From: an uncultured Candidatus Saccharibacteria bacterium
GTDB taxonomy: Bacteria > Patescibacteriota > Minisyncoccia > Phycocordibacterales > WO2-35-19
NCBI GenBank assembly: GCA_964601125.1
Contig: CAZRKB010000002.1
Span: 1-52,470 of the forward strand
Reading direction: 5' to 3'
Length of the DNA: 52,470 bases
Part shown: positions 1 to 52,470 of the stretch, piece by piece
Layout of the letters: every line of letters begins with the position of its first letter
Numbering within the stretch: the stretch's first letter is position 1
Made by a program: the position numbers and the translations under genes
Notes under the pieces: generated by a model
Database searches by the model: none
What the model saw: the letters and a program-made list of their open reading frames with translations, nothing else
Told to the model about the DNA's origin: nothing

Positions 1-61
1 CAGTTGGTAGAGCACCCCCATGGTAAGGGGGAGGTCATCGGTTCAATCCCGATCAACGGCT
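1..61 (+). tRNA. tRNA-Thr (anticodon GGT), 5' part cut by the window edge. CCA is encoded at 62-64.
   Basis: Anticodon stem ccccc/ggggg (15-19/27-31) with loop atGGTaa. T arm atcgg-ttcaatc-ccgat (37-53). Acceptor 3' strand caacggc (54-60), discriminator t61. Confidence 0.85.
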
Positions 62-1550
62 CCAAAATCAAACTTAGCGGTTTTTCAGAGGCGGAAATTC
101 GCGCGGCGCGGAGCGCCGCGTATGGAGAAATGGCGTTTCCGCGCGCTTCGCGCGCGTGGAGCGAGAGGTTCAATCCGAAAATTTTTTGGAGGAAGGATTT
201 TTTTAAAAGGAGGTCTTCCGATTCCGCGATTTTTCCGAGTGTCAAAGCGTCTGCAATCCAGTTGCGGACAGGTTCAACCCAAGCGGCAGGGGCTCGTTCA
301 AGACGGACGATATTTTCTTCAATCGTCCGGCGCTCGCTTGCAAGAGCGCGACGGCGTGACAAGTAATCCTCACGCTCCAAATCTTCAGCGACATATAAAT
401 CTGTCAGGCGCGATATTTTGCGAGAAATATCTTCGCACTTGTCACGCAGTTCTTGGACGGCTCCTGCCGCTGTTTGAGAGGCGCTGGCCGCCTCTTTTTC
501 AAGCAATGCGGAAAATGGAGAAATCCATTCTTGCGGCATAAAATATTCTGAAAGAAGCGTCGAGAGTTGCGAGTCCAAAAACTCGCTTCGCACCGGCGCT
601 TCTTTGCATTTGGCCGCTTTGTTTTTGCGAGTACAACGATAATATGTGTAGTGGTGAACGTTGCCATTTTTCTGATGTTTCTCTTTTACTTCAGCTGTAA
701 TACCCATACCGCAAAAACCACAGCGCAAAAGTCCGCAATACGGCGCCGGATCGGTTTTGATGGAAACTGGCCGGCCGCGTCCGCGCAAAACCGCATTGGC
801 TTTATCAAAAAGAGATTTTGAAATTAGAGGAGTGTGCGTACCTTCGTAAATTTCTCCGGCATATCGGAATTGACCGTAGTAAAATGGATTTTGCAAAATG
901 AAAGAGATGCGCGAAATATGAACTCGATGATTTCTTTTGGACATCACACCCGAATTTTCAAGAAAAAGTGTGAGCTGATCCAGCGTAAATTTTCCGCTCG
1001 AATATTTTTCAAATATTTCGCGCACAAGCGCGGCGTTTTTCTTGTGAACTTTTATAGTTTTTGTACTCGGATCATTTATATATCCAATTGGCGCAAGTGC
1101 TGGATAAATTCCTTGCCGCGCTTTTTGTCTTAAACCGCGAGCAGTATTTGCAGAAAGTTGGCGGATATATTCATTTGCCATGCCGAGCTCAACGGACATC
1201 ATGAGAACATTGTCATTGGGATAATGCGAGCGGTCGTGCGTTTGAATATGTCTGATTACATTTTGCTGGAGAAGCCATTGTATTTGTCCGCCGTCTACCG
1301 GATTTCTCGCCAAGCGATCAATTTTCCAACAGATAATTCCTTGTGCTTCGCCGCGCTGAATACGAGAAACCATTTCATTAAATATGGGACGGCCAGGCTG
1401 CTTGGCACTTTTCTTTTCAACGAACTCCTCAACAATTTCCAACTCGTTTCTGTGTGCGAGCACGCGAAGTTCGGCAAGCTGAGCTTCAATACTCAAAACT
1501 TGCTTGTCTTCAACATCAGTGCTTTTGCGAGCGTATAAAAAATATTTCAT
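1..1550 (-). CDS. Large serine recombinase (resolvase catalytic domain + recombinase domain + zinc beta-ribbon + coiled coil). The 3' end is open at the window edge. Not in the supplied ORF track.
   Basis: Manual minus-strand translation from ATG (1550-1548) gives MKYFLYARKSTDVEDKQVLSIEAQLAEL...GIICWKIDRLARNPVDG...LSANTARGLRQKARQG...YCGLLRCGFCGMGITAEVKEKHQKNGNVHHYTYYRCTRKNKAAKC... The frame has no stop down to position 1 (516 codons). The YxRxST catalytic-Ser motif and the CxxC..C zinc ribbon are typical of large serine recombinases. Confidence 0.9.
   Translation of the reverse strand, partial: MKYFLYARKSTDVEDKQVLSIEAQLAELRVLAHRNELEIVEEFVEKKSAKQPGRPIFNEMVSRIQRGEAQGIICWKIDRLARNPVDGGQIQWLLQQNVIRHIQTHDRSHYPNDNVLMMSVELGMANEYIRQLSANTARGLRQKARQGIYPALAPIGYINDPSTKTIKVHKKNAALVREIFEKYSSGKFTLDQLTLFLENSGVMSKRNHRVHISRISFILQNPFYYGQFRYAGEIYEGTHTPLISKSLFDKANAVLRGRGRPVSIKTDPAPYCGLLRCGFCGMGITAEVKEKHQKNGNVHHYTYYRCTRKNKAAKCKEAPVRSEFLDSQLSTLLSEYFMPQEWISPFSALLEKEAASASQTAAGAVQELRDKCEDISRKISRLTDLYVAEDLEREDYLSRRRALASERRTIEENIVRLERAPAAWVEPVRNWIADALTLGKIAESEDLLLKKSFLQKIFGLNLSLHAREARGNAISPYAALRAARISASEKPLSLILEPLIGIEPMTSPLPWGCSTN
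60..165. repeat. IR-A copy 1: 106-bp perfect inverted repeat, partner 1793-1898. Degenerate similarity continues to about 222.
   Basis: Base-by-base comparison shows 60-165 equals the reverse complement of 1793-1898. It covers the last acceptor base, discriminator and CCA of tRNA-Thr(GGT) and the 3' coding end of the recombinase. Confidence 0.95.
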
Positions 1551-1790
1551 ATAACTTAAATGGCCATCCTTGGTGCACTCAACCCAACAAGTTGGATTGT
1601 CCAAAGACGGCCATTAAAAAACTTGTTGGAAAGTTGAGTGCGCATCCATTATACATCAAAAGAAAATTTTGTTGCAAATATTTTTAGGGAGTTTTTGTGT
1701 GTGCGCACGGGTGGGCGGGGCAAACACACATAAATTTGCAGACCTCCTAAAAATCCTTCCTCCAAAAATTTCGGATCTGTATTTTCCTGA

Positions 1791-1943
1791 ACCTCGCTCC
1801 ACGCGCGCGAAGCGCGCGGAAACGCCATTTCTCCATACGCGGCGCTCCGCGCCGCGCGAATTTCCGCCTCTGAAAAACCGCTAAGTTTGATTTTGGAGTC
1901 TCTATTGTACTCCGCTCGAACCTATTTTTCCACTGAAATCTAG
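1791..1943 (+). pseudogene. Orphan 3' fragment of a serine recombinase gene (about 50 codons, ...HAREARGNAISPYAALRAARISASEKPLSLILESLLYSARTYFSTEI*).
   Basis: In the recombinase frame the IR-A copy 2 reading is preceded by an in-frame TGA (1788-1790) and ends at TAG 1941-1943. There is no N-terminal part upstream. Confidence 0.5.
1793..1898. repeat. IR-A copy 2 (inverted).
   Basis: Reverse complement is identical to 60-165. It abuts IR-B and overlaps it by GAG (1896-1898). Confidence 0.95.
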
Positions 1944-2130
1944 CGCACGCTCCGCGCGCGTGGTGGCTTTGTATTCTTGCGTACGCTCGACGCAAAGTGC
2001 TAACTCTGAAAGAAGAATTCCGCTTAGCTCGCTCCGCTCGCTCTGCCCCTCGCTTCCGTCCGCCCGAATTCCTCTCTTTCTTTTTGGCGGGGTGTTATGA
2101 AATGGATGAGGAGGCGGATGGAAGCGAGGG
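1896..2130. repeat. IR-B copy 1: 235-bp perfect inverted repeat, partner 12658-12892.
   Basis: Checked base by base against the reverse complement of 12658-12892. GC-rich. The inner end folds as an 18-bp hairpin (2047-2064 / 2113-2130). Confidence 0.95.
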
Positions 2131-2212
2131 TGATTTTTTGGGTGTTTGACAAATAAAAACGTGGTACAATAATTGTACAAACAAATGAATAGAGAATTGA
2201 AGAGTAAATTTG

Positions 2213-2232
2213 GAGAGAGAGAGAGAGAGAGA
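2213..2232. repeat. (GA)10 dinucleotide microsatellite.
   Basis: Direct reading: gagagagagagagagagaga. Confidence 0.95.
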
Positions 2233-2274
2233 GTAGAAGAGACCCTCCGAATTTTTGTATTAGACAAAGAAGCA

Positions 2275-2301
2275 AAAAGCACTGTTTTTGACAGTGCTTT
2301 T
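2275..2301. terminator. Symmetric hairpin flanked by A-run and T-run (aaaagcactgt-ttttg-acagtgctttt). Terminator-like in both directions.
   Basis: 11-bp perfect stem with a 5-nt loop and T/A tracts on both sides. Confidence 0.5.
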
Positions 2302-2321
2302 TGCGATTAAATTTTAATACC

Positions 2322-2627
2322 ATGGATACATTTTATATATCAATAATACTTGCAGGGTTTGGTGGAGGGGCAGTTAGAAATTTAGTCGGATTTGCCAAAC
2401 AATTTTCATTCACTAAACCAGTCTTTGATCTCAAATATTTTCTTATGACTATGCTCATTTCCGGAGCAGTCGGACTCATTGCTGCTATTGTCACCAAAGA
2501 GTTGGACATCAGTATTTTAGGAATTTCAGGCTTCACTCCAGCCATCGCCTTTTTGGTTGGTTACGCTGGAGGAGATTTGCTGGATAATCTTTACAAAATT
2601 ATTTTGAGAAAACCAGCTACTACCTAA
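2322..2627 (+). CDS. Small hypothetical membrane protein (about 3 TM, 101 aa).
   Basis: ORF 2301..2627. The first ATG is at 2322. Hydrophobic segments include ISIILAGFGGG, LMTMLISGAVGLIAAIV and AIAFLVGYAGG. Confidence 0.55.
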   Translation: MDTFYISIILAGFGGGAVRNLVGFAKQFSFTKPVFDLKYFLMTMLISGAVGLIAAIVTKELDISILGISGFTPAIAFLVGYAGGDLLDNLYKIILRKPATT

Positions 2628-2631
2628 CTTT

Positions 2632-5600
2632 ATGCCTTACTTTTTTAACAAAAAATTATTTCTGATTGCGATTGTAATTTGGGTTGGATTTGGGTTTTCA
2701 ATAAAAGCAAATGCAGCGACGGGGGATATCACTGCTGTTCGTATTGTATCTGGTGCGGAAGCTAGCCCGTGCAGTGCGGGTACTAATTGTAACGGTTGGG
2801 TAGCGGAAATTGATATTACCGGATTAAATACTGGAGGGACATATAATCTTGGTCTGGGTGCAAACAATAATCCATCAACTGCAAAAATTGTTTTTACTGT
2901 TACGTCCCCAGGATATGACACAAGTGGCAATGCGACGACAATAGCACGGACAATTTATGGTACGAAACAACTTCGTAAACCATATCCAAACCAGGCGACA
3001 ATGGACGAGGTTGAATCCGGTGGAACTCTTACCGTCCGTGTAGCACTTTCTGATTTTGTTTATTCTGGAGACTCGAGTATTACAGTAAATATCGGCTCTG
3101 GATTTTATACAAACGGAACAGCAAACAATGCTGTGACAGGATTGGCTGTTACAAATAATTCAACTTTAGGATACCCAAAAACCATAGGCCGCTGGGCGTG
3201 GCCCGGATATGAGAGGGTAACCGGTGACTTCTTACTCGAATCCACTGTATTTAACCACTTTGCCCGCAATGGCAAACCTGTGGCCGCAGTAAAATACACT
3301 TGCTCTGATCAACACTCAAATACCGTCACCCAAACCGTTAACAATATGACGGTTTCCACGAGAACTGGCGATGCTAACAAAGTTTTGGTTTACGCGGCAA
3401 CTATGCCTGTTTCAACTTTAACGCAAGGTGACATTATCACCTGCAACTTTACTGCTTATCCTTGGGTTGGTGACTCAACAGCTCTTGTTAATTCCGATTT
3501 AGTTGCTAATGGAGGTGATGGTATAGCTCAACCTAGCGAAGCGCTCGGACCTATTTATGAAGTCTTGGACAAATCAGGAACATACCCCAAAGGCTTTGCG
3601 GTCGTGGATGCAACGAACGGACAAGCGTCGGCGGCAGCCACCTGGGTGTACTCCTCACAGTCTGCTGCGGAATCGGCTTATGCGGGAGGTAACACGAACT
3701 CCTACAGGACCATCGGCTATGCCCTGCAGGCTCTCAAGGCATACAACAATGCTGATGCTACTTTTTCACATAATGATCCCGGAGGAGGAACTGTTCTTTT
3801 ACCGGAAGGATCTTATACATGGTCAAGTACCGGGCGATATGCCGACTCGGGCACGCAAAATATGTGGGTGACAGTCACAAAACTATCAACAGCATCTCGT
3901 GCAAATACAATCTTAGCTGCGGGTGGAGCGAGTAACTGGAATACGCAGAAAATTAAATTTACTGATTTAAATCTCGCTGGTTCTGCATCGGGCGTTCTTT
4001 CCAGCCGCACAGCATCAGACGTCTTGTGGCTACACAACAATACAATTAATTACACTGCTGACGGTGCTGTATATTCTTGGTTATTGGCATATGCAACTCA
4101 AAATGCGGTTACAAAGATAGGCCAAGGTTTTGATGTTTATGGAGGAGTTAAGGGCGCATATGCGTTAATACGTGGAAATACTGCGACAGCGCTTATTCCA
4201 TCTAGTGTCTATGCTATCTTGGGTAACACAAAAATTAAGCCTTCTCGGTTTTGTAATGATGCAACGTGTTACGGAGGAATGCAAACGTCAGAAAATTCAA
4301 TTATCGCATTCAATACCGTATATGGGCTAAGCTCAAGCATGTTGACAGGTCAACCAGCTAATACACAAACGCTTACGTGGGGAATAGCTATAGTACAAAA
4401 TGTATTTGAAAAAATAACCACGACTGACAACATTATGGGTATAGCCGCTGATAGTAGCACATCCAATCCAGCGAATAATGTAATTTTGTGGTACAACGAT
4501 TTTGTAGGTGAACGATTGAATATGGCGTATAACGATTTCACTGGACCAGGCACTCCGTTGATTCGAACCAATTGGTCATTCAAGTATAATTTGCTTGATA
4601 GATATTCCAATGTTTCTGATGTTGATAGCCATAATGGTAATCTTCCTGATGGAACTAGGATTGGTAATTGGCCGGTTAGGTATGGGGCAGGAACGGCCGG
4701 AAACATAATTGGAAGTTCACCGTTTTATGGAGAATTCCTTGGACTTTACACTTTAAATACGACGTTACCTGGCACGCTCGGAGGCTATGATTTTCATTAC
4801 ACAAATAATGCATCTTATACTGGCACAGCAGCGGGTAACGGAGATTATCATCCTACAGACTTATCACCATCTTTGAATCTTGTTTCGTCCGGATCTGCCT
4901 TGCTTCCATATGATATTGAAGGAACTGCCCGCAAAAACGACGGCACGGGCGCAGCCGGCGCATATGAATATGTCGCTGCTGGCGATACAACTTCTCCAAC
5001 AGTTTCCGATGGTACTATCACCACTTCATCTGTAACTTCAACTTCTCTCACCCTCTCTTGGACCAAAGCGACCGACGACACTTCCGCTCAAAACGCTCTA
5101 GTCTATCGAGTTTATAGATCATCTTCAAACAACATTGATTCCGTTGCTAATATTTATGCCAACGGCACTGCAGTTAACGCTTCCACAACCGATATAGCAA
5201 CTCTGGATGTTTCTTCTCTAGATCCTGCTACCACATATTACTTCAACATTGTCGTTGCTGACGAAGCTGGAAATTCTGCAGTATATACCACCAAATCACA
5301 AGTTACTCTCCAATCAGATTTAAGCGCTCCAACAGTGAACACATACAGCCCGACTGACGGTGCTTCTGATGTGGCTATAAGTTCAAACCTTGTTTTAACT
5401 TTCAACGAAAATGTGGCCAAAAGTACAGGCAACATTTATATCAAATTAACTAGCAATGATTCTACCGCTCAAACTATTGACGTTACTGACGCCACAGTCT
5501 CTGTGAGTAACGATACAGTCACTATCAATCCGCCTTCCAATTTGGATTACAGTACCGGATATTATGTCACTATAGACAACGGCGCTCTGGTAGATACCGC

Positions 5601-6684
5601 AACACCGACCCCCAACGCTTATGTTGGAATTTCAAACAGCACAACCTGGAATTTCACAACAGCATCCGCTCCATCATCCGTTAAAGCTATAACTTCTTTT
5701 GCTCTCAACGGCTTAACTCCAGCGGTTACAGGCACAATTAACGAAGGAGCTAAAACCGTCACCTTAACTGTTCCATACGGCACTTCTCTAACCAATCTCG
5801 TCCCCACTATTGTCTACACAGGCTCTTCCATTGATCCAGCTTCAGGTGCAGCTCACACGTTCACAGACGGAGTAGCCGAAACTTATACTGTCACTGCCGA
5901 AGATGCGACAACTCAAGCGTATCAAGTTACGGTTAATGTGACTCCTGCAAGCTCGGCAACAACCATCACTTCTTTTGATTTCGCATCCCCGGCTGTTACT
6001 GGCACAGTGGACAATACCGCTCACACCGTAGCTCTAACCGTCCCATACGGCACTGATGTTACTTATCTTACTCCGACCATTGTTTTGGCAACAGGAGCAA
6101 CTATTTCTCCAGATACTGGAGTAGCAACAGATTTCACTTCACCGGTTACTTACACAGTTACCGCCCAAGACGGAACAACGGAGCAAATATATACCGTGAC
6201 TGTCACTTCCGAAGCTGCTCCAGTCACTCCGTCAAACGGCCCCGTTTCTTCGGGTGGGGGCGGAGGGGGTCGCCGAAATATAATTACAACATCTATTCCA
6301 ACCGAAACTACTAATTACAGATTCCTAAACAATCTCTCATACGGATCGGAAGGAAATGATGTAACCGAACTTCAAAAGTTTTTGGTGTCGCAAGGATTTT
6401 TGACCTCAGACAACATCACCGGAGCATTCCGTGGAGAAACTCAAAAAGCTCTGCAAGCTTTCCAAAAAGCAAATGGTATTGTCACTTCCGGAACTCCGCA
6501 AACTACAGGATTTGGCAACTTCGGGCCGACAACTCGAGCAAAAGTTAATGCGATACTTGCCGGCTCAATCCCTTCGACAAGCTCAGGGCAAGCGGTCGCA
6601 GATCTGCAAGCTACTCTTCTTTCTTTGCAAAAACAACTGGTGACTCTGTTGACTCAACTGATACAGAAATTACAAGCTAACTAG
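2632..6684 (+). CDS. Giant secreted/surface protein (1350 aa). Contents: signal peptide, probable beta-helix region, FN3, Ig-like repeats, one C-terminal peptidoglycan-binding (PG_binding_1-like) domain and a terminal coiled coil.
   Basis: N-terminal signal FLIAIVIWVGFGFSIKANA. FN3-like LTLSWTKATDD...VYRVYRS. Duplicated ITSF..VTGT....TV.LTVPYGT modules. LSYGSEGNDVTELQKFLVSQGFL...ALQAFQKANGI matches the PG-binding motif. Confidence 0.8.
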   Translation: MPYFFNKKLFLIAIVIWVGFGFSIKANAATGDITAVRIVSGAEASPCSAGTNCNGWVAEIDITGLNTGGTYNLGLGANNNPSTAKIVFTVTSPGYDTSGNATTIARTIYGTKQLRKPYPNQATMDEVESGGTLTVRVALSDFVYSGDSSITVNIGSGFYTNGTANNAVTGLAVTNNSTLGYPKTIGRWAWPGYERVTGDFLLESTVFNHFARNGKPVAAVKYTCSDQHSNTVTQTVNNMTVSTRTGDANKVLVYAATMPVSTLTQGDIITCNFTAYPWVGDSTALVNSDLVANGGDGIAQPSEALGPIYEVLDKSGTYPKGFAVVDATNGQASAAATWVYSSQSAAESAYAGGNTNSYRTIGYALQALKAYNNADATFSHNDPGGGTVLLPEGSYTWSSTGRYADSGTQNMWVTVTKLSTASRANTILAAGGASNWNTQKIKFTDLNLAGSASGVLSSRTASDVLWLHNNTINYTADGAVYSWLLAYATQNAVTKIGQGFDVYGGVKGAYALIRGNTATALIPSSVYAILGNTKIKPSRFCNDATCYGGMQTSENSIIAFNTVYGLSSSMLTGQPANTQTLTWGIAIVQNVFEKITTTDNIMGIAADSSTSNPANNVILWYNDFVGERLNMAYNDFTGPGTPLIRTNWSFKYNLLDRYSNVSDVDSHNGNLPDGTRIGNWPVRYGAGTAGNIIGSSPFYGEFLGLYTLNTTLPGTLGGYDFHYTNNASYTGTAAGNGDYHPTDLSPSLNLVSSGSALLPYDIEGTARKNDGTGAAGAYEYVAAGDTTSPTVSDGTITTSSVTSTSLTLSWTKATDDTSAQNALVYRVYRSSSNNIDSVANIYANGTAVNASTTDIATLDVSSLDPATTYYFNIVVADEAGNSAVYTTKSQVTLQSDLSAPTVNTYSPTDGASDVAISSNLVLTFNENVAKSTGNIYIKLTSNDSTAQTIDVTDATVSVSNDTVTINPPSNLDYSTGYYVTIDNGALVDTATPTPNAYVGISNSTTWNFTTASAPSSVKAITSFALNGLTPAVTGTINEGAKTVTLTVPYGTSLTNLVPTIVYTGSSIDPASGAAHTFTDGVAETYTVTAEDATTQAYQVTVNVTPASSATTITSFDFASPAVTGTVDNTAHTVALTVPYGTDVTYLTPTIVLATGATISPDTGVATDFTSPVTYTVTAQDGTTEQIYTVTVTSEAAPVTPSNGPVSSGGGGGGRRNIITTSIPTETTNYRFLNNLSYGSEGNDVTELQKFLVSQGFLTSDNITGAFRGETQKALQAFQKANGIVTSGTPQTTGFGNFGPTTRAKVNAILAGSIPSTSSGQAVADLQATLLSLQKQLVTLLTQLIQKLQAN

Positions 6685-6689
6685 AAAAT

Positions 6690-9600
6690 ATGGAAATATT
6701 GCAACAAATCCTTTCTACTTTAACTGCTCTGGTTATGGCTCTTTCCGCCCAGATTGTTTCTCTGCCTCCAATCACACAATTGGCTCAAGTCTCCGCTCCG
6801 AGTTCGGGACTTGTCGGCTACTGGAATTTTGATGAAGGATCGGGAACAGTCGCAAACGATTCAAGTGGAAATGGAAATACCGGAACAATTAACGGAGCAA
6901 CTTGGACAACAGGAAAGGTGGGGAGTGGGGCTTTGAGTTTTGATGGAACAAGCAGTTATGTTTCTCTCGGCTCGTCGGCATCTCTCTCAGGTATAACTTA
7001 TCCGTATTCAATTTCTTTGTGGTTTAAGAGTTCCACCAACCAGTCTAAAATTTTATTTAGCTTTGACACAAATGATGCGAGCAGTGATCAGGCGATTCTT
7101 CTAGCCAATTCTTCCGGGGGCAATAATCAGTGGATTATTGCTGGCAACAAATATGCAAACGTTTATCCAACTATAAATAATCTTTCTGATGGACAATGGC
7201 ATAATGTCGTCGTTGAAAGAGATTCATCGAATAATGCTTTAATTTATGTTGATGGGAATAATTTTTCTACCAATAATACTTCTGCTTACTCTGTAAGCAA
7301 TATGGTAATCGGCGGGAGAGGTGCTGGAACATATCCGTTTAACGGATCAATTGATGAAATTCGTATTTATAACCGTACTCTTTCTGCATCTGAAGTCTCA
7401 AATATTTATAACGAGGGTGGAAGTTCAGTAATGCCTCCGGCACCAGAACCTGAGCCAACTCCGGCCCCTACCCCAACCCCGACACCCATAAACGGATCTT
7501 GCGGTTCTTCTGTTAACACTTGTACAACAGGAACTTTATCCGACACTGCCGATACTTCCACTAATTATCTCTGGATTTGCCAAGGTAGCAATGGGGGCAC
7601 AAATGTTTCTTGTTCTCTCCCGATTTCTATCACGCCGCCTCCTTCAAACGGAACTTATACGGTAAAAAAGGACGGTACTGGCAATTTCACTACTATCCAA
7701 GCTTGCGCCGATGCTGTAACCGCGGGAGGAACCTGTCTAGTCTATGCTGGTACTTACAATGAACGCGTATCTACTAAATCTGGCGGCACAAGTGACAGTA
7801 ATCGTATATTTTTCAAAACCCAAGGCACGGTGACTATGCAAGGTTTTGATATAAAAAATCCTTACATAACAATAGAAGGTTTTGATATGACCGGATACTC
7901 GGTAAATTACACGGGTTATGTTGATGTCTGGCAAAATGGAGATTACGTCAATGTTTTAAACAACACAATTCGTGATGTTGATGGGGGAGCAAAGGTAAAT
8001 GGAGTTAAATTTGAGCGTGTCAGTGGCGACTCCGCAAATAACGGTATTGTCCGCGGAAACACCATGACTCACTTAAACTCTCAATATTTTTCTCTTCATG
8101 GTTCAAACCACCTGATTGAACAAAACAGAATGACCGAAGCTCGTCAGTGGGATCCGTTTATGGTTTTTGGCACCAATCATATTATCCGTCATAACATTTT
8201 TTTGAATGCTGGCACTGCCGGCGGCGGTAATCATCCAGATTATTTCCAGACTTGGGGTGCCAGTGGAGAGCCCGCTCAGAATATTTTATTTGAAGACAAC
8301 TGGATGCAAGATCTGCCGGAACAGCTCTGCCAGCTCAATTCTTCTGTTGATGGAGTGGGGGCTTTGGTTACCAACGTCAGAGATTTTACCTTCCGCCGGA
8401 ATGTGGTCGTAAACGTACCGGCAAATTGTAACGTAGATATTCCGGGCACCAGGTGGGAGAATAATACTTTTTCCCGGATGTCCTATAACATGACCGGCTT
8501 TATAATGGGAGGTTCGTTAACCAGAGGCGATGGCTCTTCGGCAGTATTTCGCAATAATGTGTTTTTGGAAGGCGGAAGCAATCCAACTGCCAGCAATAGT
8601 TCCTCTGGTTTTTATAGCGTAGACGGCTTCTTATTCACTCGCGAAGTCATTGCCCAATATGTCACAGGGGAAGGCTTTGCCTCCTGCGCCAGTCCCGGTT
8701 GCCCCATAGCCAATGGTATCACAAACGATATGATTGCTAGCGGATATATTGACGGTGCCTATAACGGGCACATTCTTCCCGCAGCACGGGCGCTTACGAG
8801 CGGAGATGCCATGAATTTAAATGCTTCATACGCAGCATACAAACCGGCGCTTTGGACAAAGCTTCAAGAATCTATTACTTACGATAATACTTTAAAGTCT
8901 ACTTTCTCCGCTGATTACAATTATGTAGCCGGAGCAACGTCCTCAGGTTATCCGGCTAAGAAAAGCAGCGGCTGCGTAGCCGGAGCCACATACACCAGCG
9001 GGAATTTCTGCGAACCGCATGGTATTAATGGCGGTGATCCAAAATTGCAAAATGTAAGCAACCCTATCGGACCAGATGGTATACCCTTTACTTCAGATGA
9101 TGGATTGAGGCCTTTATCTGGGTCACCCCTATGTGGCACTGGAGAAGGAGGGGCTAGTATAGGAGCCTATTCTTGCTCGTCTTCTTCGCTGGGAGCTCCA
9201 ACCATTTCCAATTTTTATGCAACCCCGTCATCAATCACTTCGGGCAATTCTACTATATTGTCTTGGTCAGTGTCAGGTGCAAGTTCGATTTCTATAGATA
9301 ACAATGTTGGTAGTGTCACCAATCTAACATCAAAAACAGTTTCTCCGAACGTAACTACTACATACACTATTACAGCGACAAATAGTGCTGGATCGGTTAC
9401 GAGATCGATTACTGTATCAGTTTCTTCTGCTTCAATAAGTGATTTAGTTTTGAGACTAAATTTCGAAGGATACACTCCTTCTTCCGGCATAGTTTCTGAT
9501 AAGTCGGGTACTGGCAATGATGGCGCTTGCAATTATAGTTTAGGACAGTGCCCTGTAATTGGTACTGGTCCAGATAATAGTACTGCTGCCAGATTTTTTG

Positions 9601-11324
9601 GTGCTTATCCAGACGCGGCAAATGATGGTAACTATGTCTCTGTAAGCAAAACCAGCAGTCTCTCCAACTTGACGAGCGGAACCGTTTCAGTTTGGGCACG
9701 CTATGCCAACATATCTCCAGACAGAGTAGAATTTATTTTAGACAGCTACCAAAAGACTGGAGAAAATCCTGACCATAGCGATATTGGCACTCCTGGTACT
9801 TGGTATATCGGCAGAAATTATTATCAAAACAACAGCTTGTGGGCTTTCAACAATTCAGGTAGCCGCGTCCAACTCATCTCTTTTCCGGACTCTTCGGTAT
9901 ATACCCAACAACAGTCAGGCACTGCCGGCTGGCATCAGTATGCCTTTACGTGGGACGGCACCAACGTAAAAGGATACTATGATGGCGCTTTAATTAGTAC
10001 AACTCCGCAAACAAATTTCTCGTATTTCACTCTAGGAAATTATCTGGCCCTTGGCGCAAGTGGTCACAACTCGCTACCAGAAACCGGTACTCAAAAATAT
10101 CCAAATCATGGATTTATAAATGGTTATCTAGACGAAATCCGTATTTACAATCGAGCTCTTTCGTCAGCTGAAATTTCTTCCCTATACTCTGCTCCAGCAA
10201 ATAATACTGCGCCAACAACTCAACCGATTACTCCTGAACCAACTCTGCCTGTAATCTCCAACCTCGTCGGCTCTAACACCACATCTAACTCAACCAAAAT
10301 TTCTTGGGATACTAATATTGCAACAAACGGCCAGGTCTTTTACGGCAAAACTTCAAGTTACGGACTCTCTTCTGTTTTAGTAGACAATTCGCCCAAGACA
10401 ACTTCACATTCTGTCACTCTCTCCAATCTTTCTGCGGCAACAGCATATCATTTCAAAGTCACTTCTATCGATGCTTCAAGCAATAGCATTTCTTCATCAG
10501 ATTTTACTTTCACTACTCAAGCCAGTGCTCCACAATCCGTATCATCAAATACTACCGCTTCTGGCGCTGGGAGTAGTGGCTCTTCTTCAAATTCAATAAC
10601 CACCCCTACCGCTACCACCCCTGCTCCAATTGTCTACATTCCTCCTGCACTTCCAGCCGCTGTTTCCACACAAATCTCCGGACCAACTCTTACCCGCAAC
10701 CTCCTGCCTTCAAATAAAGGCGAAGAAGTCAAAATCCTACAGAATTTCTTAATTTCTCAAGGACTACTCTCAGCTGATTCTAACACCGGATACTTTGGTC
10801 CAGCTACCCAAAAAGCGGTGCAAGATTTCCAAAAAGCTCGAGGTTTAGTCTCTTCAGGAGATTTTTGGACAACCGGTTATGGAATGGTTGGTCCAGCTAC
10901 CAGAGCAATGATCAACAGTATAACTGGATCTGCAACCGTTAATACTTCAACAACCAATACGACTGCAACTGTTCCCCTCGTTCGCAATCTTTCCCGTGGT
11001 TCCGAAGGATCCGATGTAACTATTTTGCAAAATTTCTTGATCTCACAGGGTTACTTAGCTCCAGGCAATGCTATCGGTTATTTCGGCCCTTTAACCGAAA
11101 CGGCAATCAAAAAATTCCAAGCTAGCCAGAACATTGTTTCCGCAGGTACTCCTCAAACCACTGGCTACGGAAATGTTGGGTCAATGACTAGAGCTAAAAT
11201 CAATGCTTTTCTTGGTGCAAACAATCTCCCAATCGGGACAAGTAATACTACTCTTCAAGCTCAAATACAGGCTTTACAGCAGCAAGTGCAAGAACTGATG
11301 CTTAAGTTGCAGAAAGCGCAATAA
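6690..11324 (+). CDS. Giant surface protein (1544 aa). Contents: two LamG/concanavalin-like domains, a right-handed beta-helix, Ig-like and FN3 domains, two PG-binding domains and a terminal coiled coil.
   Basis: GLVGYWNFDEGSG...IDEIRIYNRTLSASEV and LDEIRIYNRALSSAEI (Laminin_G_3 signatures). PbH1-like repeats NNTIRD/RGNTMT/EQNRMT/RHNIFL. Two EGxxVxxLQNFLISQG..GYFGP motifs. Confidence 0.85.
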   Translation: MEILQQILSTLTALVMALSAQIVSLPPITQLAQVSAPSSGLVGYWNFDEGSGTVANDSSGNGNTGTINGATWTTGKVGSGALSFDGTSSYVSLGSSASLSGITYPYSISLWFKSSTNQSKILFSFDTNDASSDQAILLANSSGGNNQWIIAGNKYANVYPTINNLSDGQWHNVVVERDSSNNALIYVDGNNFSTNNTSAYSVSNMVIGGRGAGTYPFNGSIDEIRIYNRTLSASEVSNIYNEGGSSVMPPAPEPEPTPAPTPTPTPINGSCGSSVNTCTTGTLSDTADTSTNYLWICQGSNGGTNVSCSLPISITPPPSNGTYTVKKDGTGNFTTIQACADAVTAGGTCLVYAGTYNERVSTKSGGTSDSNRIFFKTQGTVTMQGFDIKNPYITIEGFDMTGYSVNYTGYVDVWQNGDYVNVLNNTIRDVDGGAKVNGVKFERVSGDSANNGIVRGNTMTHLNSQYFSLHGSNHLIEQNRMTEARQWDPFMVFGTNHIIRHNIFLNAGTAGGGNHPDYFQTWGASGEPAQNILFEDNWMQDLPEQLCQLNSSVDGVGALVTNVRDFTFRRNVVVNVPANCNVDIPGTRWENNTFSRMSYNMTGFIMGGSLTRGDGSSAVFRNNVFLEGGSNPTASNSSSGFYSVDGFLFTREVIAQYVTGEGFASCASPGCPIANGITNDMIASGYIDGAYNGHILPAARALTSGDAMNLNASYAAYKPALWTKLQESITYDNTLKSTFSADYNYVAGATSSGYPAKKSSGCVAGATYTSGNFCEPHGINGGDPKLQNVSNPIGPDGIPFTSDDGLRPLSGSPLCGTGEGGASIGAYSCSSSSLGAPTISNFYATPSSITSGNSTILSWSVSGASSISIDNNVGSVTNLTSKTVSPNVTTTYTITATNSAGSVTRSITVSVSSASISDLVLRLNFEGYTPSSGIVSDKSGTGNDGACNYSLGQCPVIGTGPDNSTAARFFGAYPDAANDGNYVSVSKTSSLSNLTSGTVSVWARYANISPDRVEFILDSYQKTGENPDHSDIGTPGTWYIGRNYYQNNSLWAFNNSGSRVQLISFPDSSVYTQQQSGTAGWHQYAFTWDGTNVKGYYDGALISTTPQTNFSYFTLGNYLALGASGHNSLPETGTQKYPNHGFINGYLDEIRIYNRALSSAEISSLYSAPANNTAPTTQPITPEPTLPVISNLVGSNTTSNSTKISWDTNIATNGQVFYGKTSSYGLSSVLVDNSPKTTSHSVTLSNLSAATAYHFKVTSIDASSNSISSSDFTFTTQASAPQSVSSNTTASGAGSSGSSSNSITTPTATTPAPIVYIPPALPAAVSTQISGPTLTRNLLPSNKGEEVKILQNFLISQGLLSADSNTGYFGPATQKAVQDFQKARGLVSSGDFWTTGYGMVGPATRAMINSITGSATVNTSTTNTTATVPLVRNLSRGSEGSDVTILQNFLISQGYLAPGNAIGYFGPLTETAIKKFQASQNIVSAGTPQTTGYGNVGSMTRAKINAFLGANNLPIGTSNTTLQAQIQALQQQVQELMLKLQKAQ

Positions 11325-11342
11325 CAAGCAGCATCTAAAAAT

Positions 11343-12059
11343 ATGCCAGACGAAAATACACAACCCGCTCCTGAACCAGTCCAAACCGAATCAACCCCGA
11401 CACAACCGGAAACTCCAATTTCCGAACCGAACCCCGTAAAGCTCGATTCTCTCGCCACGGGGCAAGACCCTGCTTCAGTGAGCTCGCAAGGGCCCATGGA
11501 ACCTGCCCCTGTTCAGCCAGCACCCTCTGACACTTCCGAAATGCCCCCTGGTCCAGTAGAAGCCCCATCAAGCCCCGAAGAAGCCACTCCAGTCAAAGAT
11601 GCTAATTCCGCAAATGAGCCGTTCCCCGTAAAAGACGAGGTGCCCTCGTCTCACGGGGCAAGCGAACCAGCTCCTGCCCCTGAGCCGTTAGAAAAGCCTG
11701 GGATTACGATTGAAAGACACGGAACAGACACGACAATAACAGAAGATATGCAGCCAAAATCCGAAACGGCTCAGTTGCCACCAAATGAGCCGATCGATCT
11801 AGCGGAAGAAATAAAGACAAAACAAAGAGAAGAAAATCTAAAACTTGCCAACGAAACCAGACAAGAAAAGAAACGAGAGAAGATAGATAAAATTTTGGAA
11901 ATGTTTTCTGAGCAAACAGAAATTACAAACGACGAAGTAGAAAAACTCCTTCATGTCTCTGACGCAACCGCGACAAGATATTTGGAACAGCTAGAAAAAG
12001 AAAACAAAATCAGACAAGTTGGTAAAACTGGTAAAGGCGTAAAATACGAAAGAATCTAA
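11343..12059 (+). CDS. Protein with a Pro/Glu/Ser-rich disordered N-terminus and a C-terminal winged helix-turn-helix.
   Basis: C-terminus ITNDEVEKLLHVSDATATRYLEQLEKENKIRQVGKTGKGVKYERI resembles a DeoR/MarR-type wHTH. Confidence 0.65.
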   Translation: MPDENTQPAPEPVQTESTPTQPETPISEPNPVKLDSLATGQDPASVSSQGPMEPAPVQPAPSDTSEMPPGPVEAPSSPEEATPVKDANSANEPFPVKDEVPSSHGASEPAPAPEPLEKPGITIERHGTDTTITEDMQPKSETAQLPPNEPIDLAEEIKTKQREENLKLANETRQEKKREKIDKILEMFSEQTEITNDEVEKLLHVSDATATRYLEQLEKENKIRQVGKTGKGVKYERI

Positions 12060-12089
12060 TTTTGAATTTGATTTTTTGTTTTTCTTTTT

Positions 12090-12560
12090 TGGGAGCTCTC
12101 CGTACACGCGAATGGGTCGGGTGGGTCAAGTGTACATGTCTGAGTCCTCGGGCATTTCCGCTATGGCAGGATCGGATATGAGCGCCGTCGCCAGCCGAAG
12201 CGATGCGGGAAAAAAGCGAAAGCGACACTGTGAACACAAGAATGAAATGGAGGAGTGGGGTTGTGCGAGGGTGGACTCCGAAGGCACAAACAATGTGTCG
12301 CAAAACTCTACAAAAAGATGAATAAAACAAAGCACTACAAAATCTAAACCATCTCTGCGAGGAGGAGCCCGAAGCTGGGGAGAGGAACCTTCCTCTCCCC
12401 AAAAGGAGCGGTGCCCGAGCCAGCGCCGAGCACGGCGCGGTGGCGAGGAAAAGCACCGCACGAAGCAATCTAGGCGCGAGTAGCCATAGCGGAAATGCCC
12501 GAGGACGGATGTCCGAGGGTGGAGCTTCCAGCCTGCCAAAAATATGAGTATGCCAGAGGC
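12090..12560. ncRNA. Candidate large structured RNA of unknown class. The region is GC-rich and non-coding-looking, and lies inside the element next to IR-B copy 2.
   Basis: 24-bp long-range helix 12144-12167 / 12483-12506. Hairpins 12377-12400 (10 bp) and 12419-12444 (10 bp with a 2-nt bulge), enclosed by 12408-12414 / 12453-12459. Helix 12102-12107 / 12130-12135. A hand count of 12401-12460 gives 42/60 G+C. Only Arg/Ser/Pro-rich, mutually overlapping ORFs are present. Confidence 0.4.
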
Positions 12561-12657
12561 ACCATTTCTTTTTTCTTCTGTCTTTTCCCAAACGGCTCAT
12601 TTCCTGCCATTTGAGCCGTTTGGAATTCCGCTTGCTTCTTCCTTAGAAGAATCCTGC

Positions 12658-12892
12658 CCCTCGCTTCCATCCGCCTCCTCATCCATTTCATAACACCCCG
12701 CCAAAAAGAAAGAGAGGAATTCGGGCGGACGGAAGCGAGGGGCAGAGCGAGCGGAGCGAGCTAAGCGGAATTCTTCTTTCAGAGTTAGCACTTTGCGTCG
12801 AGCGTACGCAAGAATACAAAGCCACCACGCGCGCGGAGCGTGCGCTAGATTTCAGTGGAAAAATAGGTTCGAGCGGAGTACAATAGAGACTC
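12658..12892. repeat. IR-B copy 2 (inverted). It ends 14 nt upstream of tRNA-Thr(CGT).
   Basis: Reverse complement is identical to 1896-2130. Confidence 0.95.
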
Positions 12893-12906
12893 AAGAAAGA
12901 AATTGT

Positions 12907-12979
12907 GCCGATGTAGCTCAATTGGTAGAGCAATGGTATCGTAAACCATAGGTTGTCGGTTCAATCCCGACCATCGGCT
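12907..12979 (+). tRNA. tRNA-Thr (anticodon CGT).
   Basis: Cloverleaf by hand: acceptor gccgatg/catcggc, D arm gctc-aattggta-gagc, anticodon stem atggt/accat with loop atCGTaa, T arm gtcgg-ttcaatc-ccgac, discriminator t. Confidence 0.9.
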
Positions 12980-12980
12980 C

Positions 12981-13886
12981 ATGAATAAAAAGAGAACAGA
13001 GAATAAAATAAAAAAAGTGATTATACCTGTGGCGGGCTTGGGCACCAGGTTTTTGCCTGCGACTAAAGCTCAGCCCAAAGAAATGTTGCCAATCATCGAT
13101 AAACCGGTGATCCAATTTCTAGTGGAAGAAGCGGCTGCGGCAGGGTTTACTGATGTTATTTTTGTGACCGGTCGAGGCAAGAGAGCGATCGAAGATCATT
13201 TTGACTTTGCACCTGAGATCGAGAGCGCCCTTCTTTCAAACAACAAATCAGAAACTTTCGAAAAAGTGCGGGCTATATCAAAACTTGCCAGATTTTCTTA
13301 TGTTAGGCAAAACGAGCCCAAGGGTGATGGAGATGCAATACTTTGTGCTAGACATTTGGTGGCTAAAGATGAGGCTGTGGGTGTTTTGTTTGGAGATGAT
13401 ATTGTGGAGGGAAGCATTTCTCCTCTAGAGCAAATAGCGAGTGTTTTTCGTAAGGTTAATGCTCCTGTTATCGCTCTAGATCGAGTATCAAAAGAAGAGG
13501 TTTCTAAATTTGGAGTAGTGAAAGTAAAAAAGGTTGGGGAAAATTTGTACGAAATAGTAGATTTAGTTGAAAAACCAAATGTCCAAGATGCACCTTCGGA
13601 TATTGTTGTGGCCGGCAAGTACATACTTACCCCCGAAGTTTTTGACGAGCTTGAAAATTTAAAGGAAAAATCTAGAGGTGGCGAGCTTAGGCTTTCAGAA
13701 GCTCTCAAAAATATTCTAAAAGAAAAGAAAATTTATGGCACTCTGATAGACGGGGTCAGGTATGATTGTGGTAGCAAACTAGGATTTCTCAAAGCTACAG
13801 TGGACTTTGCTCTCAAGCACGATGAAGTCAAAGAAGACTTTAAACAATACCTGTTAGACGTGGCAAAAAAAATAAATGGAGAATAA
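12981..13886 (+). CDS. galU: UTP--glucose-1-phosphate uridylyltransferase.
   Basis: VIIPVAGLGTRFLPATKAQPKEMLPIIDKPVIQ and VEKP motifs typical of GalU. The ATG lies 1 nt after the tRNA 3' end. Confidence 0.85.
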   Translation: MNKKRTENKIKKVIIPVAGLGTRFLPATKAQPKEMLPIIDKPVIQFLVEEAAAAGFTDVIFVTGRGKRAIEDHFDFAPEIESALLSNNKSETFEKVRAISKLARFSYVRQNEPKGDGDAILCARHLVAKDEAVGVLFGDDIVEGSISPLEQIASVFRKVNAPVIALDRVSKEEVSKFGVVKVKKVGENLYEIVDLVEKPNVQDAPSDIVVAGKYILTPEVFDELENLKEKSRGGELRLSEALKNILKEKKIYGTLIDGVRYDCGSKLGFLKATVDFALKHDEVKEDFKQYLLDVAKKINGE

Positions 13887-14763
13887 AGAAAATGTAAAAC
13901 AAAAATTGGCCGAACTTGAGGCGGAGATGATGGCGGCTGATTTTTGGAGTGATAAAGAGAGGGCGCAAGCGACTATCAAGGAAATCCAGAAGCTTAAAGA
14001 TGAGCTCGAAGGTTTTGGAAAATATGATCGTGGGAGCGCGGTCATGACTATTTTCTCTGGCGCCGGAGGGGATGATAGCGAAGATTTTAGCGCTATGCTT
14101 TTGAAAATGTACTTTAAGTTTTTTGAAAAGAGGGGTTTTGGTTTTAGTATTTTGCATGAAAATCAAAATGATCATGGTGGGTTTAGGAATGTGACAGTGG
14201 AGGTGGTGGGCAAAAATGCTTATGGAACACTCAAAAATGAATCGGGTGTACATCGACTGGTGCGGGTCTCACCTTTCAATGCCAATGCCAAAAGGCACAC
14301 CAGCTTTTCCATGGTAGAAGTGATCCCGAAGTTTGAAAAACAGAACGAAGCGGATATCGAGCTGGATGAAAAGGATTTAAAATTTGAATTTTCACGTTCC
14401 TCCGGGCCTGGTGGGCAAAATGTAAATAAAAGGGAGACAGCGGTAAGAATCGTTCATTTGCCGACCAATCTTTCGGCTCAGTCGGATAGCGAGCGAACTC
14501 AAGAAGCTAACAAAGAAAAAGCACTCTCTATTTTGCGGGGCAAAATTTTTAAAGCGCTCGAAGAAGAAAGGGTGTCCAAAGAAAAGGGGATGTATATAAG
14601 TAAAACGACCGAAGTAGCTTGGGGCAACCAAATCCGCTCTTACGTCTTGCACCCATACAAAATGGTCAAAGATCATCGCACCAACGTCGAAACCTCTGAT
14701 GTTGAAGCCGTGCTCGAAGAGGGCGAAATCGAAAAATTCGTTGAAGCGGAGAGATTGTTGTGA
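13876..14763 (+). CDS. prfB: Peptide chain release factor 2. Short N-terminal domain and no programmed frameshift.
   Basis: SPF tripeptide (RVSPFNA), GGQ motif (SSGPGGQNVNK), and WGNQIRSYVLHPY. Confidence 0.85.
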   Translation: MENKENVKQKLAELEAEMMAADFWSDKERAQATIKEIQKLKDELEGFGKYDRGSAVMTIFSGAGGDDSEDFSAMLLKMYFKFFEKRGFGFSILHENQNDHGGFRNVTVEVVGKNAYGTLKNESGVHRLVRVSPFNANAKRHTSFSMVEVIPKFEKQNEADIELDEKDLKFEFSRSSGPGGQNVNKRETAVRIVHLPTNLSAQSDSERTQEANKEKALSILRGKIFKALEEERVSKEKGMYISKTTEVAWGNQIRSYVLHPYKMVKDHRTNVETSDVEAVLEEGEIEKFVEAERLL

Positions 14764-14788
14764 TAGTGTTGAAATTAGAGGTAAAACT

Positions 14789-15070
14789 GTGAACATAAAG
14801 ACTATTCTAGAGGCCATTCTAGGGGTCCTCCTTTGGGTGCTTAGGGCGGTGTTGTCAATGTTTGGTGGTCTGTCAACTGGTCTCATTATCAAAGTGGGAC
14901 CATCTCTAAACATTGGTCATCCGGTGACAGTTGCGGCCAAAAGTGAAATATTACTTTTTGCCCTGGTCGGCTCTCTCGTACCGTTGATCAGATTACTGCG
15001 TCACAATGACCTATGGTGTGCAACTTTCTATCTTGTGGGGATTGTCGTTGCCCTTCTTTTTTTTGGGTAG
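14789..15070 (+). CDS. Hypothetical small membrane protein.
   Basis: ORF 14699..15070 overlaps prfB. An in-frame GTG at 14789 is preceded by agagg. Three hydrophobic segments. Confidence 0.4.
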   Translation: MNIKTILEAILGVLLWVLRAVLSMFGGLSTGLIIKVGPSLNIGHPVTVAAKSEILLFALVGSLVPLIRLLRHNDLWCATFYLVGIVVALLFFG

Positions 15071-15157
15071 GATGGTGGTTTGATGGCTCGCGATTCTTAG
15101 CACTCGCGAGCTGTTTTTTAATTATTGCAATCTTTGAAAAACTGCTATAATACTTTC

Positions 15158-15841
15158 ATGTCGATTGTCTTTGATAATGTTTCTAAAAAATATGGCGACG
15201 ATTATGTGGCTTTAGACCAGGTTTCTTTCCAGGTTACACCCAATGAATTTATATCAATAGTAGGTCCTTCGGGTGCAGGCAAGACCACCCTACTTAAGAT
15301 GCTTTTGGCTGAAGATAGGCCAACTGGAGGCAGAGTGATATTCCAAGATGCAGATATCCACACCCTCTCTGGAGAAGAGATAAATTTGCTTCGCAGGAAG
15401 ATAGGCACAGTTTTTCAAGATTTTAGGCTTTTGCCGCAGAAAAATGTTTATGAAAACATTGCTTTTGCTATGGAAGCCGCTGGCAGGCCGGATGAGGAAA
15501 TAGAGTCAGATGTGCCACATGTACTCGATTTGGTGGATTTGGGGCATAAAATTTGGAATTTTCCGCACGAGCTTTCGGGTGGCGAAAAGCAGAGAGTGGC
15601 TATCGCCCGCGCCATAGTTAATCAACCTGATATAATAATAGCCGATGAACCTACAGGAAACTTAGATCCAGCCAACACTTACGATATTGTGCAGATTTTT
15701 AAAAAAATAAACGATCTCGGAACGACAGTCATACTTACTACGCACAATAAAGGGGTGATCGACTCTATAGGCAGAAGGGTTATAACCATGCAAGACGGTA
15801 AAATAGTCCGCGATGACCCTAGAGGGGGGTATATTTTATAA
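15158..15841 (+). CDS. ftsE: Cell division ATP-binding protein FtsE.
   Basis: Walker A GPSGAGKTT, ABC signature LSGGEKQRV, Walker B IIIADEPTGNLD. Followed by ftsX. The first ATG is at 15158, and a tataat box (15144-15149) lies 8 nt upstream. Confidence 0.85.
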   Translation: MSIVFDNVSKKYGDDYVALDQVSFQVTPNEFISIVGPSGAGKTTLLKMLLAEDRPTGGRVIFQDADIHTLSGEEINLLRRKIGTVFQDFRLLPQKNVYENIAFAMEAAGRPDEEIESDVPHVLDLVDLGHKIWNFPHELSGGEKQRVAIARAIVNQPDIIIADEPTGNLDPANTYDIVQIFKKINDLGTTVILTTHNKGVIDSIGRRVITMQDGKIVRDDPRGGYIL

Positions 15842-15860
15842 AATTTCAAATCTAAAAAAT

Positions 15861-16799
15861 ATGGAAAGTTCATCTTTTAAGACAAAACTGAAGAGGGTGG
15901 CCAAGGCTGGCTTGTTTAACTTTTGGCGTAGTGGCTATGTTTCTTTGGCTTCCATACTGGTTATGGTGGTAACCCTCTGTACCATAGGCTCCGTGATTTT
16001 TGTGGGGGCTATTTTGAATACGACGATGGAAGAACTTCGTAATAAGGTAGATGTAAACGTTTATTTTGTAACGAGCGCAGCTGAGACAGATATCCTTTCT
16101 CTAAAAACTAGGATTGAGGCTTTACCTGAAGTGGAGAAGGTTGAATATGTAAGCAGGGAGCAAGCACTGGAAAATTTTAGGATCCGACATGAAAATGATC
16201 AGATTACTCTCCAAGCTCTCGAGGAGCTCGGGGACAATCCGCTCGGCGCGGCCTTAAACATAAAAGCCCTAGAACCTTCCCAATATGAGGGCATCGCTAA
16301 CTTTTTGAATGAAGAAAATATTTTAGACAACGCAGGGGAGAGGATAATTGAAAAAATAAACTATTTTGAAAATCGTACAACCATAGACAGACTCTCGAGG
16401 ATAATAGGCGCTATTGATCGTATGGGTACCATACTGTCTCTTTTCTTGGTTTTTGTCTCCATTGTCATCACCTTTAATACCATAAGGCTTGCCATATACA
16501 TATCACGCGAAGAGATAAGTGTGATGCAGCTTGTCGGTGCTTCTAAAAATTATGTGCGAGGACCGTTTGTCGTCACGGGTATCTTGGTTGGTCTGCTGTC
16601 CGGTGTCATTACCATAGCTCTATTTTTCCCTGCAATGTATTTCCTTAGTGGTATTACAGAAAACTTTTTTATCGGTCTAAATGTTTTTGACTATTTCAAA
16701 TCAAACATTTTTGAGATCTCCTACATTATTATTGGTTCTGGTGTTGGTATCGGCGCTCTTTCGAGTTTTCTTGCTGTGCGCAGGTATCTTAAGTTGTGA
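15861..16799 (+). CDS. ftsX: Cell division permease FtsX.
   Basis: N-terminal TM, periplasmic domain and C-terminal 3 TM. Adjacent to ftsE. The ATG at 15861 is in frame with ORF 15813..16799. Confidence 0.8.
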   Translation: MESSSFKTKLKRVAKAGLFNFWRSGYVSLASILVMVVTLCTIGSVIFVGAILNTTMEELRNKVDVNVYFVTSAAETDILSLKTRIEALPEVEKVEYVSREQALENFRIRHENDQITLQALEELGDNPLGAALNIKALEPSQYEGIANFLNEENILDNAGERIIEKINYFENRTTIDRLSRIIGAIDRMGTILSLFLVFVSIVITFNTIRLAIYISREEISVMQLVGASKNYVRGPFVVTGILVGLLSGVITIALFFPAMYFLSGITENFFIGLNVFDYFKSNIFEISYIIIGSGVGIGALSSFLAVRRYLKL

Positions 16800-16887
16800 T
16801 ATTTCGAGTTGTAATAGTTTTCCACATTGACTAAGTCTCTTATTTAGGTCATCCTGTAAAAACAGAAGCACAAGAAAGGAGCTTTAT

Positions 16888-17145
16888 ATGCCAAGAGACC
16901 CGATTGCTACGGGCAGGAAAAGACTCAATGTGGTCATTGAAGTTACATTTAACGGCCACAGCGGAGATTTGCCACAACGTCTGGAAGAATTTCTTGCCAC
17001 GAAACATTCTCGTGGTGCGCGTATTGTCAAAGACGGTACCATGCACTATTTCAGGGGGGAATACACCCCCAAGGGAGCTCAAGAAATCATAAAATGGTTC
17101 CGCTCAAACGGGGTTGTGTTTCCAAGAAAGCGAGCTGATGAATGA
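16888..17145 (+). CDS. Hypothetical small protein (85 aa).
   Basis: ATG preceded by aaaggag. Followed by a strong hairpin terminator. Confidence 0.55.
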   Translation: MPRDPIATGRKRLNVVIEVTFNGHSGDLPQRLEEFLATKHSRGARIVKDGTMHYFRGEYTPKGAQEIIKWFRSNGVVFPRKRADE

Positions 17146-17146
17146 T

Positions 17147-17178
17147 AGGCGGACCGCATTGGTCCGCCTCAACTTTTT
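17147..17178. terminator. Bidirectional rho-independent terminator (aggcggacc-gcatt-ggtccgcct, then a T-rich tail).
   Basis: 9-bp GC-rich stem between convergent genes. Confidence 0.7.
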
Positions 17179-17750
17179 ATACGCAAAATTACTTCATCAA
17201 TTTTTTTCTCCAGTTCTTCAAATGTGCCGTTGTTTTGTACTTTAAAATCGGCCAAAGCGATACAGGCAGAAAGGTTTTGTTTGTTTGGATCGTCTGAACG
17301 CATTTCTCGATTTTCATCTTCCAAAAATTTTTCAAAAGAAACTTTGTCGGTCTCACTTTTTCTGCTGATAACTCTTTCGTATCTCAACTTTGGGTCGGCG
17401 TCTATAGCAATAAGGCAGAAGTCTTTTTTTGATTTCAAAAACTCCACTTCACCAATGGTTCTGACTGATTCTATGACAGCATTTCCACTCACTCTAGCTG
17501 CTTCTTTGTAGAGTTCTTCGATTACGTATGCGCTGCCATATTTGGCTCGCAGGTCGTTTGCGGTTTGAGTTAAGTTGTCGCGGTTTCTTTCTAGCCCCAT
17601 TTTCTCCACTTCTTTACCTAAAAATTCTCGGGCAGAAAAATGCTTAAAGCCATATTTCTTTATTAAAAAACCTACTACTGCTCCTTTGCCAGCACCAAGT
17701 GTTCCTGTTATTCCTATTACCATGTGTAATGATTGTAACAAAATATCCAC
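17169..17750 (-). CDS. P-loop nucleoside/nucleotide kinase (dephospho-CoA kinase / dNMP kinase-like).
   Basis: Walker A GITGTLGAGKG near the N-terminus, about 190 aa. The likely true start is the second Met (17723). Confidence 0.6.
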   Translation of the reverse strand: MDILLQSLHMVIGITGTLGAGKGAVVGFLIKKYGFKHFSAREFLGKEVEKMGLERNRDNLTQTANDLRAKYGSAYVIEELYKEAARVSGNAVIESVRTIGEVEFLKSKKDFCLIAIDADPKLRYERVISRKSETDKVSFEKFLEDENREMRSDDPNKQNLSACIALADFKVQNNGTFEELEKKIDEVILRIKS

Positions 17751-17971
17751 ATAAATCTATTTCAAAAATTGTAGGTTGGTATTTTATTTTCACTATTTTT
17801 GATAGTATTTTTATGCTTGGTAGGGTATTAAATACTCCTGAGAGTTTGGTCTGTGGGCTTCAGGAAACACCAGGTTCTGCCCAGCGCAGAGACACAGATA
17901 GGACCCTCCCAGCGAGGGTCCACTTTAATTTGATAAAATTTGATTGTTTTTAAACGACTAATATAATTAGA

Positions 17972-18622
17972 TTATTCAAAAATCCTGAAAAAAAATTTAG
18001 CACAGATAATTTTTCTGTATCTTTCTTCTTCAAATGGTGCTATTGTCTGAAAACCCTTTATCTTGTCTTTACGTATGTTTAATACTCTAAGAGTTAACCC
18101 ACTTTCTCCAATTGTTCCGATAATTATTAGATCTCTATTGCTATAAATTTCACAAACAGGAGATGTCTGTACAGAAGACTTGCCATCCGCATTTCTGGCA
18201 GCAGGAATATTAAAGTTTGACAAAAATTCTATTTCACTGGACTCAGCAATTATTGATTTTAGTAGTGGCCTCGCCCCACCAAAAGGCTGTGGAATCCATG
18301 GAAAAATAATTTTGACAAACAAAAAACCAGTTACAATTAATAAAATTCCACAGATTACAATCTTAATAAAATTAGATCTTCTAGATAAAAATTGGGTACC
18401 TAATAGACGATGAATAAGAATGGAAAATGGTATAACGAATAATAATATAGTTACAATACCGCTTAAAATAAAACGAGTTTGTAATAAATCATATTCAAAA
18501 TAACCGTAATCATTCAAATGAATGTTCCATAGTAAAAACCCTAATCCATAGCTAAGTGCCAAAAATAAGGCTACTATTCTAGAGAGCGTCTCTAAATTTT
18601 CTTTGGAATCCTTCCAATTCAT
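17972..18622 (-). CDS. Hypothetical polytopic membrane protein (216 aa).
   Basis: ORF 17972..18703 trimmed. Its first 27 codons are the tRNA-Gln gene. Met at 18622 (MNWKDSKENL...). Confidence 0.55.
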   Translation of the reverse strand: MNWKDSKENLETLSRIVALFLALSYGLGFLLWNIHLNDYGYFEYDLLQTRFILSGIVTILLFVIPFSILIHRLLGTQFLSRRSNFIKIVICGILLIVTGFLFVKIIFPWIPQPFGGARPLLKSIIAESSEIEFLSNFNIPAARNADGKSSVQTSPVCEIYSNRDLIIIGTIGESGLTLRVLNIRKDKIKGFQTIAPFEEERYRKIICAKFFFRIFE

Positions 18623-18624
18623 AG

Positions 18625-18695
18625 CTGCCGGACCTGGATTCGAACCAAGATAAACGGATTCAGAGTCCGTTGTCCTACCATTAGACGATCCGGCA
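18625..18695 (-). tRNA. tRNA-Gln (anticodon CTG).
   Basis: Minus-strand read: tgccgga-tc-gtctaatggtaggac-a-acgga-ctCTGaa-tccgt-ttat-cttgg-ttcgaat-ccagg-tccggca-g. The U1-A72 pair is typical of tRNA-Gln. Confidence 0.85.
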
Positions 18696-18797
18696 AAAGT
18701 CATTTAACTTCCATAAAATAACAGAAAAATAAGGTTTAGTAAATGAAGAGATGGCCCTTTACTGGTTTTTGCAAATTTTTATGGTACAATCACTACT

Positions 18798-19052
18798 ATG
18801 CATTCAATTTCAAAAAAGACTCCGTTTATAATTATAGGCATAACGTCCGCTATATTTTCGCGGACCATGTTTTTCTTTTTCGACGATCCCGAAGGGCCAA
18901 ACTTGCTTGTGGTTTTCGTGATGGCGGCGGTTTTGTACCTTCCATCACTCATAACTTATCGGCTTAATTGCGGAGTTTCAACTGCAAAGAGGGTATTGCT
19001 AGCGATCTGTACTCAAGCCGTATTAGCTACTGGCATTTACTTTTTGTTGTAA
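18798..19052 (+). CDS. Hypothetical small membrane protein.
   Basis: 84-aa ORF with three hydrophobic segments. Confidence 0.4.
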   Translation: MHSISKKTPFIIIGITSAIFSRTMFFFFDDPEGPNLLVVFVMAAVLYLPSLITYRLNCGVSTAKRVLLAICTQAVLATGIYFLL

Positions 19053-19143
19053 ACTTCTGAAGTTGTATCAGTCCAATACAAACTGCCCACATAGATAGAC
19101 TTTGTGGTAAGTTGAAGGAGTAAAAGAAAAAAATAAAAATAAA

Positions 19144-19692
19144 ATGAAAAAGATTTTTTGGGTTGTTATTGTGGGGGTTTTAGTTGTGGCCACATTTGTT
19201 TTTGCCCCAAAGGACGCCGATGTTGAAGAAAAAATAGTTTTAGATGCACGCAGTGCCACTTTTTTGATTGTTGGTAAGGAAGTGATTTTGGGAGAAGTGG
19301 CACCCGGTTCGAATACAATAACCCGTTATTTTGGCAATGAATTGAAAACTGATCTAAATGATGACGGCAGGGAGGATGCAGTCTTCCTAGTTACTCAAGA
19401 GACGGGTGGCTCGGGAGTTTTTTTCTATGTAGTCGCTGCACTTAATACCGAAAAAGGATATGTAGGTTCAGACGGGTTTTTCCTTGGAGACAGGGTGGCT
19501 CCCCAAACTACTGAGCTAAGTAAAAACCCGCGGCATAAAAATGTCATCGTTGTCAATTACGCAGACCGCTCTCCTCAGGAACCTTTCACAACAAAGCCGT
19601 CAGTTGGCAAAAGTGCTTATCTAAAACTCGATCTAGAAAGAATGCAGTGGGGTATTGTGGTGCCCGACTTCGAAGGCGAAAGTGATTTTTAA
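19144..19692 (+). CDS. Hypothetical secreted/anchored protein.
   Basis: N-terminal signal anchor KKIFWVVIVGVLVVATFVFA. 182 aa. Confidence 0.6.
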   Translation: MKKIFWVVIVGVLVVATFVFAPKDADVEEKIVLDARSATFLIVGKEVILGEVAPGSNTITRYFGNELKTDLNDDGREDAVFLVTQETGGSGVFFYVVAALNTEKGYVGSDGFFLGDRVAPQTTELSKNPRHKNVIVVNYADRSPQEPFTTKPSVGKSAYLKLDLERMQWGIVVPDFEGESDF

Positions 19693-19700
19693 ATGTAAAT

Positions 19701-20870
19701 ATGAAAATACAAGCATTTATTTTTGTTTTAATAGCCACCATTTCTCCATTTTTTGCTTTTGGGCAAGAGGCGGAGATAGTGCAAGATAAATATGAGAACG
19801 TTCTTGCGCGAGTAGTAGAAGTGGTGGTTCAAGAAAACAAAATTATCCCAGGCACTGATACGTCTGCTTTGCACCAAACCATAAGGGCAGAGATTCTCGA
19901 GGGGCAATTAAAGGGTCAAGTGGTGCAAATTGAAAACGACTATTTAAAACTAAAAGAAGGGGAAAAGTTTTATCTGTTGCACACTACTGATTGGGAAAGT
20001 GGCAAAGACTATTTTTCTGTGCATGAAAAATATAGGCTACCAAGCATGCTTGTATTGATTGCAATTTTTATTTTTATCTCATTATTTTTTGGTCGCGGGC
20101 AGGGGCTCAGAGGACTCGCGAGTTTAATCGGCAGCATCGTACTCATAGTTTTTGTTTTGATACCCGGTATTTTAAAAGGTATTTCGCCGGTGTTCATGAC
20201 CATAGCTGTGTCGTCGGTCATTATTGTTCTGGGTTCTTATGTGACGCATGGGTTTAATAAAGTTACTTCTGCGGCTGTGATAGGCATGATACTGACAGTT
20301 TTGATAACCGGCACATTCGCTTATTTTTCTGTTCAATTTACTTCTCTGTCTGGTTATGATTCAGAGGAATCGGTTTATCTTACGTTTAATTCGAGGGGCA
20401 GCCTCGATATTGTCGGGCTTCTTTTTGGCGGTATCATGATAGGACTTTTGGGTGTGCTTTATGACGCGGCTATTTCGCAAGCTATATCAGTCGAAGAATT
20501 ATGGAAAATCGCTCCGCATGTTTCTCCAAATAAAATATACGCAAGAGCTATTCGCATAGGCAGGGAACATATCGGAGCTTTGGTTGATACGTTGGCTATC
20601 GCTTATGTCGGGGCGTCCTTGCCGCTCCTCCTCTTATTTTTTCAAACTTCTATGGAGAATCCGCTTATTACATTAAACAGAGAAATTTTTGCTACAGAAA
20701 TAGTGAGGATCATAATTGGCTCGATAGGGCTAATACTGGCCGTACCGATCACTACACTAGTTGCGGTCAAAATGTTGAAAGGTGGTCATGCTCACGAAAT
20801 AGGCGAATCTGAAATTAATAAAGAAATAAATAAATTGGAAGGAACAAGCGGACATTCTCATAGCCATTAA
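19701..20870 (+). CDS. YibE/F-like integral membrane protein with a His-rich C-terminus.
   Basis: Signal peptide plus soluble N-domain (ARVVEVV...LEGQLKGQVVQIEND), then about 7 TM. This architecture matches the remembered YibE/F family. The tail is GHSHSH. Confidence 0.55.
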   Translation: MKIQAFIFVLIATISPFFAFGQEAEIVQDKYENVLARVVEVVVQENKIIPGTDTSALHQTIRAEILEGQLKGQVVQIENDYLKLKEGEKFYLLHTTDWESGKDYFSVHEKYRLPSMLVLIAIFIFISLFFGRGQGLRGLASLIGSIVLIVFVLIPGILKGISPVFMTIAVSSVIIVLGSYVTHGFNKVTSAAVIGMILTVLITGTFAYFSVQFTSLSGYDSEESVYLTFNSRGSLDIVGLLFGGIMIGLLGVLYDAAISQAISVEELWKIAPHVSPNKIYARAIRIGREHIGALVDTLAIAYVGASLPLLLLFFQTSMENPLITLNREIFATEIVRIIIGSIGLILAVPITTLVAVKMLKGGHAHEIGESEINKEINKLEGTSGHSHSH

Positions 20871-20892
20871 CAAAGATGGGGCCGACCTGGCG

Positions 20893-21396
20893 TCAGCCCC
20901 AAAATTTTTTCAACTCTACCTCCACATTTTTCCAGATCTCTTCCCATTTCCAAAGAGAAGAATCTGGATCACCAGCCAAACATGGCCGATTTATCACCAC
21001 TCGGTAGCTTGTTATCTCAGTGGATATAATTCCACTGATCCCCGAGAGGTTTTCGTGTAGCTTTTCCTGGTTTTCTATTTTGTACTTCACGTCGATGACC
21101 AGGAATTTATCGCACCCTCCTTGAGGTACAAGCTTTCGATCTCTTACCCCACGTAAGATTTCCGCCGAATATTGCTGTTTCCCCCAAGTGCCCTTTTTGG
21201 TTTGGAACATGTCTGTATCTGTTAAAGAAACGACCATATTCCTTGTTTCTCTGAAGAAGCTCCATCCAAGAGCTGTCAATATAACCATGGTAGCCACGGT
21301 TCCCAGGGCTGCTCCGACAACAAGCATTTTTTCTTTTTTGTTCCACGGTGGCTGTTCGTTTGATTTACCCGCTTTTCTAATCTTAGTTGTGCTCAT
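20893..21396 (-). CDS. Hypothetical single-pass membrane protein.
   Basis: 167-aa ORF. aaaggag precedes the ATG. One TM (LVVGAALGTVATMVILTALGW). Confidence 0.55.
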   Translation of the reverse strand: MSTTKIRKAGKSNEQPPWNKKEKMLVVGAALGTVATMVILTALGWSFFRETRNMVVSLTDTDMFQTKKGTWGKQQYSAEILRGVRDRKLVPQGGCDKFLVIDVKYKIENQEKLHENLSGISGIISTEITSYRVVINRPCLAGDPDSSLWKWEEIWKNVEVELKKFWG

Positions 21397-21620
21397 AATC
21401 TCCTTTCTAGCCTAGTTAAATCGCGAGTCCAAGTGGACCCGCGATAGTCATCTGATGGCTAGCCACGGATTAGAAGATCCGCAAGCTCCCACAGAATAAA
21501 TATTGCTGAAGAAAGCAACAAAGCTGCTTTCTTCGAGCGTTTAGAAAATCCGGAAAGAAACATTGTTTCTCTGCCTCCGTTTTTTATCCTACTATACTAC
21601 GATTGATTTGTAAAGCGCGA

Positions 21621-22595
21621 CTATTCTTCCCAATGAGTTTTGATGTATTCCTCAGCCTCACTCATTGATAGAGGGTGGGTGGAGTTGCCTACTCTAACGA
21701 AAAATTCTTCATCCGCGCCGTTTTTCAAGTAGGCTGGTTTATGACTCTCGCTTACTGAAATAACGCAGATATCCTTGCTTTCTATTCTTTCAAACTTAAT
21801 GTCAATATATCTCAAAAAATGAACACCAATTTGGGTTTTTATCAGCTGAGTCAAGTGATTTTCAAAACCATCTCTATTTTTTTTCGGCAAAGTTTCAAAA
21901 TCATCTTTGAGACCCACGGCATCACCTTCGTTATTTGCACCAATAACCAAAATTCCTCCTTCGGTGTTGAGGAATGCAACAAGCGTTTTCGTGGCGGCTT
22001 TTTCCAAGTCGCGATTAGTGGTCATTTTACGCTTGTCATATCTTAAAGATTCTTTAAATTCGGTAAACAAGTTTTCGCCACCGCTTAAAATTTCACTTAG
22101 TCTTCGAGGATTGTTTTTATTTGGGTTGTGGCGCAAGGCTTGCTTTATAATACTCAAATATTCTTCAGCATTTGAAACATTTCGCATTTTAGTTTTCTTG
22201 TTTCCGTTTTGATGCAAGATGATGGTTGAGTGCTTCATTAGTCTGCCTATTGGAGATTCGTAAGTTTCTATAGATGTTATGTCAGCTATCCTTATAAGTT
22301 GCTTCCTTCTAAAAAGAAGGCCTGATTTGCGCACTATCTCTTTCTGGCCTATCTCAAAATATGAAAAATACCAATCGAAAAATATAATTGAAATATAGAT
22401 TAGTTGAAGCGAAGAAAAAGCTGATACCAAAAATATGTCATAACGCAAAAGATCGTCCGCTCCAAATCTCCTGTACAACATCTCGTAGTTTTCAAGGAAG
22501 GAAAGTATGTAGAGAGCTACAGCGGCAAGTATTTCCATTATCAACACTCGCTTTATGAACACTAAAGGACCTTCTTTGACTATTGTCCGACGCAT
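21621..22595 (-). CDS. Membrane bPH_2 (YdbS/T-like) domain fused to a Schlafen/AlbA_2-type putative DNA-binding domain.
   Basis: Two TM plus IVRKSGLLFRRKQLIRIADITSIETYESPIGRLMKHSTIIL (bPH_2 pattern). The C-terminus GENLFTEFKESL...LVAFLNTEGGILVIG...VGL follows the AlbA_2 pattern. Confidence 0.6.
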   Translation of the reverse strand: MRRTIVKEGPLVFIKRVLIMEILAAVALYILSFLENYEMLYRRFGADDLLRYDIFLVSAFSSLQLIYISIIFFDWYFSYFEIGQKEIVRKSGLLFRRKQLIRIADITSIETYESPIGRLMKHSTIILHQNGNKKTKMRNVSNAEEYLSIIKQALRHNPNKNNPRRLSEILSGGENLFTEFKESLRYDKRKMTTNRDLEKAATKTLVAFLNTEGGILVIGANNEGDAVGLKDDFETLPKKNRDGFENHLTQLIKTQIGVHFLRYIDIKFERIESKDICVISVSESHKPAYLKNGADEEFFVRVGNSTHPLSMSEAEEYIKTHWEE

Positions 22596-22647
22596 CCTCT
22601 CATGTTAGCATAAATTATCATATTTATTTATCGGCTTATTTTATATT

Positions 22648-23367
22648 ATGGAAGGAGAATCAAACAATAAATTATCGGTGCCGCTAGCTATCGTTTTTGC
22701 TGGACTTTTGATTGCTGGAGCTGTTATGTATGGCAAAGTTAACATAACTACCGTTGCCGCACCTCAGGTGGCCCAAGTTAATCAACCTGCCGGGCAGGTG
22801 GTTAATAGTTTGGATCAAATGAGGCCAGTATCAAAAGACGACCATATTCGTGGCGACCTAAATGCGGATGTGATCATTGTTGAATATTCAGATACCGAGT
22901 GTCCTTTCTGCAAACAATTTCATTCAACTTTAAAGCAGGTGGTTTCTGAATATGGAAATAGAGTGGCTTGGGTGTATAGGCATCTCCCTCTTGATCAACT
23001 TCATCCTAAAGCTAGAAAAGAGGCTGAAGCTCTAGAGTGCGCGGCAGAGCTTGGTGGCAACGAAGTTTTTTGGTCTTACACCGATAGGCTTTATGAAATA
23101 ACTCCTGCCAATAATGGTCTTGATCTATCTATGCTTCCTCAAATCGCTACTTATATCGGTCTAAATGAAGCAGATTTCAACGAATGTCTTTCAAGTGGCA
23201 GACATGCGGATAAAGTAGAAGCAGATGCCCAAAACGCTTTCGCTACTGGCGGCGGTGGTACCCCCTGGAGCATTGTCGTTTCCAAATCAGGTAAAAAATA
23301 CGAACTTTCTGGCGCTCAACCAATTACATTGGTAAAACAGCTAATTGATACAGCACTGAAAAATTAG
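22648..23367 (+). CDS. DsbA-family thiol:disulfide oxidoreductase, membrane-anchored.
   Basis: N-terminal TM. CPFC active site in IIVEYSDTECPFCKQFH. Thioredoxin_4-like length. Confidence 0.75.
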   Translation: MEGESNNKLSVPLAIVFAGLLIAGAVMYGKVNITTVAAPQVAQVNQPAGQVVNSLDQMRPVSKDDHIRGDLNADVIIVEYSDTECPFCKQFHSTLKQVVSEYGNRVAWVYRHLPLDQLHPKARKEAEALECAAELGGNEVFWSYTDRLYEITPANNGLDLSMLPQIATYIGLNEADFNECLSSGRHADKVEADAQNAFATGGGGTPWSIVVSKSGKKYELSGAQPITLVKQLIDTALKN

Positions 23368-23446
23368 CTTTTGGATTGGGGACTACAAAATTGCGCAACA
23401 AATGTTCTATTTGATAAGATTATATTATTAAAACTAACTTAGACTT

Positions 23447-23719
23447 ATGGCAAACATGATGATGGGTTATGGTCCGGGTTGGGGCGGTGGATACATGGCA
23501 GGGCTTCTACCGTTCTTCTCTTTATTAGTTATTTGGAGTTTAGTTTGGAAAGGTTTGGCTCTTTGGCACTCAGCTAGGAAAGGTCAAAATTGGTGGTTTG
23601 TGATCCTGCTAGTTGTAAATACGGCCGGCATTTTAGAGATCATCTACCTCTTTGCGGTGTTAAAAATAAAATTTGGCGATTTACTTAAGAAAGATACTCA
23701 ACCAACTCCCTCCGTTTAA
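23447..23719 (+). CDS. Small membrane protein, DUF5652-like.
   Basis: WKGLALWHSARKGQNWWFVILLVVNTAGILEIIYLF resembles the DUF5652 family, which is common in CPR. Confidence 0.55.
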   Translation: MANMMMGYGPGWGGGYMAGLLPFFSLLVIWSLVWKGLALWHSARKGQNWWFVILLVVNTAGILEIIYLFAVLKIKFGDLLKKDTQPTPSV

Positions 23720-23723
23720 AAAC

Positions 23724-23754
23724 AAAACACCCCTTGACTAGCTCGGGGTGTTTT
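23724..23754. terminator. Bidirectional terminator hairpin (aaaacacccc ... ggggtgtttt).
   Basis: 10-bp stem with A/T tracts, between convergent genes. Confidence 0.7.
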
Positions 23755-23776
23755 GCAAATCATAGTAGCACCACTA

Positions 23777-24757
23777 CTACGGAGAAGTAGTGGTAGCTGT
23801 TATTGGGCTCGTGGTGGCCTTGTTGCCTGAAGCGTCAGACGATTCTATAAGAAGATGGAAAAGAGTGCTTGTGGAGAGGTTGTTTATGGTTAAGCTGTGA
23901 CTTGTAACCAACGCGCCGCTTTGGACAAATTCTGCTAAAGCCGTATTAATTGGGGTTGAGGTGGAGAAGTAAACCTTAGAAGAAGCGGCTTCGTTCGTGT
24001 TCCAACTAACCATGATACTTGATGTACTCGCGGATAGGGAGAGGTTGCTTATAGAAGGCGCGACAGTGTCAGGTTCTGGCACAGGGGGAGTCGAGGTGGC
24101 ACTTGATTTAGTGGTAAAACTTACTTGGTTAGAAGAAGTATTACCAAATCGGTCTTTAGCTTCTACCAAAGCGTAGTAATTTGTGTTTGGAGAGAGACCA
24201 AAGATAAAAGCGTAATGATTTTTTCCGTCGAAATGATTAAATGAGCGAACGCTCGGGTGACTTGTATTTGCTGGAGAAGTGGTAGAGTAATAAACTTTAC
24301 CGGTTGATTTTTCGTCTGTATTCCAAACAATCAAAGCAACAGTTTGCCCAGTTTTGGTCAAAAGACCAGAAATTATTGGAGCGGTGGTGTCAGGGGTGGA
24401 AGTTGCTGGTTTAGGAATAGGGAAGGGGCAATTTTGATCTAGGTTGATGTTGTCCCAATTTGTGTTAATCCAACCAAAGGAGAAGGGGAAAAATCTTTGT
24501 AAACACACCCTTCGATACTTGTCTTCGTATTGCTCGATTTTTTTATCGAATTTTTCTTTTTGCTTCTCCTCCTTCTCTTTAAGTTTTTTTGCTTGCTTTT
24601 CCTGTTTTTCTATCTGCCTCTCTATTTTTTGGGCCACTTTTTCTTTCTGTTTCTCAAATTTGTCTCCACTATCATTATCCGCAAAAACAAAATTTGGGGT
24701 AAAAGAAGAAAGAGCAACCATGAAAGAGAGCAGGCCAATATTTAGTTTACTCATCAT
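23777..24757 (-). CDS. Secreted protein with a Lys/Glu-rich coiled coil and two FN3-like domains.
   Basis: Signal peptide LLSFMVALSSFTPNFVFA. Two repeats of the type VWNTDE..TGKVYYSTTSP / VSWNTNEAASSKVYFSTSTP. Confidence 0.7.
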   Translation of the reverse strand: MMSKLNIGLLSFMVALSSFTPNFVFADNDSGDKFEKQKEKVAQKIERQIEKQEKQAKKLKEKEEKQKEKFDKKIEQYEDKYRRVCLQRFFPFSFGWINTNWDNINLDQNCPFPIPKPATSTPDTTAPIISGLLTKTGQTVALIVWNTDEKSTGKVYYSTTSPANTSHPSVRSFNHFDGKNHYAFIFGLSPNTNYYALVEAKDRFGNTSSNQVSFTTKSSATSTPPVPEPDTVAPSISNLSLSASTSSIMVSWNTNEAASSKVYFSTSTPINTALAEFVQSGALVTSHSLTINNLSTSTLFHLLIESSDASGNKATTSPITATTTSP

Positions 24758-24895
24758 TTTTAATTCTATTAACTTGTAAAAAGCGTTTGACCGCTACATG
24801 AGGGAGACGAAGCACTTACACCACTTCTTTCATCGACAAACAGGACTTCTTGTTGTATTTTAAATTGAAAGAAAAAGAGGTCTTAAACGTCTACC

Positions 24896-25435
24896 ATGGA
24901 AGACAAAAAGCGATATTTTGAAAATATTTATAAAAAAGAGGCAGACAACATATTCCGCTTTATTTTGCTTCGAGTTTCAAATCGAGAAGAAGCTGTGGAT
25001 ATCGCGGAAGAAGCTTTTTATAAATTTTGGCAGATGGTCATAGGGGGTGAAAAGATCGAACACCCTAAAGCTCTTCTTTTTAAGATATCCAGGAACAAAA
25101 TCATAGATTGGTATAGAAAGAAAAAGGCGGAATCGCTCGAAGAAGTGATGTCAGATGAAAACGAAGATAATAAAAATATGCCTGAAATAACTGACAGTGT
25201 AGCTCATGAAAAAATTATTTTTAGCGCGGAAACTTTGTGGGTAATGAAAAATTTAAACAAATTGCCATCTGAATACGGAGAAATTATAAGAATGCGTTTC
25301 GTGCACGATCTCTCGCTTGATGAAATGGCAAACATATTAAGTGTAAGCAATAACGCTGTGTCTTTACGTCTAAACCGAGCCTTGCAAAAATTAAGAGAAC
25401 AATTAGGAATTGATATTAAAAACAAACATGAATGA
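24896..25435 (+). CDS. ECF-type RNA polymerase sigma-70 family factor.
   Basis: Region 2 (ISRNKIIDWYRKKK) and region 4 HTH (LSLDEMANILSVSNNAVSLRLNRALQKLREQL). Confidence 0.85.
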   Translation: MEDKKRYFENIYKKEADNIFRFILLRVSNREEAVDIAEEAFYKFWQMVIGGEKIEHPKALLFKISRNKIIDWYRKKKAESLEEVMSDENEDNKNMPEITDSVAHEKIIFSAETLWVMKNLNKLPSEYGEIIRMRFVHDLSLDEMANILSVSNNAVSLRLNRALQKLREQLGIDIKNKHE

Positions 25436-26177
25436 AGAATGGCAAAAAGGAATAAAGGAATTAAAAGAGATTAAACTGACCAAGGAAGAAAAAGAATATA
25501 TCTTGAAAAGAGTTTTAACTCGATCCCCTTATGTTTTTAGGCGGTCTGTTTTTATGAGACGGTATGCTGGGGTTTTTGTTTTAACCATTTTTATTTTGAG
25601 TGGTGCAGTTGCAACTCGGGCAGAAAAATCTTTGCCCGGTGACGCTCTTTACGCGGTCAAAATAAATGTGACAGAACCGGCGCGCGATTTGATTAAAATA
25701 TTGCCCGAAGAAAAAATGGAATGGGAGGCCGAAAAAGCTTTGCGTCGAGTCGAAGAAGCCGAAATTTTAATTGCCGAACAAAGATTGGATGACAAAAAAG
25801 AAAGCAAGCTAAATAATCTTTTTGAAAAACACACCGAAACTATTAAAAAAGAAACAGAAAAAGAGATAAAGAAAATGGAAATAGAGTATGAAGAGCGGCA
25901 AAAAGAAGAAAAGAAAACAGAAGAAAGATTGGAGAGAAAAAAAGAAAATGAAGAAGATAAAGTAAAAATAGAAAAGGAAAAACAGACAGAAGAAATTAAA
26001 AGGGAAGAAGAGAGGCGAGAGGAAAGAAATAAAGAGCTAGTTGAGAAAATCAAAAAAGTTGATCAAAAAAGAGAAGAGAGACTAAAAGAGCTTGAAGAAA
26101 AACGCCAAAAAGCTCTGGAAAAAGCTAAGGAAAGCAAGGAAAAATTCAAAACAAATTTGAGAGAAGACAGAGATTGA
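25428..26177 (+). CDS. Putative anti-sigma / DUF5667-like single-pass membrane protein with a KE-rich coiled-coil tail.
   Basis: ATG 25428 overlaps the sigma stop (ATGAATGA). One TM (AGVFVLTIFILSGAVA). LPGDALYAVK motif. Confidence 0.55.
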   Translation: MNEEWQKGIKELKEIKLTKEEKEYILKRVLTRSPYVFRRSVFMRRYAGVFVLTIFILSGAVATRAEKSLPGDALYAVKINVTEPARDLIKILPEEKMEWEAEKALRRVEEAEILIAEQRLDDKKESKLNNLFEKHTETIKKETEKEIKKMEIEYEERQKEEKKTEERLERKKENEEDKVKIEKEKQTEEIKREEERREERNKELVEKIKKVDQKREERLKELEEKRQKALEKAKESKEKFKTNLREDRD

Positions 26178-26196
26178 GTATGTTAAAATTTAAGTT

Positions 26197-26613
26197 ATGA
26201 ATGATGAGGAATTTAAGCAAAGATTAACACCCGAGCAATATAAGGTACTCAGAGAAAAAGCTACAGAAGCACCTTTTTCGGGTAAGTATGTAAATGAAAA
26301 AAGAGAAGGGATGTATAAATGCTCTGCTTGCGGGCAGGAATTGTTTTCTTCTGGCACAAAATTTGATTCTGGTACCGGTTGGCCGTCTTTTGACGATGCC
26401 ATTCCTGGGGCTGTTGAATTTATCTCAGATGATTCCCATGGCATGCAAAGAACCGAAGTGGTTTGTTCTAAATGCAAGTCTCACTTAGGACATGTGTTTG
26501 ATGATGGTCCCCAAGATACAACAGGCAAAAGGTATTGTATAAATTCTGTATGCTTGAATTTGGATCATAAAAATACTCGAGTCTCTTACGGAAAAAATGA
26601 TAGAGCAATATGA
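26197..26613 (+). CDS. msrB: Peptide-methionine (R)-S-oxide reductase.
   Basis: CSACGQELF...GTGWPSF...[16 protein letters not shown]...RYCINS. Confidence 0.9.
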
Positions 26614-26638
26614 AAATTCCCAATAAGTATAATTTTAG

Positions 26639-26890
26639 GTGCTTTTCTTCTACGCTTCGTGGTGTCCGTACTGTAGGTCGGCTGAAAATGACATAAACAA
26701 AAATCTATCCCAAATTCCTGATGGGGTGTATATTTTAAAAACCAATTATGATAGCGAAATCGCTCTCAGGCAAAAATACGGTGTCACTTACCAACACACT
26801 TTTGTCCAAGTCGACTCTTCTGGTAACCTTATAAAAAAGTGGTCTGGTTCTGAGACATTATCCGACATTCTTGCTAATATTGATAAATGA
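26639..26890 (+). CDS. Thioredoxin-like protein (WCPYC). Possibly a frameshifted gene that starts at ATG 26610.
   Basis: FFYASWCPYC active site. The ORF starts at GTG. ATG 26610 overlaps the msrB stop (ATGA) but is in another frame. Confidence 0.55.
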   Translation: MLFFYASWCPYCRSAENDINKNLSQIPDGVYILKTNYDSEIALRQKYGVTYQHTFVQVDSSGNLIKKWSGSETLSDILANIDK

Positions 26891-28680
26891 TTTTCTTTAT
26901 CATTTCTCTTATTGCCGGATTTTTAACAGTTTTAACACCGTGTGTGTTACCAATATTACCGGTTGTTCTGGGGAGTTCAGTTGTTGGGGGCGGACAAACA
27001 AATAGGAAGAAAACTTTCGTGGTCATAGGTTCTTTGGTGGCTTCAATTTTTGCTTTCACTTTTCTTCTGCGGGTTTCCACTGCGTTTATCATGGTGCCTC
27101 CAGATTTTTGGACATATCTGTCTGGGGCCATAATTTTTATTTTTGGACTCTCTCTCGTTTGGCCGAATTTGTGGAGTAAGCTATCGAGCTCTTTATTTAC
27201 TAAATCAAACCAGCTTCTAAATGAGAGTTTTCAAAAAAGAGACAGGTGGTGGGGAGATGTTGCTCTCGGTGCTTCCTTGGGCCCAATTTTTACCACTTGT
27301 AGCCCAACCTTTTTTGTGATTTTGGCAACCGTTCTTCCGGCTAGCCTTACTCAGGGCGTTATCTATCTTGTTGCATATTGCGCAGGTTTAGCTCTAGCCC
27401 TCATCCTGATCGCTTTTCTTGGGCAAAAGATCCTGCTCAAATTTTCTGCAATAGCTGACCCTAATGGCAACTTCAAAAAAGTTTTGGGTTGGGTTTTTCT
27501 CGTTCTCGCTGTACTTATAGCCAGTGGAGCAATAAAAAAGATTGAAACAAAAATACTAGATGCGGGTTTCTTTGATTTCACAAAGATAGAGAGGAGCATC
27601 ACTGATTTTCTAAGCTCATCAAAAAATGATGGATTAAATCAAAATCAGACAGGGGAGGCTGGTAACACAGGCCAGACAAATACCAACACGAATATTACTA
27701 AAAACAATACGAGTACAACTAAAAAGAACGATGTACTTTTTAAATACAAAGAAATCATCAATCCTTCGGGATTTGTAAATTCAGGAGAATTCCAACTTAA
27801 AGATTTGATAGGTAAAAAAGTGGTGTTGCTAGATTTTATGACGTATTCCTGCATTAACTGTCAACGAACCTTTCCATATCTGAATGCTTGGTACCAGAAA
27901 TATAAAGATGAAGGTCTTGAAATTGTCGGTATTCATACGCCCGAATTCGCTTTTGAAAAAAATATAGAAAATGTAAAGAAGGCTGCTTTAGAGTTTGAAC
28001 TCGAGTTTCCGATTGTTTTAGACAATGATTACGGTACGTGGGGTAATTACAGCAATCGTTTTTGGCCAAGAAAATATTTGATCGATATAAATGGAAATGT
28101 GGTTTACGATCATATCGGTGAAGGTGGTTATGAAGAAACTGAAGATAAAATCGTACAACTACTAAAAGAAAGAGCGGCCATCATGGGTACTCACGTTTCT
28201 GAAGATAGAGTTTCTGTGCCCGAATACTCGATTTACTCCAGGAGCCCTGAGACTTATTTTGGCGCATGGAGAAATGAAAATTTTGGCAACGGCACACCAA
28301 AAATAACAGGCGAACAAACTCTTTCTGTGCCGAGCAGTATTTCTGCCAACAAATTCTACTTAGATAAGACATGGAATATCACTGCAGAATATGCTGAAAA
28401 CGTAAATGCCCCAGCAAGCCTCAAATTCAAATTTGATGCTAAGGAGGTTTACATGGTTGCATCAGGAGACACTGATTTAAATGAAAAGGAGATAGAGGTT
28501 TACCTTGATGGTTCTATGGTGTCTCTAAATAATTCTGGTGGAGACGTCAGTATGGGCAAGTTAAAAATAAAAGATTCAAAACTTTACCATCTCATATCTC
28601 TGCCCGTAGCCGGCGAGCATGTTCTTGAAATTATTTTCAAAAATCCCACCACTCGCATATACACTTTCACCTTTGGGTAA
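26887..28680 (+). CDS. DipZ-like fusion: CcdA/DsbD-family membrane electron-transfer domain + thioredoxin-like (TlpA/AhpC-TSA) domain + C-terminal beta-sandwich.
   Basis: LTPCVLPILPVVLG (CcdA motif), about 6 TM, an Asn/Thr-rich linker, then YSCINCQRTFP...IVGIHTPEFAFEKN...FWPRKYLID. Confidence 0.75.
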   Translation: MIFFIISLIAGFLTVLTPCVLPILPVVLGSSVVGGGQTNRKKTFVVIGSLVASIFAFTFLLRVSTAFIMVPPDFWTYLSGAIIFIFGLSLVWPNLWSKLSSSLFTKSNQLLNESFQKRDRWWGDVALGASLGPIFTTCSPTFFVILATVLPASLTQGVIYLVAYCAGLALALILIAFLGQKILLKFSAIADPNGNFKKVLGWVFLVLAVLIASGAIKKIETKILDAGFFDFTKIERSITDFLSSSKNDGLNQNQTGEAGNTGQTNTNTNITKNNTSTTKKNDVLFKYKEIINPSGFVNSGEFQLKDLIGKKVVLLDFMTYSCINCQRTFPYLNAWYQKYKDEGLEIVGIHTPEFAFEKNIENVKKAALEFELEFPIVLDNDYGTWGNYSNRFWPRKYLIDINGNVVYDHIGEGGYEETEDKIVQLLKERAAIMGTHVSEDRVSVPEYSIYSRSPETYFGAWRNENFGNGTPKITGEQTLSVPSSISANKFYLDKTWNITAEYAENVNAPASLKFKFDAKEVYMVASGDTDLNEKEIEVYLDGSMVSLNNSGGDVSMGKLKIKDSKLYHLISLPVAGEHVLEIIFKNPTTRIYTFTFG

Positions 28681-28700
28681 AATATGCTAAATTTGGAGTC

Positions 28701-29339
28701 ATGAAATCAATATATTGGGCCGTTGGTGTTGTGGTGGTTTTGGGCGGAATTTATTTTTTGTTTAAAAGTGGTGTAGCTAAAGTCGAGCCGCCATTTCAGG
28801 TTGGGGTAATCCACCCGCTTGACCAGGTGAAAGGTAATGCAAGCTCAACTGTCATATTGACTGAGTATAGCGACTTTCAGTGTCCTGCATGCCGTACATA
28901 TTACCCAGTGCTTAGGGAAATTGTAACTGAGTATGGAGACAGGATAGCCCTGGTTTATAGACATTTTCCTCTTTTAAGCATTCATCCAAATGCGGAGTTC
29001 GCTGCGAGGGCTGCTGAGGCCGCTGGCAAGCAAGGCAAGTTTTGGGAAATGCACGATCTTCTTTTTGAAAAACAAAATGAATGGTCCGGTGTTTCTGACA
29101 TAGTATCAACTTTCAGATCATACGCTACTCTTTTAGGTATATCAGTTGATCAATTTGAAGTTGATTTTAGATCAAAAGAAGTGAAAGATTTGGTTACAGC
29201 CGAAAGGGTACACGCTCTACGTTTGGGGATTCAGGGCACGCCATCTTTTTTCATAAATGGCTCGCAAATTAAAAATCCAAATTCAGTTGAAGAATTCAGA
29301 TCAATCATAGAAAGCGCTCTATCTCAATCTGGCAACTAG
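28701..29339 (+). CDS. DsbA-family thiol:disulfide oxidoreductase, membrane-anchored.
   Basis: TM anchor. EYSDFQCPACRTYY. Paralogous to 22648..23367. Confidence 0.75.
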   Translation: MKSIYWAVGVVVVLGGIYFLFKSGVAKVEPPFQVGVIHPLDQVKGNASSTVILTEYSDFQCPACRTYYPVLREIVTEYGDRIALVYRHFPLLSIHPNAEFAARAAEAAGKQGKFWEMHDLLFEKQNEWSGVSDIVSTFRSYATLLGISVDQFEVDFRSKEVKDLVTAERVHALRLGIQGTPSFFINGSQIKNPNSVEEFRSIIESALSQSGN

Positions 29340-29413
29340 TTGGGCTGGAAATTAAATCTAATCAACAGTTTTTGTTTGGAAGAATTTTGTTTCTAGGTTT
29401 ATAATTTAGTGCA

Positions 29414-29713
29414 ATGGATTATTCGGAAATTTATTTTGCTGTCGCTACGATCTCTACTATTGTGGTGGCTGGACTCGTTGCGCTCATTTTATTATACGCT
29501 ATCTCTATACTTTACGATGTTAAGAGGCTATCGAAGATAGCCAAAAAGGAAGCTGAAATAATCGCCAAAGGTTTTGAAAAAAGCGCTGATATTTTTGGTG
29601 TTGAACTATCTAACGAAACTGCAGCTTTTGTAAAAACAGTCTTTGCTTTGCTGCTTTCTTACTTTGCTCCCAAAGGAAGGGCTAGTGTTACAAAGAGGAA
29701 ACTTAAGGTTTAG
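29414..29713 (+). CDS. Hypothetical small membrane protein.
   Basis: 99-aa ORF with an N-terminal TM. Confidence 0.4.
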   Translation: MDYSEIYFAVATISTIVVAGLVALILLYAISILYDVKRLSKIAKKEAEIIAKGFEKSADIFGVELSNETAAFVKTVFALLLSYFAPKGRASVTKRKLKV

Positions 29714-30864
29714 CGAGTATCTTTTTTGGGTACAAACAGGGTCCCAAGTAGGGCAAACCCTGCTAAGAAGTAGAAAGAAGTAGAGTAGGAAAACCAAAAA
29801 ACTATTGGCAACGCTACTACTGGCGCTGCTATGAGTGAAAATGGGCGAGCCATGCGGAATATACTGATAAGTCCCGTGTCGTCCTCCTTTACATGTTTAA
29901 AGAAATAACTTTCGCTTGATATTTCAACCAAACTGGCTCCTATGCGAGTGACGAATAATATGCTGGCCCAAACTGCGAACATTGGTAATTTGATTAGTGG
30001 AATCAGGGCGGTTGAAACAGCCATTATTATGAAGCCTGTGGTCAAGATTTCTTTCTCTCCAAATTTTTTGTCTCCTAAAAGTCCTGCGGGCAATTCGAAA
30101 ATAAGGTAGGGAATAAGCATGATGGTAAAAATAATTCCGATTTTGTCCCAATCAAAACCTATCTCGCGATTTAAAAGAAGGGGGAGATAAATAAGCATCC
30201 AAGCAAAGTAAAACTGCAAGCTAAACTGTGCTCCGATTGCGCGAGCCTTATCTCCGTGTTTTTTTAATGATTTTAATGTTTCTATAAAGCTTCCGTTGAT
30301 GGGGCTTGCTCTTTGGGTGTTTTTAAAAAAAATAACTCCTATAATAATCAGCGGCAAGAGCGCCAAAGCTGACAAATAATATACGCTACTAAAATCATTA
30401 TTTTTTACCAAGAAAGAAAGAGCTATGGGGGAGAGAACCCAAGCAACATTTTGTGTTGTAAGAAATATACCCCGGTTGCTGCCTGTAATATTCTCTTTTT
30501 TTGTTTCTGCCTCTAAACTCAGGTCGAGGGAGAGGTATAGTATTGATTCTGCTGATTGATGTAGTAAAAAGGCCAAGAATATAAAATAAGCTAGGGTAAA
30601 ATTACCCATACTAAATACTGCAAACATTTCAAGTGTGGCAAAGAATGCAAGTACGATCTTATTTCCGAATTTACGCAAAATAAATGGAGCCAAAATCAAA
30701 CTGCCGATACTTAGAGAAGAACCCAATACATAAAGCAGGCTAATTCCTTTGTCCCCGATGAATTGTTTAAGTAGGGAAGAGTTTACGTAAGCGACAGAGG
30801 CGTAATGCACGGCAAGTAAAAACCCTCCAGCATAGACTGCCCAAATTCGTTTACCTAAATTCAT
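29710..30864 (-). CDS. MFS-type transporter.
   Basis: About 12 predicted TM in 384 aa. Typical MFS loop G..LGDKKFG. Confidence 0.65.
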   Translation of the reverse strand: MNLGKRIWAVYAGGFLLAVHYASVAYVNSSLLKQFIGDKGISLLYVLGSSLSIGSLILAPFILRKFGNKIVLAFFATLEMFAVFSMGNFTLAYFIFLAFLLHQSAESILYLSLDLSLEAETKKENITGSNRGIFLTTQNVAWVLSPIALSFLVKNNDFSSVYYLSALALLPLIIIGVIFFKNTQRASPINGSFIETLKSLKKHGDKARAIGAQFSLQFYFAWMLIYLPLLLNREIGFDWDKIGIIFTIMLIPYLIFELPAGLLGDKKFGEKEILTTGFIIMAVSTALIPLIKLPMFAVWASILFVTRIGASLVEISSESYFFKHVKEDDTGLISIFRMARPFSLIAAPVVALPIVFWFSYSTSFYFLAGFALLGTLFVPKKDTR

Positions 30865-30912
30865 AAGTACTAATTGTACTTTAGAATAGCAGAAACTAAA
30901 AACCCCATAATT

Positions 30913-30956
30913 AACCCCACCCTCGCTTCGCTCGCCCTCCCCTTGTCAGGGGAGGG
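30913..30956. repeat. Left terminal repeat of the DUF559 cassette (aaccccaccc ... hairpin ccctcccc-ttgtca-ggggaggg).
   Basis: Matches the reverse complements of 31350-31396 and 32005-32051. Confidence 0.8.
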
Positions 30957-30980
30957 AAAACCGCGATACTCTAGAGTATA

Positions 30981-31331
30981 ATGATCAGACTTCACAACAT
31001 ACAAAGATTGCTTGAACGCAGAAAAGAATTAAGAAAAAATCCGACTCCCCAAGAAGAAAAATTGTGGTGGTATTTGAAAGACAAAAGACTAGGAATTAAG
31101 TTTAGAAGGCAACACGGTATAGGAGGATATATCGTTGATTTCTATTGCAAAGAAAAAAACTTAATAATTGAGCTAGATGGGCAGGTACACAGCAAGAAAG
31201 AAGCAAAAGAATACGATTTAGTTAGAGACAGATTTCTCAGAGAACTTGGTTTTAAAATTTTGAGATTTAAAAATTCAGAGATTGAAGAAAATGTTGAGGA
31301 AGTACTGAAGAAAATAAAAACTTTTTTATAG
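30981..31331 (+). CDS. DUF559 (Vsr/restriction-endonuclease-fold) domain protein.
   Basis: LRKNPTPQEEKLWWYLKDKRLGIKFRRQHGIGGYIVDFYC...IELDGQVH matches the remembered DUF559 pattern. Confidence 0.8.
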   Translation: MIRLHNIQRLLERRKELRKNPTPQEEKLWWYLKDKRLGIKFRRQHGIGGYIVDFYCKEKNLIIELDGQVHSKKEAKEYDLVRDRFLRELGFKILRFKNSEIEENVEEVLKKIKTFL

Positions 31332-31349
31332 AGTGTATGCTCGCGCCTT

Positions 31350-31396
31350 CCCTCCCCTGACAAGGGGAGGGTGCCCGTAATCGGGCGGGTGGGGTT
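31350..31396. repeat. Inverted copy of the cassette terminal repeat (hairpin ccctcccc-tgacaa-ggggaggg ... gggtggggtt).
   Basis: The reverse complement shares the terminal 10-mer and the 22-nt hairpin with 30913-30956. The spacer differs. Confidence 0.8.
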
Positions 31397-31405
31397 TAAA
31401 AACAA

Positions 31406-31435
31406 ATTGGCGCGAACAGAGATGTTCGCGCCAAT
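31406..31435. terminator. Bidirectional hairpin (attggcgcgaac-agagat-gttcgcgccaat).
   Basis: 12-bp perfect stem between convergent ORFs. Confidence 0.6.
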
Positions 31436-31467
31436 CACATTGTGTACATCGCTACCCGCTTCTTGTT

Positions 31468-31917
31468 TTAGAGCTTTGCTCTCGATGACTCGAAAAACTC
31501 CGAATCATCATCTAGTGGCGGATCTCCACGAAGTTGGATACCTTGCTTCTGCCGTTGCCGGAGCGCAAGGCGCTCTCGAATTGGCTTTGTGGCAAACTGC
31601 CACCGTGTTACAACCATCCCACCCCATTTCCTGATCGTGCCGTTGCCTGCGTAGAATGCAATGTTCAACGCCGCAAGAAAGAAGATTATGGTGCTGAATG
31701 TGTATCGGAGGAAGTACTGGGTTGCCTCCGATTCAACCAACGGAATCAATTCGTTGCCGTTTTTTACTGGGCTAGCCCAGGTCAGGTCGGCGAACTGGTC
31801 GTTGACCCAATAGATCAATTCGTCATGAAAATCGACGAACTCTCCATTGGTTGGGACCGTTGAGATCCCGAAAACCGCAAGCCAAAGGCTCACGACAAGC
31901 AGATTAAACTTTTTCAT
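31468..31917 (-). CDS. Hypothetical membrane/secreted protein (149 aa).
   Basis: Signal-like N-terminus KKFNLLVVSLWLAVFGIS. Lies between repeat copies 2 and 3. Confidence 0.45.
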   Translation of the reverse strand: MKKFNLLVVSLWLAVFGISTVPTNGEFVDFHDELIYWVNDQFADLTWASPVKNGNELIPLVESEATQYFLRYTFSTIIFFLAALNIAFYAGNGTIRKWGGMVVTRWQFATKPIRERLALRQRQKQGIQLRGDPPLDDDSEFFESSRAKL

Positions 31918-32004
31918 CGAACCTCCTACCTTAGATTATAGCAAATATAGGATATAAAGTCAATAGTAAAAATATGGCTTAAAATAATGGTCTGTCCTGG
32001 TTTT

Positions 32005-32051
32005 CCCTCCCCTGAACAAGGAGAGGGTCGAGCGGAGCGAGGGGTGGGGTT
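32005..32051. repeat. Third copy of the terminal repeat, and the best inverted match to the 30913-30956 spacer.
   Basis: The reverse complement reads aaccccacccc-tcgctccgctcga-ccctctcc-ttgttca-ggggaggg. Confidence 0.75.
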
Positions 32052-32052
32052 T

Positions 32053-33930
32053 TTACACCCCCAAGACGACTGGAATTACAATCGGATGTTTTGCTGTTTT
32101 TTGGAAGAGGAAACGGCCAACGGCATCCGAAACATTATTTTTAATGAGATCGAAGTTGATCGGATTCATACCGCGTGTCGTCTCCTCAACATTCTTTTTG
32201 ATGATAAGGCGAGTCTGGTTTAGAAGATCTTGTGATTCGCGAAGGTAAATAAACCCTCTTGATATAAGATCAGGAGATTTACGGAGCCTGCCTGTCTTTA
32301 AGTCTAAAATGGCTACAATTACAAACATGCCATCATCAGCGAGCATTTTCCTGTCTCTGAGTACAACTTCCTGCACGTCGCCGATAGCGAAACCATCAAC
32401 TGTGACCAAATCGCTCGGAGCTTTTTCCTTAAGTATTTTTATTTTCTGGCCATTGTCATAAATTTCTACGACTGAACCGTTGTCTGGTATTACGACGTTT
32501 TCTTTCGGTGTCCCTAAAGATTGAGAAAGTTCAGCGTGTTGGCATAGCATGTAGTGATTGCCGTGGACGGGCATGAAGAATTTATATTTTATGTGTTGAT
32601 GTATCCACTTTAGCTCGTCTCTGTTACCGTGTCCTGACGCGTGAATATCAGAGTCAAGGTAAGTCACCACTTTGGCTTCAGATCGATAGAGGTTATCTTT
32701 TAACTTAACGATTGCCTTATGGTTTGTGGGAATAATCGACGATGATAACAGGATCGTGTCTGTTGGCTTAAGCCGAACATGCTTGTGGGTCTTGTTTGCT
32801 ATACGCATAAGAGCGGCAAACTCTTCACCCTGAGCGCCAGTTACCAGCATCACTATCCTGTCTGGCGGGTAGTTTTCTATTTCTTCTATCGGGATAACAT
32901 TTTTGATTTCAGCGAGTTTGAGCTGCTTGATTATCTCAAGGTTGGTTTTCATGCTCCTGCCCTCAACCGCGATTTTTTTGTTGTATTTTTCAGCAGTTTT
33001 TATGATTGAAATTATTCTTTCTACCTGAGAAGCAAATGTGCCGATAATAAGGCGTGCCTTCGTTTCTTTTATAAATCGCTCTATGTTTTCGGCGACCACA
33101 TTTTCTGAAAGCGAGAAGCCTTGTTTCTCTATACTGGTAGAGTCCATAGTAAGCAGAAGCACATTCATGTCTTTAAATCTTTCATACTGCCTCTCTTCTT
33201 CCTCAGTTGGCACTCCTTTTACATTGTCCACTCTGACATCCTCAATAAAAACAATATTGCCAAAAGGTGTTTCGATAATGAGCCCCATGGAATCAGGGAT
33301 GGTGTGAGAAATGGGGAATGTAGATACTTTTATTTTGCCGCAAATAATTTTTTCATCACCCTCTATAACTTTTATGTCGAGCGGCTTTAGATGAGGGAAT
33401 TCTTCCTGCCTTTTTTTGATCATTATGGCTCCAAATTGTCTGGTGTAGACTGTCGGGTAGCCTATGCGGTCCATGATATAAGGCACGCCGCCTATGTGAT
33501 CTAGGTGTCCATGAGTTATAAACAGCCCCCGGATTTTATCCTGCCTCTCTTCCAAATATCTTGTATTTGGCAATATATAGTCAATGCCTGGAGAGTCTTC
33601 GTCTTTAAATTGAAAACCTGCGTCTACTATTATGATATCGTCACCGATTTCTATGGCTGTCATGTTTCGCCCGATCTCTTCTACTCCACCTAGTGGTACA
33701 ATGCGTATGTTTTCGCCAACCCCGGGTATTACGGCTGATTCTTTGGTTTTCGTTTGGTTTTCTTTGGTTGGGCCTGTTTTGCGCTGGCCAGCAAATCTGC
33801 TACTTCTGTTTACAAAGCGTTTACGCGGAAAACTAGAAACACTTTTTCTTGGCGTTGAAGTTTTTTTATTAACGGTGCTTTCAGTTGCATGAAAGCTTCT
33901 TATAACTCGATGTCTATTATTTTCAGGCAT
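32053..33930 (-). CDS. rnj: Ribonuclease J with a basic N-terminal extension of about 75 aa.
   Basis: Metallo-beta-lactamase motif ITHGHLDHIGG, beta-CASP region and HASGH motif. 625 aa. Confidence 0.85.
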   Translation of the reverse strand: MPENNRHRVIRSFHATESTVNKKTSTPRKSVSSFPRKRFVNRSSRFAGQRKTGPTKENQTKTKESAVIPGVGENIRIVPLGGVEEIGRNMTAIEIGDDIIIVDAGFQFKDEDSPGIDYILPNTRYLEERQDKIRGLFITHGHLDHIGGVPYIMDRIGYPTVYTRQFGAIMIKKRQEEFPHLKPLDIKVIEGDEKIICGKIKVSTFPISHTIPDSMGLIIETPFGNIVFIEDVRVDNVKGVPTEEEERQYERFKDMNVLLLTMDSTSIEKQGFSLSENVVAENIERFIKETKARLIIGTFASQVERIISIIKTAEKYNKKIAVEGRSMKTNLEIIKQLKLAEIKNVIPIEEIENYPPDRIVMLVTGAQGEEFAALMRIANKTHKHVRLKPTDTILLSSSIIPTNHKAIVKLKDNLYRSEAKVVTYLDSDIHASGHGNRDELKWIHQHIKYKFFMPVHGNHYMLCQHAELSQSLGTPKENVVIPDNGSVVEIYDNGQKIKILKEKAPSDLVTVDGFAIGDVQEVVLRDRKMLADDGMFVIVAILDLKTGRLRKSPDLISRGFIYLRESQDLLNQTRLIIKKNVEETTRGMNPINFDLIKNNVSDAVGRFLFQKTAKHPIVIPVVLGV

Positions 33931-33948
33931 TTTTTTATTTTAATAATT

Positions 33949-35703
33949 TTAAGTTGATTTTTCTGCGAAGATGCTCCAAACTTTGTCAGTTTCTATAAAC
34001 CAGTTTTGTACTGAACCAAACCTCTCATTGGGAGAAGAAATGTTTTTAAGCGACACATTATTGACTCTGGCCGGTTTAACATAAAGCAGGCTTGGAGAAA
34101 AAAGAAACACTGCCGGTAAATCATTTTTTATTTCCTGTACCACTTCTTCTCTTTTTGCAGCCTCCTCGTCTTTGTTTGTCCCTTCGCGTATCTCTTCAAG
34201 TAATTTATCCGTGGTTATGTTTGCATAAAGAGAAATATTTAATCCTGGGTCGTTTCTTTCAGAAGAGTGCCAAAAAGGGTACAAATCGCTCCTTTCATTT
34301 ATAACTTCTCCAAACAAGAGAGCGTCATATTTTCTACCTTTTATGATGTTTTGGCTCAAATCTCCAGCTTCGAATACTTTTATATCTACTCTTGCTCCAA
34401 GTTGCTCCCACGCATTTTTTAATATAGAAGCGGCATTTTTTAATTCAGGGGAGTCGGAGGTGGTGATCGCGAAACTGAGTAGTTCGGTGCCAGATTTAGT
34501 TTTTTTTGCCAGAACCCCGTCTTCGTTTATTTGCCAACCTTTTTCCTCGAGCATTTTTTTAGCTTCCTCCAAGTCTCCCGCCGCCAATATTGGATTTGTT
34601 TCTATGTCGTTTGGTGTCGGACCGTTTAGAGGTTTGCCAAAACCGAATAAAACCTCGTCGACTATTTTTTGCTTGGGTGCAGAAGTATTTAGAGCCTCAC
34701 GAACTTCCTTGTTTACGAAAACGGCGGCAGCGTTTTGATTAAAAAAGAGTCCAAATACTCGTGGTAATGAAGTTTCTTTGGTCAAACCCACATCGATTTC
34801 TTTTGCTAAAGAGGGGCTTATGTTTATCATGCTATCAACAGATTTATCTTTGTATGCTCGGCGGAGCTCGTTTTCATTTTGGAAAAATTTTAAAGTTATA
34901 GATTTTATTTTTGGAGAACCCAAAGCGTATTTTTGGAAGGCCGAGAGAGTGATGGATGTTGGTATACCGCCTCCGTTTCTCACCACTTTTTTTATCTGAT
35001 AAGGCCCAGCGCCCACGGGGTTTATGTTAAACTCGCTGAAAGGAAATTCTTCTGAAGACGCTTTTTCCCAAATATGTTTCGGCAGTATCCCGACTGTTAG
35101 GGTTTCGAGAAAAGGGGCATATGGTTTACCTAAGGCAAATCTAACTTCTAAGTCGCTAATTTTTTCAGCTTGTACCCCAGACCAGCTTGCAGCTCTAGGA
35201 CTTTTGACTACCGGGTCGTTGATTTTGTTTATTGTAAATATGACATCGTCTGCTGTAACTCTCGTGCCATCATGGAAAAGAGCATTTTGTTTTATGGTGA
35301 AATGGTATACAGTCCCATTCTCAAGCATTTCATATGATTCTGCTAAATCAGATATCAAAGCTCCAGAATCGTCAAATTTTAAAAGTCCGGCGTACACTAA
35401 AGAAGAAATGTCTTTGTCAGTTTCAGAAATGGCCAAGATTGGATTTATGAACCTAGGAGAGCCGACTAAGCCTTCGTTGAAAGAGCCCCCAAATCCCGGA
35501 ACCTCGATCAGAAAAGTGTTGTTTACTTGGAACAGTAGAATTAAACCACTTATAGAGGAAACGAGTGCAAAAATGAGAAAAAAAACTTTCTCGGCAGGGT
35601 TCATTTTTTTAACCACCCTTTCAATCTTTAAAATGATTCCGATGTGTCGAAAATTTACAAACACTGCATTAAAAAGGGATGCTATTTTGTTGTCAGGTGT
35701 CAT
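33949..35703 (-). CDS. ABC transporter substrate-binding protein, family 5 (peptide/nickel type), membrane-anchored.
   Basis: FHDGTRVTADDVIFTINK and overall SBP_bac_5-like length. The probable real start is Met at 35604 (MNPAEKVFFLIFALV). Confidence 0.7.
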   Translation of the reverse strand: MTPDNKIASLFNAVFVNFRHIGIILKIERVVKKMNPAEKVFFLIFALVSSISGLILLFQVNNTFLIEVPGFGGSFNEGLVGSPRFINPILAISETDKDISSLVYAGLLKFDDSGALISDLAESYEMLENGTVYHFTIKQNALFHDGTRVTADDVIFTINKINDPVVKSPRAASWSGVQAEKISDLEVRFALGKPYAPFLETLTVGILPKHIWEKASSEEFPFSEFNINPVGAGPYQIKKVVRNGGGIPTSITLSAFQKYALGSPKIKSITLKFFQNENELRRAYKDKSVDSMINISPSLAKEIDVGLTKETSLPRVFGLFFNQNAAAVFVNKEVREALNTSAPKQKIVDEVLFGFGKPLNGPTPNDIETNPILAAGDLEEAKKMLEEKGWQINEDGVLAKKTKSGTELLSFAITTSDSPELKNAASILKNAWEQLGARVDIKVFEAGDLSQNIIKGRKYDALLFGEVINERSDLYPFWHSSERNDPGLNISLYANITTDKLLEEIREGTNKDEEAAKREEVVQEIKNDLPAVFLFSPSLLYVKPARVNNVSLKNISSPNERFGSVQNWFIETDKVWSIFAEKST

Positions 35704-35743
35704 TATGGATTAATTTATGGGGAGGGAGTATCGAAGCTTGTTT

Positions 35744-35956
35744 TTAGTATAGCAAATTTACTATGGATGCTCCAACGAAAAGACAGGCTATAGCTATGGT
35801 GGTTCTAAAAATCCAAAGTTCCGGCCCGCGCCTGGTCCTCGGTGCGCTGTCCATACCGCTACCTCCAAAAGCGCTACCAAGAGCACTTTCTGATTGTTGC
35901 ATGAGCACAAGGGCGCAAAGCAAAACTCCCAATATTATTTGAATATAAGCTATCAT
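35744..35956 (-). CDS. secG: Preprotein translocase subunit SecG.
   Basis: 70 aa, two TM. The LMQQSESALGSAFGGSG motif is typical of SecG. Confidence 0.8.
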   Translation of the reverse strand: MIAYIQIILGVLLCALVLMQQSESALGSAFGGSGMDSAPRTRRGPELWIFRTTIAIACLFVGASIVNLLY

Positions 35957-36074
35957 TTACGTATCAATAAGGGTGTCTTATTGCAATAAAACAAAAAGAC
36001 AACATTACGTTATGGATACAAGTGTAGCATATGTCCAACTTTTTGCAATCATCAGCCTCCAATAGCTCTGACCA

Positions 36075-36102
36075 TTGACTTTTTTTGAACTATATGTAAT
36101 AT
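36075..36102 (+). promoter_or_regulatory. Sigma70-like promoter candidate (TTGACT - 16 nt - TAATAT).
   Basis: Hexamers read directly. Located upstream of the PEP-CTERM gene. Confidence 0.35.
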
Positions 36103-36169
36103 GGTCGGGTACCTAAAAGTTGACCAAAATCGACTTACGGGTGCTAATTCTGTTCTTTGTGGAGGATGC

Positions 36170-36751
36170 ATGAATCGCAAAACGATTCTTTCCAGCGCCC
36201 TGGCGCTTTTCTTTCTCGTTTTCACCCCGGCAACCATGTCGGCGGCGTACATCACCGGGTCGGTGAACTTTGGTTCTCCGGTCGCCAATGTGATCATTCC
36301 TACGCTCGATACAGCCACTTTCGTAGGTGTGCCAAGCTTCACAGTGGTAACTCCTGGATCAGGTGATCTGGGGGCCTCGATTGGTGCCACGGGAGCGGCG
36401 CTCGCGATCCCCGGAAACGTTCCCATTGCGGGCTTTCTCACTTTTGATGGGTTTACCATTGATGTGAGCTCTTTCTCAGGTGCCACGGTGTGGACGATCA
36501 CGTCTTTGCCGAATGGGACCGATATCGTTGGGCTTGGGTTCAACGGTATCGCAAAAAAGATTGGGTTCGATGACACGCCGGTTATCGGTACCATTTCCGC
36601 GCAGTATTCGAGTGGATACAACTCCACTCGGACTGTAGCCTGGTCGGGCAACGTCGAGTCGGTGGTACCTGAACCGGCGACGCTGGCGATGGTTGGGTTG
36701 GCGCTGATTGGCGCGGGCCTCTACCACCGGCGACGCTGGCAGTTGCAGTAA
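36170..36751 (+). CDS. PEP-CTERM sorting-domain secreted protein (high G+C).
   Basis: Signal peptide MNRKTILSSALALFFLVFTPATMSAA. C-terminus VPEPATLAMVGLALIGAGLYHRRRW (PEP motif, TM, Arg cluster). ggagg lies 4 nt upstream of the ATG. Confidence 0.8.
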   Translation: MNRKTILSSALALFFLVFTPATMSAAYITGSVNFGSPVANVIIPTLDTATFVGVPSFTVVTPGSGDLGASIGATGAALAIPGNVPIAGFLTFDGFTIDVSSFSGATVWTITSLPNGTDIVGLGFNGIAKKIGFDDTPVIGTISAQYSSGYNSTRTVAWSGNVESVVPEPATLAMVGLALIGAGLYHRRRWQLQ

Positions 36752-36770
36752 CGCCTCGTCTGCTTTCCGT

Positions 36771-36805
36771 AAGGGCGGCTCTTCTTGAGCCGCCCTTTCT
36801 TTTTC
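36771..36805 (+). terminator. Rho-independent terminator (aagggcggctc-ttctt-gagccgccctt + tctttttc).
   Basis: 11-bp GC-rich stem followed by a T tract. Confidence 0.75.
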
Positions 36806-36869
36806 TTGCAATCGTAAGAAAATATACTATAATACGGGCGCATTATTAGCTGAGCTATGTTTAAATTTT

Positions 36870-37265
36870 ATGAAAAAAAAATCAAAATCCAAATCAGCAA
36901 AAAAGAGTGGGGGCAAAAGTAAAGCTAGTGCAAAGAATTTTAGTATGAAAAAAGAAAATGTGAAAAGTAACTCAAGAATAATTCCTTTGGGTGACAGAGT
37001 TCTTCTTAAGCCTTTATCTGCAGAAGAAACAAGCACGACTGCTTCCGGAATCATAATCCCAGACACTGTAAGCAAGGAAAAGCCGGAACAGGGCAGAGTA
37101 ATAGCTGTAGGTGAGGGTAAAATGGACAATGGCAAAAGGGTGCCTCTTTCGGTAAAAGTTGGAGATAGGGTGGTATTTTCAAGGTATGGATATGATGAAG
37201 TAAAGCTTGAAGGCGAGGAATATTATATTTTAAAGGAGGATAATATATTGGCAGTTATTAATTAA
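36870..37265 (+). CDS. groES: Co-chaperonin GroES with a possible 25-aa Lys/Ser-rich N-terminal extension (alternative start at 36945).
   Basis: IIPLGDRVLLKP...ASGIIIPDT...GRVIAVGEG...VGDRVVF...ILAVI. Confidence 0.85.
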   Translation: MKKKSKSKSAKKSGGKSKASAKNFSMKKENVKSNSRIIPLGDRVLLKPLSAEETSTTASGIIIPDTVSKEKPEQGRVIAVGEGKMDNGKRVPLSVKVGDRVVFSRYGYDEVKLEGEEYYILKEDNILAVIN

Positions 37266-37328
37266 TTCAAATCTAAAATCTTATATCTCAAATCTGGAAG
37301 ATAGAAAATTTTGAGATTTAAATTTTGA

Positions 37329-38972
<1,644 letters not shown>

Positions 38973-39018
38973 ACCTCACTCCTAGGACAAAATAATAATT
39001 TATCTGTAGAATTAGGGA

Positions 39019-39586
39019 ATGGACATTTTTGCGCATACCCTTTGGACCAATGTGGTTTTCTACAAAAAGATGCGGCTTGAAAAAATCAATAGATTCATAG
39101 CCGTATTTTTTGGTGTTTTGCCCGACTTTGTTTCTTTTGTGCCGATTTTTGTTTATCGGTTTTTTTCGGGTGAAGATTTTTTCGACCTAATTGGGAGGAA
39201 TATTTGGGTTGTTAACTATGCAAGCAACTCTTACAACTATACTCATAGTGTTTTTATTTTTCTCTCTCGCCGTTCTCCTTGTAGCTCTCATTAGATTTTT
39301 TGTACATACATCAAAAACTCACGATCGTGAGAAAGTGGTGTATTCGAGGTTAATATATTGGCCGATGTGGGGTTGGCTCTTGCATATCTTGATAGACATA
39401 CCAACTCATAAAAACTTTTACGAAACACCATTCCTTTTTCCTCTATCCGGCTACCGATTTTCACATGGTATTTCTTGGGGACACCCGACATTTATGATCA
39501 TAAACTATGGAGCTCTTGCGGCCGTGTATCTATTCTGGTTTTTGGTGTTAAGGAAAAAGTGGGCTACCAAGCCAGAGAAAATTTGA
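39019..39586 (+). pseudogene. Membrane-bound metal-dependent hydrolase (YdjM/DUF457-like) split by a +1 frameshift in a T-rich run around 39250-39262.
   Basis: ORF 39019..39294 (MDIFAHTLW...YNYTHS) and ORF 39191..39586 (...WLLHILIDIPTH...) overlap in different frames and together give one family-like protein. Confidence 0.55.
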
Positions 39587-39593
39587 CGAAAAC

Positions 39594-39622
39594 TTGCGTT
39601 TTTAGGCGCCTCATGCTATAAA
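39594..39622 (+). promoter_or_regulatory. Sigma70-like promoter candidate (TTGCGT - 17 nt - TATAAA).
   Basis: Hexamers read directly, about 60 nt upstream of the second PEP-CTERM gene. Confidence 0.35.
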
Positions 39623-39682
39623 GTCCCCGGACTGTCCTTTCGATATCGGAGGATGGTACTAACCAAGTCCAGGAGATTTTGA

Positions 39683-40306
39683 ATGACCAAGAGAACCTTT
39701 TTAGGTTTTTTGTTTGCGCTTTTGCTCGCGATTTTGCCGGCGTCGGCGTCGCCGTTCGTGTTCAATACCGGGGATGGTTCCTCGGCCTGGGGAGGGGATG
39801 CTCAGGTTCCCATCAGTAACATTCAGGCGCCGCCGTGGGCACCCAATGGCACCACTGGAGCGGGGGCCGTCTGGGTTAACCAGGTGGACTCGGGATTCCA
39901 AGGTGGTGGGCCGGCGTTGGGTATGCTTACGATCTATACGTTGAGCATCAATGATGTCATGGCATACCGTGTCCGTGCCCTCGCCGACGACGGCGCCAAA
40001 ATTGAGTTGAGCCTGAACGGTGGCGCCTTTGCTACCTTAGTGAACAGTAGCGGTGCCCCCCAGGGTACCAACTGCAGTTCGCTTCAGCCGTCTTGTCCAG
40101 CGACGATGGTTTGGGACAGTGGGTTGGTGGCTTTGTCCGGAGACGACGTGGTCTTCCGGTTTACAATCAGCCAGGATGTTGCCCGTACGCCCGAGGGGTT
40201 CCAGGCGACGATCTCTGGGGAACAGGTTCCCGAGCCGTCGACGTTGGCTCTCGTGACCATCGGCGCGTTTCTGGTTGGTCTCGGCTGGATCAAGAAAAAG
40301 GCCTGA
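39683..40306 (+). CDS. PEP-CTERM sorting-domain secreted protein (high G+C).
   Basis: Signal peptide FLGFLFALLLAILPASA. C-terminus VPEPSTLALVTIGAFLVGLGWIKKKA. aggag lies 7 nt upstream of the ATG. Confidence 0.8.
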   Translation: MTKRTFLGFLFALLLAILPASASPFVFNTGDGSSAWGGDAQVPISNIQAPPWAPNGTTGAGAVWVNQVDSGFQGGGPALGMLTIYTLSINDVMAYRVRALADDGAKIELSLNGGAFATLVNSSGAPQGTNCSSLQPSCPATMVWDSGLVALSGDDVVFRFTISQDVARTPEGFQATISGEQVPEPSTLALVTIGAFLVGLGWIKKKA

Positions 40307-40328
40307 CCTTCCGGTATTCTCCCTCGTT

Positions 40329-40369
40329 CCGCGGTGCGTTCGCTTTATGCGACCACCGCGGATTTTTTT
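40329..40369 (+). terminator. Rho-independent terminator (ccgcggtg ... caccgcgg + attttttt).
   Basis: GC-rich stem followed by a T7 run. Confidence 0.7.
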
Positions 40370-40427
40370 ATCCAATAGAAATTTTATGCTATAATGTAGT
40401 GCAACGTTAGTCATTAATATCAAAAAC

Positions 40428-40985
40428 ATGGAAATCTCTACAATTTTTCTGATGGTGGTTGTAGCAGCCGTTTTGTGGTTTATCTTTGCCTACAACAGGT
40501 TTGTGTCGCTCTTAAATAGGGCAAAAGAAGCATGGAGCGACATAGAGGTGCAGATGAAAAGAAGGTATGACCTTATTCCAAACCTTGTTAGTACGGTAAA
40601 AGGTTATGCTGAACACGAAAAAGAGACTTTAGATCGAGTGATACAGGCCCGCAATATGGCGATGAATGCGACGACCCCCGCAGAGCACGGCGTGGCAGAA
40701 AACGCTCTTGCCAGCACTTTGAAATCAATTTTCGCTCTTTCTGAAAGCTATCCTGATTTGAAAGCAAACCAAAATTTTCTAGAGCTGCAGAGGGAGTTGT
40801 CTGATACTGAAAATAAAATTCAAGCTGCGCGCAGATTTTACAACACCAACGTTAGAGACCTAAATACATCGATAGAGGTATTTCCAAGCAATTTAGTCGC
40901 TAAAATTTTCAGCTTTTCTAAGATGGAATTTTTTGATCTTGAGGGGCAGGAGGTGGCAAGAGAGCCTGTCAAGGTTGAATTTTAA
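40428..40985 (+). CDS. lemA: LemA family protein.
   Basis: N-terminal TM and YNRFVSLLNRAKEAWSDIEVQMKRRYDLIPNLVSTVKGYAEHEKETL. Confidence 0.85.
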   Translation: MEISTIFLMVVVAAVLWFIFAYNRFVSLLNRAKEAWSDIEVQMKRRYDLIPNLVSTVKGYAEHEKETLDRVIQARNMAMNATTPAEHGVAENALASTLKSIFALSESYPDLKANQNFLELQRELSDTENKIQAARRFYNTNVRDLNTSIEVFPSNLVAKIFSFSKMEFFDLEGQEVAREPVKVEF

Positions 40986-41018
40986 GAGATTATTAATTAT
41001 TTATTTAACTTTTATACT

Positions 41019-41249
41019 ATGCGAAAAGTTACCATATACTCGACACCTACATGTCACTTCTGTCATTTAGCTAAGGAATTTTTTAACGAAAAGGGAATCA
41101 AATACACAGAATACGACGTGCTTGCCGATGTGGCAAAAAGACAGGAGATGATGGATAAAAGCGGTCAGCTCGGTGTGCCAGTCATCGTTATTGATGACAA
41201 AGTGGTAGTCGGCTTTAACCAGCCTCAAGTGGAAGAGCTTTTGAAATAA
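41019..41249 (+). CDS. Glutaredoxin-like protein (CHFC).
   Basis: VTIYSTPTCHFCHLAKEFF...GVPVIVIDDKVVVGF. Confidence 0.8.
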   Translation: MRKVTIYSTPTCHFCHLAKEFFNEKGIKYTEYDVLADVAKRQEMMDKSGQLGVPVIVIDDKVVVGFNQPQVEELLK

Positions 41250-41259
41250 CTCACTCCAA

Positions 41260-41335
41260 CCCCTCTCTTAATTTAAGAGAGGGGAATGACGAGCCTCTGA
41301 ATTTTTTTGTCCGGTTTCCCCCTTAAGGTAAGGGG
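41260..41335. repeat. Two C/G-tract hairpins (cccctctcttaa/ttaagagagggg and ccccctta-agg-taaggggg). Terminator or REP-like.
   Basis: Direct reading. Similar in style to the hairpins flanking the DUF559 cassette. Confidence 0.5.
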
Positions 41336-41378
41336 GATTAAGGGGGTTATGAAAAAGGAATTGTGCTATCATAAATAA

Positions 41379-41624
41379 ATGCAACCTGAAGAAAGAGAAA
41401 TGCTAAAGAAAGCCCTCGAGCTTTCTCGTGAGAACAACAAGATGCTTCGAGACATAAAACGAAGCATGTTTGTTGGGCGTATTTTCCGAATAGTTTACTG
41501 GGTGATAGTTATAGGTGCGGCTATTGGCGCTTACTATTATATACAACCGTACTTAGATAGTGCCATTGGCGCTTACGGCTCTATAAAAGGCGACCTAAAA
41601 AACTTTGGAGATTTGTTTAAATAA
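41379..41624 (+). CDS. Hypothetical small membrane protein.
   Basis: 81 aa, one TM (IFRIVYWVIVIGAAIGAYYYI). Confidence 0.45.
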   Translation: MQPEEREMLKKALELSRENNKMLRDIKRSMFVGRIFRIVYWVIVIGAAIGAYYYIQPYLDSAIGAYGSIKGDLKNFGDLFK

Positions 41625-41658
41625 TGCTATAAAATAGGGGCGCTGAAATGAATATTAA

Positions 41659-41732
41659 GCCGGGGTAGCTCAGTTGGCTAGAGCGCTCCCCTGAAGAGGG
41701 ATAGGTCGCCAGTTCGATTCTGGCCCCCGGCA
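41659..41732 (+). tRNA. tRNA-Phe (anticodon GAA).
   Basis: Acceptor gccgggg/ccccggc, D arm gctc-agttggcta-gagc, anticodon loop ctGAAga, T arm gccag-ttcgatt-ctggc, discriminator a. Confidence 0.85.
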
Positions 41733-41739
41733 CACTTAA

Positions 41740-42840
41740 ATGGCCTTAAAGAGACTTCTGTATAAAAATATTTTCAAACCGATATTTTTTAGGTTAGATC
41801 CGGAGCTTATACATGATACAGTGGTGGCGTTTGGTGGTTTCTTTTCAAAGTTTACTATTTTTCGTGGTTTTATAAAAACCATTTTTGCGTTTGAAGACAG
41901 AGCTCTCTCTCAAAATTTATGGGGTATTGATTTCAAAAATCCAGTCGGTTTAGCCGCCGGTTTTGATAAGGACGGCAAACTTTTTCCTTTGATCGGGAGT
42001 GTCGGTTTTGGTTTTGCTACTATCGGCACGGTTACCAAGGGCGCTTATGAAGGTAATCCAAAACCCAGGCTTCATCGTTTACCAAAGTCAAAAAGTCTGG
42101 TTGTTAATTATGGGTTAAAAAGTATGGGGGCTCAAAAGGTTGCTGATATTTTAGAGAGCCAGGGAAGGAGAGATGTGCCAAAAGTGATATCGGTTGGCAG
42201 GACTAATTCTAAAGAGACAGCTTCTCTTGAAGATGGGGTTTTAGATTACATTAACTGTGCCAAAGAATTTAATTCGAGAAAGTTGGGTGATATTTTCGAA
42301 ATAAACATATCATGCCCAAATGTTTTTGGTGGCGAGCCGTTTACCCATAGAGAGAGCTTGGAGAGGTTACTCTCAAAGTTTTTAGAATTGAAGATAGAAA
42401 AACCTATATTTTTAAAAATGCCAATAAACCTACCTTGGGAAGAATTTAAAAATCTTGTAGATGTTGCTTTGAAATTTGGCGTCAAGGCTCTTGTTATAGG
42501 CAATCTAAATAAAGACAGAAGCTTTCTATCTGGGGTTGTATCGGATGATTTGAGAGGCAATATGAGTGGTAAACCGACCGCAAAGTTGGCGAACGAGCTT
42601 ATATCTAAGACCTATTTGTATTGCGGTGAGAAATTAAAAATAATAGGAGTCGGTGGAATTTTTAGCGCAGAGGATGCATACGAGAAAATTAAAAGAGGGG
42701 CTTCACTGGTCGAACTTATAACCGGCATGATTTACGAAGGGCCACAGCTTGCGGGGGAAATAAATAGGGGATTAGCAAAAATGCTAAAACGCGATGGTTT
42801 TAAAAATATAAAGGAAGCAATTGGGACATTTAAGAGCTAA
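41740..42840 (+). CDS. pyrD: Dihydroorotate dehydrogenase. Class-2-like architecture, but with Cys in the NISCPN active-site loop.
   Basis: FRLDPELIHD N-terminal extension, GLAAGFDKDG, GNPKPRLHRLP, EINISCPN, and GVGGIFSAEDAYEKIKRGASLVEL. Confidence 0.8.
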   Translation: MALKRLLYKNIFKPIFFRLDPELIHDTVVAFGGFFSKFTIFRGFIKTIFAFEDRALSQNLWGIDFKNPVGLAAGFDKDGKLFPLIGSVGFGFATIGTVTKGAYEGNPKPRLHRLPKSKSLVVNYGLKSMGAQKVADILESQGRRDVPKVISVGRTNSKETASLEDGVLDYINCAKEFNSRKLGDIFEINISCPNVFGGEPFTHRESLERLLSKFLELKIEKPIFLKMPINLPWEEFKNLVDVALKFGVKALVIGNLNKDRSFLSGVVSDDLRGNMSGKPTAKLANELISKTYLYCGEKLKIIGVGGIFSAEDAYEKIKRGASLVELITGMIYEGPQLAGEINRGLAKMLKRDGFKNIKEAIGTFKS

Positions 42841-43289
42841 TTCCCTCTAACTTTTAGTTTGGTGGAGCGGTTTTTGTCGAGTTTGGGTAGCTTTATGATT
42901 AGAAGGCCGTGTTTTTCGACAGCTTCAGCCGAATCCACGTCGATTTCTTGTGGTAGAACGATGGTACGAGAAAAAGTGCCCCAATAAAGTTCTTTGTGGA
43001 AATAGTCATCATCGGCTATGGTCCTCTCGCTCTCTCTTTTACCTTTGAGTGTGACCATGTCCCTGGAGATGGAAACATCTAAATCTTCAGGTCTGACGCC
43101 CGCCACCATTGCTTTTATTACTATTTCGTTTGTGTTTTGATATACATCAACCGATAGCTCACCTTCTTCGGGGAGCGCGTTGTCCATCCAAGTATTTTTC
43201 GAAATTTCTTCCTCTATCTCTTCCAATTCTCTTGGTATCGGAAGAGAGCCTGTAAGTCTCTCAAAAAAAGATCTTTTTTCTTTTGACAT
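42837..43289 (-). CDS. Hsp20/alpha-crystallin family small heat-shock protein.
   Basis: VDVYQNTNEIVIKAMVAGV...GTFSRTIVLPQEIDVDSAEAVEKHGLLIIKLPK. Confidence 0.85.
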   Translation of the reverse strand: MSKEKRSFFERLTGSLPIPRELEEIEEEISKNTWMDNALPEEGELSVDVYQNTNEIVIKAMVAGVRPEDLDVSISRDMVTLKGKRESERTIADDDYFHKELYWGTFSRTIVLPQEIDVDSAEAVEKHGLLIIKLPKLDKNRSTKLKVRGN

Positions 43290-43293
43290 AATT

Positions 43294-43992
43294 TTATGCG
43301 CGAGGCGCTCGAATGCTTTTAACTTTTTCTATGAGTACAATGAGTACTATTATCAAAACCCAAACTCCTGAGAAAACCAGAAACGTACCACCACTCAGCT
43401 TAATTATAAGCAAATTAAAAATGGTGTGCAATACGATACTTGCACATAATCCTGTGAACAAGAATATTTTTTTAACCAAAGATTTTTTATAGAAGGAAAA
43501 ACCCATTAATACTCCTATTGATGCCGAAGATGCTATGTGTAGTAAGGTCGCTCCTATAAATCTTGAATTTCCAGTGATAAGGCTCTCGCTAAACAGTCCG
43601 GTGTTGATCAAGTTTGAAAGGAATAAAGCATTTTCAAGAGCAGAGAAGCCCAAAGCTGCGGTGATCATGTAAATAATCGCGTCTATAGGCTCGTCGGTTT
43701 CCTTGCCTCTAAGTGCCCCAAAGAATGCAGCCAAATATTTAAAAATTTCTTCGATTGATGCCCATAAAATAATAGTGGTAATGGAAATCCCGCCGAGCAT
43801 GATATTGTAAACAAATTTTTCAAGAGGTAAAACCAAAAACACTGATGCCATACCAAGTAGAAATACCAGCATTATTTTTGTTTTTGGTTCCGGGTGTAGA
43901 CCGTCCTCTTTAAGCCAAAACCAAAGCCATATCAAAGAAGGGATTACCCCGCCCAAGAGAGATAAAAACACTGTATTTGCAACTGGCGACAT
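43294..43992 (-). CDS. prsW: PrsW-family intramembrane protease.
   Basis: EEIFKYLAA, multiple TM, FSALEN and HTIFN motifs. Confidence 0.7.
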   Translation of the reverse strand: MSPVANTVFLSLLGGVIPSLIWLWFWLKEDGLHPEPKTKIMLVFLLGMASVFLVLPLEKFVYNIMLGGISITTIILWASIEEIFKYLAAFFGALRGKETDEPIDAIIYMITAALGFSALENALFLSNLINTGLFSESLITGNSRFIGATLLHIASSASIGVLMGFSFYKKSLVKKIFLFTGLCASIVLHTIFNLLIIKLSGGTFLVFSGVWVLIIVLIVLIEKVKSIRAPRA

Positions 43993-44001
43993 TAATGATT
44001 A

Positions 44002-46401
44002 TTAATTTATTATCTTAGGCCAAGGCTCTACGATCAGCATGTTTTTGCGGTGGGGAAGCAGGGACCAAATTTTTTCTGTTACGAACGGCATAAACGGGTG
44101 CAGTATTTTGAGTTGATTTTCGAGTAGGTATCTAAGTAAAAGTTTTGCTGATTGGCTGTCATTGTTTTCTTTAATTCTTTTTTTTACCTCTTCTATTATA
44201 ACATCAGCAAAGGTGTGCCAGAAATAAGCGTATATTTTTTCTGCAGCCAAGTAAAATTTGTAATTTTCCATATCTTTGGTAATGTCTGACATCAAATTAT
44301 TAAATTCAGTAATGGTTTCTTGGTCGGTTTGAGAAAGATCTTTTGTTTCAAAATCTTTTTCCCAAACTTCAACTGTATTTTCTAAAACAAATCGCGAAGC
44401 GTTCCATATTTTGTTGGCAAAATGCTTATAGGCTTTCAGTTTTTCTTCCGACATCCGGCTATCGTTTCCGGGGGCGGTGCCAATTGTGAGAGACATACGT
44501 ACGGCATCTGCGCCAAATTTATCAGCCATTTCTACTGGGTCTATGTTATTGCCAAGAGATTTTGAAATCTTTCTACCTTGTGCGTCGCGTACAAGGCCAT
44601 GTAAATAAACTGTTTTAAATGGTATTTCTCCTAGATGAAATTGACTCATGAGTACCATGCGGGCTACCCAAAAAAACAATATATCGTAGCCAGTCTCTAA
44701 TATTGTTGTTGGATGAAAAGTTTTTAGATCAGAAGTTTCCTCTGGCCATCCCAAAGTTGAAAACGTCCAAAGCGCGCTTGAAAACCACGTATCCAAAACA
44801 TCTTCATCTTGCACCCAGCCATATTTTTCTGGTGGTTCAAATCCACAGTGGATCTTTTCTTCAGAATATGTTGGTTGTGGAATTTTATTTTTTTTGATCC
44901 AACTATCATCTATAAATCCAAAATCTTTAAGAATGGTTATGAGGGTTGCTCCAATTTGTATATTTTCACTCCCCGTTATCGCATAATCAGGAAGTTCTTG
45001 CCAGTCACTGCTTTTTATTCTAAATTTGTCATTAGATAAACCAATTTTTTCAAAAAAGGTCTTTTGTTTGAAGTGTATGGCTTGATGGGGGCCACCTAGT
45101 TCTCTCTTGTACCAAATCGGGATACGATGTCCGAACCATATTTGGCGAGAAATGCACCATGGGCGCAGGTTATTTATCCAATTATAGTATACTCGTTCAA
45201 ATCGCTCCGGTAGGATTTTGATCTCTCCTTTTTCCACTGGCTCACGCATCAGCTCCTTTAGGGTTTTTCCACCTCTATTTTTAACTGGTTTATTAACATC
45301 TACAAACCACTGTAATTTTGGTAATGGTTCAATAACCCCATTAGTTCTCTCTGCCACGGAAAGGTTTTGTTTTATTTTTTCTTCTTTGACTAGTAGATTA
45401 TTGTTTTTTATCCATTCCGCAACTTTATCCCTGGCTTCTGTTGTTTTTAGACCAGAAAGTGTAGGGCCGGCTAAATCTGTCATTCTGGCTTTTTCGTTTA
45501 TAACCTGGATTTTGGGTAAATTATTTATTTCAGCTATGTCCCAGTCTGTGTGGCTGTGTGCCGGTGTAACACCGAGTGCTCCAGTCCCAAAATCTTTATC
45601 TACATTTTTGTCGGCCACTACTTTTATCTTGAGTTTAACCCCAACAAATTCTCCTTCAAATTCTTTACCAACAAAATCCTTATAACGAGAATCTTCTGGG
45701 TGCACAGCTACGGCAGTGTCGCCAACCTTTGTTTCGGGGCGGGTGGTTGAAATCTCAATAGGAAAATCCTTCCAGTATTTAAAGGTATACAGTGTCGCCT
45801 CTCTTTCCTCGTGAACTATTTCATCATCAGAAATCACAGTCTGACCTTTTGGGTCCCAATTTACAATTCTGTTGGAACGATAAATAAGCCCAGCTTCGTA
45901 CATTCTTATAAAAGCAGTAAGAACCGCTTTATACCTTTTTTCATCCATAGTGTAGGCATACCTGCTCCAATCAATTGAAGCCCCAAGAACCCTTATTTGG
46001 TTTAAAATTGTTGTTTTGCTTTCTTCTACGAAGTTATCAATTCTATTTAATAATTCTTCTCTTCCAAGATTGTATCGGCTTTTACCTTCTTTTTTTTGAA
46101 TTTCTTTTTCTACTTTCGCTTGGGTAGCGATTGCCGCTGAGTCTGTACCGGGCAACCAAAGAGTTTTTTTGCCTTGCATACGAGCGTAGCGTACCAAGGT
46201 ATCTTCAACTGCCAGCATGAGTGCACTACCCATATGTAAAGTTCCAGTCACATTTGGAGGGGGGAGTACAATGGTAAAAGTCTCTTCTCTTTTGCCGGGT
46301 AAATTGTCAGGGTTGAAAAAACCAGACTCTTCCCATCTTTTGTAAATGGTGGGTTCGGTTGAGTTTGGGTTATAGGGCTTCTTTAGTTCTTCATGCATCA
46401 T
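44002..46401 (-). CDS. valS: Valine--tRNA ligase. It lacks a long C-terminal coiled coil and carries an insertion of about 90 aa before DEDVLDTWFSS.
   Basis: PPPNVTGTLHMGSAL (HIGH region), WCISRQIWFGHRIP, DVLDTWFSS and KISKSLGN (KMSKS). Confidence 0.9.
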   Translation of the reverse strand: MMHEELKKPYNPNSTEPTIYKRWEESGFFNPDNLPGKREETFTIVLPPPNVTGTLHMGSALMLAVEDTLVRYARMQGKKTLWLPGTDSAAIATQAKVEKEIQKKEGKSRYNLGREELLNRIDNFVEESKTTILNQIRVLGASIDWSRYAYTMDEKRYKAVLTAFIRMYEAGLIYRSNRIVNWDPKGQTVISDDEIVHEEREATLYTFKYWKDFPIEISTTRPETKVGDTAVAVHPEDSRYKDFVGKEFEGEFVGVKLKIKVVADKNVDKDFGTGALGVTPAHSHTDWDIAEINNLPKIQVINEKARMTDLAGPTLSGLKTTEARDKVAEWIKNNNLLVKEEKIKQNLSVAERTNGVIEPLPKLQWFVDVNKPVKNRGGKTLKELMREPVEKGEIKILPERFERVYYNWINNLRPWCISRQIWFGHRIPIWYKRELGGPHQAIHFKQKTFFEKIGLSNDKFRIKSSDWQELPDYAITGSENIQIGATLITILKDFGFIDDSWIKKNKIPQPTYSEEKIHCGFEPPEKYGWVQDEDVLDTWFSSALWTFSTLGWPEETSDLKTFHPTTILETGYDILFFWVARMVLMSQFHLGEIPFKTVYLHGLVRDAQGRKISKSLGNNIDPVEMADKFGADAVRMSLTIGTAPGNDSRMSEEKLKAYKHFANKIWNASRFVLENTVEVWEKDFETKDLSQTDQETITEFNNLMSDITKDMENYKFYLAAEKIYAYFWHTFADVIIEEVKKRIKENNDSQSAKLLLRYLLENQLKILHPFMPFVTEKIWSLLPHRKNMLIVEPWPKIIN

Positions 46402-46465
46402 TCTAATAATACATTAAGATGAGATTTATCAAAATTGGCGACAATCTGGTCTAAAGCACCGATTC

Positions 46466-46570
46466 TATAAAAGACAACATCGGTCAGCCTAGATGTCTTT
46501 TATAATTTAAGCTAATTAAAAAAGAGATTTTATGACACCATAAAAGACATTTATTCTAATATAAAAGACA
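46466..46570. promoter_or_regulatory. Four copies of a (T)ATAAAAGACA motif. The first two form an inverted pair (46466-46476 / 46494-46504). The others are direct at 46540-46549 and 46561-46570.
   Basis: Direct reading of the valS / giant-protein divergent intergenic region. Confidence 0.5.
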
Positions 46571-46691
46571 TATTTAACAAATGGCTGTAAATAAGGTTTT
46601 TTTCAAAATCCCTCTCTCTCCTTTCCATTGACATTTTCTTAAATTGATGTAGTCTCATTTTAAATGCGGTGATGATTTGGATATCGTTTTT

Positions 46692-49600
46692 ATGTATAGC
46701 ATTAGTGATAAAAAAATAGTTTTCAATCGCAAGTCTGCCTTTTCCGCGGCCCTTGCTTTTGTTGTATTTGCTACTCAGTTTTTGGGTGTCTATGCTGAAG
46801 CCTATGCTTCTCCTCTAAATCAGTGTCCAGTTATTGCTGAGACTTTCTTTAGTAGCGGTACTGATACAAAGTTGCAGGACGGGACTTCTGCTGTTGCCAC
46901 TTACAACGAGCATCCATTTTGGACAGCAAACATCCCAGGCGCTACGTGGGTGTGGTCGTCTTATTATGTGGAAGATCCATTAGTGGTTACCGCTAAAACA
47001 TTTGTTAAAACTTTTGAGGTTTCGAATACTGCGAGCGTTGAGAGTGCTACGATTACCATGGCCGCCGACAACACCTACAGGGTTTTTGTGAATAATGTTT
47101 TAGTTGCTGAAGACCTTACTGAGTTTAACTATTACACCGAAAAAACTTTCGATCTAAAATCGTATGTGTCATCTGGGGTTAATACTGTTCGTTTTGAGAT
47201 TACAAATATTACTAACCCTCTCGCACAAACAAAAGAATCAAATCCAGCAGGATTACTCTACAGGATAGACCTATCTACTAAAGAAAGTAATTGTGGAGAG
47301 AATCCGGCTAATAATCCGCCAATTATCACATTAATTGGCGCAAATCCATTGCGTTTAGATACTGGCACTACGTTTGTAGATCCGGGTGCGACTGCAAATG
47401 ATGCAGAAGATGGCGACATAACAGCAAACATAGTAAAGACAGGTACAGTCAATACTTCTACTGTTGGCACCTACACAATTAATTATTCAGTCACTGATTC
47501 GGGCGGGCTTTCTGCCTCAACTACCAGGCAGGTCATTGTTTCTGATCCGTATGTTCCGCCGGTAGTCAATCAATGCACCATTGATTTTTATAGTGAACCA
47601 AGCGATCAGGTTGAGGGTGGCGGTATGGCTTTTGCTACTTATAAAAATCATCCAGACTGGACAGTTTCAATCCCAGGTGCGACTTGGATATGGAGTAGCT
47701 ACCTTGTTGAAAATTCACTTGTCGATGATACGAAAATTTTTGAAAAGAGATTTAATATAGCTACTACCTCTACTGTAAATTCGGCGATTCTCACCATGGC
47801 TGCTGACAACTCCTATACCGTTTCTGTAAATGGTATTCAGGTTGGGGCTGATGCTACTGAGTTTAATTACAAAGAAGAAAGCAAAGACATTTACAATGTT
47901 ACTTCTTATATAAATAATTCCGCAAACAGGATTTCTTTTACTGTAAAGAATTGGGGTGTAGCCAGTTCTACTCCCCAAACCAATCCAGCCGGTCTTTTGT
48001 ATAAACTTTCTGTAACTGTTTCTGGAATTGGTGAAAATTGCGATGGGCCTCAGCCAGTAAACACTCCACCTGAAATAACTTTGATTGGAAATAATCCGAT
48101 TAATATATTTGTTGGCGATAATTTTTCTGATCCTGGGGCTACCGCTCTTGATCGTGAAGACGGCGACATAACAGCAAACATAGTAAAGACAGGTACAGTC
48201 AATACTTCTACTGTTGGCACCTACACAATTAATTATTCAGTCACTGATTCGGGCGGGCTTTCTGATTATGAATCAAGGAGTGTTGTTGTTTCTCCCAGAG
48301 GCGGTGGTGGCTCACCAAAACCGACTGTCTCCCTTGTTGCTAACCCTGGCAGCATAATTCTCGGAGCCACAAGTACTTTGAGTTGGACTTCAGGCAATGC
48401 AAATAGCTGCTCGGCTTCATGGACGGTGTCAACTTCTACATCTGGTTCTCAAGCTGTTTCCCCAGCTACTACCACCGATTATGCTATTACTTGTGTGGGC
48501 AATGGCGGATCTGCTACTGCAACTACAACGGTTATTGTCACAGAAGGTTCAAACGGAGGACCTAGATGTACTCTTGAGTTGGTTAGTGACACCAATACAA
48601 CAGTTGAGGGCGGTGTAAAATCTGTCGCTACTTACAAAGACCATCCTTACTGGACTGCAAATATTCCTGGCGCAACATGGATATGGAAAACTTTCTTTAC
48701 AAGTACGCCAACTCAGCAGGAGGTATACACATTTGAAAGAATATTTAATATAAACTCTGAAGTTGAAAGTGCTACCTTAGTGGTTGCTGCTGACAATTCC
48801 TATGTGCTTTATGTAAATGGTCTTAAAATTGGAGAAGATGCAGGAGAATTTAATTATCGAGATGAACAGAAAGATACTTTTGATTTAAAAAATGTTTTGC
48901 AGCCGGGCATAAACAAGATAGAATTTTCTGTAAAGAACTGGGGTGTTGCAGATAGCGATTCACAAACAAATCCAGCTGGTCTTTTGTACAAGCTAACTGT
49001 TGTGGAGAAGGGTGAAAACTGCGATGGTTCCACACCTACTCCGTCGGTCACTCTTAATGCAAATCCTTCATCTATAATAAAAGGAGCTACTTCAACTCTA
49101 TCTTGGGTTGCAAGTAATGTAACTTTCTGCTCAGCTCCTTGGACAAATGCAACATCCACCTCTGGTTCTCAGGAAGTTTCTCCAGCCACCACTACCAATT
49201 ACCAAATATCTTGTGGCGGAACTTACGGTACTACTACAGCCACTACTACTGTTACCGTTAATGCTGACAATGGCGGCGGAACGCTAACCCCCAGCATAAA
49301 TCTCAATGCTAACCCGGCTACTATAAACCCAGGTGCCACATCTACTCTTAGCTGGAATTCTTCCAACACGAACTATTGCTCCGCTCCGTGGACTCTATCT
49401 ACATCCACTTCTGGAACTCAAGAAGTCTCGCCTTCTGCTACTACGGAATATTCTATTGCTTGCGGCGGAATTTACGGTACTACCACAGCCACTACTACTG
49501 TTACCGTTAATACCGACAATGGGGGTGGTGGTTCGAATAACCCAACAGTTTCTTTGTCAGCCGATCCGGGCACAATCATCGTTGGTGGATCATCAACATT

Positions 49601-50672
49601 GACTTGGACATCAAATAATACAAATTCTTGTGCAGCTAGCTGGACCAGTGCTACTTCTACCTCTGGCTCTCAAGTGGTAAACCCTGGTTCCACTACTGAA
49701 TATTCGATCAGTTGTACTGGTAATAATGGTACTGCCAGCGCTACTACTACTGTTATTGTTAACACCAACAATGGTGGGGGAGGAAATGGCGGCGGCGGCG
49801 GTGGGGGTGGAGGGGGTATTGGTGGCAGAAGGAGGGACATAAGCAATTTGCTCGCTCCTCAAGGAGAAGTTTTGGGTGCCACCAGCTGTGCTTACCTTCG
49901 AGATTACTTGAGACGTGATTGGAAGAATGACCCTATAGAGGTATTAAAACTCCAATCGTTCTTAAATGTCTTTGAGAAGGAAAGTTTGTCCTATACATCT
50001 GTCTTTGATGAACCCACTTATCAGGCTGTTTCAAGGTTCCAAAATAAATATTTCTACGATATTCTTGAACCATGGGGTCATGATGCTCCAACGGGGTTTG
50101 TTTATATCCTTACAAAGAAGAAAATAAATGAAATATATTGTAATACGTTGATATCGTTAACACCGGATCAAAAACAAGAAATATTGTCCTTTAGATCTTT
50201 CATAGAAAGTCTTAAGTCACGTGGTGGCTTAGGTTCTAGTTCTTTTGATTCGCAAGTTCTTTCTTCAAAAAATGTCCTTGAAAACAACGCTACCAATACA
50301 GGTATAGTTGTTGTAAACCTTGGTACACCTAATAAAGGGGGTGGCGAAGAAAACAGAGACTCTTCTGTTGTGAAAAACGCCGCGATCTCTCTATTTGGGG
50401 TTGGACAGAGTGTGGCAAATAACAAAAACTATCTCGTTGTAGTAGCCCTCCTGCTCTTAATACTAGGTTTGGGACTTTTGGTAAGAAAATTACTCATGGA
50501 ATCAGAAGATCCCGACGCTATGAATAAATCTATCTCTAGTGATTTTGAAAATAATTCTGTTTCTGGTAAAAATGAATCTCCGGTGATCGTTTTGCCTGGA
50601 GCTGCTTCATCTGAAGATGAATTGCCAGAAGAAGAAATTGTAATTGAGGATGAAGAAGAAAAAAGAGTCTAA
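46692..50672 (+). CDS. Giant surface protein (about 1326 aa). Contents: three jelly-roll/discoidin-like modules, two DUF5011-type Ig domains, five Ig-like repeats, a poly-Gly tract, a PG-binding-like domain, a C-terminal TM anchor and an acidic tail.
   Basis: HP(F/D/Y)WTxxIPGATWxW ... NPAGLLY occurs three times. GDITANIVKTGTVNTSTVGTYTINYSVTDSGGLS occurs twice. ATSTLSW..N...C.A.W repeats five times. TM segment VVVALLLLILGLGLLV. The first ATG is at 46692 (the ORF track starts at TTG 46677). Confidence 0.8.
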   Translation: MYSISDKKIVFNRKSAFSAALAFVVFATQFLGVYAEAYASPLNQCPVIAETFFSSGTDTKLQDGTSAVATYNEHPFWTANIPGATWVWSSYYVEDPLVVTAKTFVKTFEVSNTASVESATITMAADNTYRVFVNNVLVAEDLTEFNYYTEKTFDLKSYVSSGVNTVRFEITNITNPLAQTKESNPAGLLYRIDLSTKESNCGENPANNPPIITLIGANPLRLDTGTTFVDPGATANDAEDGDITANIVKTGTVNTSTVGTYTINYSVTDSGGLSASTTRQVIVSDPYVPPVVNQCTIDFYSEPSDQVEGGGMAFATYKNHPDWTVSIPGATWIWSSYLVENSLVDDTKIFEKRFNIATTSTVNSAILTMAADNSYTVSVNGIQVGADATEFNYKEESKDIYNVTSYINNSANRISFTVKNWGVASSTPQTNPAGLLYKLSVTVSGIGENCDGPQPVNTPPEITLIGNNPINIFVGDNFSDPGATALDREDGDITANIVKTGTVNTSTVGTYTINYSVTDSGGLSDYESRSVVVSPRGGGGSPKPTVSLVANPGSIILGATSTLSWTSGNANSCSASWTVSTSTSGSQAVSPATTTDYAITCVGNGGSATATTTVIVTEGSNGGPRCTLELVSDTNTTVEGGVKSVATYKDHPYWTANIPGATWIWKTFFTSTPTQQEVYTFERIFNINSEVESATLVVAADNSYVLYVNGLKIGEDAGEFNYRDEQKDTFDLKNVLQPGINKIEFSVKNWGVADSDSQTNPAGLLYKLTVVEKGENCDGSTPTPSVTLNANPSSIIKGATSTLSWVASNVTFCSAPWTNATSTSGSQEVSPATTTNYQISCGGTYGTTTATTTVTVNADNGGGTLTPSINLNANPATINPGATSTLSWNSSNTNYCSAPWTLSTSTSGTQEVSPSATTEYSIACGGIYGTTTATTTVTVNTDNGGGGSNNPTVSLSADPGTIIVGGSSTLTWTSNNTNSCAASWTSATSTSGSQVVNPGSTTEYSISCTGNNGTASATTTVIVNTNNGGGGNGGGGGGGGGGIGGRRRDISNLLAPQGEVLGATSCAYLRDYLRRDWKNDPIEVLKLQSFLNVFEKESLSYTSVFDEPTYQAVSRFQNKYFYDILEPWGHDAPTGFVYILTKKKINEIYCNTLISLTPDQKQEILSFRSFIESLKSRGGLGSSSFDSQVLSSKNVLENNATNTGIVVVNLGTPNKGGGEENRDSSVVKNAAISLFGVGQSVANNKNYLVVVALLLLILGLGLLVRKLLMESEDPDAMNKSISSDFENNSVSGKNESPVIVLPGAASSEDELPEEEIVIEDEEEKRV
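47412..47514 (+). repeat. 103-bp perfect direct repeat, copy 1 (partner 48162-48264, offset 750 bp, in frame).
   Basis: Base-by-base comparison of the two DUF5011-like segments. Confidence 0.9.
48162..48264 (+). repeat. 103-bp perfect direct repeat, copy 2.
   Basis: Identical to 47412-47514. Confidence 0.9.
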
Positions 50673-51835
50673 TTTATATCTAAGTTTCCGTTAGCTTCTA
50701 GTTTTAAGTCCATCTTAGTTCCATTTATATAATCGATGTATCCAGCCGCAGCTATCATGGTTGCATTGTCTGTAGACAGAGATTTTTCTGGAAGTAAGAT
50801 TTCAATATCTTTGTAAATATTTTTTAACTGCAAAATGTTTTTTCTAATCTCTTTGTTTGCGATTACCCCTCCGCCAACAATCAAAGTTTTTGGGCTATAA
50901 GTTTCTATCGCTTTTTTTGTTTTTGTAATCAATGTTTCTACTACTGCATCTTCGAATTCCCTGGCTACTTTTAGTTTGTCAATCTGAAAAATACCGTCTT
51001 CTCTCTCGCGCGGATATTTTTCTGCTGAAAAATTCCTCGTGCTCACGCCGTCGCGCTCGCAAGGCTCGTTCGAAGAGGTATTTTGCAGATTTCTTATATA
51101 ATACAACACCGCTGTTTTTAATCCTGAAAAAGAAAAATTTAAATCTCCAGAATGGATCATTGGTCGAGGAAACTTGTGATCTAGGTGTAAATCTTTTTCT
51201 CGCGCTTCTTCTGCCAGGCTAGATATTTTGGGGCCACCAGGGTAGGGGAGGCTGAGCATCCTGGCCACTTTGTCAAAAGCTTCTCCCACTGCATCATCTT
51301 TAGTTTCTCCAATTTTTTCCCTATCTTTCCAATTCTTCAAATATACCAACTCGGTATGTCCGCCACTTATTAACAGAGCCAGCGCTGGAAATATAATTTT
51401 TTCATCTTTCCTTTCAACTTGTATCTTTTTACTTTCAAACTCGTAAGTTTTGAATAAAACTGACGCTATATGTCCGAGCATGTGATTTGCTGGTGTCACT
51501 TTGATTCCGAGTTTTTTTCCCAATTCAGTCGCGAAATTTATACCTGTCCAAAGTGCCGGCTCTAGTCCGGGGCCTACAGTTACAGTTATAAGTTCAATTT
51601 CCTTTTCTTGAACCCCAGCTTTTTCTATGGCCGCCTTATAAACAAGGGGTAAATTTTTAATATGCTCACGCTTAGCAAGCGTAGGGAAGACGCCCCCGTA
51701 TTTCTCGTGTATATCAACCTGGCTATGGAGTGAGCTTCCGAGTAGTTTAAACTCAAGAGACTTTAAATCTCCTTTTGCCTCCACGACACTCACCGCCGTC
51801 TCATCACAACTTGTCTCAATACCTAAAATAATCAT
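50669..51835 (-). CDS. tsaD: tRNA N6-adenosine threonylcarbamoyltransferase TsaD, with an internal insertion of about 40 aa.
   Basis: ILGIETSCDETAVSVV, MLGHIASV, LLISGGHTELV and GGGVIANKEIR. Confidence 0.85.
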   Translation of the reverse strand: MIILGIETSCDETAVSVVEAKGDLKSLEFKLLGSSLHSQVDIHEKYGGVFPTLAKREHIKNLPLVYKAAIEKAGVQEKEIELITVTVGPGLEPALWTGINFATELGKKLGIKVTPANHMLGHIASVLFKTYEFESKKIQVERKDEKIIFPALALLISGGHTELVYLKNWKDREKIGETKDDAVGEAFDKVARMLSLPYPGGPKISSLAEEAREKDLHLDHKFPRPMIHSGDLNFSFSGLKTAVLYYIRNLQNTSSNEPCERDGVSTRNFSAEKYPREREDGIFQIDKLKVAREFEDAVVETLITKTKKAIETYSPKTLIVGGGVIANKEIRKNILQLKNIYKDIEILLPEKSLSTDNATMIAAAGYIDYINGTKMDLKLEANGNLDIN

Positions 51836-51937
51836 TATAGTTGAAGTATAACGATTTTTAACAAAAAATCATCTGGCTGACCAAGGCAAAAGGTTGCTTT
51901 TTGTTTTTTTAGTGGTATAAAAGAGTGGGAGGTTTGA

Positions 51938-52315
51938 ATGAAGCTCAGCGGTTGGATTCTTTGGCGCCTTTTCCTAAGGGAATTAAGGCGGAGTCTTTTT
52001 CCCAACGACAAAGACTGGAAGATTGAAATCAACAAAGCCAAGGGGAAGGCTAAATTTTTGGATGGTTATGAAATGAGTGTTACCCACTGCATCCCTACGG
52101 TAGATGGGTGCTTTCTTAGATTGTTTTGTCATCAAAATCCAGCAGAAGACTATTCAGTGACGGTATTTATGCCTGAAGCAATAAACTGCCAAGGCGGTGC
52201 GGTTAAGGTCGCTTTTTCTGATAAACCGCACGCAAAGCTTTTTGCTATATACAAATCTGGATACGTGAAAAAAGTGGGCACGTACCTTGAGGTGACAAAG
52301 TATGTGAGGGTGTGA
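51938..52315 (+). CDS. Hypothetical protein (125 aa).
   Basis: ORF followed by a terminator hairpin. No recognisable motif. Confidence 0.4.
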   Translation: MKLSGWILWRLFLRELRRSLFPNDKDWKIEINKAKGKAKFLDGYEMSVTHCIPTVDGCFLRLFCHQNPAEDYSVTVFMPEAINCQGGAVKVAFSDKPHAKLFAIYKSGYVKKVGTYLEVTKYVRV

Positions 52316-52326
52316 GTAGATACAAG

Positions 52327-52360
52327 CCTCGCTTGGTTCGTCCGAGCGGGGTTTTGCTTT
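52327..52360 (+). terminator. Rho-independent terminator (cctcgcttgg-ttcgt-ccgagcgggg + ttttgcttt).
   Basis: 10-bp stem (two G-U pairs) followed by a T-rich tail. Confidence 0.6.
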
Positions 52361-52438
52361 GATAAAAATATTTTTTAGCTTTCAACTCTACAACCACAAT
52401 GGCGACCATTGTATGTTTTTACTTGTGGTGTAATTTGT

Positions 52439-52470
52439 TGGCGGAAGGGGTGAGATTTGAACTCACGGTC
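52439..52470 (-). tRNA. 3' part of a tRNA with encoded CCA. The G discriminator and ggaaggg acceptor suggest tRNA-Ser. The type is uncertain because the gene is cut by the window edge.
   Basis: Minus-strand read: gaccgtgag-ttcaaat-ctcac-cccttcc-g-cca (T arm, acceptor 3' strand, discriminator, CCA). Confidence 0.6.

Follow-up and report, generated by a model that had tools for sequence, protein, structure and literature searches.

The window analysed here, a stretch of 52,470 nucleotides from an uncultured Candidatus Saccharibacteria bacterium, begins inside a tRNA gene, next to which the 12.8-kb segment 60-12892 carries a recombinase gene, a large cargo and two pairs of inverted repeats (Table 1). 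Bases 1-61 match positions 13-71 of the Rfam tRNA model (59 positions at the 3' side, 40 bits), and alignment with the complete genes of relatives identified the gene as tRNA-Thr(GGT). On the opposite strand, the recombinase open reading frame has no internal stop, and the outer arm of IR-A sits within its 3' end. A preliminary description had recognized a large serine recombinase at this position, which holds, whereas the stop codon of its own does not, as the frame stays open across the P' arm and the core, continues in the tRNA gene as antisense, and so spans the crossover point.

Table 1. Features of the segment and its flanks (positions counted from the first letter of the window).
Feature	Position	Strand	Remarks
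tRNA-Thr(GGT), 3' part	1..61	+	Rfam tRNA match; 5' end cut by window start; B half of attachment site
Large serine recombinase ORF, 516 codons	1..1550	-	start at 1550; TGA stop cut by window start
IR-A outer arm (P' arm)	60..202	+	perfect over 60-165, then indel, continues to 202
Core CTC of junction J1	60..62	+	tRNA to P' arm, attL-like
Promoter-like site, recombinase	1648..1677	-	TTGCAA-18-TATAAT; consensus match only; in unique part of recombinase (R) module
IR-A inner arm (inverted P' arm)	1749..1898	+	perfect over 1793-1898
Core GAG of junction J2	1896..1898	+	inverted P'·P, attP-like, intact, between both modules
IR-B proximal arm (inverted P arm)	1896..2130	+	
Promoter-like site, cargo operon	2146..2173	+	TTGACA-16-AATAAT; consensus match only; just inside cargo (C) module
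Variable cargo	2301..11324	+	holin-like membrane protein and two giant surface proteins
Small holin-like membrane protein	2301-2627	+	
Giant surface proteins, two	2632-6684 and 6690-11324	+	Big_5, fn3, DUF5018, LamG, PG_binding_1 domains
238-aa protein	11343..12059	+	C-terminal winged helix; backbone gene
Conserved structured noncoding element	12138..12545	+	best conserved over 12340-12545
IR-B distal arm (P arm)	12658..12892	+	ends in core CTC 12890-12892 = junction J3 (P to flank, attR-like)
14-nt spacer (B' half), then tRNA-Thr(CGT)	12893..12980	+	tRNA-Thr(CGT) at 12907-12980

The recombinase has the domain set Resolvase, Recombinase and Zn_ribbon_recom. The resolvase catalytic domain (PF00239, E 1.7e-22, residues 4-147), with a YARKST motif near the N-terminus, is followed C-terminally by PF07508 (E 3.7e-15) and PF13408 (E 8.2e-08). 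The presence of both a catalytic domain with the serine nucleophile and the recombinase/zinc-ribbon domains places the protein in the large serine recombinase family. Its best relatives of solved structure are the SPβ integrase (E 2.4e-11, the alignment covering residues 37-411) and the A118 integrase, and its best NCBIfam matches are CcrB and XisF, with scores far below the cut-offs of every named equivalog.

The two pairs of repeats proved to be perfect, as the preliminary description had claimed: IR-A pairs 60-165 with 1793-1898 (106 nt, 100% complementary; 92% for the longer version 60-202/1749-1898, one indel allowed), and IR-B pairs 1896-2130 with 12658-12892 (235 nt, 100%; a repeat call of 245 nt at 98% overruns by 10 nt into the non-homologous flank). 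No further repeats of this size were found in the first 14 kb, where inverted matches other than these two reach at most 30 nt (80%). IR-A and IR-B overlap at J2 by exactly the 3-nt core GAG, and CTC stands at both J1 and J3, so that J2 equals the reverse complement of 12658-12892 plus 63-165; it is thus the exact mirror of the sequence that arises when the right end is joined to the left, as had been predicted for the circular junction. The core is therefore present at all three junctions, and these 3 nt are all that the island ends have in common. As J2 is kept inverted inside the island, the R module is flanked by inverted P' arms and the C module by inverted P arms. There is no dyad symmetry between P and P', and the B' flank is not conserved.

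The cargo differs entirely among relatives, which carry proteases, a TraG-like ATPase, restriction-modification or toxin-antitoxin genes at this place. The winged-helix C-terminal domain is conserved at the same cargo end in at least 10 related islands, and the protein is a candidate regulator or directionality factor. The noncoding element downstream, likewise part of the backbone, is closed by a perfect 24-bp stem (12144-12167/12483-12506). Pfam scans of the island ORFs found neither replication or partition proteins nor a Flp-type recombinase, and no replication origin was found in the island.

The 3-nt core spans the last acceptor-stem base of the tRNA, the discriminator and the next base. 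The preliminary description rightly placed an inserted element at the 3' end of tRNA-Thr(GGT), given the adjacent tRNA-Thr genes in relatives and the homologous R+C islands at different tRNA-Thr genes (L017 versus L076); that the element regenerates the tRNA end was overstated, since just the 3-nt core is common and the crossover is located at the extreme tRNA end. At three loci (L016, L036 and L076), tRNA-Thr(GGT) and tRNA-Thr(CGT) are separated by 13-40 nt with no insert between them, and the island lies on the other side. Moreover, tRNA-Thr(CGT) lies at most 100 nt away, an empty-type tandem, in 28 of the 115 metagenome contigs with a matching tRNA 3' end. Insert-free pairs are thus present in relatives and metagenomes, whereas sequence searches did not find the exact empty site of the source species.

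Comparison of the half-sites placed the motif GGTTC at 16-20 nt from the core in the tRNA, where it belongs to the T-loop, versus 20-24 nt in the P arm, i.e. 4 bp farther. All of 11 P arms have it without change; in the proximal arm of IR-B the strand given here reads GAACC at this distance of 20-24 nt, with GGTTC on the other strand. The outer binding motif of the SPβ integrase is shifted by 4-5 bp between the attP (P-type) and attB (B-type) half-sites (PMC11722253), a rule with which the 4-bp offset between the P and tRNA halves agrees. No offset GGTTC-like motif was seen in the P'/B' halves. The core itself is conserved in relatives or co-varies (CAC in L060).

The same order, namely tRNA joined to P', recombinase module, inverted P'·P junction, cargo module and P joined to the flank, was found in many independent Patescibacteria genomes, with recombinases 52-92% identical across the family loci. 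IR-A surrounds the recombinase in 54 of 79 genome loci, and an antisense tRNA lies at the recombinase 3' end in 47 of the 79, tRNA-Thr accounting for 34 of these 47. Within the available sequence, IR-B abuts IR-A at the core in at least 11 loci; profile scans placed P·P' upstream of the recombinase in ~45 loci, many contigs breaking inside IR-B. The arms measure 106-235 nt here and 110-380 nt in relatives. This distribution bears on the earlier worry that the junction at 1896-1898 is an assembly or MDA amplification chimera. Both repeats are perfect, IR-B (235 nt) exceeds the k-mers that assemblers usually employ, a Logan contig that covers the cargo independently ends at the IR-B edge, and the window begins only 59 nt before IR-A. 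However, the junction geometry is shared by dozens of independent assemblies, including complete chromosomes and loci whose arms are only 80-98% identical, so J2 is not an assembly artefact; a chimera is very unlikely and the least probable of the readings considered, and the orientation of the 10.5-kb cargo in this contig is given as assembled. The mirrored-junction architecture is therefore real and family-wide. Our literature search found no published account of this layout for large serine recombinases, of which the preliminary description had likewise been unaware, and these islands apparently form a large, Patescibacteria-wide and undescribed family.

Natural variants revealed insertion polymorphism exactly at the core. 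At CTCC, one R unit (99.8% identical) adjoins tRNA-Thr(CGT) in L081, and in L080, L082 and L083 its neighbour is a P arm; L093 and L095 differ by a like exchange. Near-identical recombinase modules from different metagenomes can thus have either a tRNA or a P arm as partner, with the join at one and the same nucleotide. Islands also occur in tandem and in chains (L004, L080), and some R units lie without their usual cargo neighbour between two tRNAs (L095) or between two different P arms (L080). Such R units, together with the inverted repeats that bound each module, would suit two transposons that lie next to each other, each independent and with its own terminal inverted repeats: an IS-like recombinase element (60-1898) and a non-autonomous cargo element (1896-12892). 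Nevertheless, the two modules always share the 3-nt core and the same order relative to the tRNA, they travel together between tRNA genes, the backbone genes are divided between them, and a segment between inverted sites is not excisable by a serine recombinase, which leaves this explanation strongly disfavoured. The duplicated arms are not essential for mobility, since a 3.4-kb island of a related lineage (L093) is bounded by plain attL/attR ends and has no J2.

Inversion across IR-A and IR-B, another proposal of the preliminary description, does occur, as both modules are found flipped. Two metagenomes (L080 and L082) carry a cargo module that is 100% identical but oppositely oriented, and the cargo of L034 is flipped as well. 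For the recombinase module, the flipped form occurs in L081 and, among 105 homologue C-termini, in ~7, whose tails read into the P arm. Yet ~93% of recombinase modules and ~95% of cargo modules have the canonical orientation, a strong bias which argues that inversion is rare, neither a frequent switch nor a routine activity. A programmed switch for phase or antigenic variation, with the recombinase as a Hin/Gin-like invertase, would account for the recombinase gene inside an invertible segment, as in hin, for the surface proteins in the present cargo and for the inverted cargo of relatives. The preliminary description had suggested that inversion across IR-B would flip the giant surface-protein operon; however, each module has a promoter-like site of its own, that of the cargo lying inside the invertible segment, so a flip should not toggle expression. 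In view of this, of the wholly different cargo of relatives, of the orientation bias and of a protein that at 516 aa is not a small invertase, a switch is improbable.

The breakpoints of the L080/L082 cargo inversion can be placed no more finely than within the outer 125 identical nt and the core, so this inversion is equally well accounted for by RecA-type recombination. Host homologous recombination might likewise produce all inversions and homogenise the arms, if the recombinase only integrates, J2 is no substrate, and the arms serve transcriptional insulation or DNA/RNA structure. The orientation bias and the promoter-like sites within the modules are consistent with this, as are the GC hairpins in both P and P' arms, which show compensatory changes and of which two, with GNA/TTC loops, lie within the outer arm of IR-A. 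On the other hand, J2-type junctions are swapped for tRNA junctions exactly at the core, which indicates that P·P' sites react, and insulation needs neither identical copies nor abutment at a common core in every lineage. We therefore consider a purely integrative recombinase unlikely.

The arms evolve in concert: within a locus their first 80-100 nt are 95-98% identical, with a sharp boundary where the identity stops, and the same positions vary between loci. Such sharp-edged identity would be expected from panhandle repair, if a single-stranded copy of the island folds and J2 pairs with the joined ends into a 338-bp duplex attP, with the recombinase and cargo regions looped out as single strands; what look like two attP copies would on this reading be a single site, present once in each of its strands. 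The geometry fits exactly, mini-hairpins of the GCGAAGC type are found on both strands, and bacteria of the CPR are generally thought to depend on DNA uptake. If true, a large serine recombinase would gain a CTX-phage-like route onto incoming single-stranded DNA, whether taken up or transferred, and the concerted evolution of the arms would be explained. Serine recombinases, however, cut both strands of a duplex, and if such a stem recombined with the chromosome, breaks capped by hairpins would remain; within the window, neither a relaxase nor Rep nor any other single-strand machinery was found. This reading is decidedly improbable.

Among known systems, the large serine integrases (SPβ SprA, A118/LI, Bxb1, φC31 and CcrAB of SCCmec) are closest, with the same domain set, attL/attR-like ends sharing just a short core and, in SPβ, the same 4-bp offset between P- and B-type motifs. 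The island differs in targeting tRNA 3' ends, in its intact inverted attP-like site, in arms of 100-340 nt that evolve in concert, and in an ORF that crosses the crossover point; moreover, no directionality factor was identified in it, the winged-helix protein being just a candidate, and no relatives were found in IMG/VR viral contigs. The invertases Hin/hix, Gin/gix and PinQ also show natural inversion variants, and hin also lies within an inverted-site segment. However, these proteins have ~190 aa and a C-terminal helix-turn-helix instead of recombinase and zinc-ribbon domains, and their sites have 26 bp, compared to repeats of 106-235 nt here; the island is in addition an insertion at a tRNA with promoter-like sites inside its segments, and its inversion should not reconnect genes to a fixed promoter or coding start.

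Tyrosine recombinases offer more distant parallels. A circle of the island would have two inverted recombination regions of ~338 bp and two flippable arcs, like the yeast 2-micron circle (Flp/FRT); the likeness is geometric only, as Flp is a tyrosine recombinase of a replicating plasmid and the island is integrated in a chromosome. No circular contig of the island was found, and neither a circular junction nor read-level heterogeneity was seen for its source organism, so both the circle with two inverted attP regions, which we infer to be the transfer form, and its 2-micron-like isomerisation are predicted rather than observed; a circular junction would read identical to J2. According to the published account (PMC5495485), homologous segments of no more than 104 bp are enough for the pTN3 integrase of Thermococcales, which, as is proposed for the island, is encoded by the element and rearranges the chromosome of its host between sites linked to tRNA genes. 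SSV-type elements, too, have their attachment site within the integrase ORF. Nevertheless, pTN3 and SSV-type enzymes are archaeal tyrosine recombinases, and the island ORF is not split, a flip of its module altering only the last 14-19 codons. Compared to tRNA islands of tyrosine integrases, whose ends share a direct repeat of tens of nt of the tRNA 3' segment, the island has a serine-type recombinase and 3 nt in common. Engineered recombinase-mediated cassette exchange uses attP/attB pairs, and a cassette between inverted serine-integrase sites is likewise swappable in either orientation. In the island, by contrast, the same P-type arm forms both brackets, and natural exchange may be deduced from module chains only.

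Altogether, we favour as the probable explanation that 60-12892 is an integrated island of a large Patescibacteria-wide family, mobilised by its ~516-aa large serine recombinase at the extreme 3' ends of tRNA genes, mostly tRNA-Thr. Its hybrid ends share only a short core, as in serine-integrase integrative elements, yet it departs from a simple element of this kind, in which attP is destroyed and the sites have ~40-50 bp, since an intact P·P' site stays inside. The recombinase would itself catalyse these exchanges, cutting and joining DNA at the 3-nt core and thereby integrating the island at tRNA ends. J2 would still be a live site, so secondary events may follow, in which further modules are joined into chains, or deletions and inversions involve neighbouring tRNA genes. 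The long arms would recombine with each other often enough to stay identical over ~100-235 nt beside the core, and would seldom leave a module inverted in doing so.

Canonical large serine recombinases act on sites of ~40-50 bp and need a directionality factor for excision, and we know of no biochemistry that requires arms of 100-340 bp. The duplicated arms presumably confer some selective benefit. We propose tentatively, as a possibility that we hold with less confidence than the island itself, that inverted copies of a single half-site arm stand at both ends of every module and so make each junction a full site. If so, one recombinase could dispense with a directionality factor and still carry out the integration, chaining, inversion and swapping of modules.

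The island between the two tRNA-Thr genes (60-12892) is built on two perfect inverted repeats: IR-A, whose P′ arms bracket the recombinase (R) module, and IR-B, whose P arms bracket the cargo (C) module. With one indel allowed, IR-A extends to 60-202 and 1749-1898. The two central arms overlap by exactly GAG at 1896-1898, and the CTC of the outer arms lies at 60-62 and 12890-12892. This 3-nt core is common to three junctions, namely J1 at the left end (tRNA to P′), the internal inverted P′·P junction J2, and J3 at the right end (P to flank). It spans the final base of the tRNA acceptor stem, the discriminator and the base that follows. When the right end is joined to the left end, the product and J2 are exact reverse complements over 235 and 106 nt that have the core in common. 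The repeats and junctions of the preliminary description were thus confirmed by two methods in agreement, a repeat finder and direct base comparison. The repeat finder detected no comparable repeat elsewhere in the first 14 kb, and the window holds only this one island. An Rfam scan (E<0.001) yielded two tRNAs only, the remaining matches being chance hairpin matches to miRNA models over the IR-B hairpin.

Coordinates of the island's repeats, control sites and noncoding features, with the flanking tRNA genes
Feature	Position	Orientation or strand	Description
tRNA 3′ part	1-61		truncated by the window start; tRNA-Thr(GGT) by comparison with relatives
IR-A	60-165 vs 1793-1898	inverted	106 nt, zero mismatches (repeat finder and base-by-base comparison)
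GC-rich mini-hairpins	60-165, 1793-1898, 1896-2000		GNA triloops (GCGGAGC/GCGAAGC type; TTC/TCC on the other strand)
R-module promoter-like site	1677-1648	minus
IR-B	1896-2130 vs 12658-12892	inverted	235 nt, zero mismatches (repeat finder and base-by-base comparison)
Cargo-module promoter-like site	2146-2173	plus
Structured noncoding element	12138-12545		~400 nt; closing stem 12144-12167 / 12483-12506
tRNA-Thr(CGT)	12907-12980

The recombinase consists of Resolvase, Recombinase and zinc-ribbon domains, as in large serine recombinases (LSRs), with the integrases of SPβ and A118 as its closest solved relatives. Its ORF of 516 codons starts at 1550 on the minus strand and runs through IR-A, across the core and into the antisense of the tRNA; it has no stop of its own, and the TGA stop falls in the tRNA D-arm. 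The ORF listing omitted it because no stop lies inside the window; a non-standard genetic code for the apparently absent ORF was rejected, as the ORF merely runs off the window end. The last ~55 codons (1-205, minus strand) consist of arm and hairpin DNA followed by antisense tRNA, and at the alternative junction the protein would end in ...ESLLYSARTYFSTEI before the stop. The ORF is open across the variable arm DNA in essentially all homologues, and the arm hairpins encode the conserved-looking peptide motifs HAREARG and YAALRAAR in the recombinase tail. A conserved box (TTGCCCC.CCCACCCGTGCGCG), which may be an operator, is shared by distant family members; it precedes the promoter-like site of the recombinase gene and is found in the window at 1697-1740 (minus strand) and also in the related loci L004 (21190-21250), L223 (1-35) and L224 (1-45).

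The spacing of a short motif suggests the type of each half-site. GGTTC is invariant in all P arms at 20-24 nt from the core, and the T-loop GGTTC of the tRNA half lies 16-20 nt from it. In LSRs, the motif for the second DNA-binding domain lies 5 bp nearer the centre in attB than in attP, or 4 bp in the case of SPβ integrase (PMC11722253). As the GGTTC offset matches this difference, the tRNA half appears B-type-like and the P arm P-type-like, which would make J1 attL-like, J3 attR-like and J2 attP-like. Inspection by eye revealed no counterpart of the motif in P′ or in the B′ flank beyond J3, which is not conserved, no shifted motif between P′ and B′, and no dyad symmetry between P and P′.

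Relatives of the recombinase number more than 100 cluster representatives (90% identity clusters) at 62% identity or above (range 62-90%). The homologues are nearly all from Patescibacteria and mostly ~516 aa in length, with several copies in some genomes, and their C-termini (...LILEP..GIEP.TS.LP..CSTN) correspond to antisense tRNA. Scanning one genome per species yielded 79 loci, with an IR-A pair around the recombinase in 54 and antisense tRNA at the recombinase 3′ end in 47. The targets among these 47 are tRNA-Thr(GGT) in 18, Thr(CGT) in 10 and Thr(TGT) in six, in addition to a few Asn, Arg, Val, Gly, Phe, Trp, Leu and Gln tRNAs. Where enough upstream sequence was present for assessment, IR-B abuts IR-A at a common 3-nt core in L004, L005, L009, L016, L017, L019, L029, L036, L060, L061 and L076, whose recombinases are 52-82% identical to that of the window and whose arm identities are 78-100%. 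Moreover, in ~45 loci, scans with P-arm and P′-arm profiles located a P·P′ junction on the upstream side of the recombinase. Some two dozen contigs break off no more than 150 nt beyond IR-A and hence inside IR-B, as expected of a repeat at which assemblies break. The mirrored layout in so large a family upholds J2 as a genuine junction rather than an assembly artefact; in some loci the arms are just 80-95% identical and therefore not assembly duplications. Three family copies (L029, L035 and L046) sit at different tRNA genes of one 813-kb contig (JBAZVG010000001.1), and L004 (1374-21548) carries two islands in tandem at neighbouring sites. A viral origin was rejected, as no relatives occur among IMG/VR viral contigs and PHROG matches are weak and confined to holin-like and DNA-binding proteins. 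Full-text literature searches brought up neither an account of this architecture nor one of an LSR island family in Patescibacteria. We class the island as an LSR integrative element with unusual inverted duplicated arms, tRNA targeting, an ORF over the crossover and a noncoding element.

The proposal of a mobile element inserted at the tRNA-Thr end is supported by empty-type sites, movement of units and exchange at the core. The two tRNA-Thr genes lie 13-40 nt apart in L016, L036 and L076, with the island after tRNA-Thr(CGT); in L009 and L014 the island lies between them, the same as in the window. Among 115 metagenome contigs with an identical 23-nt tRNA-Thr(GGT) 3′ end, tRNA-Thr(CGT) is at most 100 nt away in 28, and a few have a P′ arm instead, directly after GGCTC. 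Adjacent tRNA-Thr(GGT) and tRNA-Thr(CGT) genes therefore exist in relatives as expected of an empty site, but the exact site of the window's species, predicted to read ...CAACGGCTCAAGAAAGAAATTGTGCCGATG, was not found: a metagenome scan for the tRNA-Thr(GGT) 3′ end, 8-38 nt and the tRNA-Thr(CGT) 5′ end gave no match, and a wider search using the 23-nt tRNA end recovered 120 contigs, with no contig of the same species among them (best, 38 of 39 upstream bases). In this closest match, L143 (VFSW01056126.1), a 30-nt spacer follows tRNA-Thr(GGT) and leads to GAGTCTCTATT, the first 11 nt of the inverted P arm, with no similarity beyond; it may be a scar or chance.

Homologous islands of recombinase and cargo in L017 and L076, with ~85% nucleotide identity, occupy different tRNA-Thr genes beside the same flanking gene. 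L080 and L081 share the R unit of protein P0034 at 99.8% identity, and the leftward homology ends exactly at CTCC; to its left lies tRNA-Thr(CGT) in L081, and a P arm in L080, L082 and L083. At the level of sequence, such near-identical R units from different samples are the most direct evidence for exchange at the core. A similar exchange, plus inversion of the unit, distinguishes L093 from L095 for another unit. The recombinase unit in L095 (5225-8075) lies between convergent tRNA-Thr(TGT) and tRNA-Thr(CGT) genes, both of which meet a P′ arm at the core, as expected if an internal attP-like site had reacted with a second tRNA gene, deleting or inverting the DNA between. Modules also form chains, and L080 reads P·P′ R1 P′·P C P·P′ R2 P′·tRNA. 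L083 was considered as a circle and rejected, since it is flanked by two different P arms and hence represents a chain. No circular form was found; L222-L224 and L084, whose recombinase tails run into a P arm, start inside the R module and are hence uninformative. The only other assembly of the window's island was a Logan cargo contig, which breaks at the IR-B edge and at a 24-nt inverted repeat; no second assembly resolving the island repeats was found, and the island's 108-aa protein is not on record. Identical cargo is present in the sequencing run SRR31558899.

Inversion of the R and cargo modules, as suggested in the preliminary description, does occur, but inverted variants are rare. L080 and L082 carry the cargo module in opposite orientations, 100% identical over 2574 nt, between flanks that align in the same direction. 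The diagnostic mismatches are confined to the inner 85 nt, and the inversion therefore fits site-specific or homologous recombination. The conserved cargo-end elements are reversed in L034, against the usual orientation in ~18 independent loci. In addition, about seven of 105 complete homologue C-termini run into a P arm (ESLL..ARTYF) rather than a tRNA, and L081 has a flipped R unit adjoining the tRNA. Such inversion might be taken for a phase-variation switch; however, each module contains its own promoter-like site, and flipping would therefore alter only the last 14-19 recombinase codons and the orientation relative to tRNA transcription, which argues against a switch.

Within a locus, the IR-A arms differ by 2-5% in the 80 nt nearest the core and by 9% at 81-100 nt, followed by a fixed indel at ~100-113 nt and, beyond it, a stretch conserved in all loci. 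By contrast, these first 100 nt vary strongly from locus to locus, and identity over the whole arm is 65-88% across loci compared to 87-93% within a locus. The arms are therefore homogenised or renewed, not merely constrained, which could result from repair of core breaks or from host recombination halted by the fixed indel. IR-B of L080 shows a similar pattern, with identity throughout the outer 125 nt and divergence over the inner 85 nt. Both arm types have GC-rich hairpins with GNA loops (or the complementary TTC/TCC) and compensatory substitutions across loci. On either side of the site, these mini-hairpins lie at a distance of ~45-100 nt from the core, well beyond the normal 50-bp serine-integrase site.

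The variable cargo of the window comprises a holin-like protein and two giant surface proteins. Other islands carry proteases, a TraG-like ATPase and restriction-modification genes, among others, and R modules elsewhere also contain AbiEii, AAA_21, DUF3800 or DUF4411/ImmA genes. A (GA)9 run and a perfect 15-bp hairpin (2215-2232, 2272-2304) separate the promoter-like site of the cargo from its first ORF, the hairpin being terminator-like on both strands. Outside the island, a 1331-aa ORF (46677-50672) has two pairs of direct repeats (47406-47514 / 48156-48264, 109 nt, 99%; 49121-49273 / 49371-49522, ~153 nt, 78%), probably repeated domains of another large surface protein.

The far cargo end is conserved. 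A 238-aa protein (11343-12059) has a C-terminal winged-helix domain kept at the same cargo end in at least 10 islands, and the structured noncoding element sits between its gene and the distal P arm. The element has a folding z-score of -7 to -8 on either strand, covarying hairpins and a highly conserved block (...TAGGCGCGAGTAGCCATAGCGGAAATGCCCGAGG.GGATG.CCGAGGG). It is present in 26 related loci, always beside the P arm at the far cargo end, and has no Rfam match; an RNA, an origin and a binding platform are all conceivable. In the implied circular map, the winged-helix gene, the noncoding element and the recombinase would flank the joined ends, and J2 would lie amid the variable genes. A related 3.4-kb island between tRNA-Thr(GGT) and tRNA-Thr(CGT) (L093 4992-8458; also L092, L097 and L098) has plain attL/attR-like ends and the noncoding element and lacks J2; its P-to-flank junction is 1 nt from the tRNA-Thr(CGT) 5′ end. 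Immediately upstream of its recombinase are a 104-aa gene and an HTH_17/MerR-like gene, the latter a candidate excision factor.

As the best-supported mechanism, we propose that the LSR island would integrate at tRNA 3′ ends via exchange at the 3-nt core and would retain a live inverted attP-like site, J2, after integration. This mechanism would account for insertion polymorphism, module chains and inversions; units between two tRNAs are likewise expected, because J2 would react with a neighbouring tRNA site. The preliminary comparison with the yeast 2-micron circle holds for the geometry, and the likeness is geometric only. A more radical reading, in which a single strand of the island folds and J2 pairs with the joined ends into one duplex attP, seems to us very improbable beside integration with a retained J2.

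LSRs owe their value to short, simple sites that are consumed on integration. The present family departs from this picture in being very widespread in Patescibacteria and having a complete mirror-image second site, and further in its tRNA 3′ end targets, the ORF threaded through the crossover and the conserved structured noncoding element. It offers ready-made, co-varying pairs of site and enzyme for engineering, and may explain recurrent contig breaks beside tRNA-Thr genes in assemblies of these bacteria. If the recombinase acts on all three junctions, the family would be a natural system to integrate, chain and re-orient gene cassettes, including surface proteins, defence genes and restriction systems, in hosts with tiny genomes and few known mobile elements.

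Follow-up and report, generated by a model that had tools for sequence, protein, structure and literature searches.

Positions 60 to 12892 of the window (the whole stretch of 52,470 nt that was analyzed) are an integrative genomic island of 12.8 kb in a Patescibacteria (CPR) bacterium, inserted by a large serine recombinase (LSR) between tRNA-Thr(GGT) and tRNA-Thr(CGT). It is very probable that this island occupies a tRNA site, carries one attP inside the LSR open reading frame (ORF) and a second attP in inverted orientation, and exchanges the C-terminal tail of its recombinase on integration. The sequences compared show directly how the island is built, where its cores lie, that the insertion is polymorphic, and that one and the same enzyme occurs in nature with either tail. 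The original prediction had described a 1.9-kb feature, which holds good as the left end of the island, but it had missed the right end at 12890. The features are as follows.

1 to 64, plus strand: 3' part of tRNA-Thr(GGT), cut by the window edge (Rfam; tRNA-Thr(ggt) is intact there in L006, the closest locus)
3 to 1550, minus strand: LSR ORF, 516 aa (translation; Pfam PF00239, PF07508, PF13408; many homologues are also exactly 516 aa)
60 to 62, plus strand: attL crossover core CTC (tRNA positions 72 to 74), complement of codon GAG (E497) (junction comparison)
60 to 223, minus strand: P arm, 3' coding end of the recombinase and element-derived arm of attL (repeat search; 60 to 165 is the perfect repeat part)
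1556 to 1641, minus strand: structured 5' leader of the recombinase mRNA, with nested dyads (inverted repeats; fold z-score, -3.1)
1648 to 1677, minus strand: sigma-70-like recombinase promoter (TTGCAA, 18-nt spacer, TATAAT; consensus match only, 10/12)
1700 to 1726, minus strand: family-conserved GC box (TTGCCCCGCCCACCCGTGCGCAC) between the P* arm and the promoter (upstream-region alignment, 21 loci)
1733 to 1898, plus strand: P* arm, second copy of the recombinase 3' end in inverted orientation (1793 to 1898 identical to 60 to 165)
1896 to 1898, plus strand: internal attP core GAG, with P*-core-Y intact (junction comparison)
1899 to 2130, plus strand: Y arm, P' half of attP and left-hand inverted repeat of the cargo module (245-nt inverted repeat)
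1899 to 1943, plus strand: Y tail, 14 codons (SLLYSARTYFSTEI) plus TAG at 1941 to 1943 (sequence; conserved flanks; natural proteins with this tail)
2131 to 12657, plus strand: cargo, with its own promoter-like site at 2146 to 2173 (ORF list, Pfam, promoter consensus scan)
2301 to 2627: holin-like small membrane protein (cargo ORF)
2632 to 6684 and 6690 to 11324: two giant surface proteins (PG_binding_1, Laminin_G_3, Big_5, fn3)
11343 to 12059: wHTH protein (cargo ORF)
12010 to 12600, minus strand: ORF without assigned function
12658 to 12889, minus strand: right Y arm, reverse complement of 1899 to 2130 and element-derived arm of attR (inverted-repeat and junction comparison)
12890 to 12892, plus strand: attR crossover core CTC (acaatagaga/ctc/aagaaagaaattgt; similar distal junctions in L021, L027, L063, L076, and L085)
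12893 to 12980, plus strand: native 14-nt spacer (attB right arm), then the unoccupied tRNA-Thr(CGT) at 12907 to 12980 (ARAGORN, Rfam)

Borders, cores, and target site

The left border of the island falls within a tRNA gene. Positions 1 to 61 match Rfam RF00005 (40.2 bits, model positions 13 to 71, 5'-incomplete), the anticodon loop is GGT, and the gene is therefore a tRNA-Thr; this segment represents the attB-derived arm of attL. The only bases common to the three junctions at 60, 1896, and 12890 are the 3 nt CTC/GAG (left, caacgg/CTC/caaaatc; internal, gattttg/GAG/tctcta; right, atagaga/CTC/aagaaag, followed by tRNA-Thr(CGT)), within which the crossover dinucleotide is CT or TC. A crossover core located inside the recombinase ORF had been predicted, and all three sites bear it out. 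The same three-junction pattern, with just 3 to 4 nt in common, is found in the five loci that have similar distal junctions. The P arm supplies tRNA positions 72 to 76 (CTCCA), so that the target tRNA gene is regenerated by element sequence, and ARAGORN detects intact tRNAs at occupied sites.

The GGT and CGT tRNA genes are close neighbors in L021, L025, L042, L045, and L047. The backbone of the window is syntenic with that of L021, where the order is tRNA(GGT)-tRNA(CGT)-[element]-RF-FtsE-FtsX, and the window reads tRNA(GGT)-[element]-tRNA(CGT)-galU-RF-FtsE-FtsX; the backbone is conserved, and the element at the tRNA 3' end is present or absent, as befits a tRNA-site island. In addition, the identical 33-nt tRNA 3' end occurs without the element in five metagenome contigs from more distant organisms. 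A search for an empty attB in a close relative with the exact pattern tRNA(GGT)-N(0-30)-tRNA(CGT) gave no match, and a look-up of close relatives via the exact neighboring galU protein returned only a 1.7-kb contig. The analysis turned up neither an excised circle nor a candidate recombination directionality factor (RDF). The recombinase family is absent from IMG/VR viral contigs, on which ground a prophage origin was rejected. The integrated island has no recognizable replication genes, and the cargo of its relatives is typical for islands (GmrSD, AbiEii, restriction-modification systems, KAP NTPase, and UvrD helicase).

The recombinase and its gene

The enzyme is an LSR, as the original prediction had proposed, with all three expected domains above their Pfam cutoffs: PF00239 (resolvase-type catalytic domain, residues 4 to 147, 80.5 bits versus a cutoff of 23.3), PF07508 (Recombinase, residues 171 to 258, 56.4 bits), and PF13408 (Zn_ribbon_recom, residues 272 to 328, 32.9 bits). 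The motif YARKS(10)TD is invariant across 32 homologues, and among the ribbon cysteines C277, C280, and C306 are invariant and C272 is nearly so. A small serine DNA invertase of the Hin/Gin type was rejected because the protein has 516 aa and LSR domains and lacks the HTH. The closest solved relatives are SPbeta SprA/YokA and A118 integrase, with a best PDB E-value of 2e-11. In the AlphaFold model of homologue P0083, helices 340 to 389 and 393 to 436 make up the predicted coiled-coil region. This model, of a homologue with the Y tail, has a mean pLDDT of 79.5 for the body, a pTM of 0.40, and a pLDDT below 50 for the tail, on which it is therefore uninformative; a small folded C-terminal subdomain is predicted in the region encoded by the P arm.

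The minus-strand frame from ATG 1550 stays open up to the window edge, ending in SEKPLSLILE followed by PLIGIEPMTSPLPWGCSTN, which is the antisense of tRNA-Thr(GGT) and encodes the final 19 recombinase codons in the integrated state. Both points agree with the original prediction, but the ORF is not open-ended as had been supposed, because its stop codon is a TGA that straddles the edge, still within the tRNA antisense. This codon comprises T-G (window positions 2 and 1) and the T preceding CAGTTGG of the tRNA D-loop; it reads TGA, and the recombinase is therefore 516 aa long, a length that it shares with dozens of homologues. The dyads predicted upstream of the gene are present as well, but an operator role for them is not family-wide: they are partly kept in L005 and L073 only, and they look like a structured mRNA leader rather than an operator of the whole family.

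Inverted repeats and a second attP

Positions 60 to 165 and 1793 to 1898 form a 106-nt inverted repeat that is 100% complementary, far above chance, with a weaker continuation at 180 to 223 versus 1733 to 1771. A second inverted repeat, absent from the original prediction, pairs 1886 to 2130 with 12658 to 12902 (245 nt, 98%). The inverted copy of the recombinase 3' segment that had been pointed out earlier is real; it is preceded by an in-frame TGA (1788 to 1790) and after GAG reads SLLYSARTYFSTEI up to the TAG, a tail of 14 aa and not of the 16 first counted. That description was incomplete, however, since the copy belongs to a complete second attP in inverted orientation, composed of the P* arm, the GAG core, and the Y arm. 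This attP splits the island into an LSR module bounded by the 106-nt perfect repeat and a 10.5-kb surface-protein cargo module bounded by the 245-nt repeat. Its presence in about 50 of 66 related loci shows that the copy is no random duplication.

The P arm contains two GC hairpins, the second of which shows compensatory changes across 36 loci; a role of the hairpins as intrinsic terminators was rejected because no U-tract follows them. The distal P* arm has an insertion of about 10 nt, kept in many loci, and a stop codon. Comparison of the P and Y arms revealed no convincing dyad symmetry and gave no half-site typing. The sole regularity between arms is GAACC, which lies at +16 in tRNA arms versus +20 in Y arms, an offset of 4 nt that recalls the attB/attP shift of the zinc-ribbon motif and may serve as a lead.

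Two alternative C-terminal tails

Recombinases that cluster at 90% identity or more end in one of two ways, with a tRNA-antisense tail or with an xLLxxARTYF tail, and the switch occurs exactly after the core codon (LILE). Both tails are found in the pairs P0042/P0193, P0045/P0194, P0069/P0195, and P0083/P0129. The presence of both forms within such clusters confirms, at the sequence level, that the C terminus depends on the state of the element, as the original prediction had held. Comparison of homologue tails, which that prediction had called for, further indicates that the conservation of the second tail follows a codon periodicity. All 34 unique Y flanks read xLLxxARTYF, and in 33 of them no stop interrupts the frame for at least 13 codons; the other two frames contain stops in 23 and 30 of the 34 flanks. 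The pN/pS of the Y tail is 0.43 in the recombinase frame versus 0.72 and 1.46 in the others, the information content by codon position is 1.39/1.65/1.17, and Leu2, Arg7, Thr8, and Phe10 never change although their codons vary synonymously. No degron is recognizable in xLLxxARTYFSKN.

Copies with a tRNA-antisense tail keep intact ORFs although the sequence of that tail is arbitrary; together with the low pLDDT of the Y tail, this suggests that the tail may be dispensable. The Y flank also has a GAACC motif resembling the tRNA T-loop, with an almost invariant ACC, and part of its conservation may stem from a constraint on the DNA site and not from selection on the peptide.

Recurrence and rearrangement of the island family

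The island family has 224 matches in 185,579 species genomes, and all those inspected are Patescibacteria. Related Patescibacteria loci with an inverted repeat number 66, and the layout recurs in about 50 of them; where the upstream flank is sufficient, the repeat is present in 37 of 44 loci, one of which lies in the 692-kb record CP129473. In 45 of the 66 loci the upstream arm is flanked by Y and the gene end by a tRNA or tRNA-like sequence; in five more, the upstream arm again has a Y flank and the gene-end flank, tRNA-like in three, is unclassified. The target tRNAs are Thr, Asn, Arg, Phe, Glu, Gln, Ala, and Tyr, and the same enzyme is found fused to different tRNAs.

L090, L003, and L002 are 99.5 to 99.9% identical and share the same helicase-plus-LSR module with different flanks: Y0 and tRNA-CGT in L090, tRNA-CGT and Y1 in L003, and Y0 and Y1 in L002. 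A simple flip of the LSR module was rejected as the cause of the difference between L090 and L003 because the far flank differs (Y0 versus Y1), and the flanks of the trio fit the use of alternative attP copies better. Between L002 and L004, a module that has Y arms at both ends is cleanly inverted. These orientation differences (L002/L004, L090/L003) could in principle reflect mis-scaffolding over repeats of 100 to 250 nt; the differing outer flanks in the trio speak against it. The form in which the recombinase is fused to a tRNA is in excess among integrated islands, at about 45:2. Two equivalent attP copies should give the integrated forms about equally often, an expectation from which this ratio departs.

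Discussion

In the mechanism that we propose, the LSR would insert the island at the 3' end of tRNA-Thr(GGT), parting it from the nearby tRNA-Thr(CGT), with strand exchange within the 3-nt core CTC at tRNA positions 72 to 74. The attP would lie inside the 3' end of the recombinase gene, with the coding sequence for residues ~445 to 497 as the P arm, E497 as the core, and the P' (Y) arm encoding the native last 14 residues and the stop codon. Integration via the gene-proximal attP would swap this conserved tail for 19 residues of tRNA antisense that end at a TGA in the D-loop antisense. As the second attP is inverted, a free circle, which we infer to exist, would have two inverted attP sites within an inverted repeat of ~350 bp. 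Both sites are presumed to be active, so either copy could be used in attP × attB recombination: the common form would have the recombinase fused to the tRNA, and in the rare form the P* arm would adjoin the tRNA and the native tail would be kept. The inverted repeats would also allow module flipping. Most speculatively, loss of the native tail and convergent tRNA transcription might damp the enzyme and stabilize the integrated form.

We think it unlikely that the tail exchange acts as a built-in state sensor that yields a bistable island with a locked and a live form. If it did, xLLxxARTYF would be needed for full activity, for interaction with a partner or RDF, or for controlled turnover. 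Gene-proximal integration would then drop the tail and set the gene head-on to tRNA transcription, locking the island, whereas integration by the duplicated inverted attP, or a flip of the LSR module, would keep or restore the native enzyme. There is a nearly even chance that the swap is real in the DNA and functionally neutral, with residues past E497 dispensable, the Y flank conserved as an attP half-site, the overlap of ORF and attP due only to the compactness of CPR genomes, and GAACC mimicking the tRNA T-loop. This would agree with the low model confidence of the tail, with the near invariance of ACC/GAACC in the Y flank and the presence of GAACC in the tRNA arm, and with tRNA-antisense tails that are wholly different among Thr, Asn, Arg, Glu, and others, yet sit on intact ORFs that dominate the databases. 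It is at odds with codon-periodic conservation in which third positions vary most, with the retention of Leu, Arg, Tyr, and Phe via synonymous changes (CGA/AGA; TTG/TTA/CTC), with the single long open frame among frames full of stops, and with a pN/pS of 0.43 confined to the recombinase frame; moreover, the ~45:2 excess of the tRNA-fused form calls for some asymmetry between otherwise identical attP sites.

It is quite improbable that the element is primarily a shufflon-like or Hin-like DNA inversion system, in which the LSR would be an invertase and the adjacent tRNA incidental. Long inverted repeats do bound both modules, the Y-arm-bounded module is inverted between L002 and L004, the LSR module is oppositely oriented in L090 and L003, and many contigs break at the repeats. 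However, the outer junctions resemble canonical attL/attR, having a 3-nt core and, on one side, unique DNA; relative to a syntenic backbone the island is inserted, and the tRNA at which it sits varies by genome; and one enzyme is fused to different tRNAs. In addition, the change of the far flank from Y0 to Y1 means that the L090/L003/L002 trio is not a simple flip, and the protein is a 516-aa LSR and no small invertase. The best promoter-like site of the cargo lies inside its module, so flipping would not switch expression, and phase variation of the surface proteins by promoter inversion was rejected for this reason. That the inverted repeats are assembly or amplification artefacts, such as a chimeric fold-back at a contig end, is scarcely conceivable: the window does begin inside the tRNA next to a repeat, and many related contigs end near such repeats, but the same architecture with locus-specific arms appears in ~60 independent assemblies from varied projects and assemblers and in the 692-kb record, the P* arm has its own conserved insertion, and real genes are flanked by Y arms. 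An IS-like transposon with long terminal repeats was also rejected; the IS607 model scores 17.8 bits versus a cutoff of 110, and the flank beyond the upstream arm is conserved Y element sequence and no target DNA. With inverted cores at the ends of the LSR module, conservative serine recombination could presumably only invert the module and not excise it.

LSRs integrate by attP × attB recombination, require a directionality factor for excision, and use short att sites in which crossover takes place at the central 2 bp, with the result that attL and attR share few bases. The island enzyme has the same order of Resolvase, Recombinase, and Zn-ribbon domains and predicted long coiled coil as the LSRs phiC31, Bxb1, A118, SPbeta SprA, SCCmec Ccr, and XisF; attL and attR of the island share just a 3- to 4-nt core without long direct repeats, and the cargo is of the island and defense type found in LSR elements. 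It differs from known LSRs in its distant sequence, its targeting of extreme tRNA 3' ends, an attP within the integrase ORF, and a second inverted attP as a standard part of the element. Targeting of tRNA genes is typical of tyrosine integrases and unusual among LSRs. The SSV1-type (fusellovirus) integrases are tyrosine recombinases with attP within the int gene, and integration into a tRNA gene splits int into two large fragments and inactivates it. Here too, integration into a tRNA gene partitions the recombinase ORF and the encoded protein therefore depends on the free or integrated state; however, the enzyme is a serine recombinase, and only its last 14 residues are exchanged, with all catalytic and DNA-binding domains kept.

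Among demonstrated cases, the nearest to the proposed state sensor is the switch of mycobacteriophages BPs, Brujita, and Charlie, in which, as Broussard et al. reportedly described in 2013, attP lies in the repressor gene and integration removes an ssrA-like degradation tag. In both cases attP lies inside a gene and integration alters a protein C terminus; those phages split a repressor and use a tyrosine integrase, whereas in the island the recombinase's own gene is changed. The yeast 2-micron plasmid (FLP/FRT) and pSM19035 (beta recombinase/six) are circles with recombination sites inside long inverted repeats, autonomous plasmids in which inversion serves copy-number control or replication. 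The predicted circle would resemble them in having two unique segments, a ~350-bp inverted repeat, and a site for its own recombinase in each copy, and both isomers and orientations are likewise seen in nature; unlike them, the island is chromosomally integrated and lacks recognizable replication genes. We know of no LSR that recombines attP with attP. The serine DNA invertases Hin, Gin, Cin, and Min have ~190 aa and a C-terminal HTH; they act at 26-bp sites with a Fis-dependent enhancer and switch other genes (flagellin, tail fibers). The island shares with them a recombinase gene located within or next to a segment that inverted repeats enclose, as well as alternative C-terminal ends that join a constant gene part, but its enzyme is an LSR, and it is the recombinase's own end that varies.

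No description of the recombinase or island family was found in the library of literature that was searched. The directionality of serine integrases is normally set by a separate factor; if the state sensor exists, an integrase C terminus rewritten by integration would amount to self-contained sensing of element state; to our knowledge, the sole case demonstrated so far is that of a phage repressor, in systems with tyrosine integrases. The intact internal attP of a live form could then attack other tRNA genes and rearrange CPR chromosomes, or swap cassettes in the manner of engineered recombinase-mediated cassette exchange (RMCE). An LSR family with paired inverted attP sites, predictable tRNA attB sites, and very short cores could be attractive for genome engineering, for example by cassette exchange. 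The island family may also explain why Patescibacteria assemblies frequently break at tRNA genes, and, being widespread, it gives a handle on the acquisition of surface-protein and defense genes by episymbionts with small genomes.

Layout of the island and its attachment junctions

The 1.9-kb feature of the original prediction belongs to a larger element and forms its left end; the whole is an island spanning positions 60 to 12892, with the layout tRNA(GGT) – CTC – [rcP – LSR (reverse) – P*] – GAG – [Y – cargo – rcY] – CTC – spacer – tRNA(CGT). Here, LSR is the large serine recombinase gene, P the arm at its 3' end, P* the inverted second copy of P, Y the arm beyond the internal core, and rc a reverse complement.

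1-61, plus strand: tRNA, model positions 13 to 71 (Rfam, 40.2 bits), anticodon loop GGT (Thr); the window starts inside the gene
1550 to the window edge, minus strand: recombinase frame from ATG, 516 codons with no stop
1733-1898: P*
1899-2130: Y
2131-12657: cargo, comprising a small holin-like membrane protein, a pair of giant surface proteins and a wHTH protein (Pfam)
2632-11324: the giant surface proteins, 1350 and 1544 aa (PG_binding_1, Laminin_G_3, Big_5, fn3, DUF5018)

The recombinase module is bounded by a 106-nt inverted repeat (60-165 and 1793-1898, 100% complementary) with a weaker extension (180-223 and 1733-1771). Beyond GAG (1896-1898), the right copy continues as SLLYSARTYFSTEI and then TAG; a motif search of the window located the reverse complement of the sequence past this repeat at 12861-12874, and a repeat search recovered a second inverted repeat of 245 nt (1886-2130 and 12658-12902, 98%). 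The left island end reads ...caacgg / CTC / caaaatc and the right end ...acaatagaga / CTC / aagaaagaaattgt, followed by tRNA-Thr(CGT) at 12907-12980. The two outer junctions have only the core in common, which corresponds to tRNA positions 72 to 74 and to recombinase codon E497. They look as canonical LSR integration would predict, with attP being P-core-Y and attB being tRNA 3' end-core-spacer, and the predicted empty-site junction is ...GATCAACGG-CTC-AAGAAAGAAATTGT-GCCGATG. The structural proposal of the original prediction was borne out and extended.

Giant secreted or surface proteins carried as cargo are candidates for host attachment in an episymbiont. Within 2146-2304, about 100 nt after a strong promoter-like site (TTGACA, 16-nt spacer, AATAAT; 11/12 consensus match), comes a hairpin of 15 bp that resembles a bidirectional terminator (2272-2304), directly before the first cargo gene; together they could form a short leader or small RNA. 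The other tRNA genes of the window (Thr-CGT, Gln-CTG at 18624-18695 and Phe-GAA at 41659-41733) are unoccupied; tRNA-Thr(CGT) ends in ..GGCTCA, its CCA not being encoded, and is directly followed by the start of the galU ORF.

The recombinase gene terminates within the tRNA gene

The Resolvase (4-147), Recombinase (171-258) and Zn_ribbon_recom (272-328) domains each score above the Pfam cut-off, which identifies the protein as an LSR. Solved LSRs are distant (SPbeta SprA/YokA, E 2e-11; the A118 integrase also matched); by all sequence criteria tested the protein is an LSR, and its junctions are LSR-like. Its C terminus in the window reads ...SEKPLSLILE PLIGIEPMTSPLPWGCSTN, in which the 19 residues after E497 derive from tRNA antisense. 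The frame had been regarded as open-ended, but T-G at window positions 2 and 1, together with the complement of the base preceding CAGTTGG, forms its stop; because this D-loop base is T in tRNA-Thr(GGT), the codon is TGA in the D-loop antisense, and the protein has 516 aa. Dozens of homologues have exactly 516 aa and end in ...CSTN, and in the related locus L001 the called recombinase gene terminates within the tRNA. The remaining sequence statements of the prediction are correct apart from the length of the alternative tail, which is present and stops at TAG but comprises 14 aa, not 16.

Two alternative C-terminal tails

Among the 120 best homologues, most terminate in tRNA antisense, and 6 to 8 end in xLLxxARTYF.... 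Clusters at ≥90% identity contain both tails behind an identical P-arm-encoded segment, and the switch occurs exactly after ..LILE, so the proposed state-dependent C terminus holds at the sequence level.

Tails of closely related recombinase homologues
P0042 / P0193: Y-type tail CLYDFTRTYFIKNS; tRNA-antisense tail PMVGIEPTTCGLRYRRSTN
P0045 / P0194: Y-type tail SLLKHARTYFSKNS; tRNA-antisense tail PLDGIEPSTSSLPMTCSTN
P0069 / P0195: Y-type tail SLLNHARTYFSTHPNP; tRNA-antisense tail PPARIELATFSLRVRCSTN
P0083 / P0129, P0125, P0123: Y-type tail SLLYSARTYFSEHSN; three different tRNA-antisense tails

In the recombinase frame, all 34 unique Y flanks read [S/Y/C/T]-L-L-x-x-A-R-T-[Y/H]-F-[S/A]-[K/Q]-[N/H]. 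This frame runs without a stop over 13 or more codons in 33/34, whereas the other frames carry stops in 23/34 and 30/34; synonymous changes preserve Leu, Arg, Tyr and Phe, the information content per codon position is 1.39/1.65/1.17, and pN/pS is 0.43 compared with 0.72 and 1.46 in the other frames. From these patterns, the Y flank looks translated. Since 33 of these flanks now adjoin P* and not the full gene, the joined configuration must recur in the life of the element. A DNA-site constraint also contributes to the conservation, as ACC is nearly invariant in the Y flank, where a GAACC motif resembling that of the tRNA T-loop lies at +20 (+16 in the tRNA arm). In the AlphaFold model of P0083, a homologue with the Y tail, a small subdomain at about 445-490 has pLDDT values of 64 to 88, and the tail falls below 50. 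A regulatory role of the tail swap, as a directionality device or state sensor, seems to us rather doubtful. Separately, P0074, P0079 and P0088 have bodies 96 to 98% identical, and their P-arm-encoded C-terminal segments of about 25 aa differ and are fused to different tRNAs; P arms are exchanged as modules between elements.

Recurrence in Patescibacteria

A scan of one genome per species yielded 224 loci, 80 of which were fetched; all named loci among the latter are Patescibacteria. An inverted repeat ≥80 nt long, one arm of which lies at the recombinase gene 3' end, was found at 66 loci. At 45 of the 66, the gene 3' arm abuts tRNA or tRNA-like antisense and the upstream arm abuts the conserved Y flank; at a further 5, the upstream arm likewise adjoins Y, and the script left the gene-end flank unclassified; that flank is tRNA-like in 3. 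Close relatives use tRNA-Thr (GGT, CGT or TGT), and relatives of about 55% identity are found at Asn, Arg, Phe, Glu, Gln, Ala or Tyr tRNAs; the element/tRNA boundary always lies between tRNA positions 71 and 72. The location of L005 within the 692-kb record CP129473 rules out the repeats as assembly artefacts. Wherever the flank is long enough (L021, L027, L063, L076 and L085), the distal X/Y junction was found, sharing only 3 to 4 nt with the other two junctions. The relatives' cargo (GmrSD, AbiEii, AAA_15/21 ATPases, BglII and NgoPII restriction-modification, KAP NTPase, UvrD-type helicase) is typical island content, and no relative was found in IMG/VR.

In L005 (7491-7770, minus strand), L092 and L095, the anticodon of tRNA-Thr(GGT) is immediately followed by an insert of some 205 nt. 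Its match to Rfam Intron_gpI is only 20.6 bits (E 0.009), suggesting that CPR bacteria have a divergent group-I-like tRNA intron. The antisense of this insert accounts for the tail ..GIEPxTSSFAYTS.. that recurs among the recombinases.

A second, inverted attP and module rearrangement

P*-core-Y is a complete attP copy. The arms are nearly identical near the core within a locus and divergent between loci, which indicates concerted evolution. In many loci, P* alone has a conserved insert of roughly 10 nt (consensus TTGTATTTTC; window 1772-1792), which lies about 115 nt from the core and splits a CGGAT/TGAACC motif; P* is therefore more than a decaying duplicate. Where the upstream sequence exceeds 2.5 kb, 37 of 44 loci have the inverted repeat. 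The copy at 1791-1943, present in about 50 of 66 related loci, is not a random duplication.

Three assemblies that are 99.5 to 99.9% identical carry the same helicase and LSR module between different outer flanks:
L090: left flank Y0, right flank tRNA-CGT
L003: left flank tRNA-CGT, right flank Y1
L002: left flank Y0, right flank Y1

A simple flip from L090 to L003 is ruled out by the change of the far flank; recombination of attP with attB via either of the two attP sites of an L002-type arrangement would explain both. L002 and L004 differ by a clean inversion of the Y-arm-bounded module, with the crossover within the first 115 identical nt. Both attP copies would thus be active and the modules able to flip, either site-specifically or through RecA acting on the 100- to 250-bp repeats. 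The ratio of the tRNA-fused to the alternative form is about 45:2, which should not result from two attP sites identical for more than 100 nt. This asymmetry is the best indirect hint that the tRNA-fused form is more stable, and tail loss, head-on tRNA transcription or an in-cis preference may be responsible.

L002 is a compound island in which LSR and cargo modules alternate, each within its own inverted repeats; its second LSR gene (6308-7900), uncalled in the source annotation and just 45% identical to that of the window, reads into tRNA-Thr(GGT) antisense. In L013, tRNA-like sequence abuts both LSR-module arms, and L005, compared with the window, has the RF-FtsE-FtsX backbone in the opposite orientation to tRNA(GGT); these arrangements hint at chromosomal inversions in which the internal attP recombines with other tRNA genes.

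Evidence for insertion

The GGT and CGT Thr tRNA genes lie near each other in L021, L025, L042, L045 and L047. The window and L021 have the RF-FtsE-FtsX backbone in common, and the element follows tRNA(GGT) in the former and tRNA(CGT) in the latter. An identical 33-nt tRNA 3' end is unoccupied on 5/5 metagenome contigs; neither the tRNA-pair pattern nor the neighbouring galU look-up revealed such a site in any close relative of the window strain.

Structured elements of the P arm and the probable recombinase leader

1677-1648, minus strand: recombinase promoter-like site, TTGCAA, 18-nt spacer, TATAAT (consensus match)
1700-1726: GC box, reading TTGCCCCGCCCACCCGTGCGCAC in reverse complement, with the P* arm on one side and the recombinase promoter on the other; kept in 21/21 aligned loci

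The dyads at 1556-1641, originally proposed as operator or accessory sites, lie between the promoter-like site and the start codon. They outfold all 200 shuffles (z -3.1) in two alternative structures, one of which is shared in part with L005 and L073 alone; this fits a structured leader better than an operator common to the family. P-arm hairpin 2 (GCGGCGC-TYC-GCGCCGC) lies about 45 to 61 nt from the core, keeps its pairing by double changes in six pairs (36 loci) and is followed by no U-tract. The arms at 60-165 and 1793-1898 and the P arms of 36 loci contain a pair of GC mini-hairpins (GCGAAGC/GCTTCGC type), one of each on either strand. Across loci the core-proximal hairpin shows covariation, and the invariant Leu480 is encoded in its loop.

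Relation to known systems

This recombinase and island family was not described in the literature searched, an absence limited to that library. The nearest functional precedents are the partitioned integrases of SSV1 type and the integration-dependent immunity of mycobacteriophages, which rely on tyrosine recombinases, unlike the serine recombinase of the window; the predicted free circle of the island resembles the 2-micron plasmid. Four traits are unusual. The target is the extreme 3' end of tRNA genes. The attP site is embedded in the recombinase coding sequence, and integration consequently replaces a conserved 14-aa tail. The element regularly carries another attP in inverse orientation, which gives modules flanked by inverted repeats. 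Finally, the family occurs throughout Patescibacteria.

Follow-up and report, generated by a model that had tools for sequence, protein, structure and literature searches.

A candidate gene for a large structured RNA at the cargo end of serine-recombinase islands in CPR bacteria

The window that we analysed, a 52,470-nucleotide stretch of DNA, carries at the tail of the cargo of an island from the ultra-small CPR/Patescibacteria what is probably the gene for a large structured non-coding RNA of ∼450-600 bases, encoded on the plus strand and representing an uncatalogued family. The parts of this reading differ in strength. We are close to certain that the element is a real, conserved, folded single-stranded entity; it is very likely to function as RNA rather than as DNA, and we hold with equally good confidence that plus is the functional strand, whereas we see about an even chance that it is an ornate RNA acting in trans rather than a purely cis-acting element. 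An earlier note, made from the sequence alone, had proposed that the region specifies an RNA belonging to the recombinase element in which it lies, and the comparative data presented here support an element-encoded RNA at the cargo 3' end of a serine-recombinase island.

The island takes up the first 12.9 kb of the window and consists of a tRNA-Thr 3' end, a recombinase gene on the minus strand and a cargo flanked by 245-bp repeats, the cargo in this case being a holin-like protein, two giant surface proteins and a winged helix-turn-helix (wHTH) protein, and then the RNA. The features that define it are as follows.

3-1604, minus strand: large serine recombinase with Pfam Resolvase, Recombinase and Zn_ribbon_recom domains
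60-165 and 1793-1898: 106-bp perfect inverted repeat flanking the recombinase gene
1886-2130, minus strand: left copy of the 245-bp inverted repeat, separating the recombinase gene from the cargo
11343-12059, plus strand: last cargo gene (238 aa), with a Pro-rich disordered N-terminal part and a C-terminal wHTH
12060-12906: intergenic gap of 847 nt between the 238-aa gene (plus strand) and tRNA-Thr(CGT)
12658-12902, plus strand: right arm of the 245-bp inverted repeat, just 3' of the RNA
12856-12884: outward promoter-like site TGGAAA-17-TACAAT in the right arm
12907-12980, plus strand: tRNA-Thr(CGT), the first host gene past the island

The placement given in the earlier note, between the cargo and one arm of the element, agrees with this map, the region sitting at the cargo 3' end on the inner side of the 245-bp right arm. 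At all loci the RNA occupies the same position, at the 3' end of a variable cargo and just before the right inverted repeat. The recurrent order in other genomes is inverted repeat, 4-10 kb of varied cargo, RNA and repeat, with a recombinase and tRNA beyond the left repeat; a conserved version of the right repeat lies downstream of the RNA in at least 35 loci, its inverted partner is found 4-7 kb upstream in 7, and a tRNA follows on the same strand, 200-850 nt downstream, in about 9. The cargo itself varies by locus and includes restriction-modification genes, methyltransferases, sigma/anti-sigma pairs and a DGR-type reverse transcriptase, the latter seen at L088 and three other loci as a ∼360-aa protein with the DGR-type motif LGNLTSQ, encoded ∼250-1900 nt upstream of the RNA. 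No phage genes were seen in the carrier islands. Many contigs run on past the RNA for no more than a few hundred bases, which is the outcome to be expected of a repeat at which assemblies break.

Several further observations concern the architecture of the islands. At ∼1886-1898 the reverse complement reads as the end of the 245-bp repeat, followed by CTC and the start of the 106-bp repeat, which matches the junction expected of an excised circle, so that the integrated island holds a full inverted copy of its own attachment region; this copy sits between the recombinase gene and the cargo. If transcription of the recombinase gene started from the outward promoter-like site in the left repeat, the 5' leader of the mRNA would be perfectly complementary, over 106 nt, to the 3' end of its coding region. 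A (GA)10 microsatellite lies at 2213-2232, between the left repeat and the first cargo gene. At another locus, L130, an opposite-strand recombinase follows the RNA and the repeat (+703 to +2310 past the RNA) with no tRNA detected between them, an arrangement that could represent tandem islands or a circle-type junction.

The RNA itself falls in a stretch (12090-12657) that had been singled out as GC-rich, and its G+C content is indeed 0.539 compared with 0.417 for the whole window; a recount of 12401-12460 returns the same 42 of 60 G+C positions as the original hand count. All five helices described in the earlier note are present, one of them longer than first drawn, and fall into a larger structure whose elements are listed here with the Watson-Crick pairing found in the window.

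12102-12135, plus strand: P0 hairpin, an optional module with a conserved G-rich loop GGG..GGG.GGG (stem 12102-12107/12130-12135, 6/6 paired)
12144-12167, plus strand: 5' strand of P1, the 22-24-bp closing helix, pairing with 12483-12506 (24/24 Watson-Crick)
12182-12186 (GCGCC) and 12473-12477, plus strand: P2, nearly invariant, with 99.6% of cells paired
12216-12223, plus strand: mini-hairpin GC-GAAA/GGAA-GC with a GNRA-type loop, from the alignment
12265-12286 and 12356-12375, plus strand: P3, an interrupted long-range helix, mostly invariant and with little covariation
12376-12401, plus strand: P4, a homopurine/homopyrimidine hairpin TGGGGAGAGGAA / TTCCTCTCCCCA, from the alignment (12377-12386/12391-12400, 10/10 paired, extending to 12376-12387/12390-12401)
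12408-12414 and 12453-12459, plus strand: P5a, enclosing P5b (7/7 paired)
12419-12428 and 12433-12444, plus strand: P5b, with a 2-nt bulge (12419-12422/12441-12444 and 12423-12428/12433-12438)
12483-12506, plus strand: 3' strand of P1, pairing with 12144-12167
12545-12580, plus strand: 3' tail bearing a GAGGCAC motif that is conserved and a T-run confined to this subfamily
12633-12652, plus strand: H7 hairpin TTCTTC-CTTA-GAAGAA, beyond the T-run

P1 encloses a domain of roughly 315 nt, and by a rough estimate a perfect 24-bp inverted repeat would arise within 570 nt with a chance of ∼1e-9, far beyond random expectation. Comparison of the folding energy with shuffled controls, a check that the earlier note had put forward, gave minimum free energy z-scores of -4.6 for the plus strand and -4.0 for the minus strand, with none of 100 shuffles as low. 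That note had described a structured region of ∼470 nt; the fold stands, and it is the extent that needs revision, as the unit passes the long helix to at least 12537 and probably reaches ∼12652. Compensated variants of H7, read directly from the alignment of relatives, suggest that the folded unit continues past 12580. The RNA core is probably 12144-12537, with optional modules extending from 12102 to ∼12652.

Covariation among relatives, which the earlier note had also named as a test, is strong. The element is present in 19 of 101 related genomes (18 of 100 by BLAST, plus the genome from which the window comes). In an alignment of 12 sequences RNAalifold recovered 72 pairs, 27 of them with compensatory double changes, and when the alignment was enlarged to 50 sequences 95.4% of the cells of a 77-pair structure were paired, with 39 of the 77 pairs (346 cells) changed on both sides. 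The covariation score of 0.240 compares with 0.096 for shuffled alignments, none of 500 of which reached it, and with 0.03-0.06 when the partners were slid; a ranking by mutual information, which uses no energies, puts the same helices on top. The strongest covariation of the family is that of P5a and P5b. In the same 50 sequences, P4 pairs in 99.8% of cells with double changes at 7 of its 11 pairs, all 4 stem pairs of P0 have changed on both sides, and P1, almost invariant in sequence, pairs in 94.7% of cells and has 8 pairs with double changes. Long unpaired stretches are invariant over 50 of 50 aligned sequences. The loop of P3 (12287-12355) is variable and A-rich and is wholly missing in some members.

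The genome that carries the window (636 kb in 33 contigs) holds two copies of the element, the second being a paralogue on contig 10 with 72% identity, in which both arms of the long helix keep their sequence and changes in the inner hairpins are compensated. P0 is missing from this paralogue, and other members have an extra inserted hairpin. A lone P0 hairpin with a G-rich loop is found after a 239-aa ORF on contig 29 (1240-1287; locus L004 of genome G000), close to the recombinase of a second island. P0 may be a separate module able to stand alone.

The wider family was collected with a conserved 20-mer, which located 88 loci in public contigs (one genome per species), 86 of which a profile search recognized as full or partial homologues. 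The hosts, as labelled, are mostly CPR bacteria of the Paceibacteria type (Kaiser-, Taylor-, Zambryski-, Nomura- and Adlerbacteria, among others), and a few homologues come from other CPR groups or from bins labelled non-CPR. Carriers among the related genomes often have 2-4 copies, often near contig ends. An even sample of 400 genomes of the phylum, searched with reduced sensitivity, gave one further match only, so the family appears concentrated in the order to which the window belongs and sporadic elsewhere. Sequence and fold are conserved over about 100 loci. Carriage by phages or plasmids was rejected, since the element has no match in IMG/VR, among GenBank phages or among the PLSDB plasmids. 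One homologue (L016; genome G008, contig 24) contains two N-masked stretches, the first beginning directly after the 5' strand of P1 and the second spanning the upper part of its 3' strand.

We considered whether the stretch might be something other than a functional RNA. As previously described, it contains overlapping ORFs only (two on the minus strand, of 196 and 137 aa, and one of 81 aa on the plus strand); these have no Pfam match at E ≤ 1, and in the alignment of relatives 1-nt indels within nucleotide-conserved blocks disrupt every reading frame, so that a protein-coding remnant was rejected. Nor does any database match mark the stretch as the decayed high-GC coding fragment that the earlier note had set against its own proposal. 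Rfam 15 at the gathering score matched only the tRNA and nothing on the GC-rich stretch, and a cmscan of 11900-13000 on both strands at E ≤ 10 returned only chance matches of microRNA hairpins to a neighbouring hairpin (12654-12745). The element is not the RNase P RNA or the tmRNA of its genome, both of which are located elsewhere (contig 2, 63724-64015, 91.5 bits, and contig 1, 75664-76082, 104 bits, respectively). Group II introns, HEARO/omega RNAs and bridge RNAs were rejected because no Rfam model matches the element; the reverse transcriptase, IscB/TnpB and IS110 transposase families are absent from the 25 largest clusters of neighbouring ORFs (by locus number). A retron msr-msd was rejected as well, given that the window contains no reverse transcriptase and that the DGR-type enzyme lies upstream in only 4 loci, as cargo. 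A full-text search of the published literature found no description of the RNA family, which most likely belongs to no existing RNA catalogue.

The combined alternative, that the stretch is a MITE, the remains of a gene or a catalogued RNA family that the models failed to recognize, can appeal to the 24-bp perfect arms, which resemble terminal inverted repeats and are nearly invariant, and to a multi-copy, patchy occurrence in contigs that often break just past the element. However, the interior is conserved as much as the arms and is rich in compensated helices, and the copies are confined to the same place at the island tails and never dispersed, on which grounds a MITE was rejected. With no Pfam match, no Rfam family match to the element even at E ≤ 10, and the RNase P RNA and tmRNA placed elsewhere in the genome, this alternative is already largely refuted, and we give it almost no credence.

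Beyond its nested helices the element has three features of higher order, which involve the following segments.

12166-12181, plus strand: 5' strand of the pseudoknot, just inside P1
12250-12260, plus strand: R1, a purine tract mirroring the 5' (purine) arm of P4
12498-12519, plus strand: Palt, an alternative hairpin CCC-GA-GG / CC-GA-GGG with tandem G.A pairs, sharing 12498-12506 with the base of P1
12524-12537, plus strand: 3' strand of the pseudoknot, outside P1

Support for the pseudoknot comes from duplexes computed for each sequence and compared with shuffles, the MAFFT alignment being unable to register the variable bulges for a pair count; these duplexes have a mean energy of -20.9 kcal/mol and a mean z-score of -4.1, and at least 10 differently compensated variants were seen. 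In Palt, 12498-12506 pairs alternatively with 12511-12519 in competition with the base of P1. The pair 12498:12519 is CG in 29 sequences and TA in 21, and 12500:12517 is CG in 45 and TA in 4; position 12498 covaries with both 12152 and 12519, and 12500 likewise with both its partners, the evidence for Palt amounting to ∼3 independent events, each compensated in both helices.

The purine tract R1 follows P4 in mirrored form with 93% identity in register, as against 40-59% when shifted, and the variable layers are G.G-C or A.A-T. Seven haplotypes of P4 are mirrored by R1 among 80 distinct copies, and none of 20000 haplotype-level shuffles reached the observed mirror identity; a tree-aware test of the same relationship was not significant, there being too few well-supported contrasts. 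If R1 were instead paired antiparallel with the 3' arm of P4 by Watson-Crick rules, 22 G:T and 16 A:C cells would result, and this alternative was rejected. The geometry, with a third strand antiparallel to the purine strand of the duplex, is that of a purine-motif triple helix, and from the sequence comparison we suggest R1 as a candidate third strand on P4. RNA strands reportedly form such helices poorly. Pairing between the R1 region and the loop of a downstream repeat hairpin, which matches at 13 of 14 positions here, was rejected as not general (mean z-score of +0.18 over 48 loci).

The choice of strand rests on several lines. The dominant ORF in the upstream 500 nt has the orientation of the RNA in 60 of 69 loci, at a median gap of 28.5 nt, and in 38 of 50 sequences the pseudoknot is more stable when read as the plus strand. 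It is also only on this strand that the GAAA/GGAA loop, the unpaired A-rich regions and the tandem G.A pairs can be understood. The G:U content of minimum free energy folds was uninformative as a test of strand. In the 77 main pairs G:U makes up 0.8% of cells (31 cells) compared with 18 cells of A:C, whereas in the stems of tRNAs from these genomes G:U reaches 6.5% and A:C is absent. Rarity of G:U, nearly symmetric with A:C, is the pattern expected under a constraint at the level of DNA or of both strands; either the helices must be perfect duplexes, as substrates of double-strand-specific proteins for example, or the constraint acts on the DNA.

Such a pattern is what would be expected if the functional form were a folded single-stranded DNA, serving as a single-strand origin or as a recombination or uptake site, its helices being almost purely Watson-Crick and G:T about as rare as A:C where the RNAs of the same genomes differ. 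The mirror repeat would also suit a purine-motif triplex, a structure best known for DNA, and the mini-hairpin fits d(GCGAAAGC), a known stable DNA motif. We nevertheless consider a DNA form very unlikely. The islands contain no conserved rolling-circle replication protein or relaxase, and the strict co-orientation with, and abutment on, the cargo genes are expected of a transcript and not of a DNA site; moreover, the pseudoknot contains 4.3% G:U and prefers the plus strand, and swaps of hairpin modules and a dispensable A-rich loop are typical of RNAs.

For the RNA that we favour, the mechanism can be sketched as follows. It would be transcribed as the 3' end of the cargo operon with no promoter of its own; a scan of 12060-12140, from the upstream stop codon to P1, found no promoter-like site, so the RNA is most likely the 3' end of the cargo transcript. 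The long, G:U-free P1 would clamp the core and perhaps double as a processing stem, like the flanking stems of ribosomal RNA precursors, and the core would be locked by the pseudoknot and, perhaps, by the purine triple helix. The resulting stable RNA would then act in trans on behalf of the island through its many invariant unpaired bases, possibly as a multimer or with a protein, which in one subfamily would be the upstream wHTH protein bound to a AACGGCUCA hairpin.

A purely cis-acting role is the main competitor for the same transcript. The element would then be a 3' module of the cargo message whose very stable fold blocks exonucleases and keeps transcription of the cargo from running on into the outward promoter, the attachment site or the tRNA gene of the host or, once the circle is excised, from reading antisense into the recombinase gene. 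In favour of this, the RNA always abuts the last cargo ORF on the same strand and seems to have no promoter of its own; the repeat with its outward promoter-like site lies directly downstream, and in this subfamily a T-run follows the fold. For this task, however, one hairpin would suffice, whereas the element has ∼80 conserved pairs and, besides these, a pseudoknot, a mirrored tract and dozens of unpaired positions that do not vary. Furthermore, the T-run is missing from most family members, and a scan for plus-strand terminators found no site at the 3' tail of the RNA. We regard this reading as unlikely, if a serious one.

The company that the RNA keeps raises the separate question of the island recombinase, for which it might act as a guide, a directionality factor or a sensor of excision. 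The RNA occurs with islands of this recombinase family and beside the attachment-site repeat, the small islands have no evident protein directionality factor, and Palt at the 3' end of P1 could serve as a switch. Yet the recombinase family is found in 61 of 101 genomes and the RNA in 19 of 101, and 10 related genomes in which the RNA could not be detected encode recombinases of at least 45% identity, which argues that it is not an obligatory cofactor; an obligatory link was accordingly rejected. Nor has the RNA any complementarity of 11 nt or more with the junction or attachment regions, and guide-like pairing with the island ends or the tRNA was rejected, the longest exact matches being 10 nt and at chance level. 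To our knowledge, serine integrases work without RNA. A role as recombinase cofactor or regulator is in our judgement quite improbable.

A protein connection of a different kind is seen in the subfamily to which the window belongs. The 238-aa protein has weak Pfam HTH matches (FaeA, HTH_24 and DeoR), and in 18 of 86 loci a wHTH homologue precedes the RNA in the same orientation. Downstream of the 3' tail an inverted-repeat search located a further module.

12588-12623, plus strand: hairpin module CCAAACGGCTCA-N12-TGAGCCGTTTGG

This module is 100% identical over 30 nt in other genera, and among loci with the HTH gene 9 of ∼15 have it within the RNA or close by, compared with ∼2 of 60 loci that lack the gene. 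In wHTH-bearing loci the module AACGGCTCA-N12-TGAGCCGTT tends to occur inside the gene, after the RNA or in place of P5b, the last being the case in 4 members, where P5b is replaced by the AACGGCTCA hairpin module. This distribution hints at a protein-hairpin pair in the wHTH subfamily, as far as sequence can tell. The wHTH gene in the window has an internal copy of the AACGGCTCA/TGAGCCG hairpin at ∼11765-11795. A conserved hairpin AACGGCTCA...TGAGCCGAT in the gene encodes the conserved residues TAQ...NEPI, so a constraint on the nucleic acid seems to shape the sequence of the wHTH protein.

Few bacterial non-coding RNAs of more than 300 nt have no assigned function, and OLE, ROOL, GOLLD, raiA and HEARO have each taught something about RNA structure or biology. 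With the present family they are joined by a large RNA of the CPR bacteria, a group that has received little study; it goes with a defined type of mobile island, whose cargo includes surface proteins and restriction-modification systems among other genes. Among the points added here are three structural ones, namely the pseudoknot, the alternative hairpin and the mirrored purine tract, together with the deficit of G:U, the link between hairpin and wHTH gene and the test of the recombinase link. Compact and highly conserved, the RNA has tertiary features that invite testing (the pseudoknot, the helix switch and perhaps a triple helix of purines) and is a good target for cryo-EM and chemical probing, and it is a ready marker of island ends in fragmented metagenome assemblies. 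A bolder version, which we put forward as a long shot, is that the RNA supplies the only conserved backbone function of these CPR islands not provided by a protein. It would be self-assembling or catalytic, with a ten-layer purine (G.G-C / A.A-U) triple helix and possibly a molecule-bridging pseudoknot, and would take a direct part in the life cycle of the island, for example in transfer, maintenance or the control of excision, instead of passively ending a transcript.

Partial likenesses to several known systems help to place the element. The attC sites of integrons are 60-140 nt long, poorly conserved in sequence and used as single-stranded DNA by a tyrosine recombinase; like them the element is folded, conserved in structure and situated at the 3' end of swappable cargo, but it is ∼450 nt long, highly conserved in sequence and present once per island, together with a serine recombinase. 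In triple-helix RNAs (the MALAT1/PAN ENE, telomerase RNA and the SAM-II riboswitch) the triples are U.A-U or C+.G-C. The element resembles them in that covariation with a helix points to the third strand, and differs in its candidate pattern of G.G-C / A.A-U, in which this strand runs antiparallel to the purines of the duplex; we know of no long G.G-C / A.A-U stack in a natural RNA. In ribosomal RNA precursors distant flanks form a long perfect helix around a folded domain, giving the processing stems that are substrates of RNase III. The long perfect helix of the element likewise encloses a whole folded domain, probably as part of a longer transcript, and might be cleaved in a similar way. 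The pseudoknot, however, links the inside of the helix to the sequence beyond it, an arrangement not expected if the domain were simply cut out.

The closest known kinds are the OLE, ROOL and GOLLD RNAs, and the element is a member of none of them, the covariance model of each giving no match up to E = 10 to either strand of 11900-13000. Like OLE with its Oap partners, it is a large conserved RNA, and some members of the family have a gene for a small protein next to it (the wHTH gene with its hairpin module); unlike OLE, it has this gene in only about a fifth of its loci and belongs to a different phylum and a different genomic setting. ROOL and GOLLD are, like the element, several hundred nucleotides long with many helices and pseudoknots, borne by mobile DNA and provided with a variable or disordered internal loop, and in all of them protein partner and function are both undescribed. 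ROOL and GOLLD are encoded by phages or prophages, often close to tRNA genes; of the loci of the present family about 9 have a tRNA downstream, and their islands show no phage genes. The element stands apart from them in residing on serine-recombinase islands of CPR bacteria, with no matches in phage collections, in being closed by a long sequence-invariant helix and in having a mirrored purine tract. In ROOL, cryo-EM assigned to the quaternary structure a kissing loop that covariation had earlier identified as a tertiary interaction, and in GOLLD a contact detected by covariation proved to be an intermolecular bridge (PMC12286853). By analogy, the pseudoknot of the element could likewise join one molecule to another.
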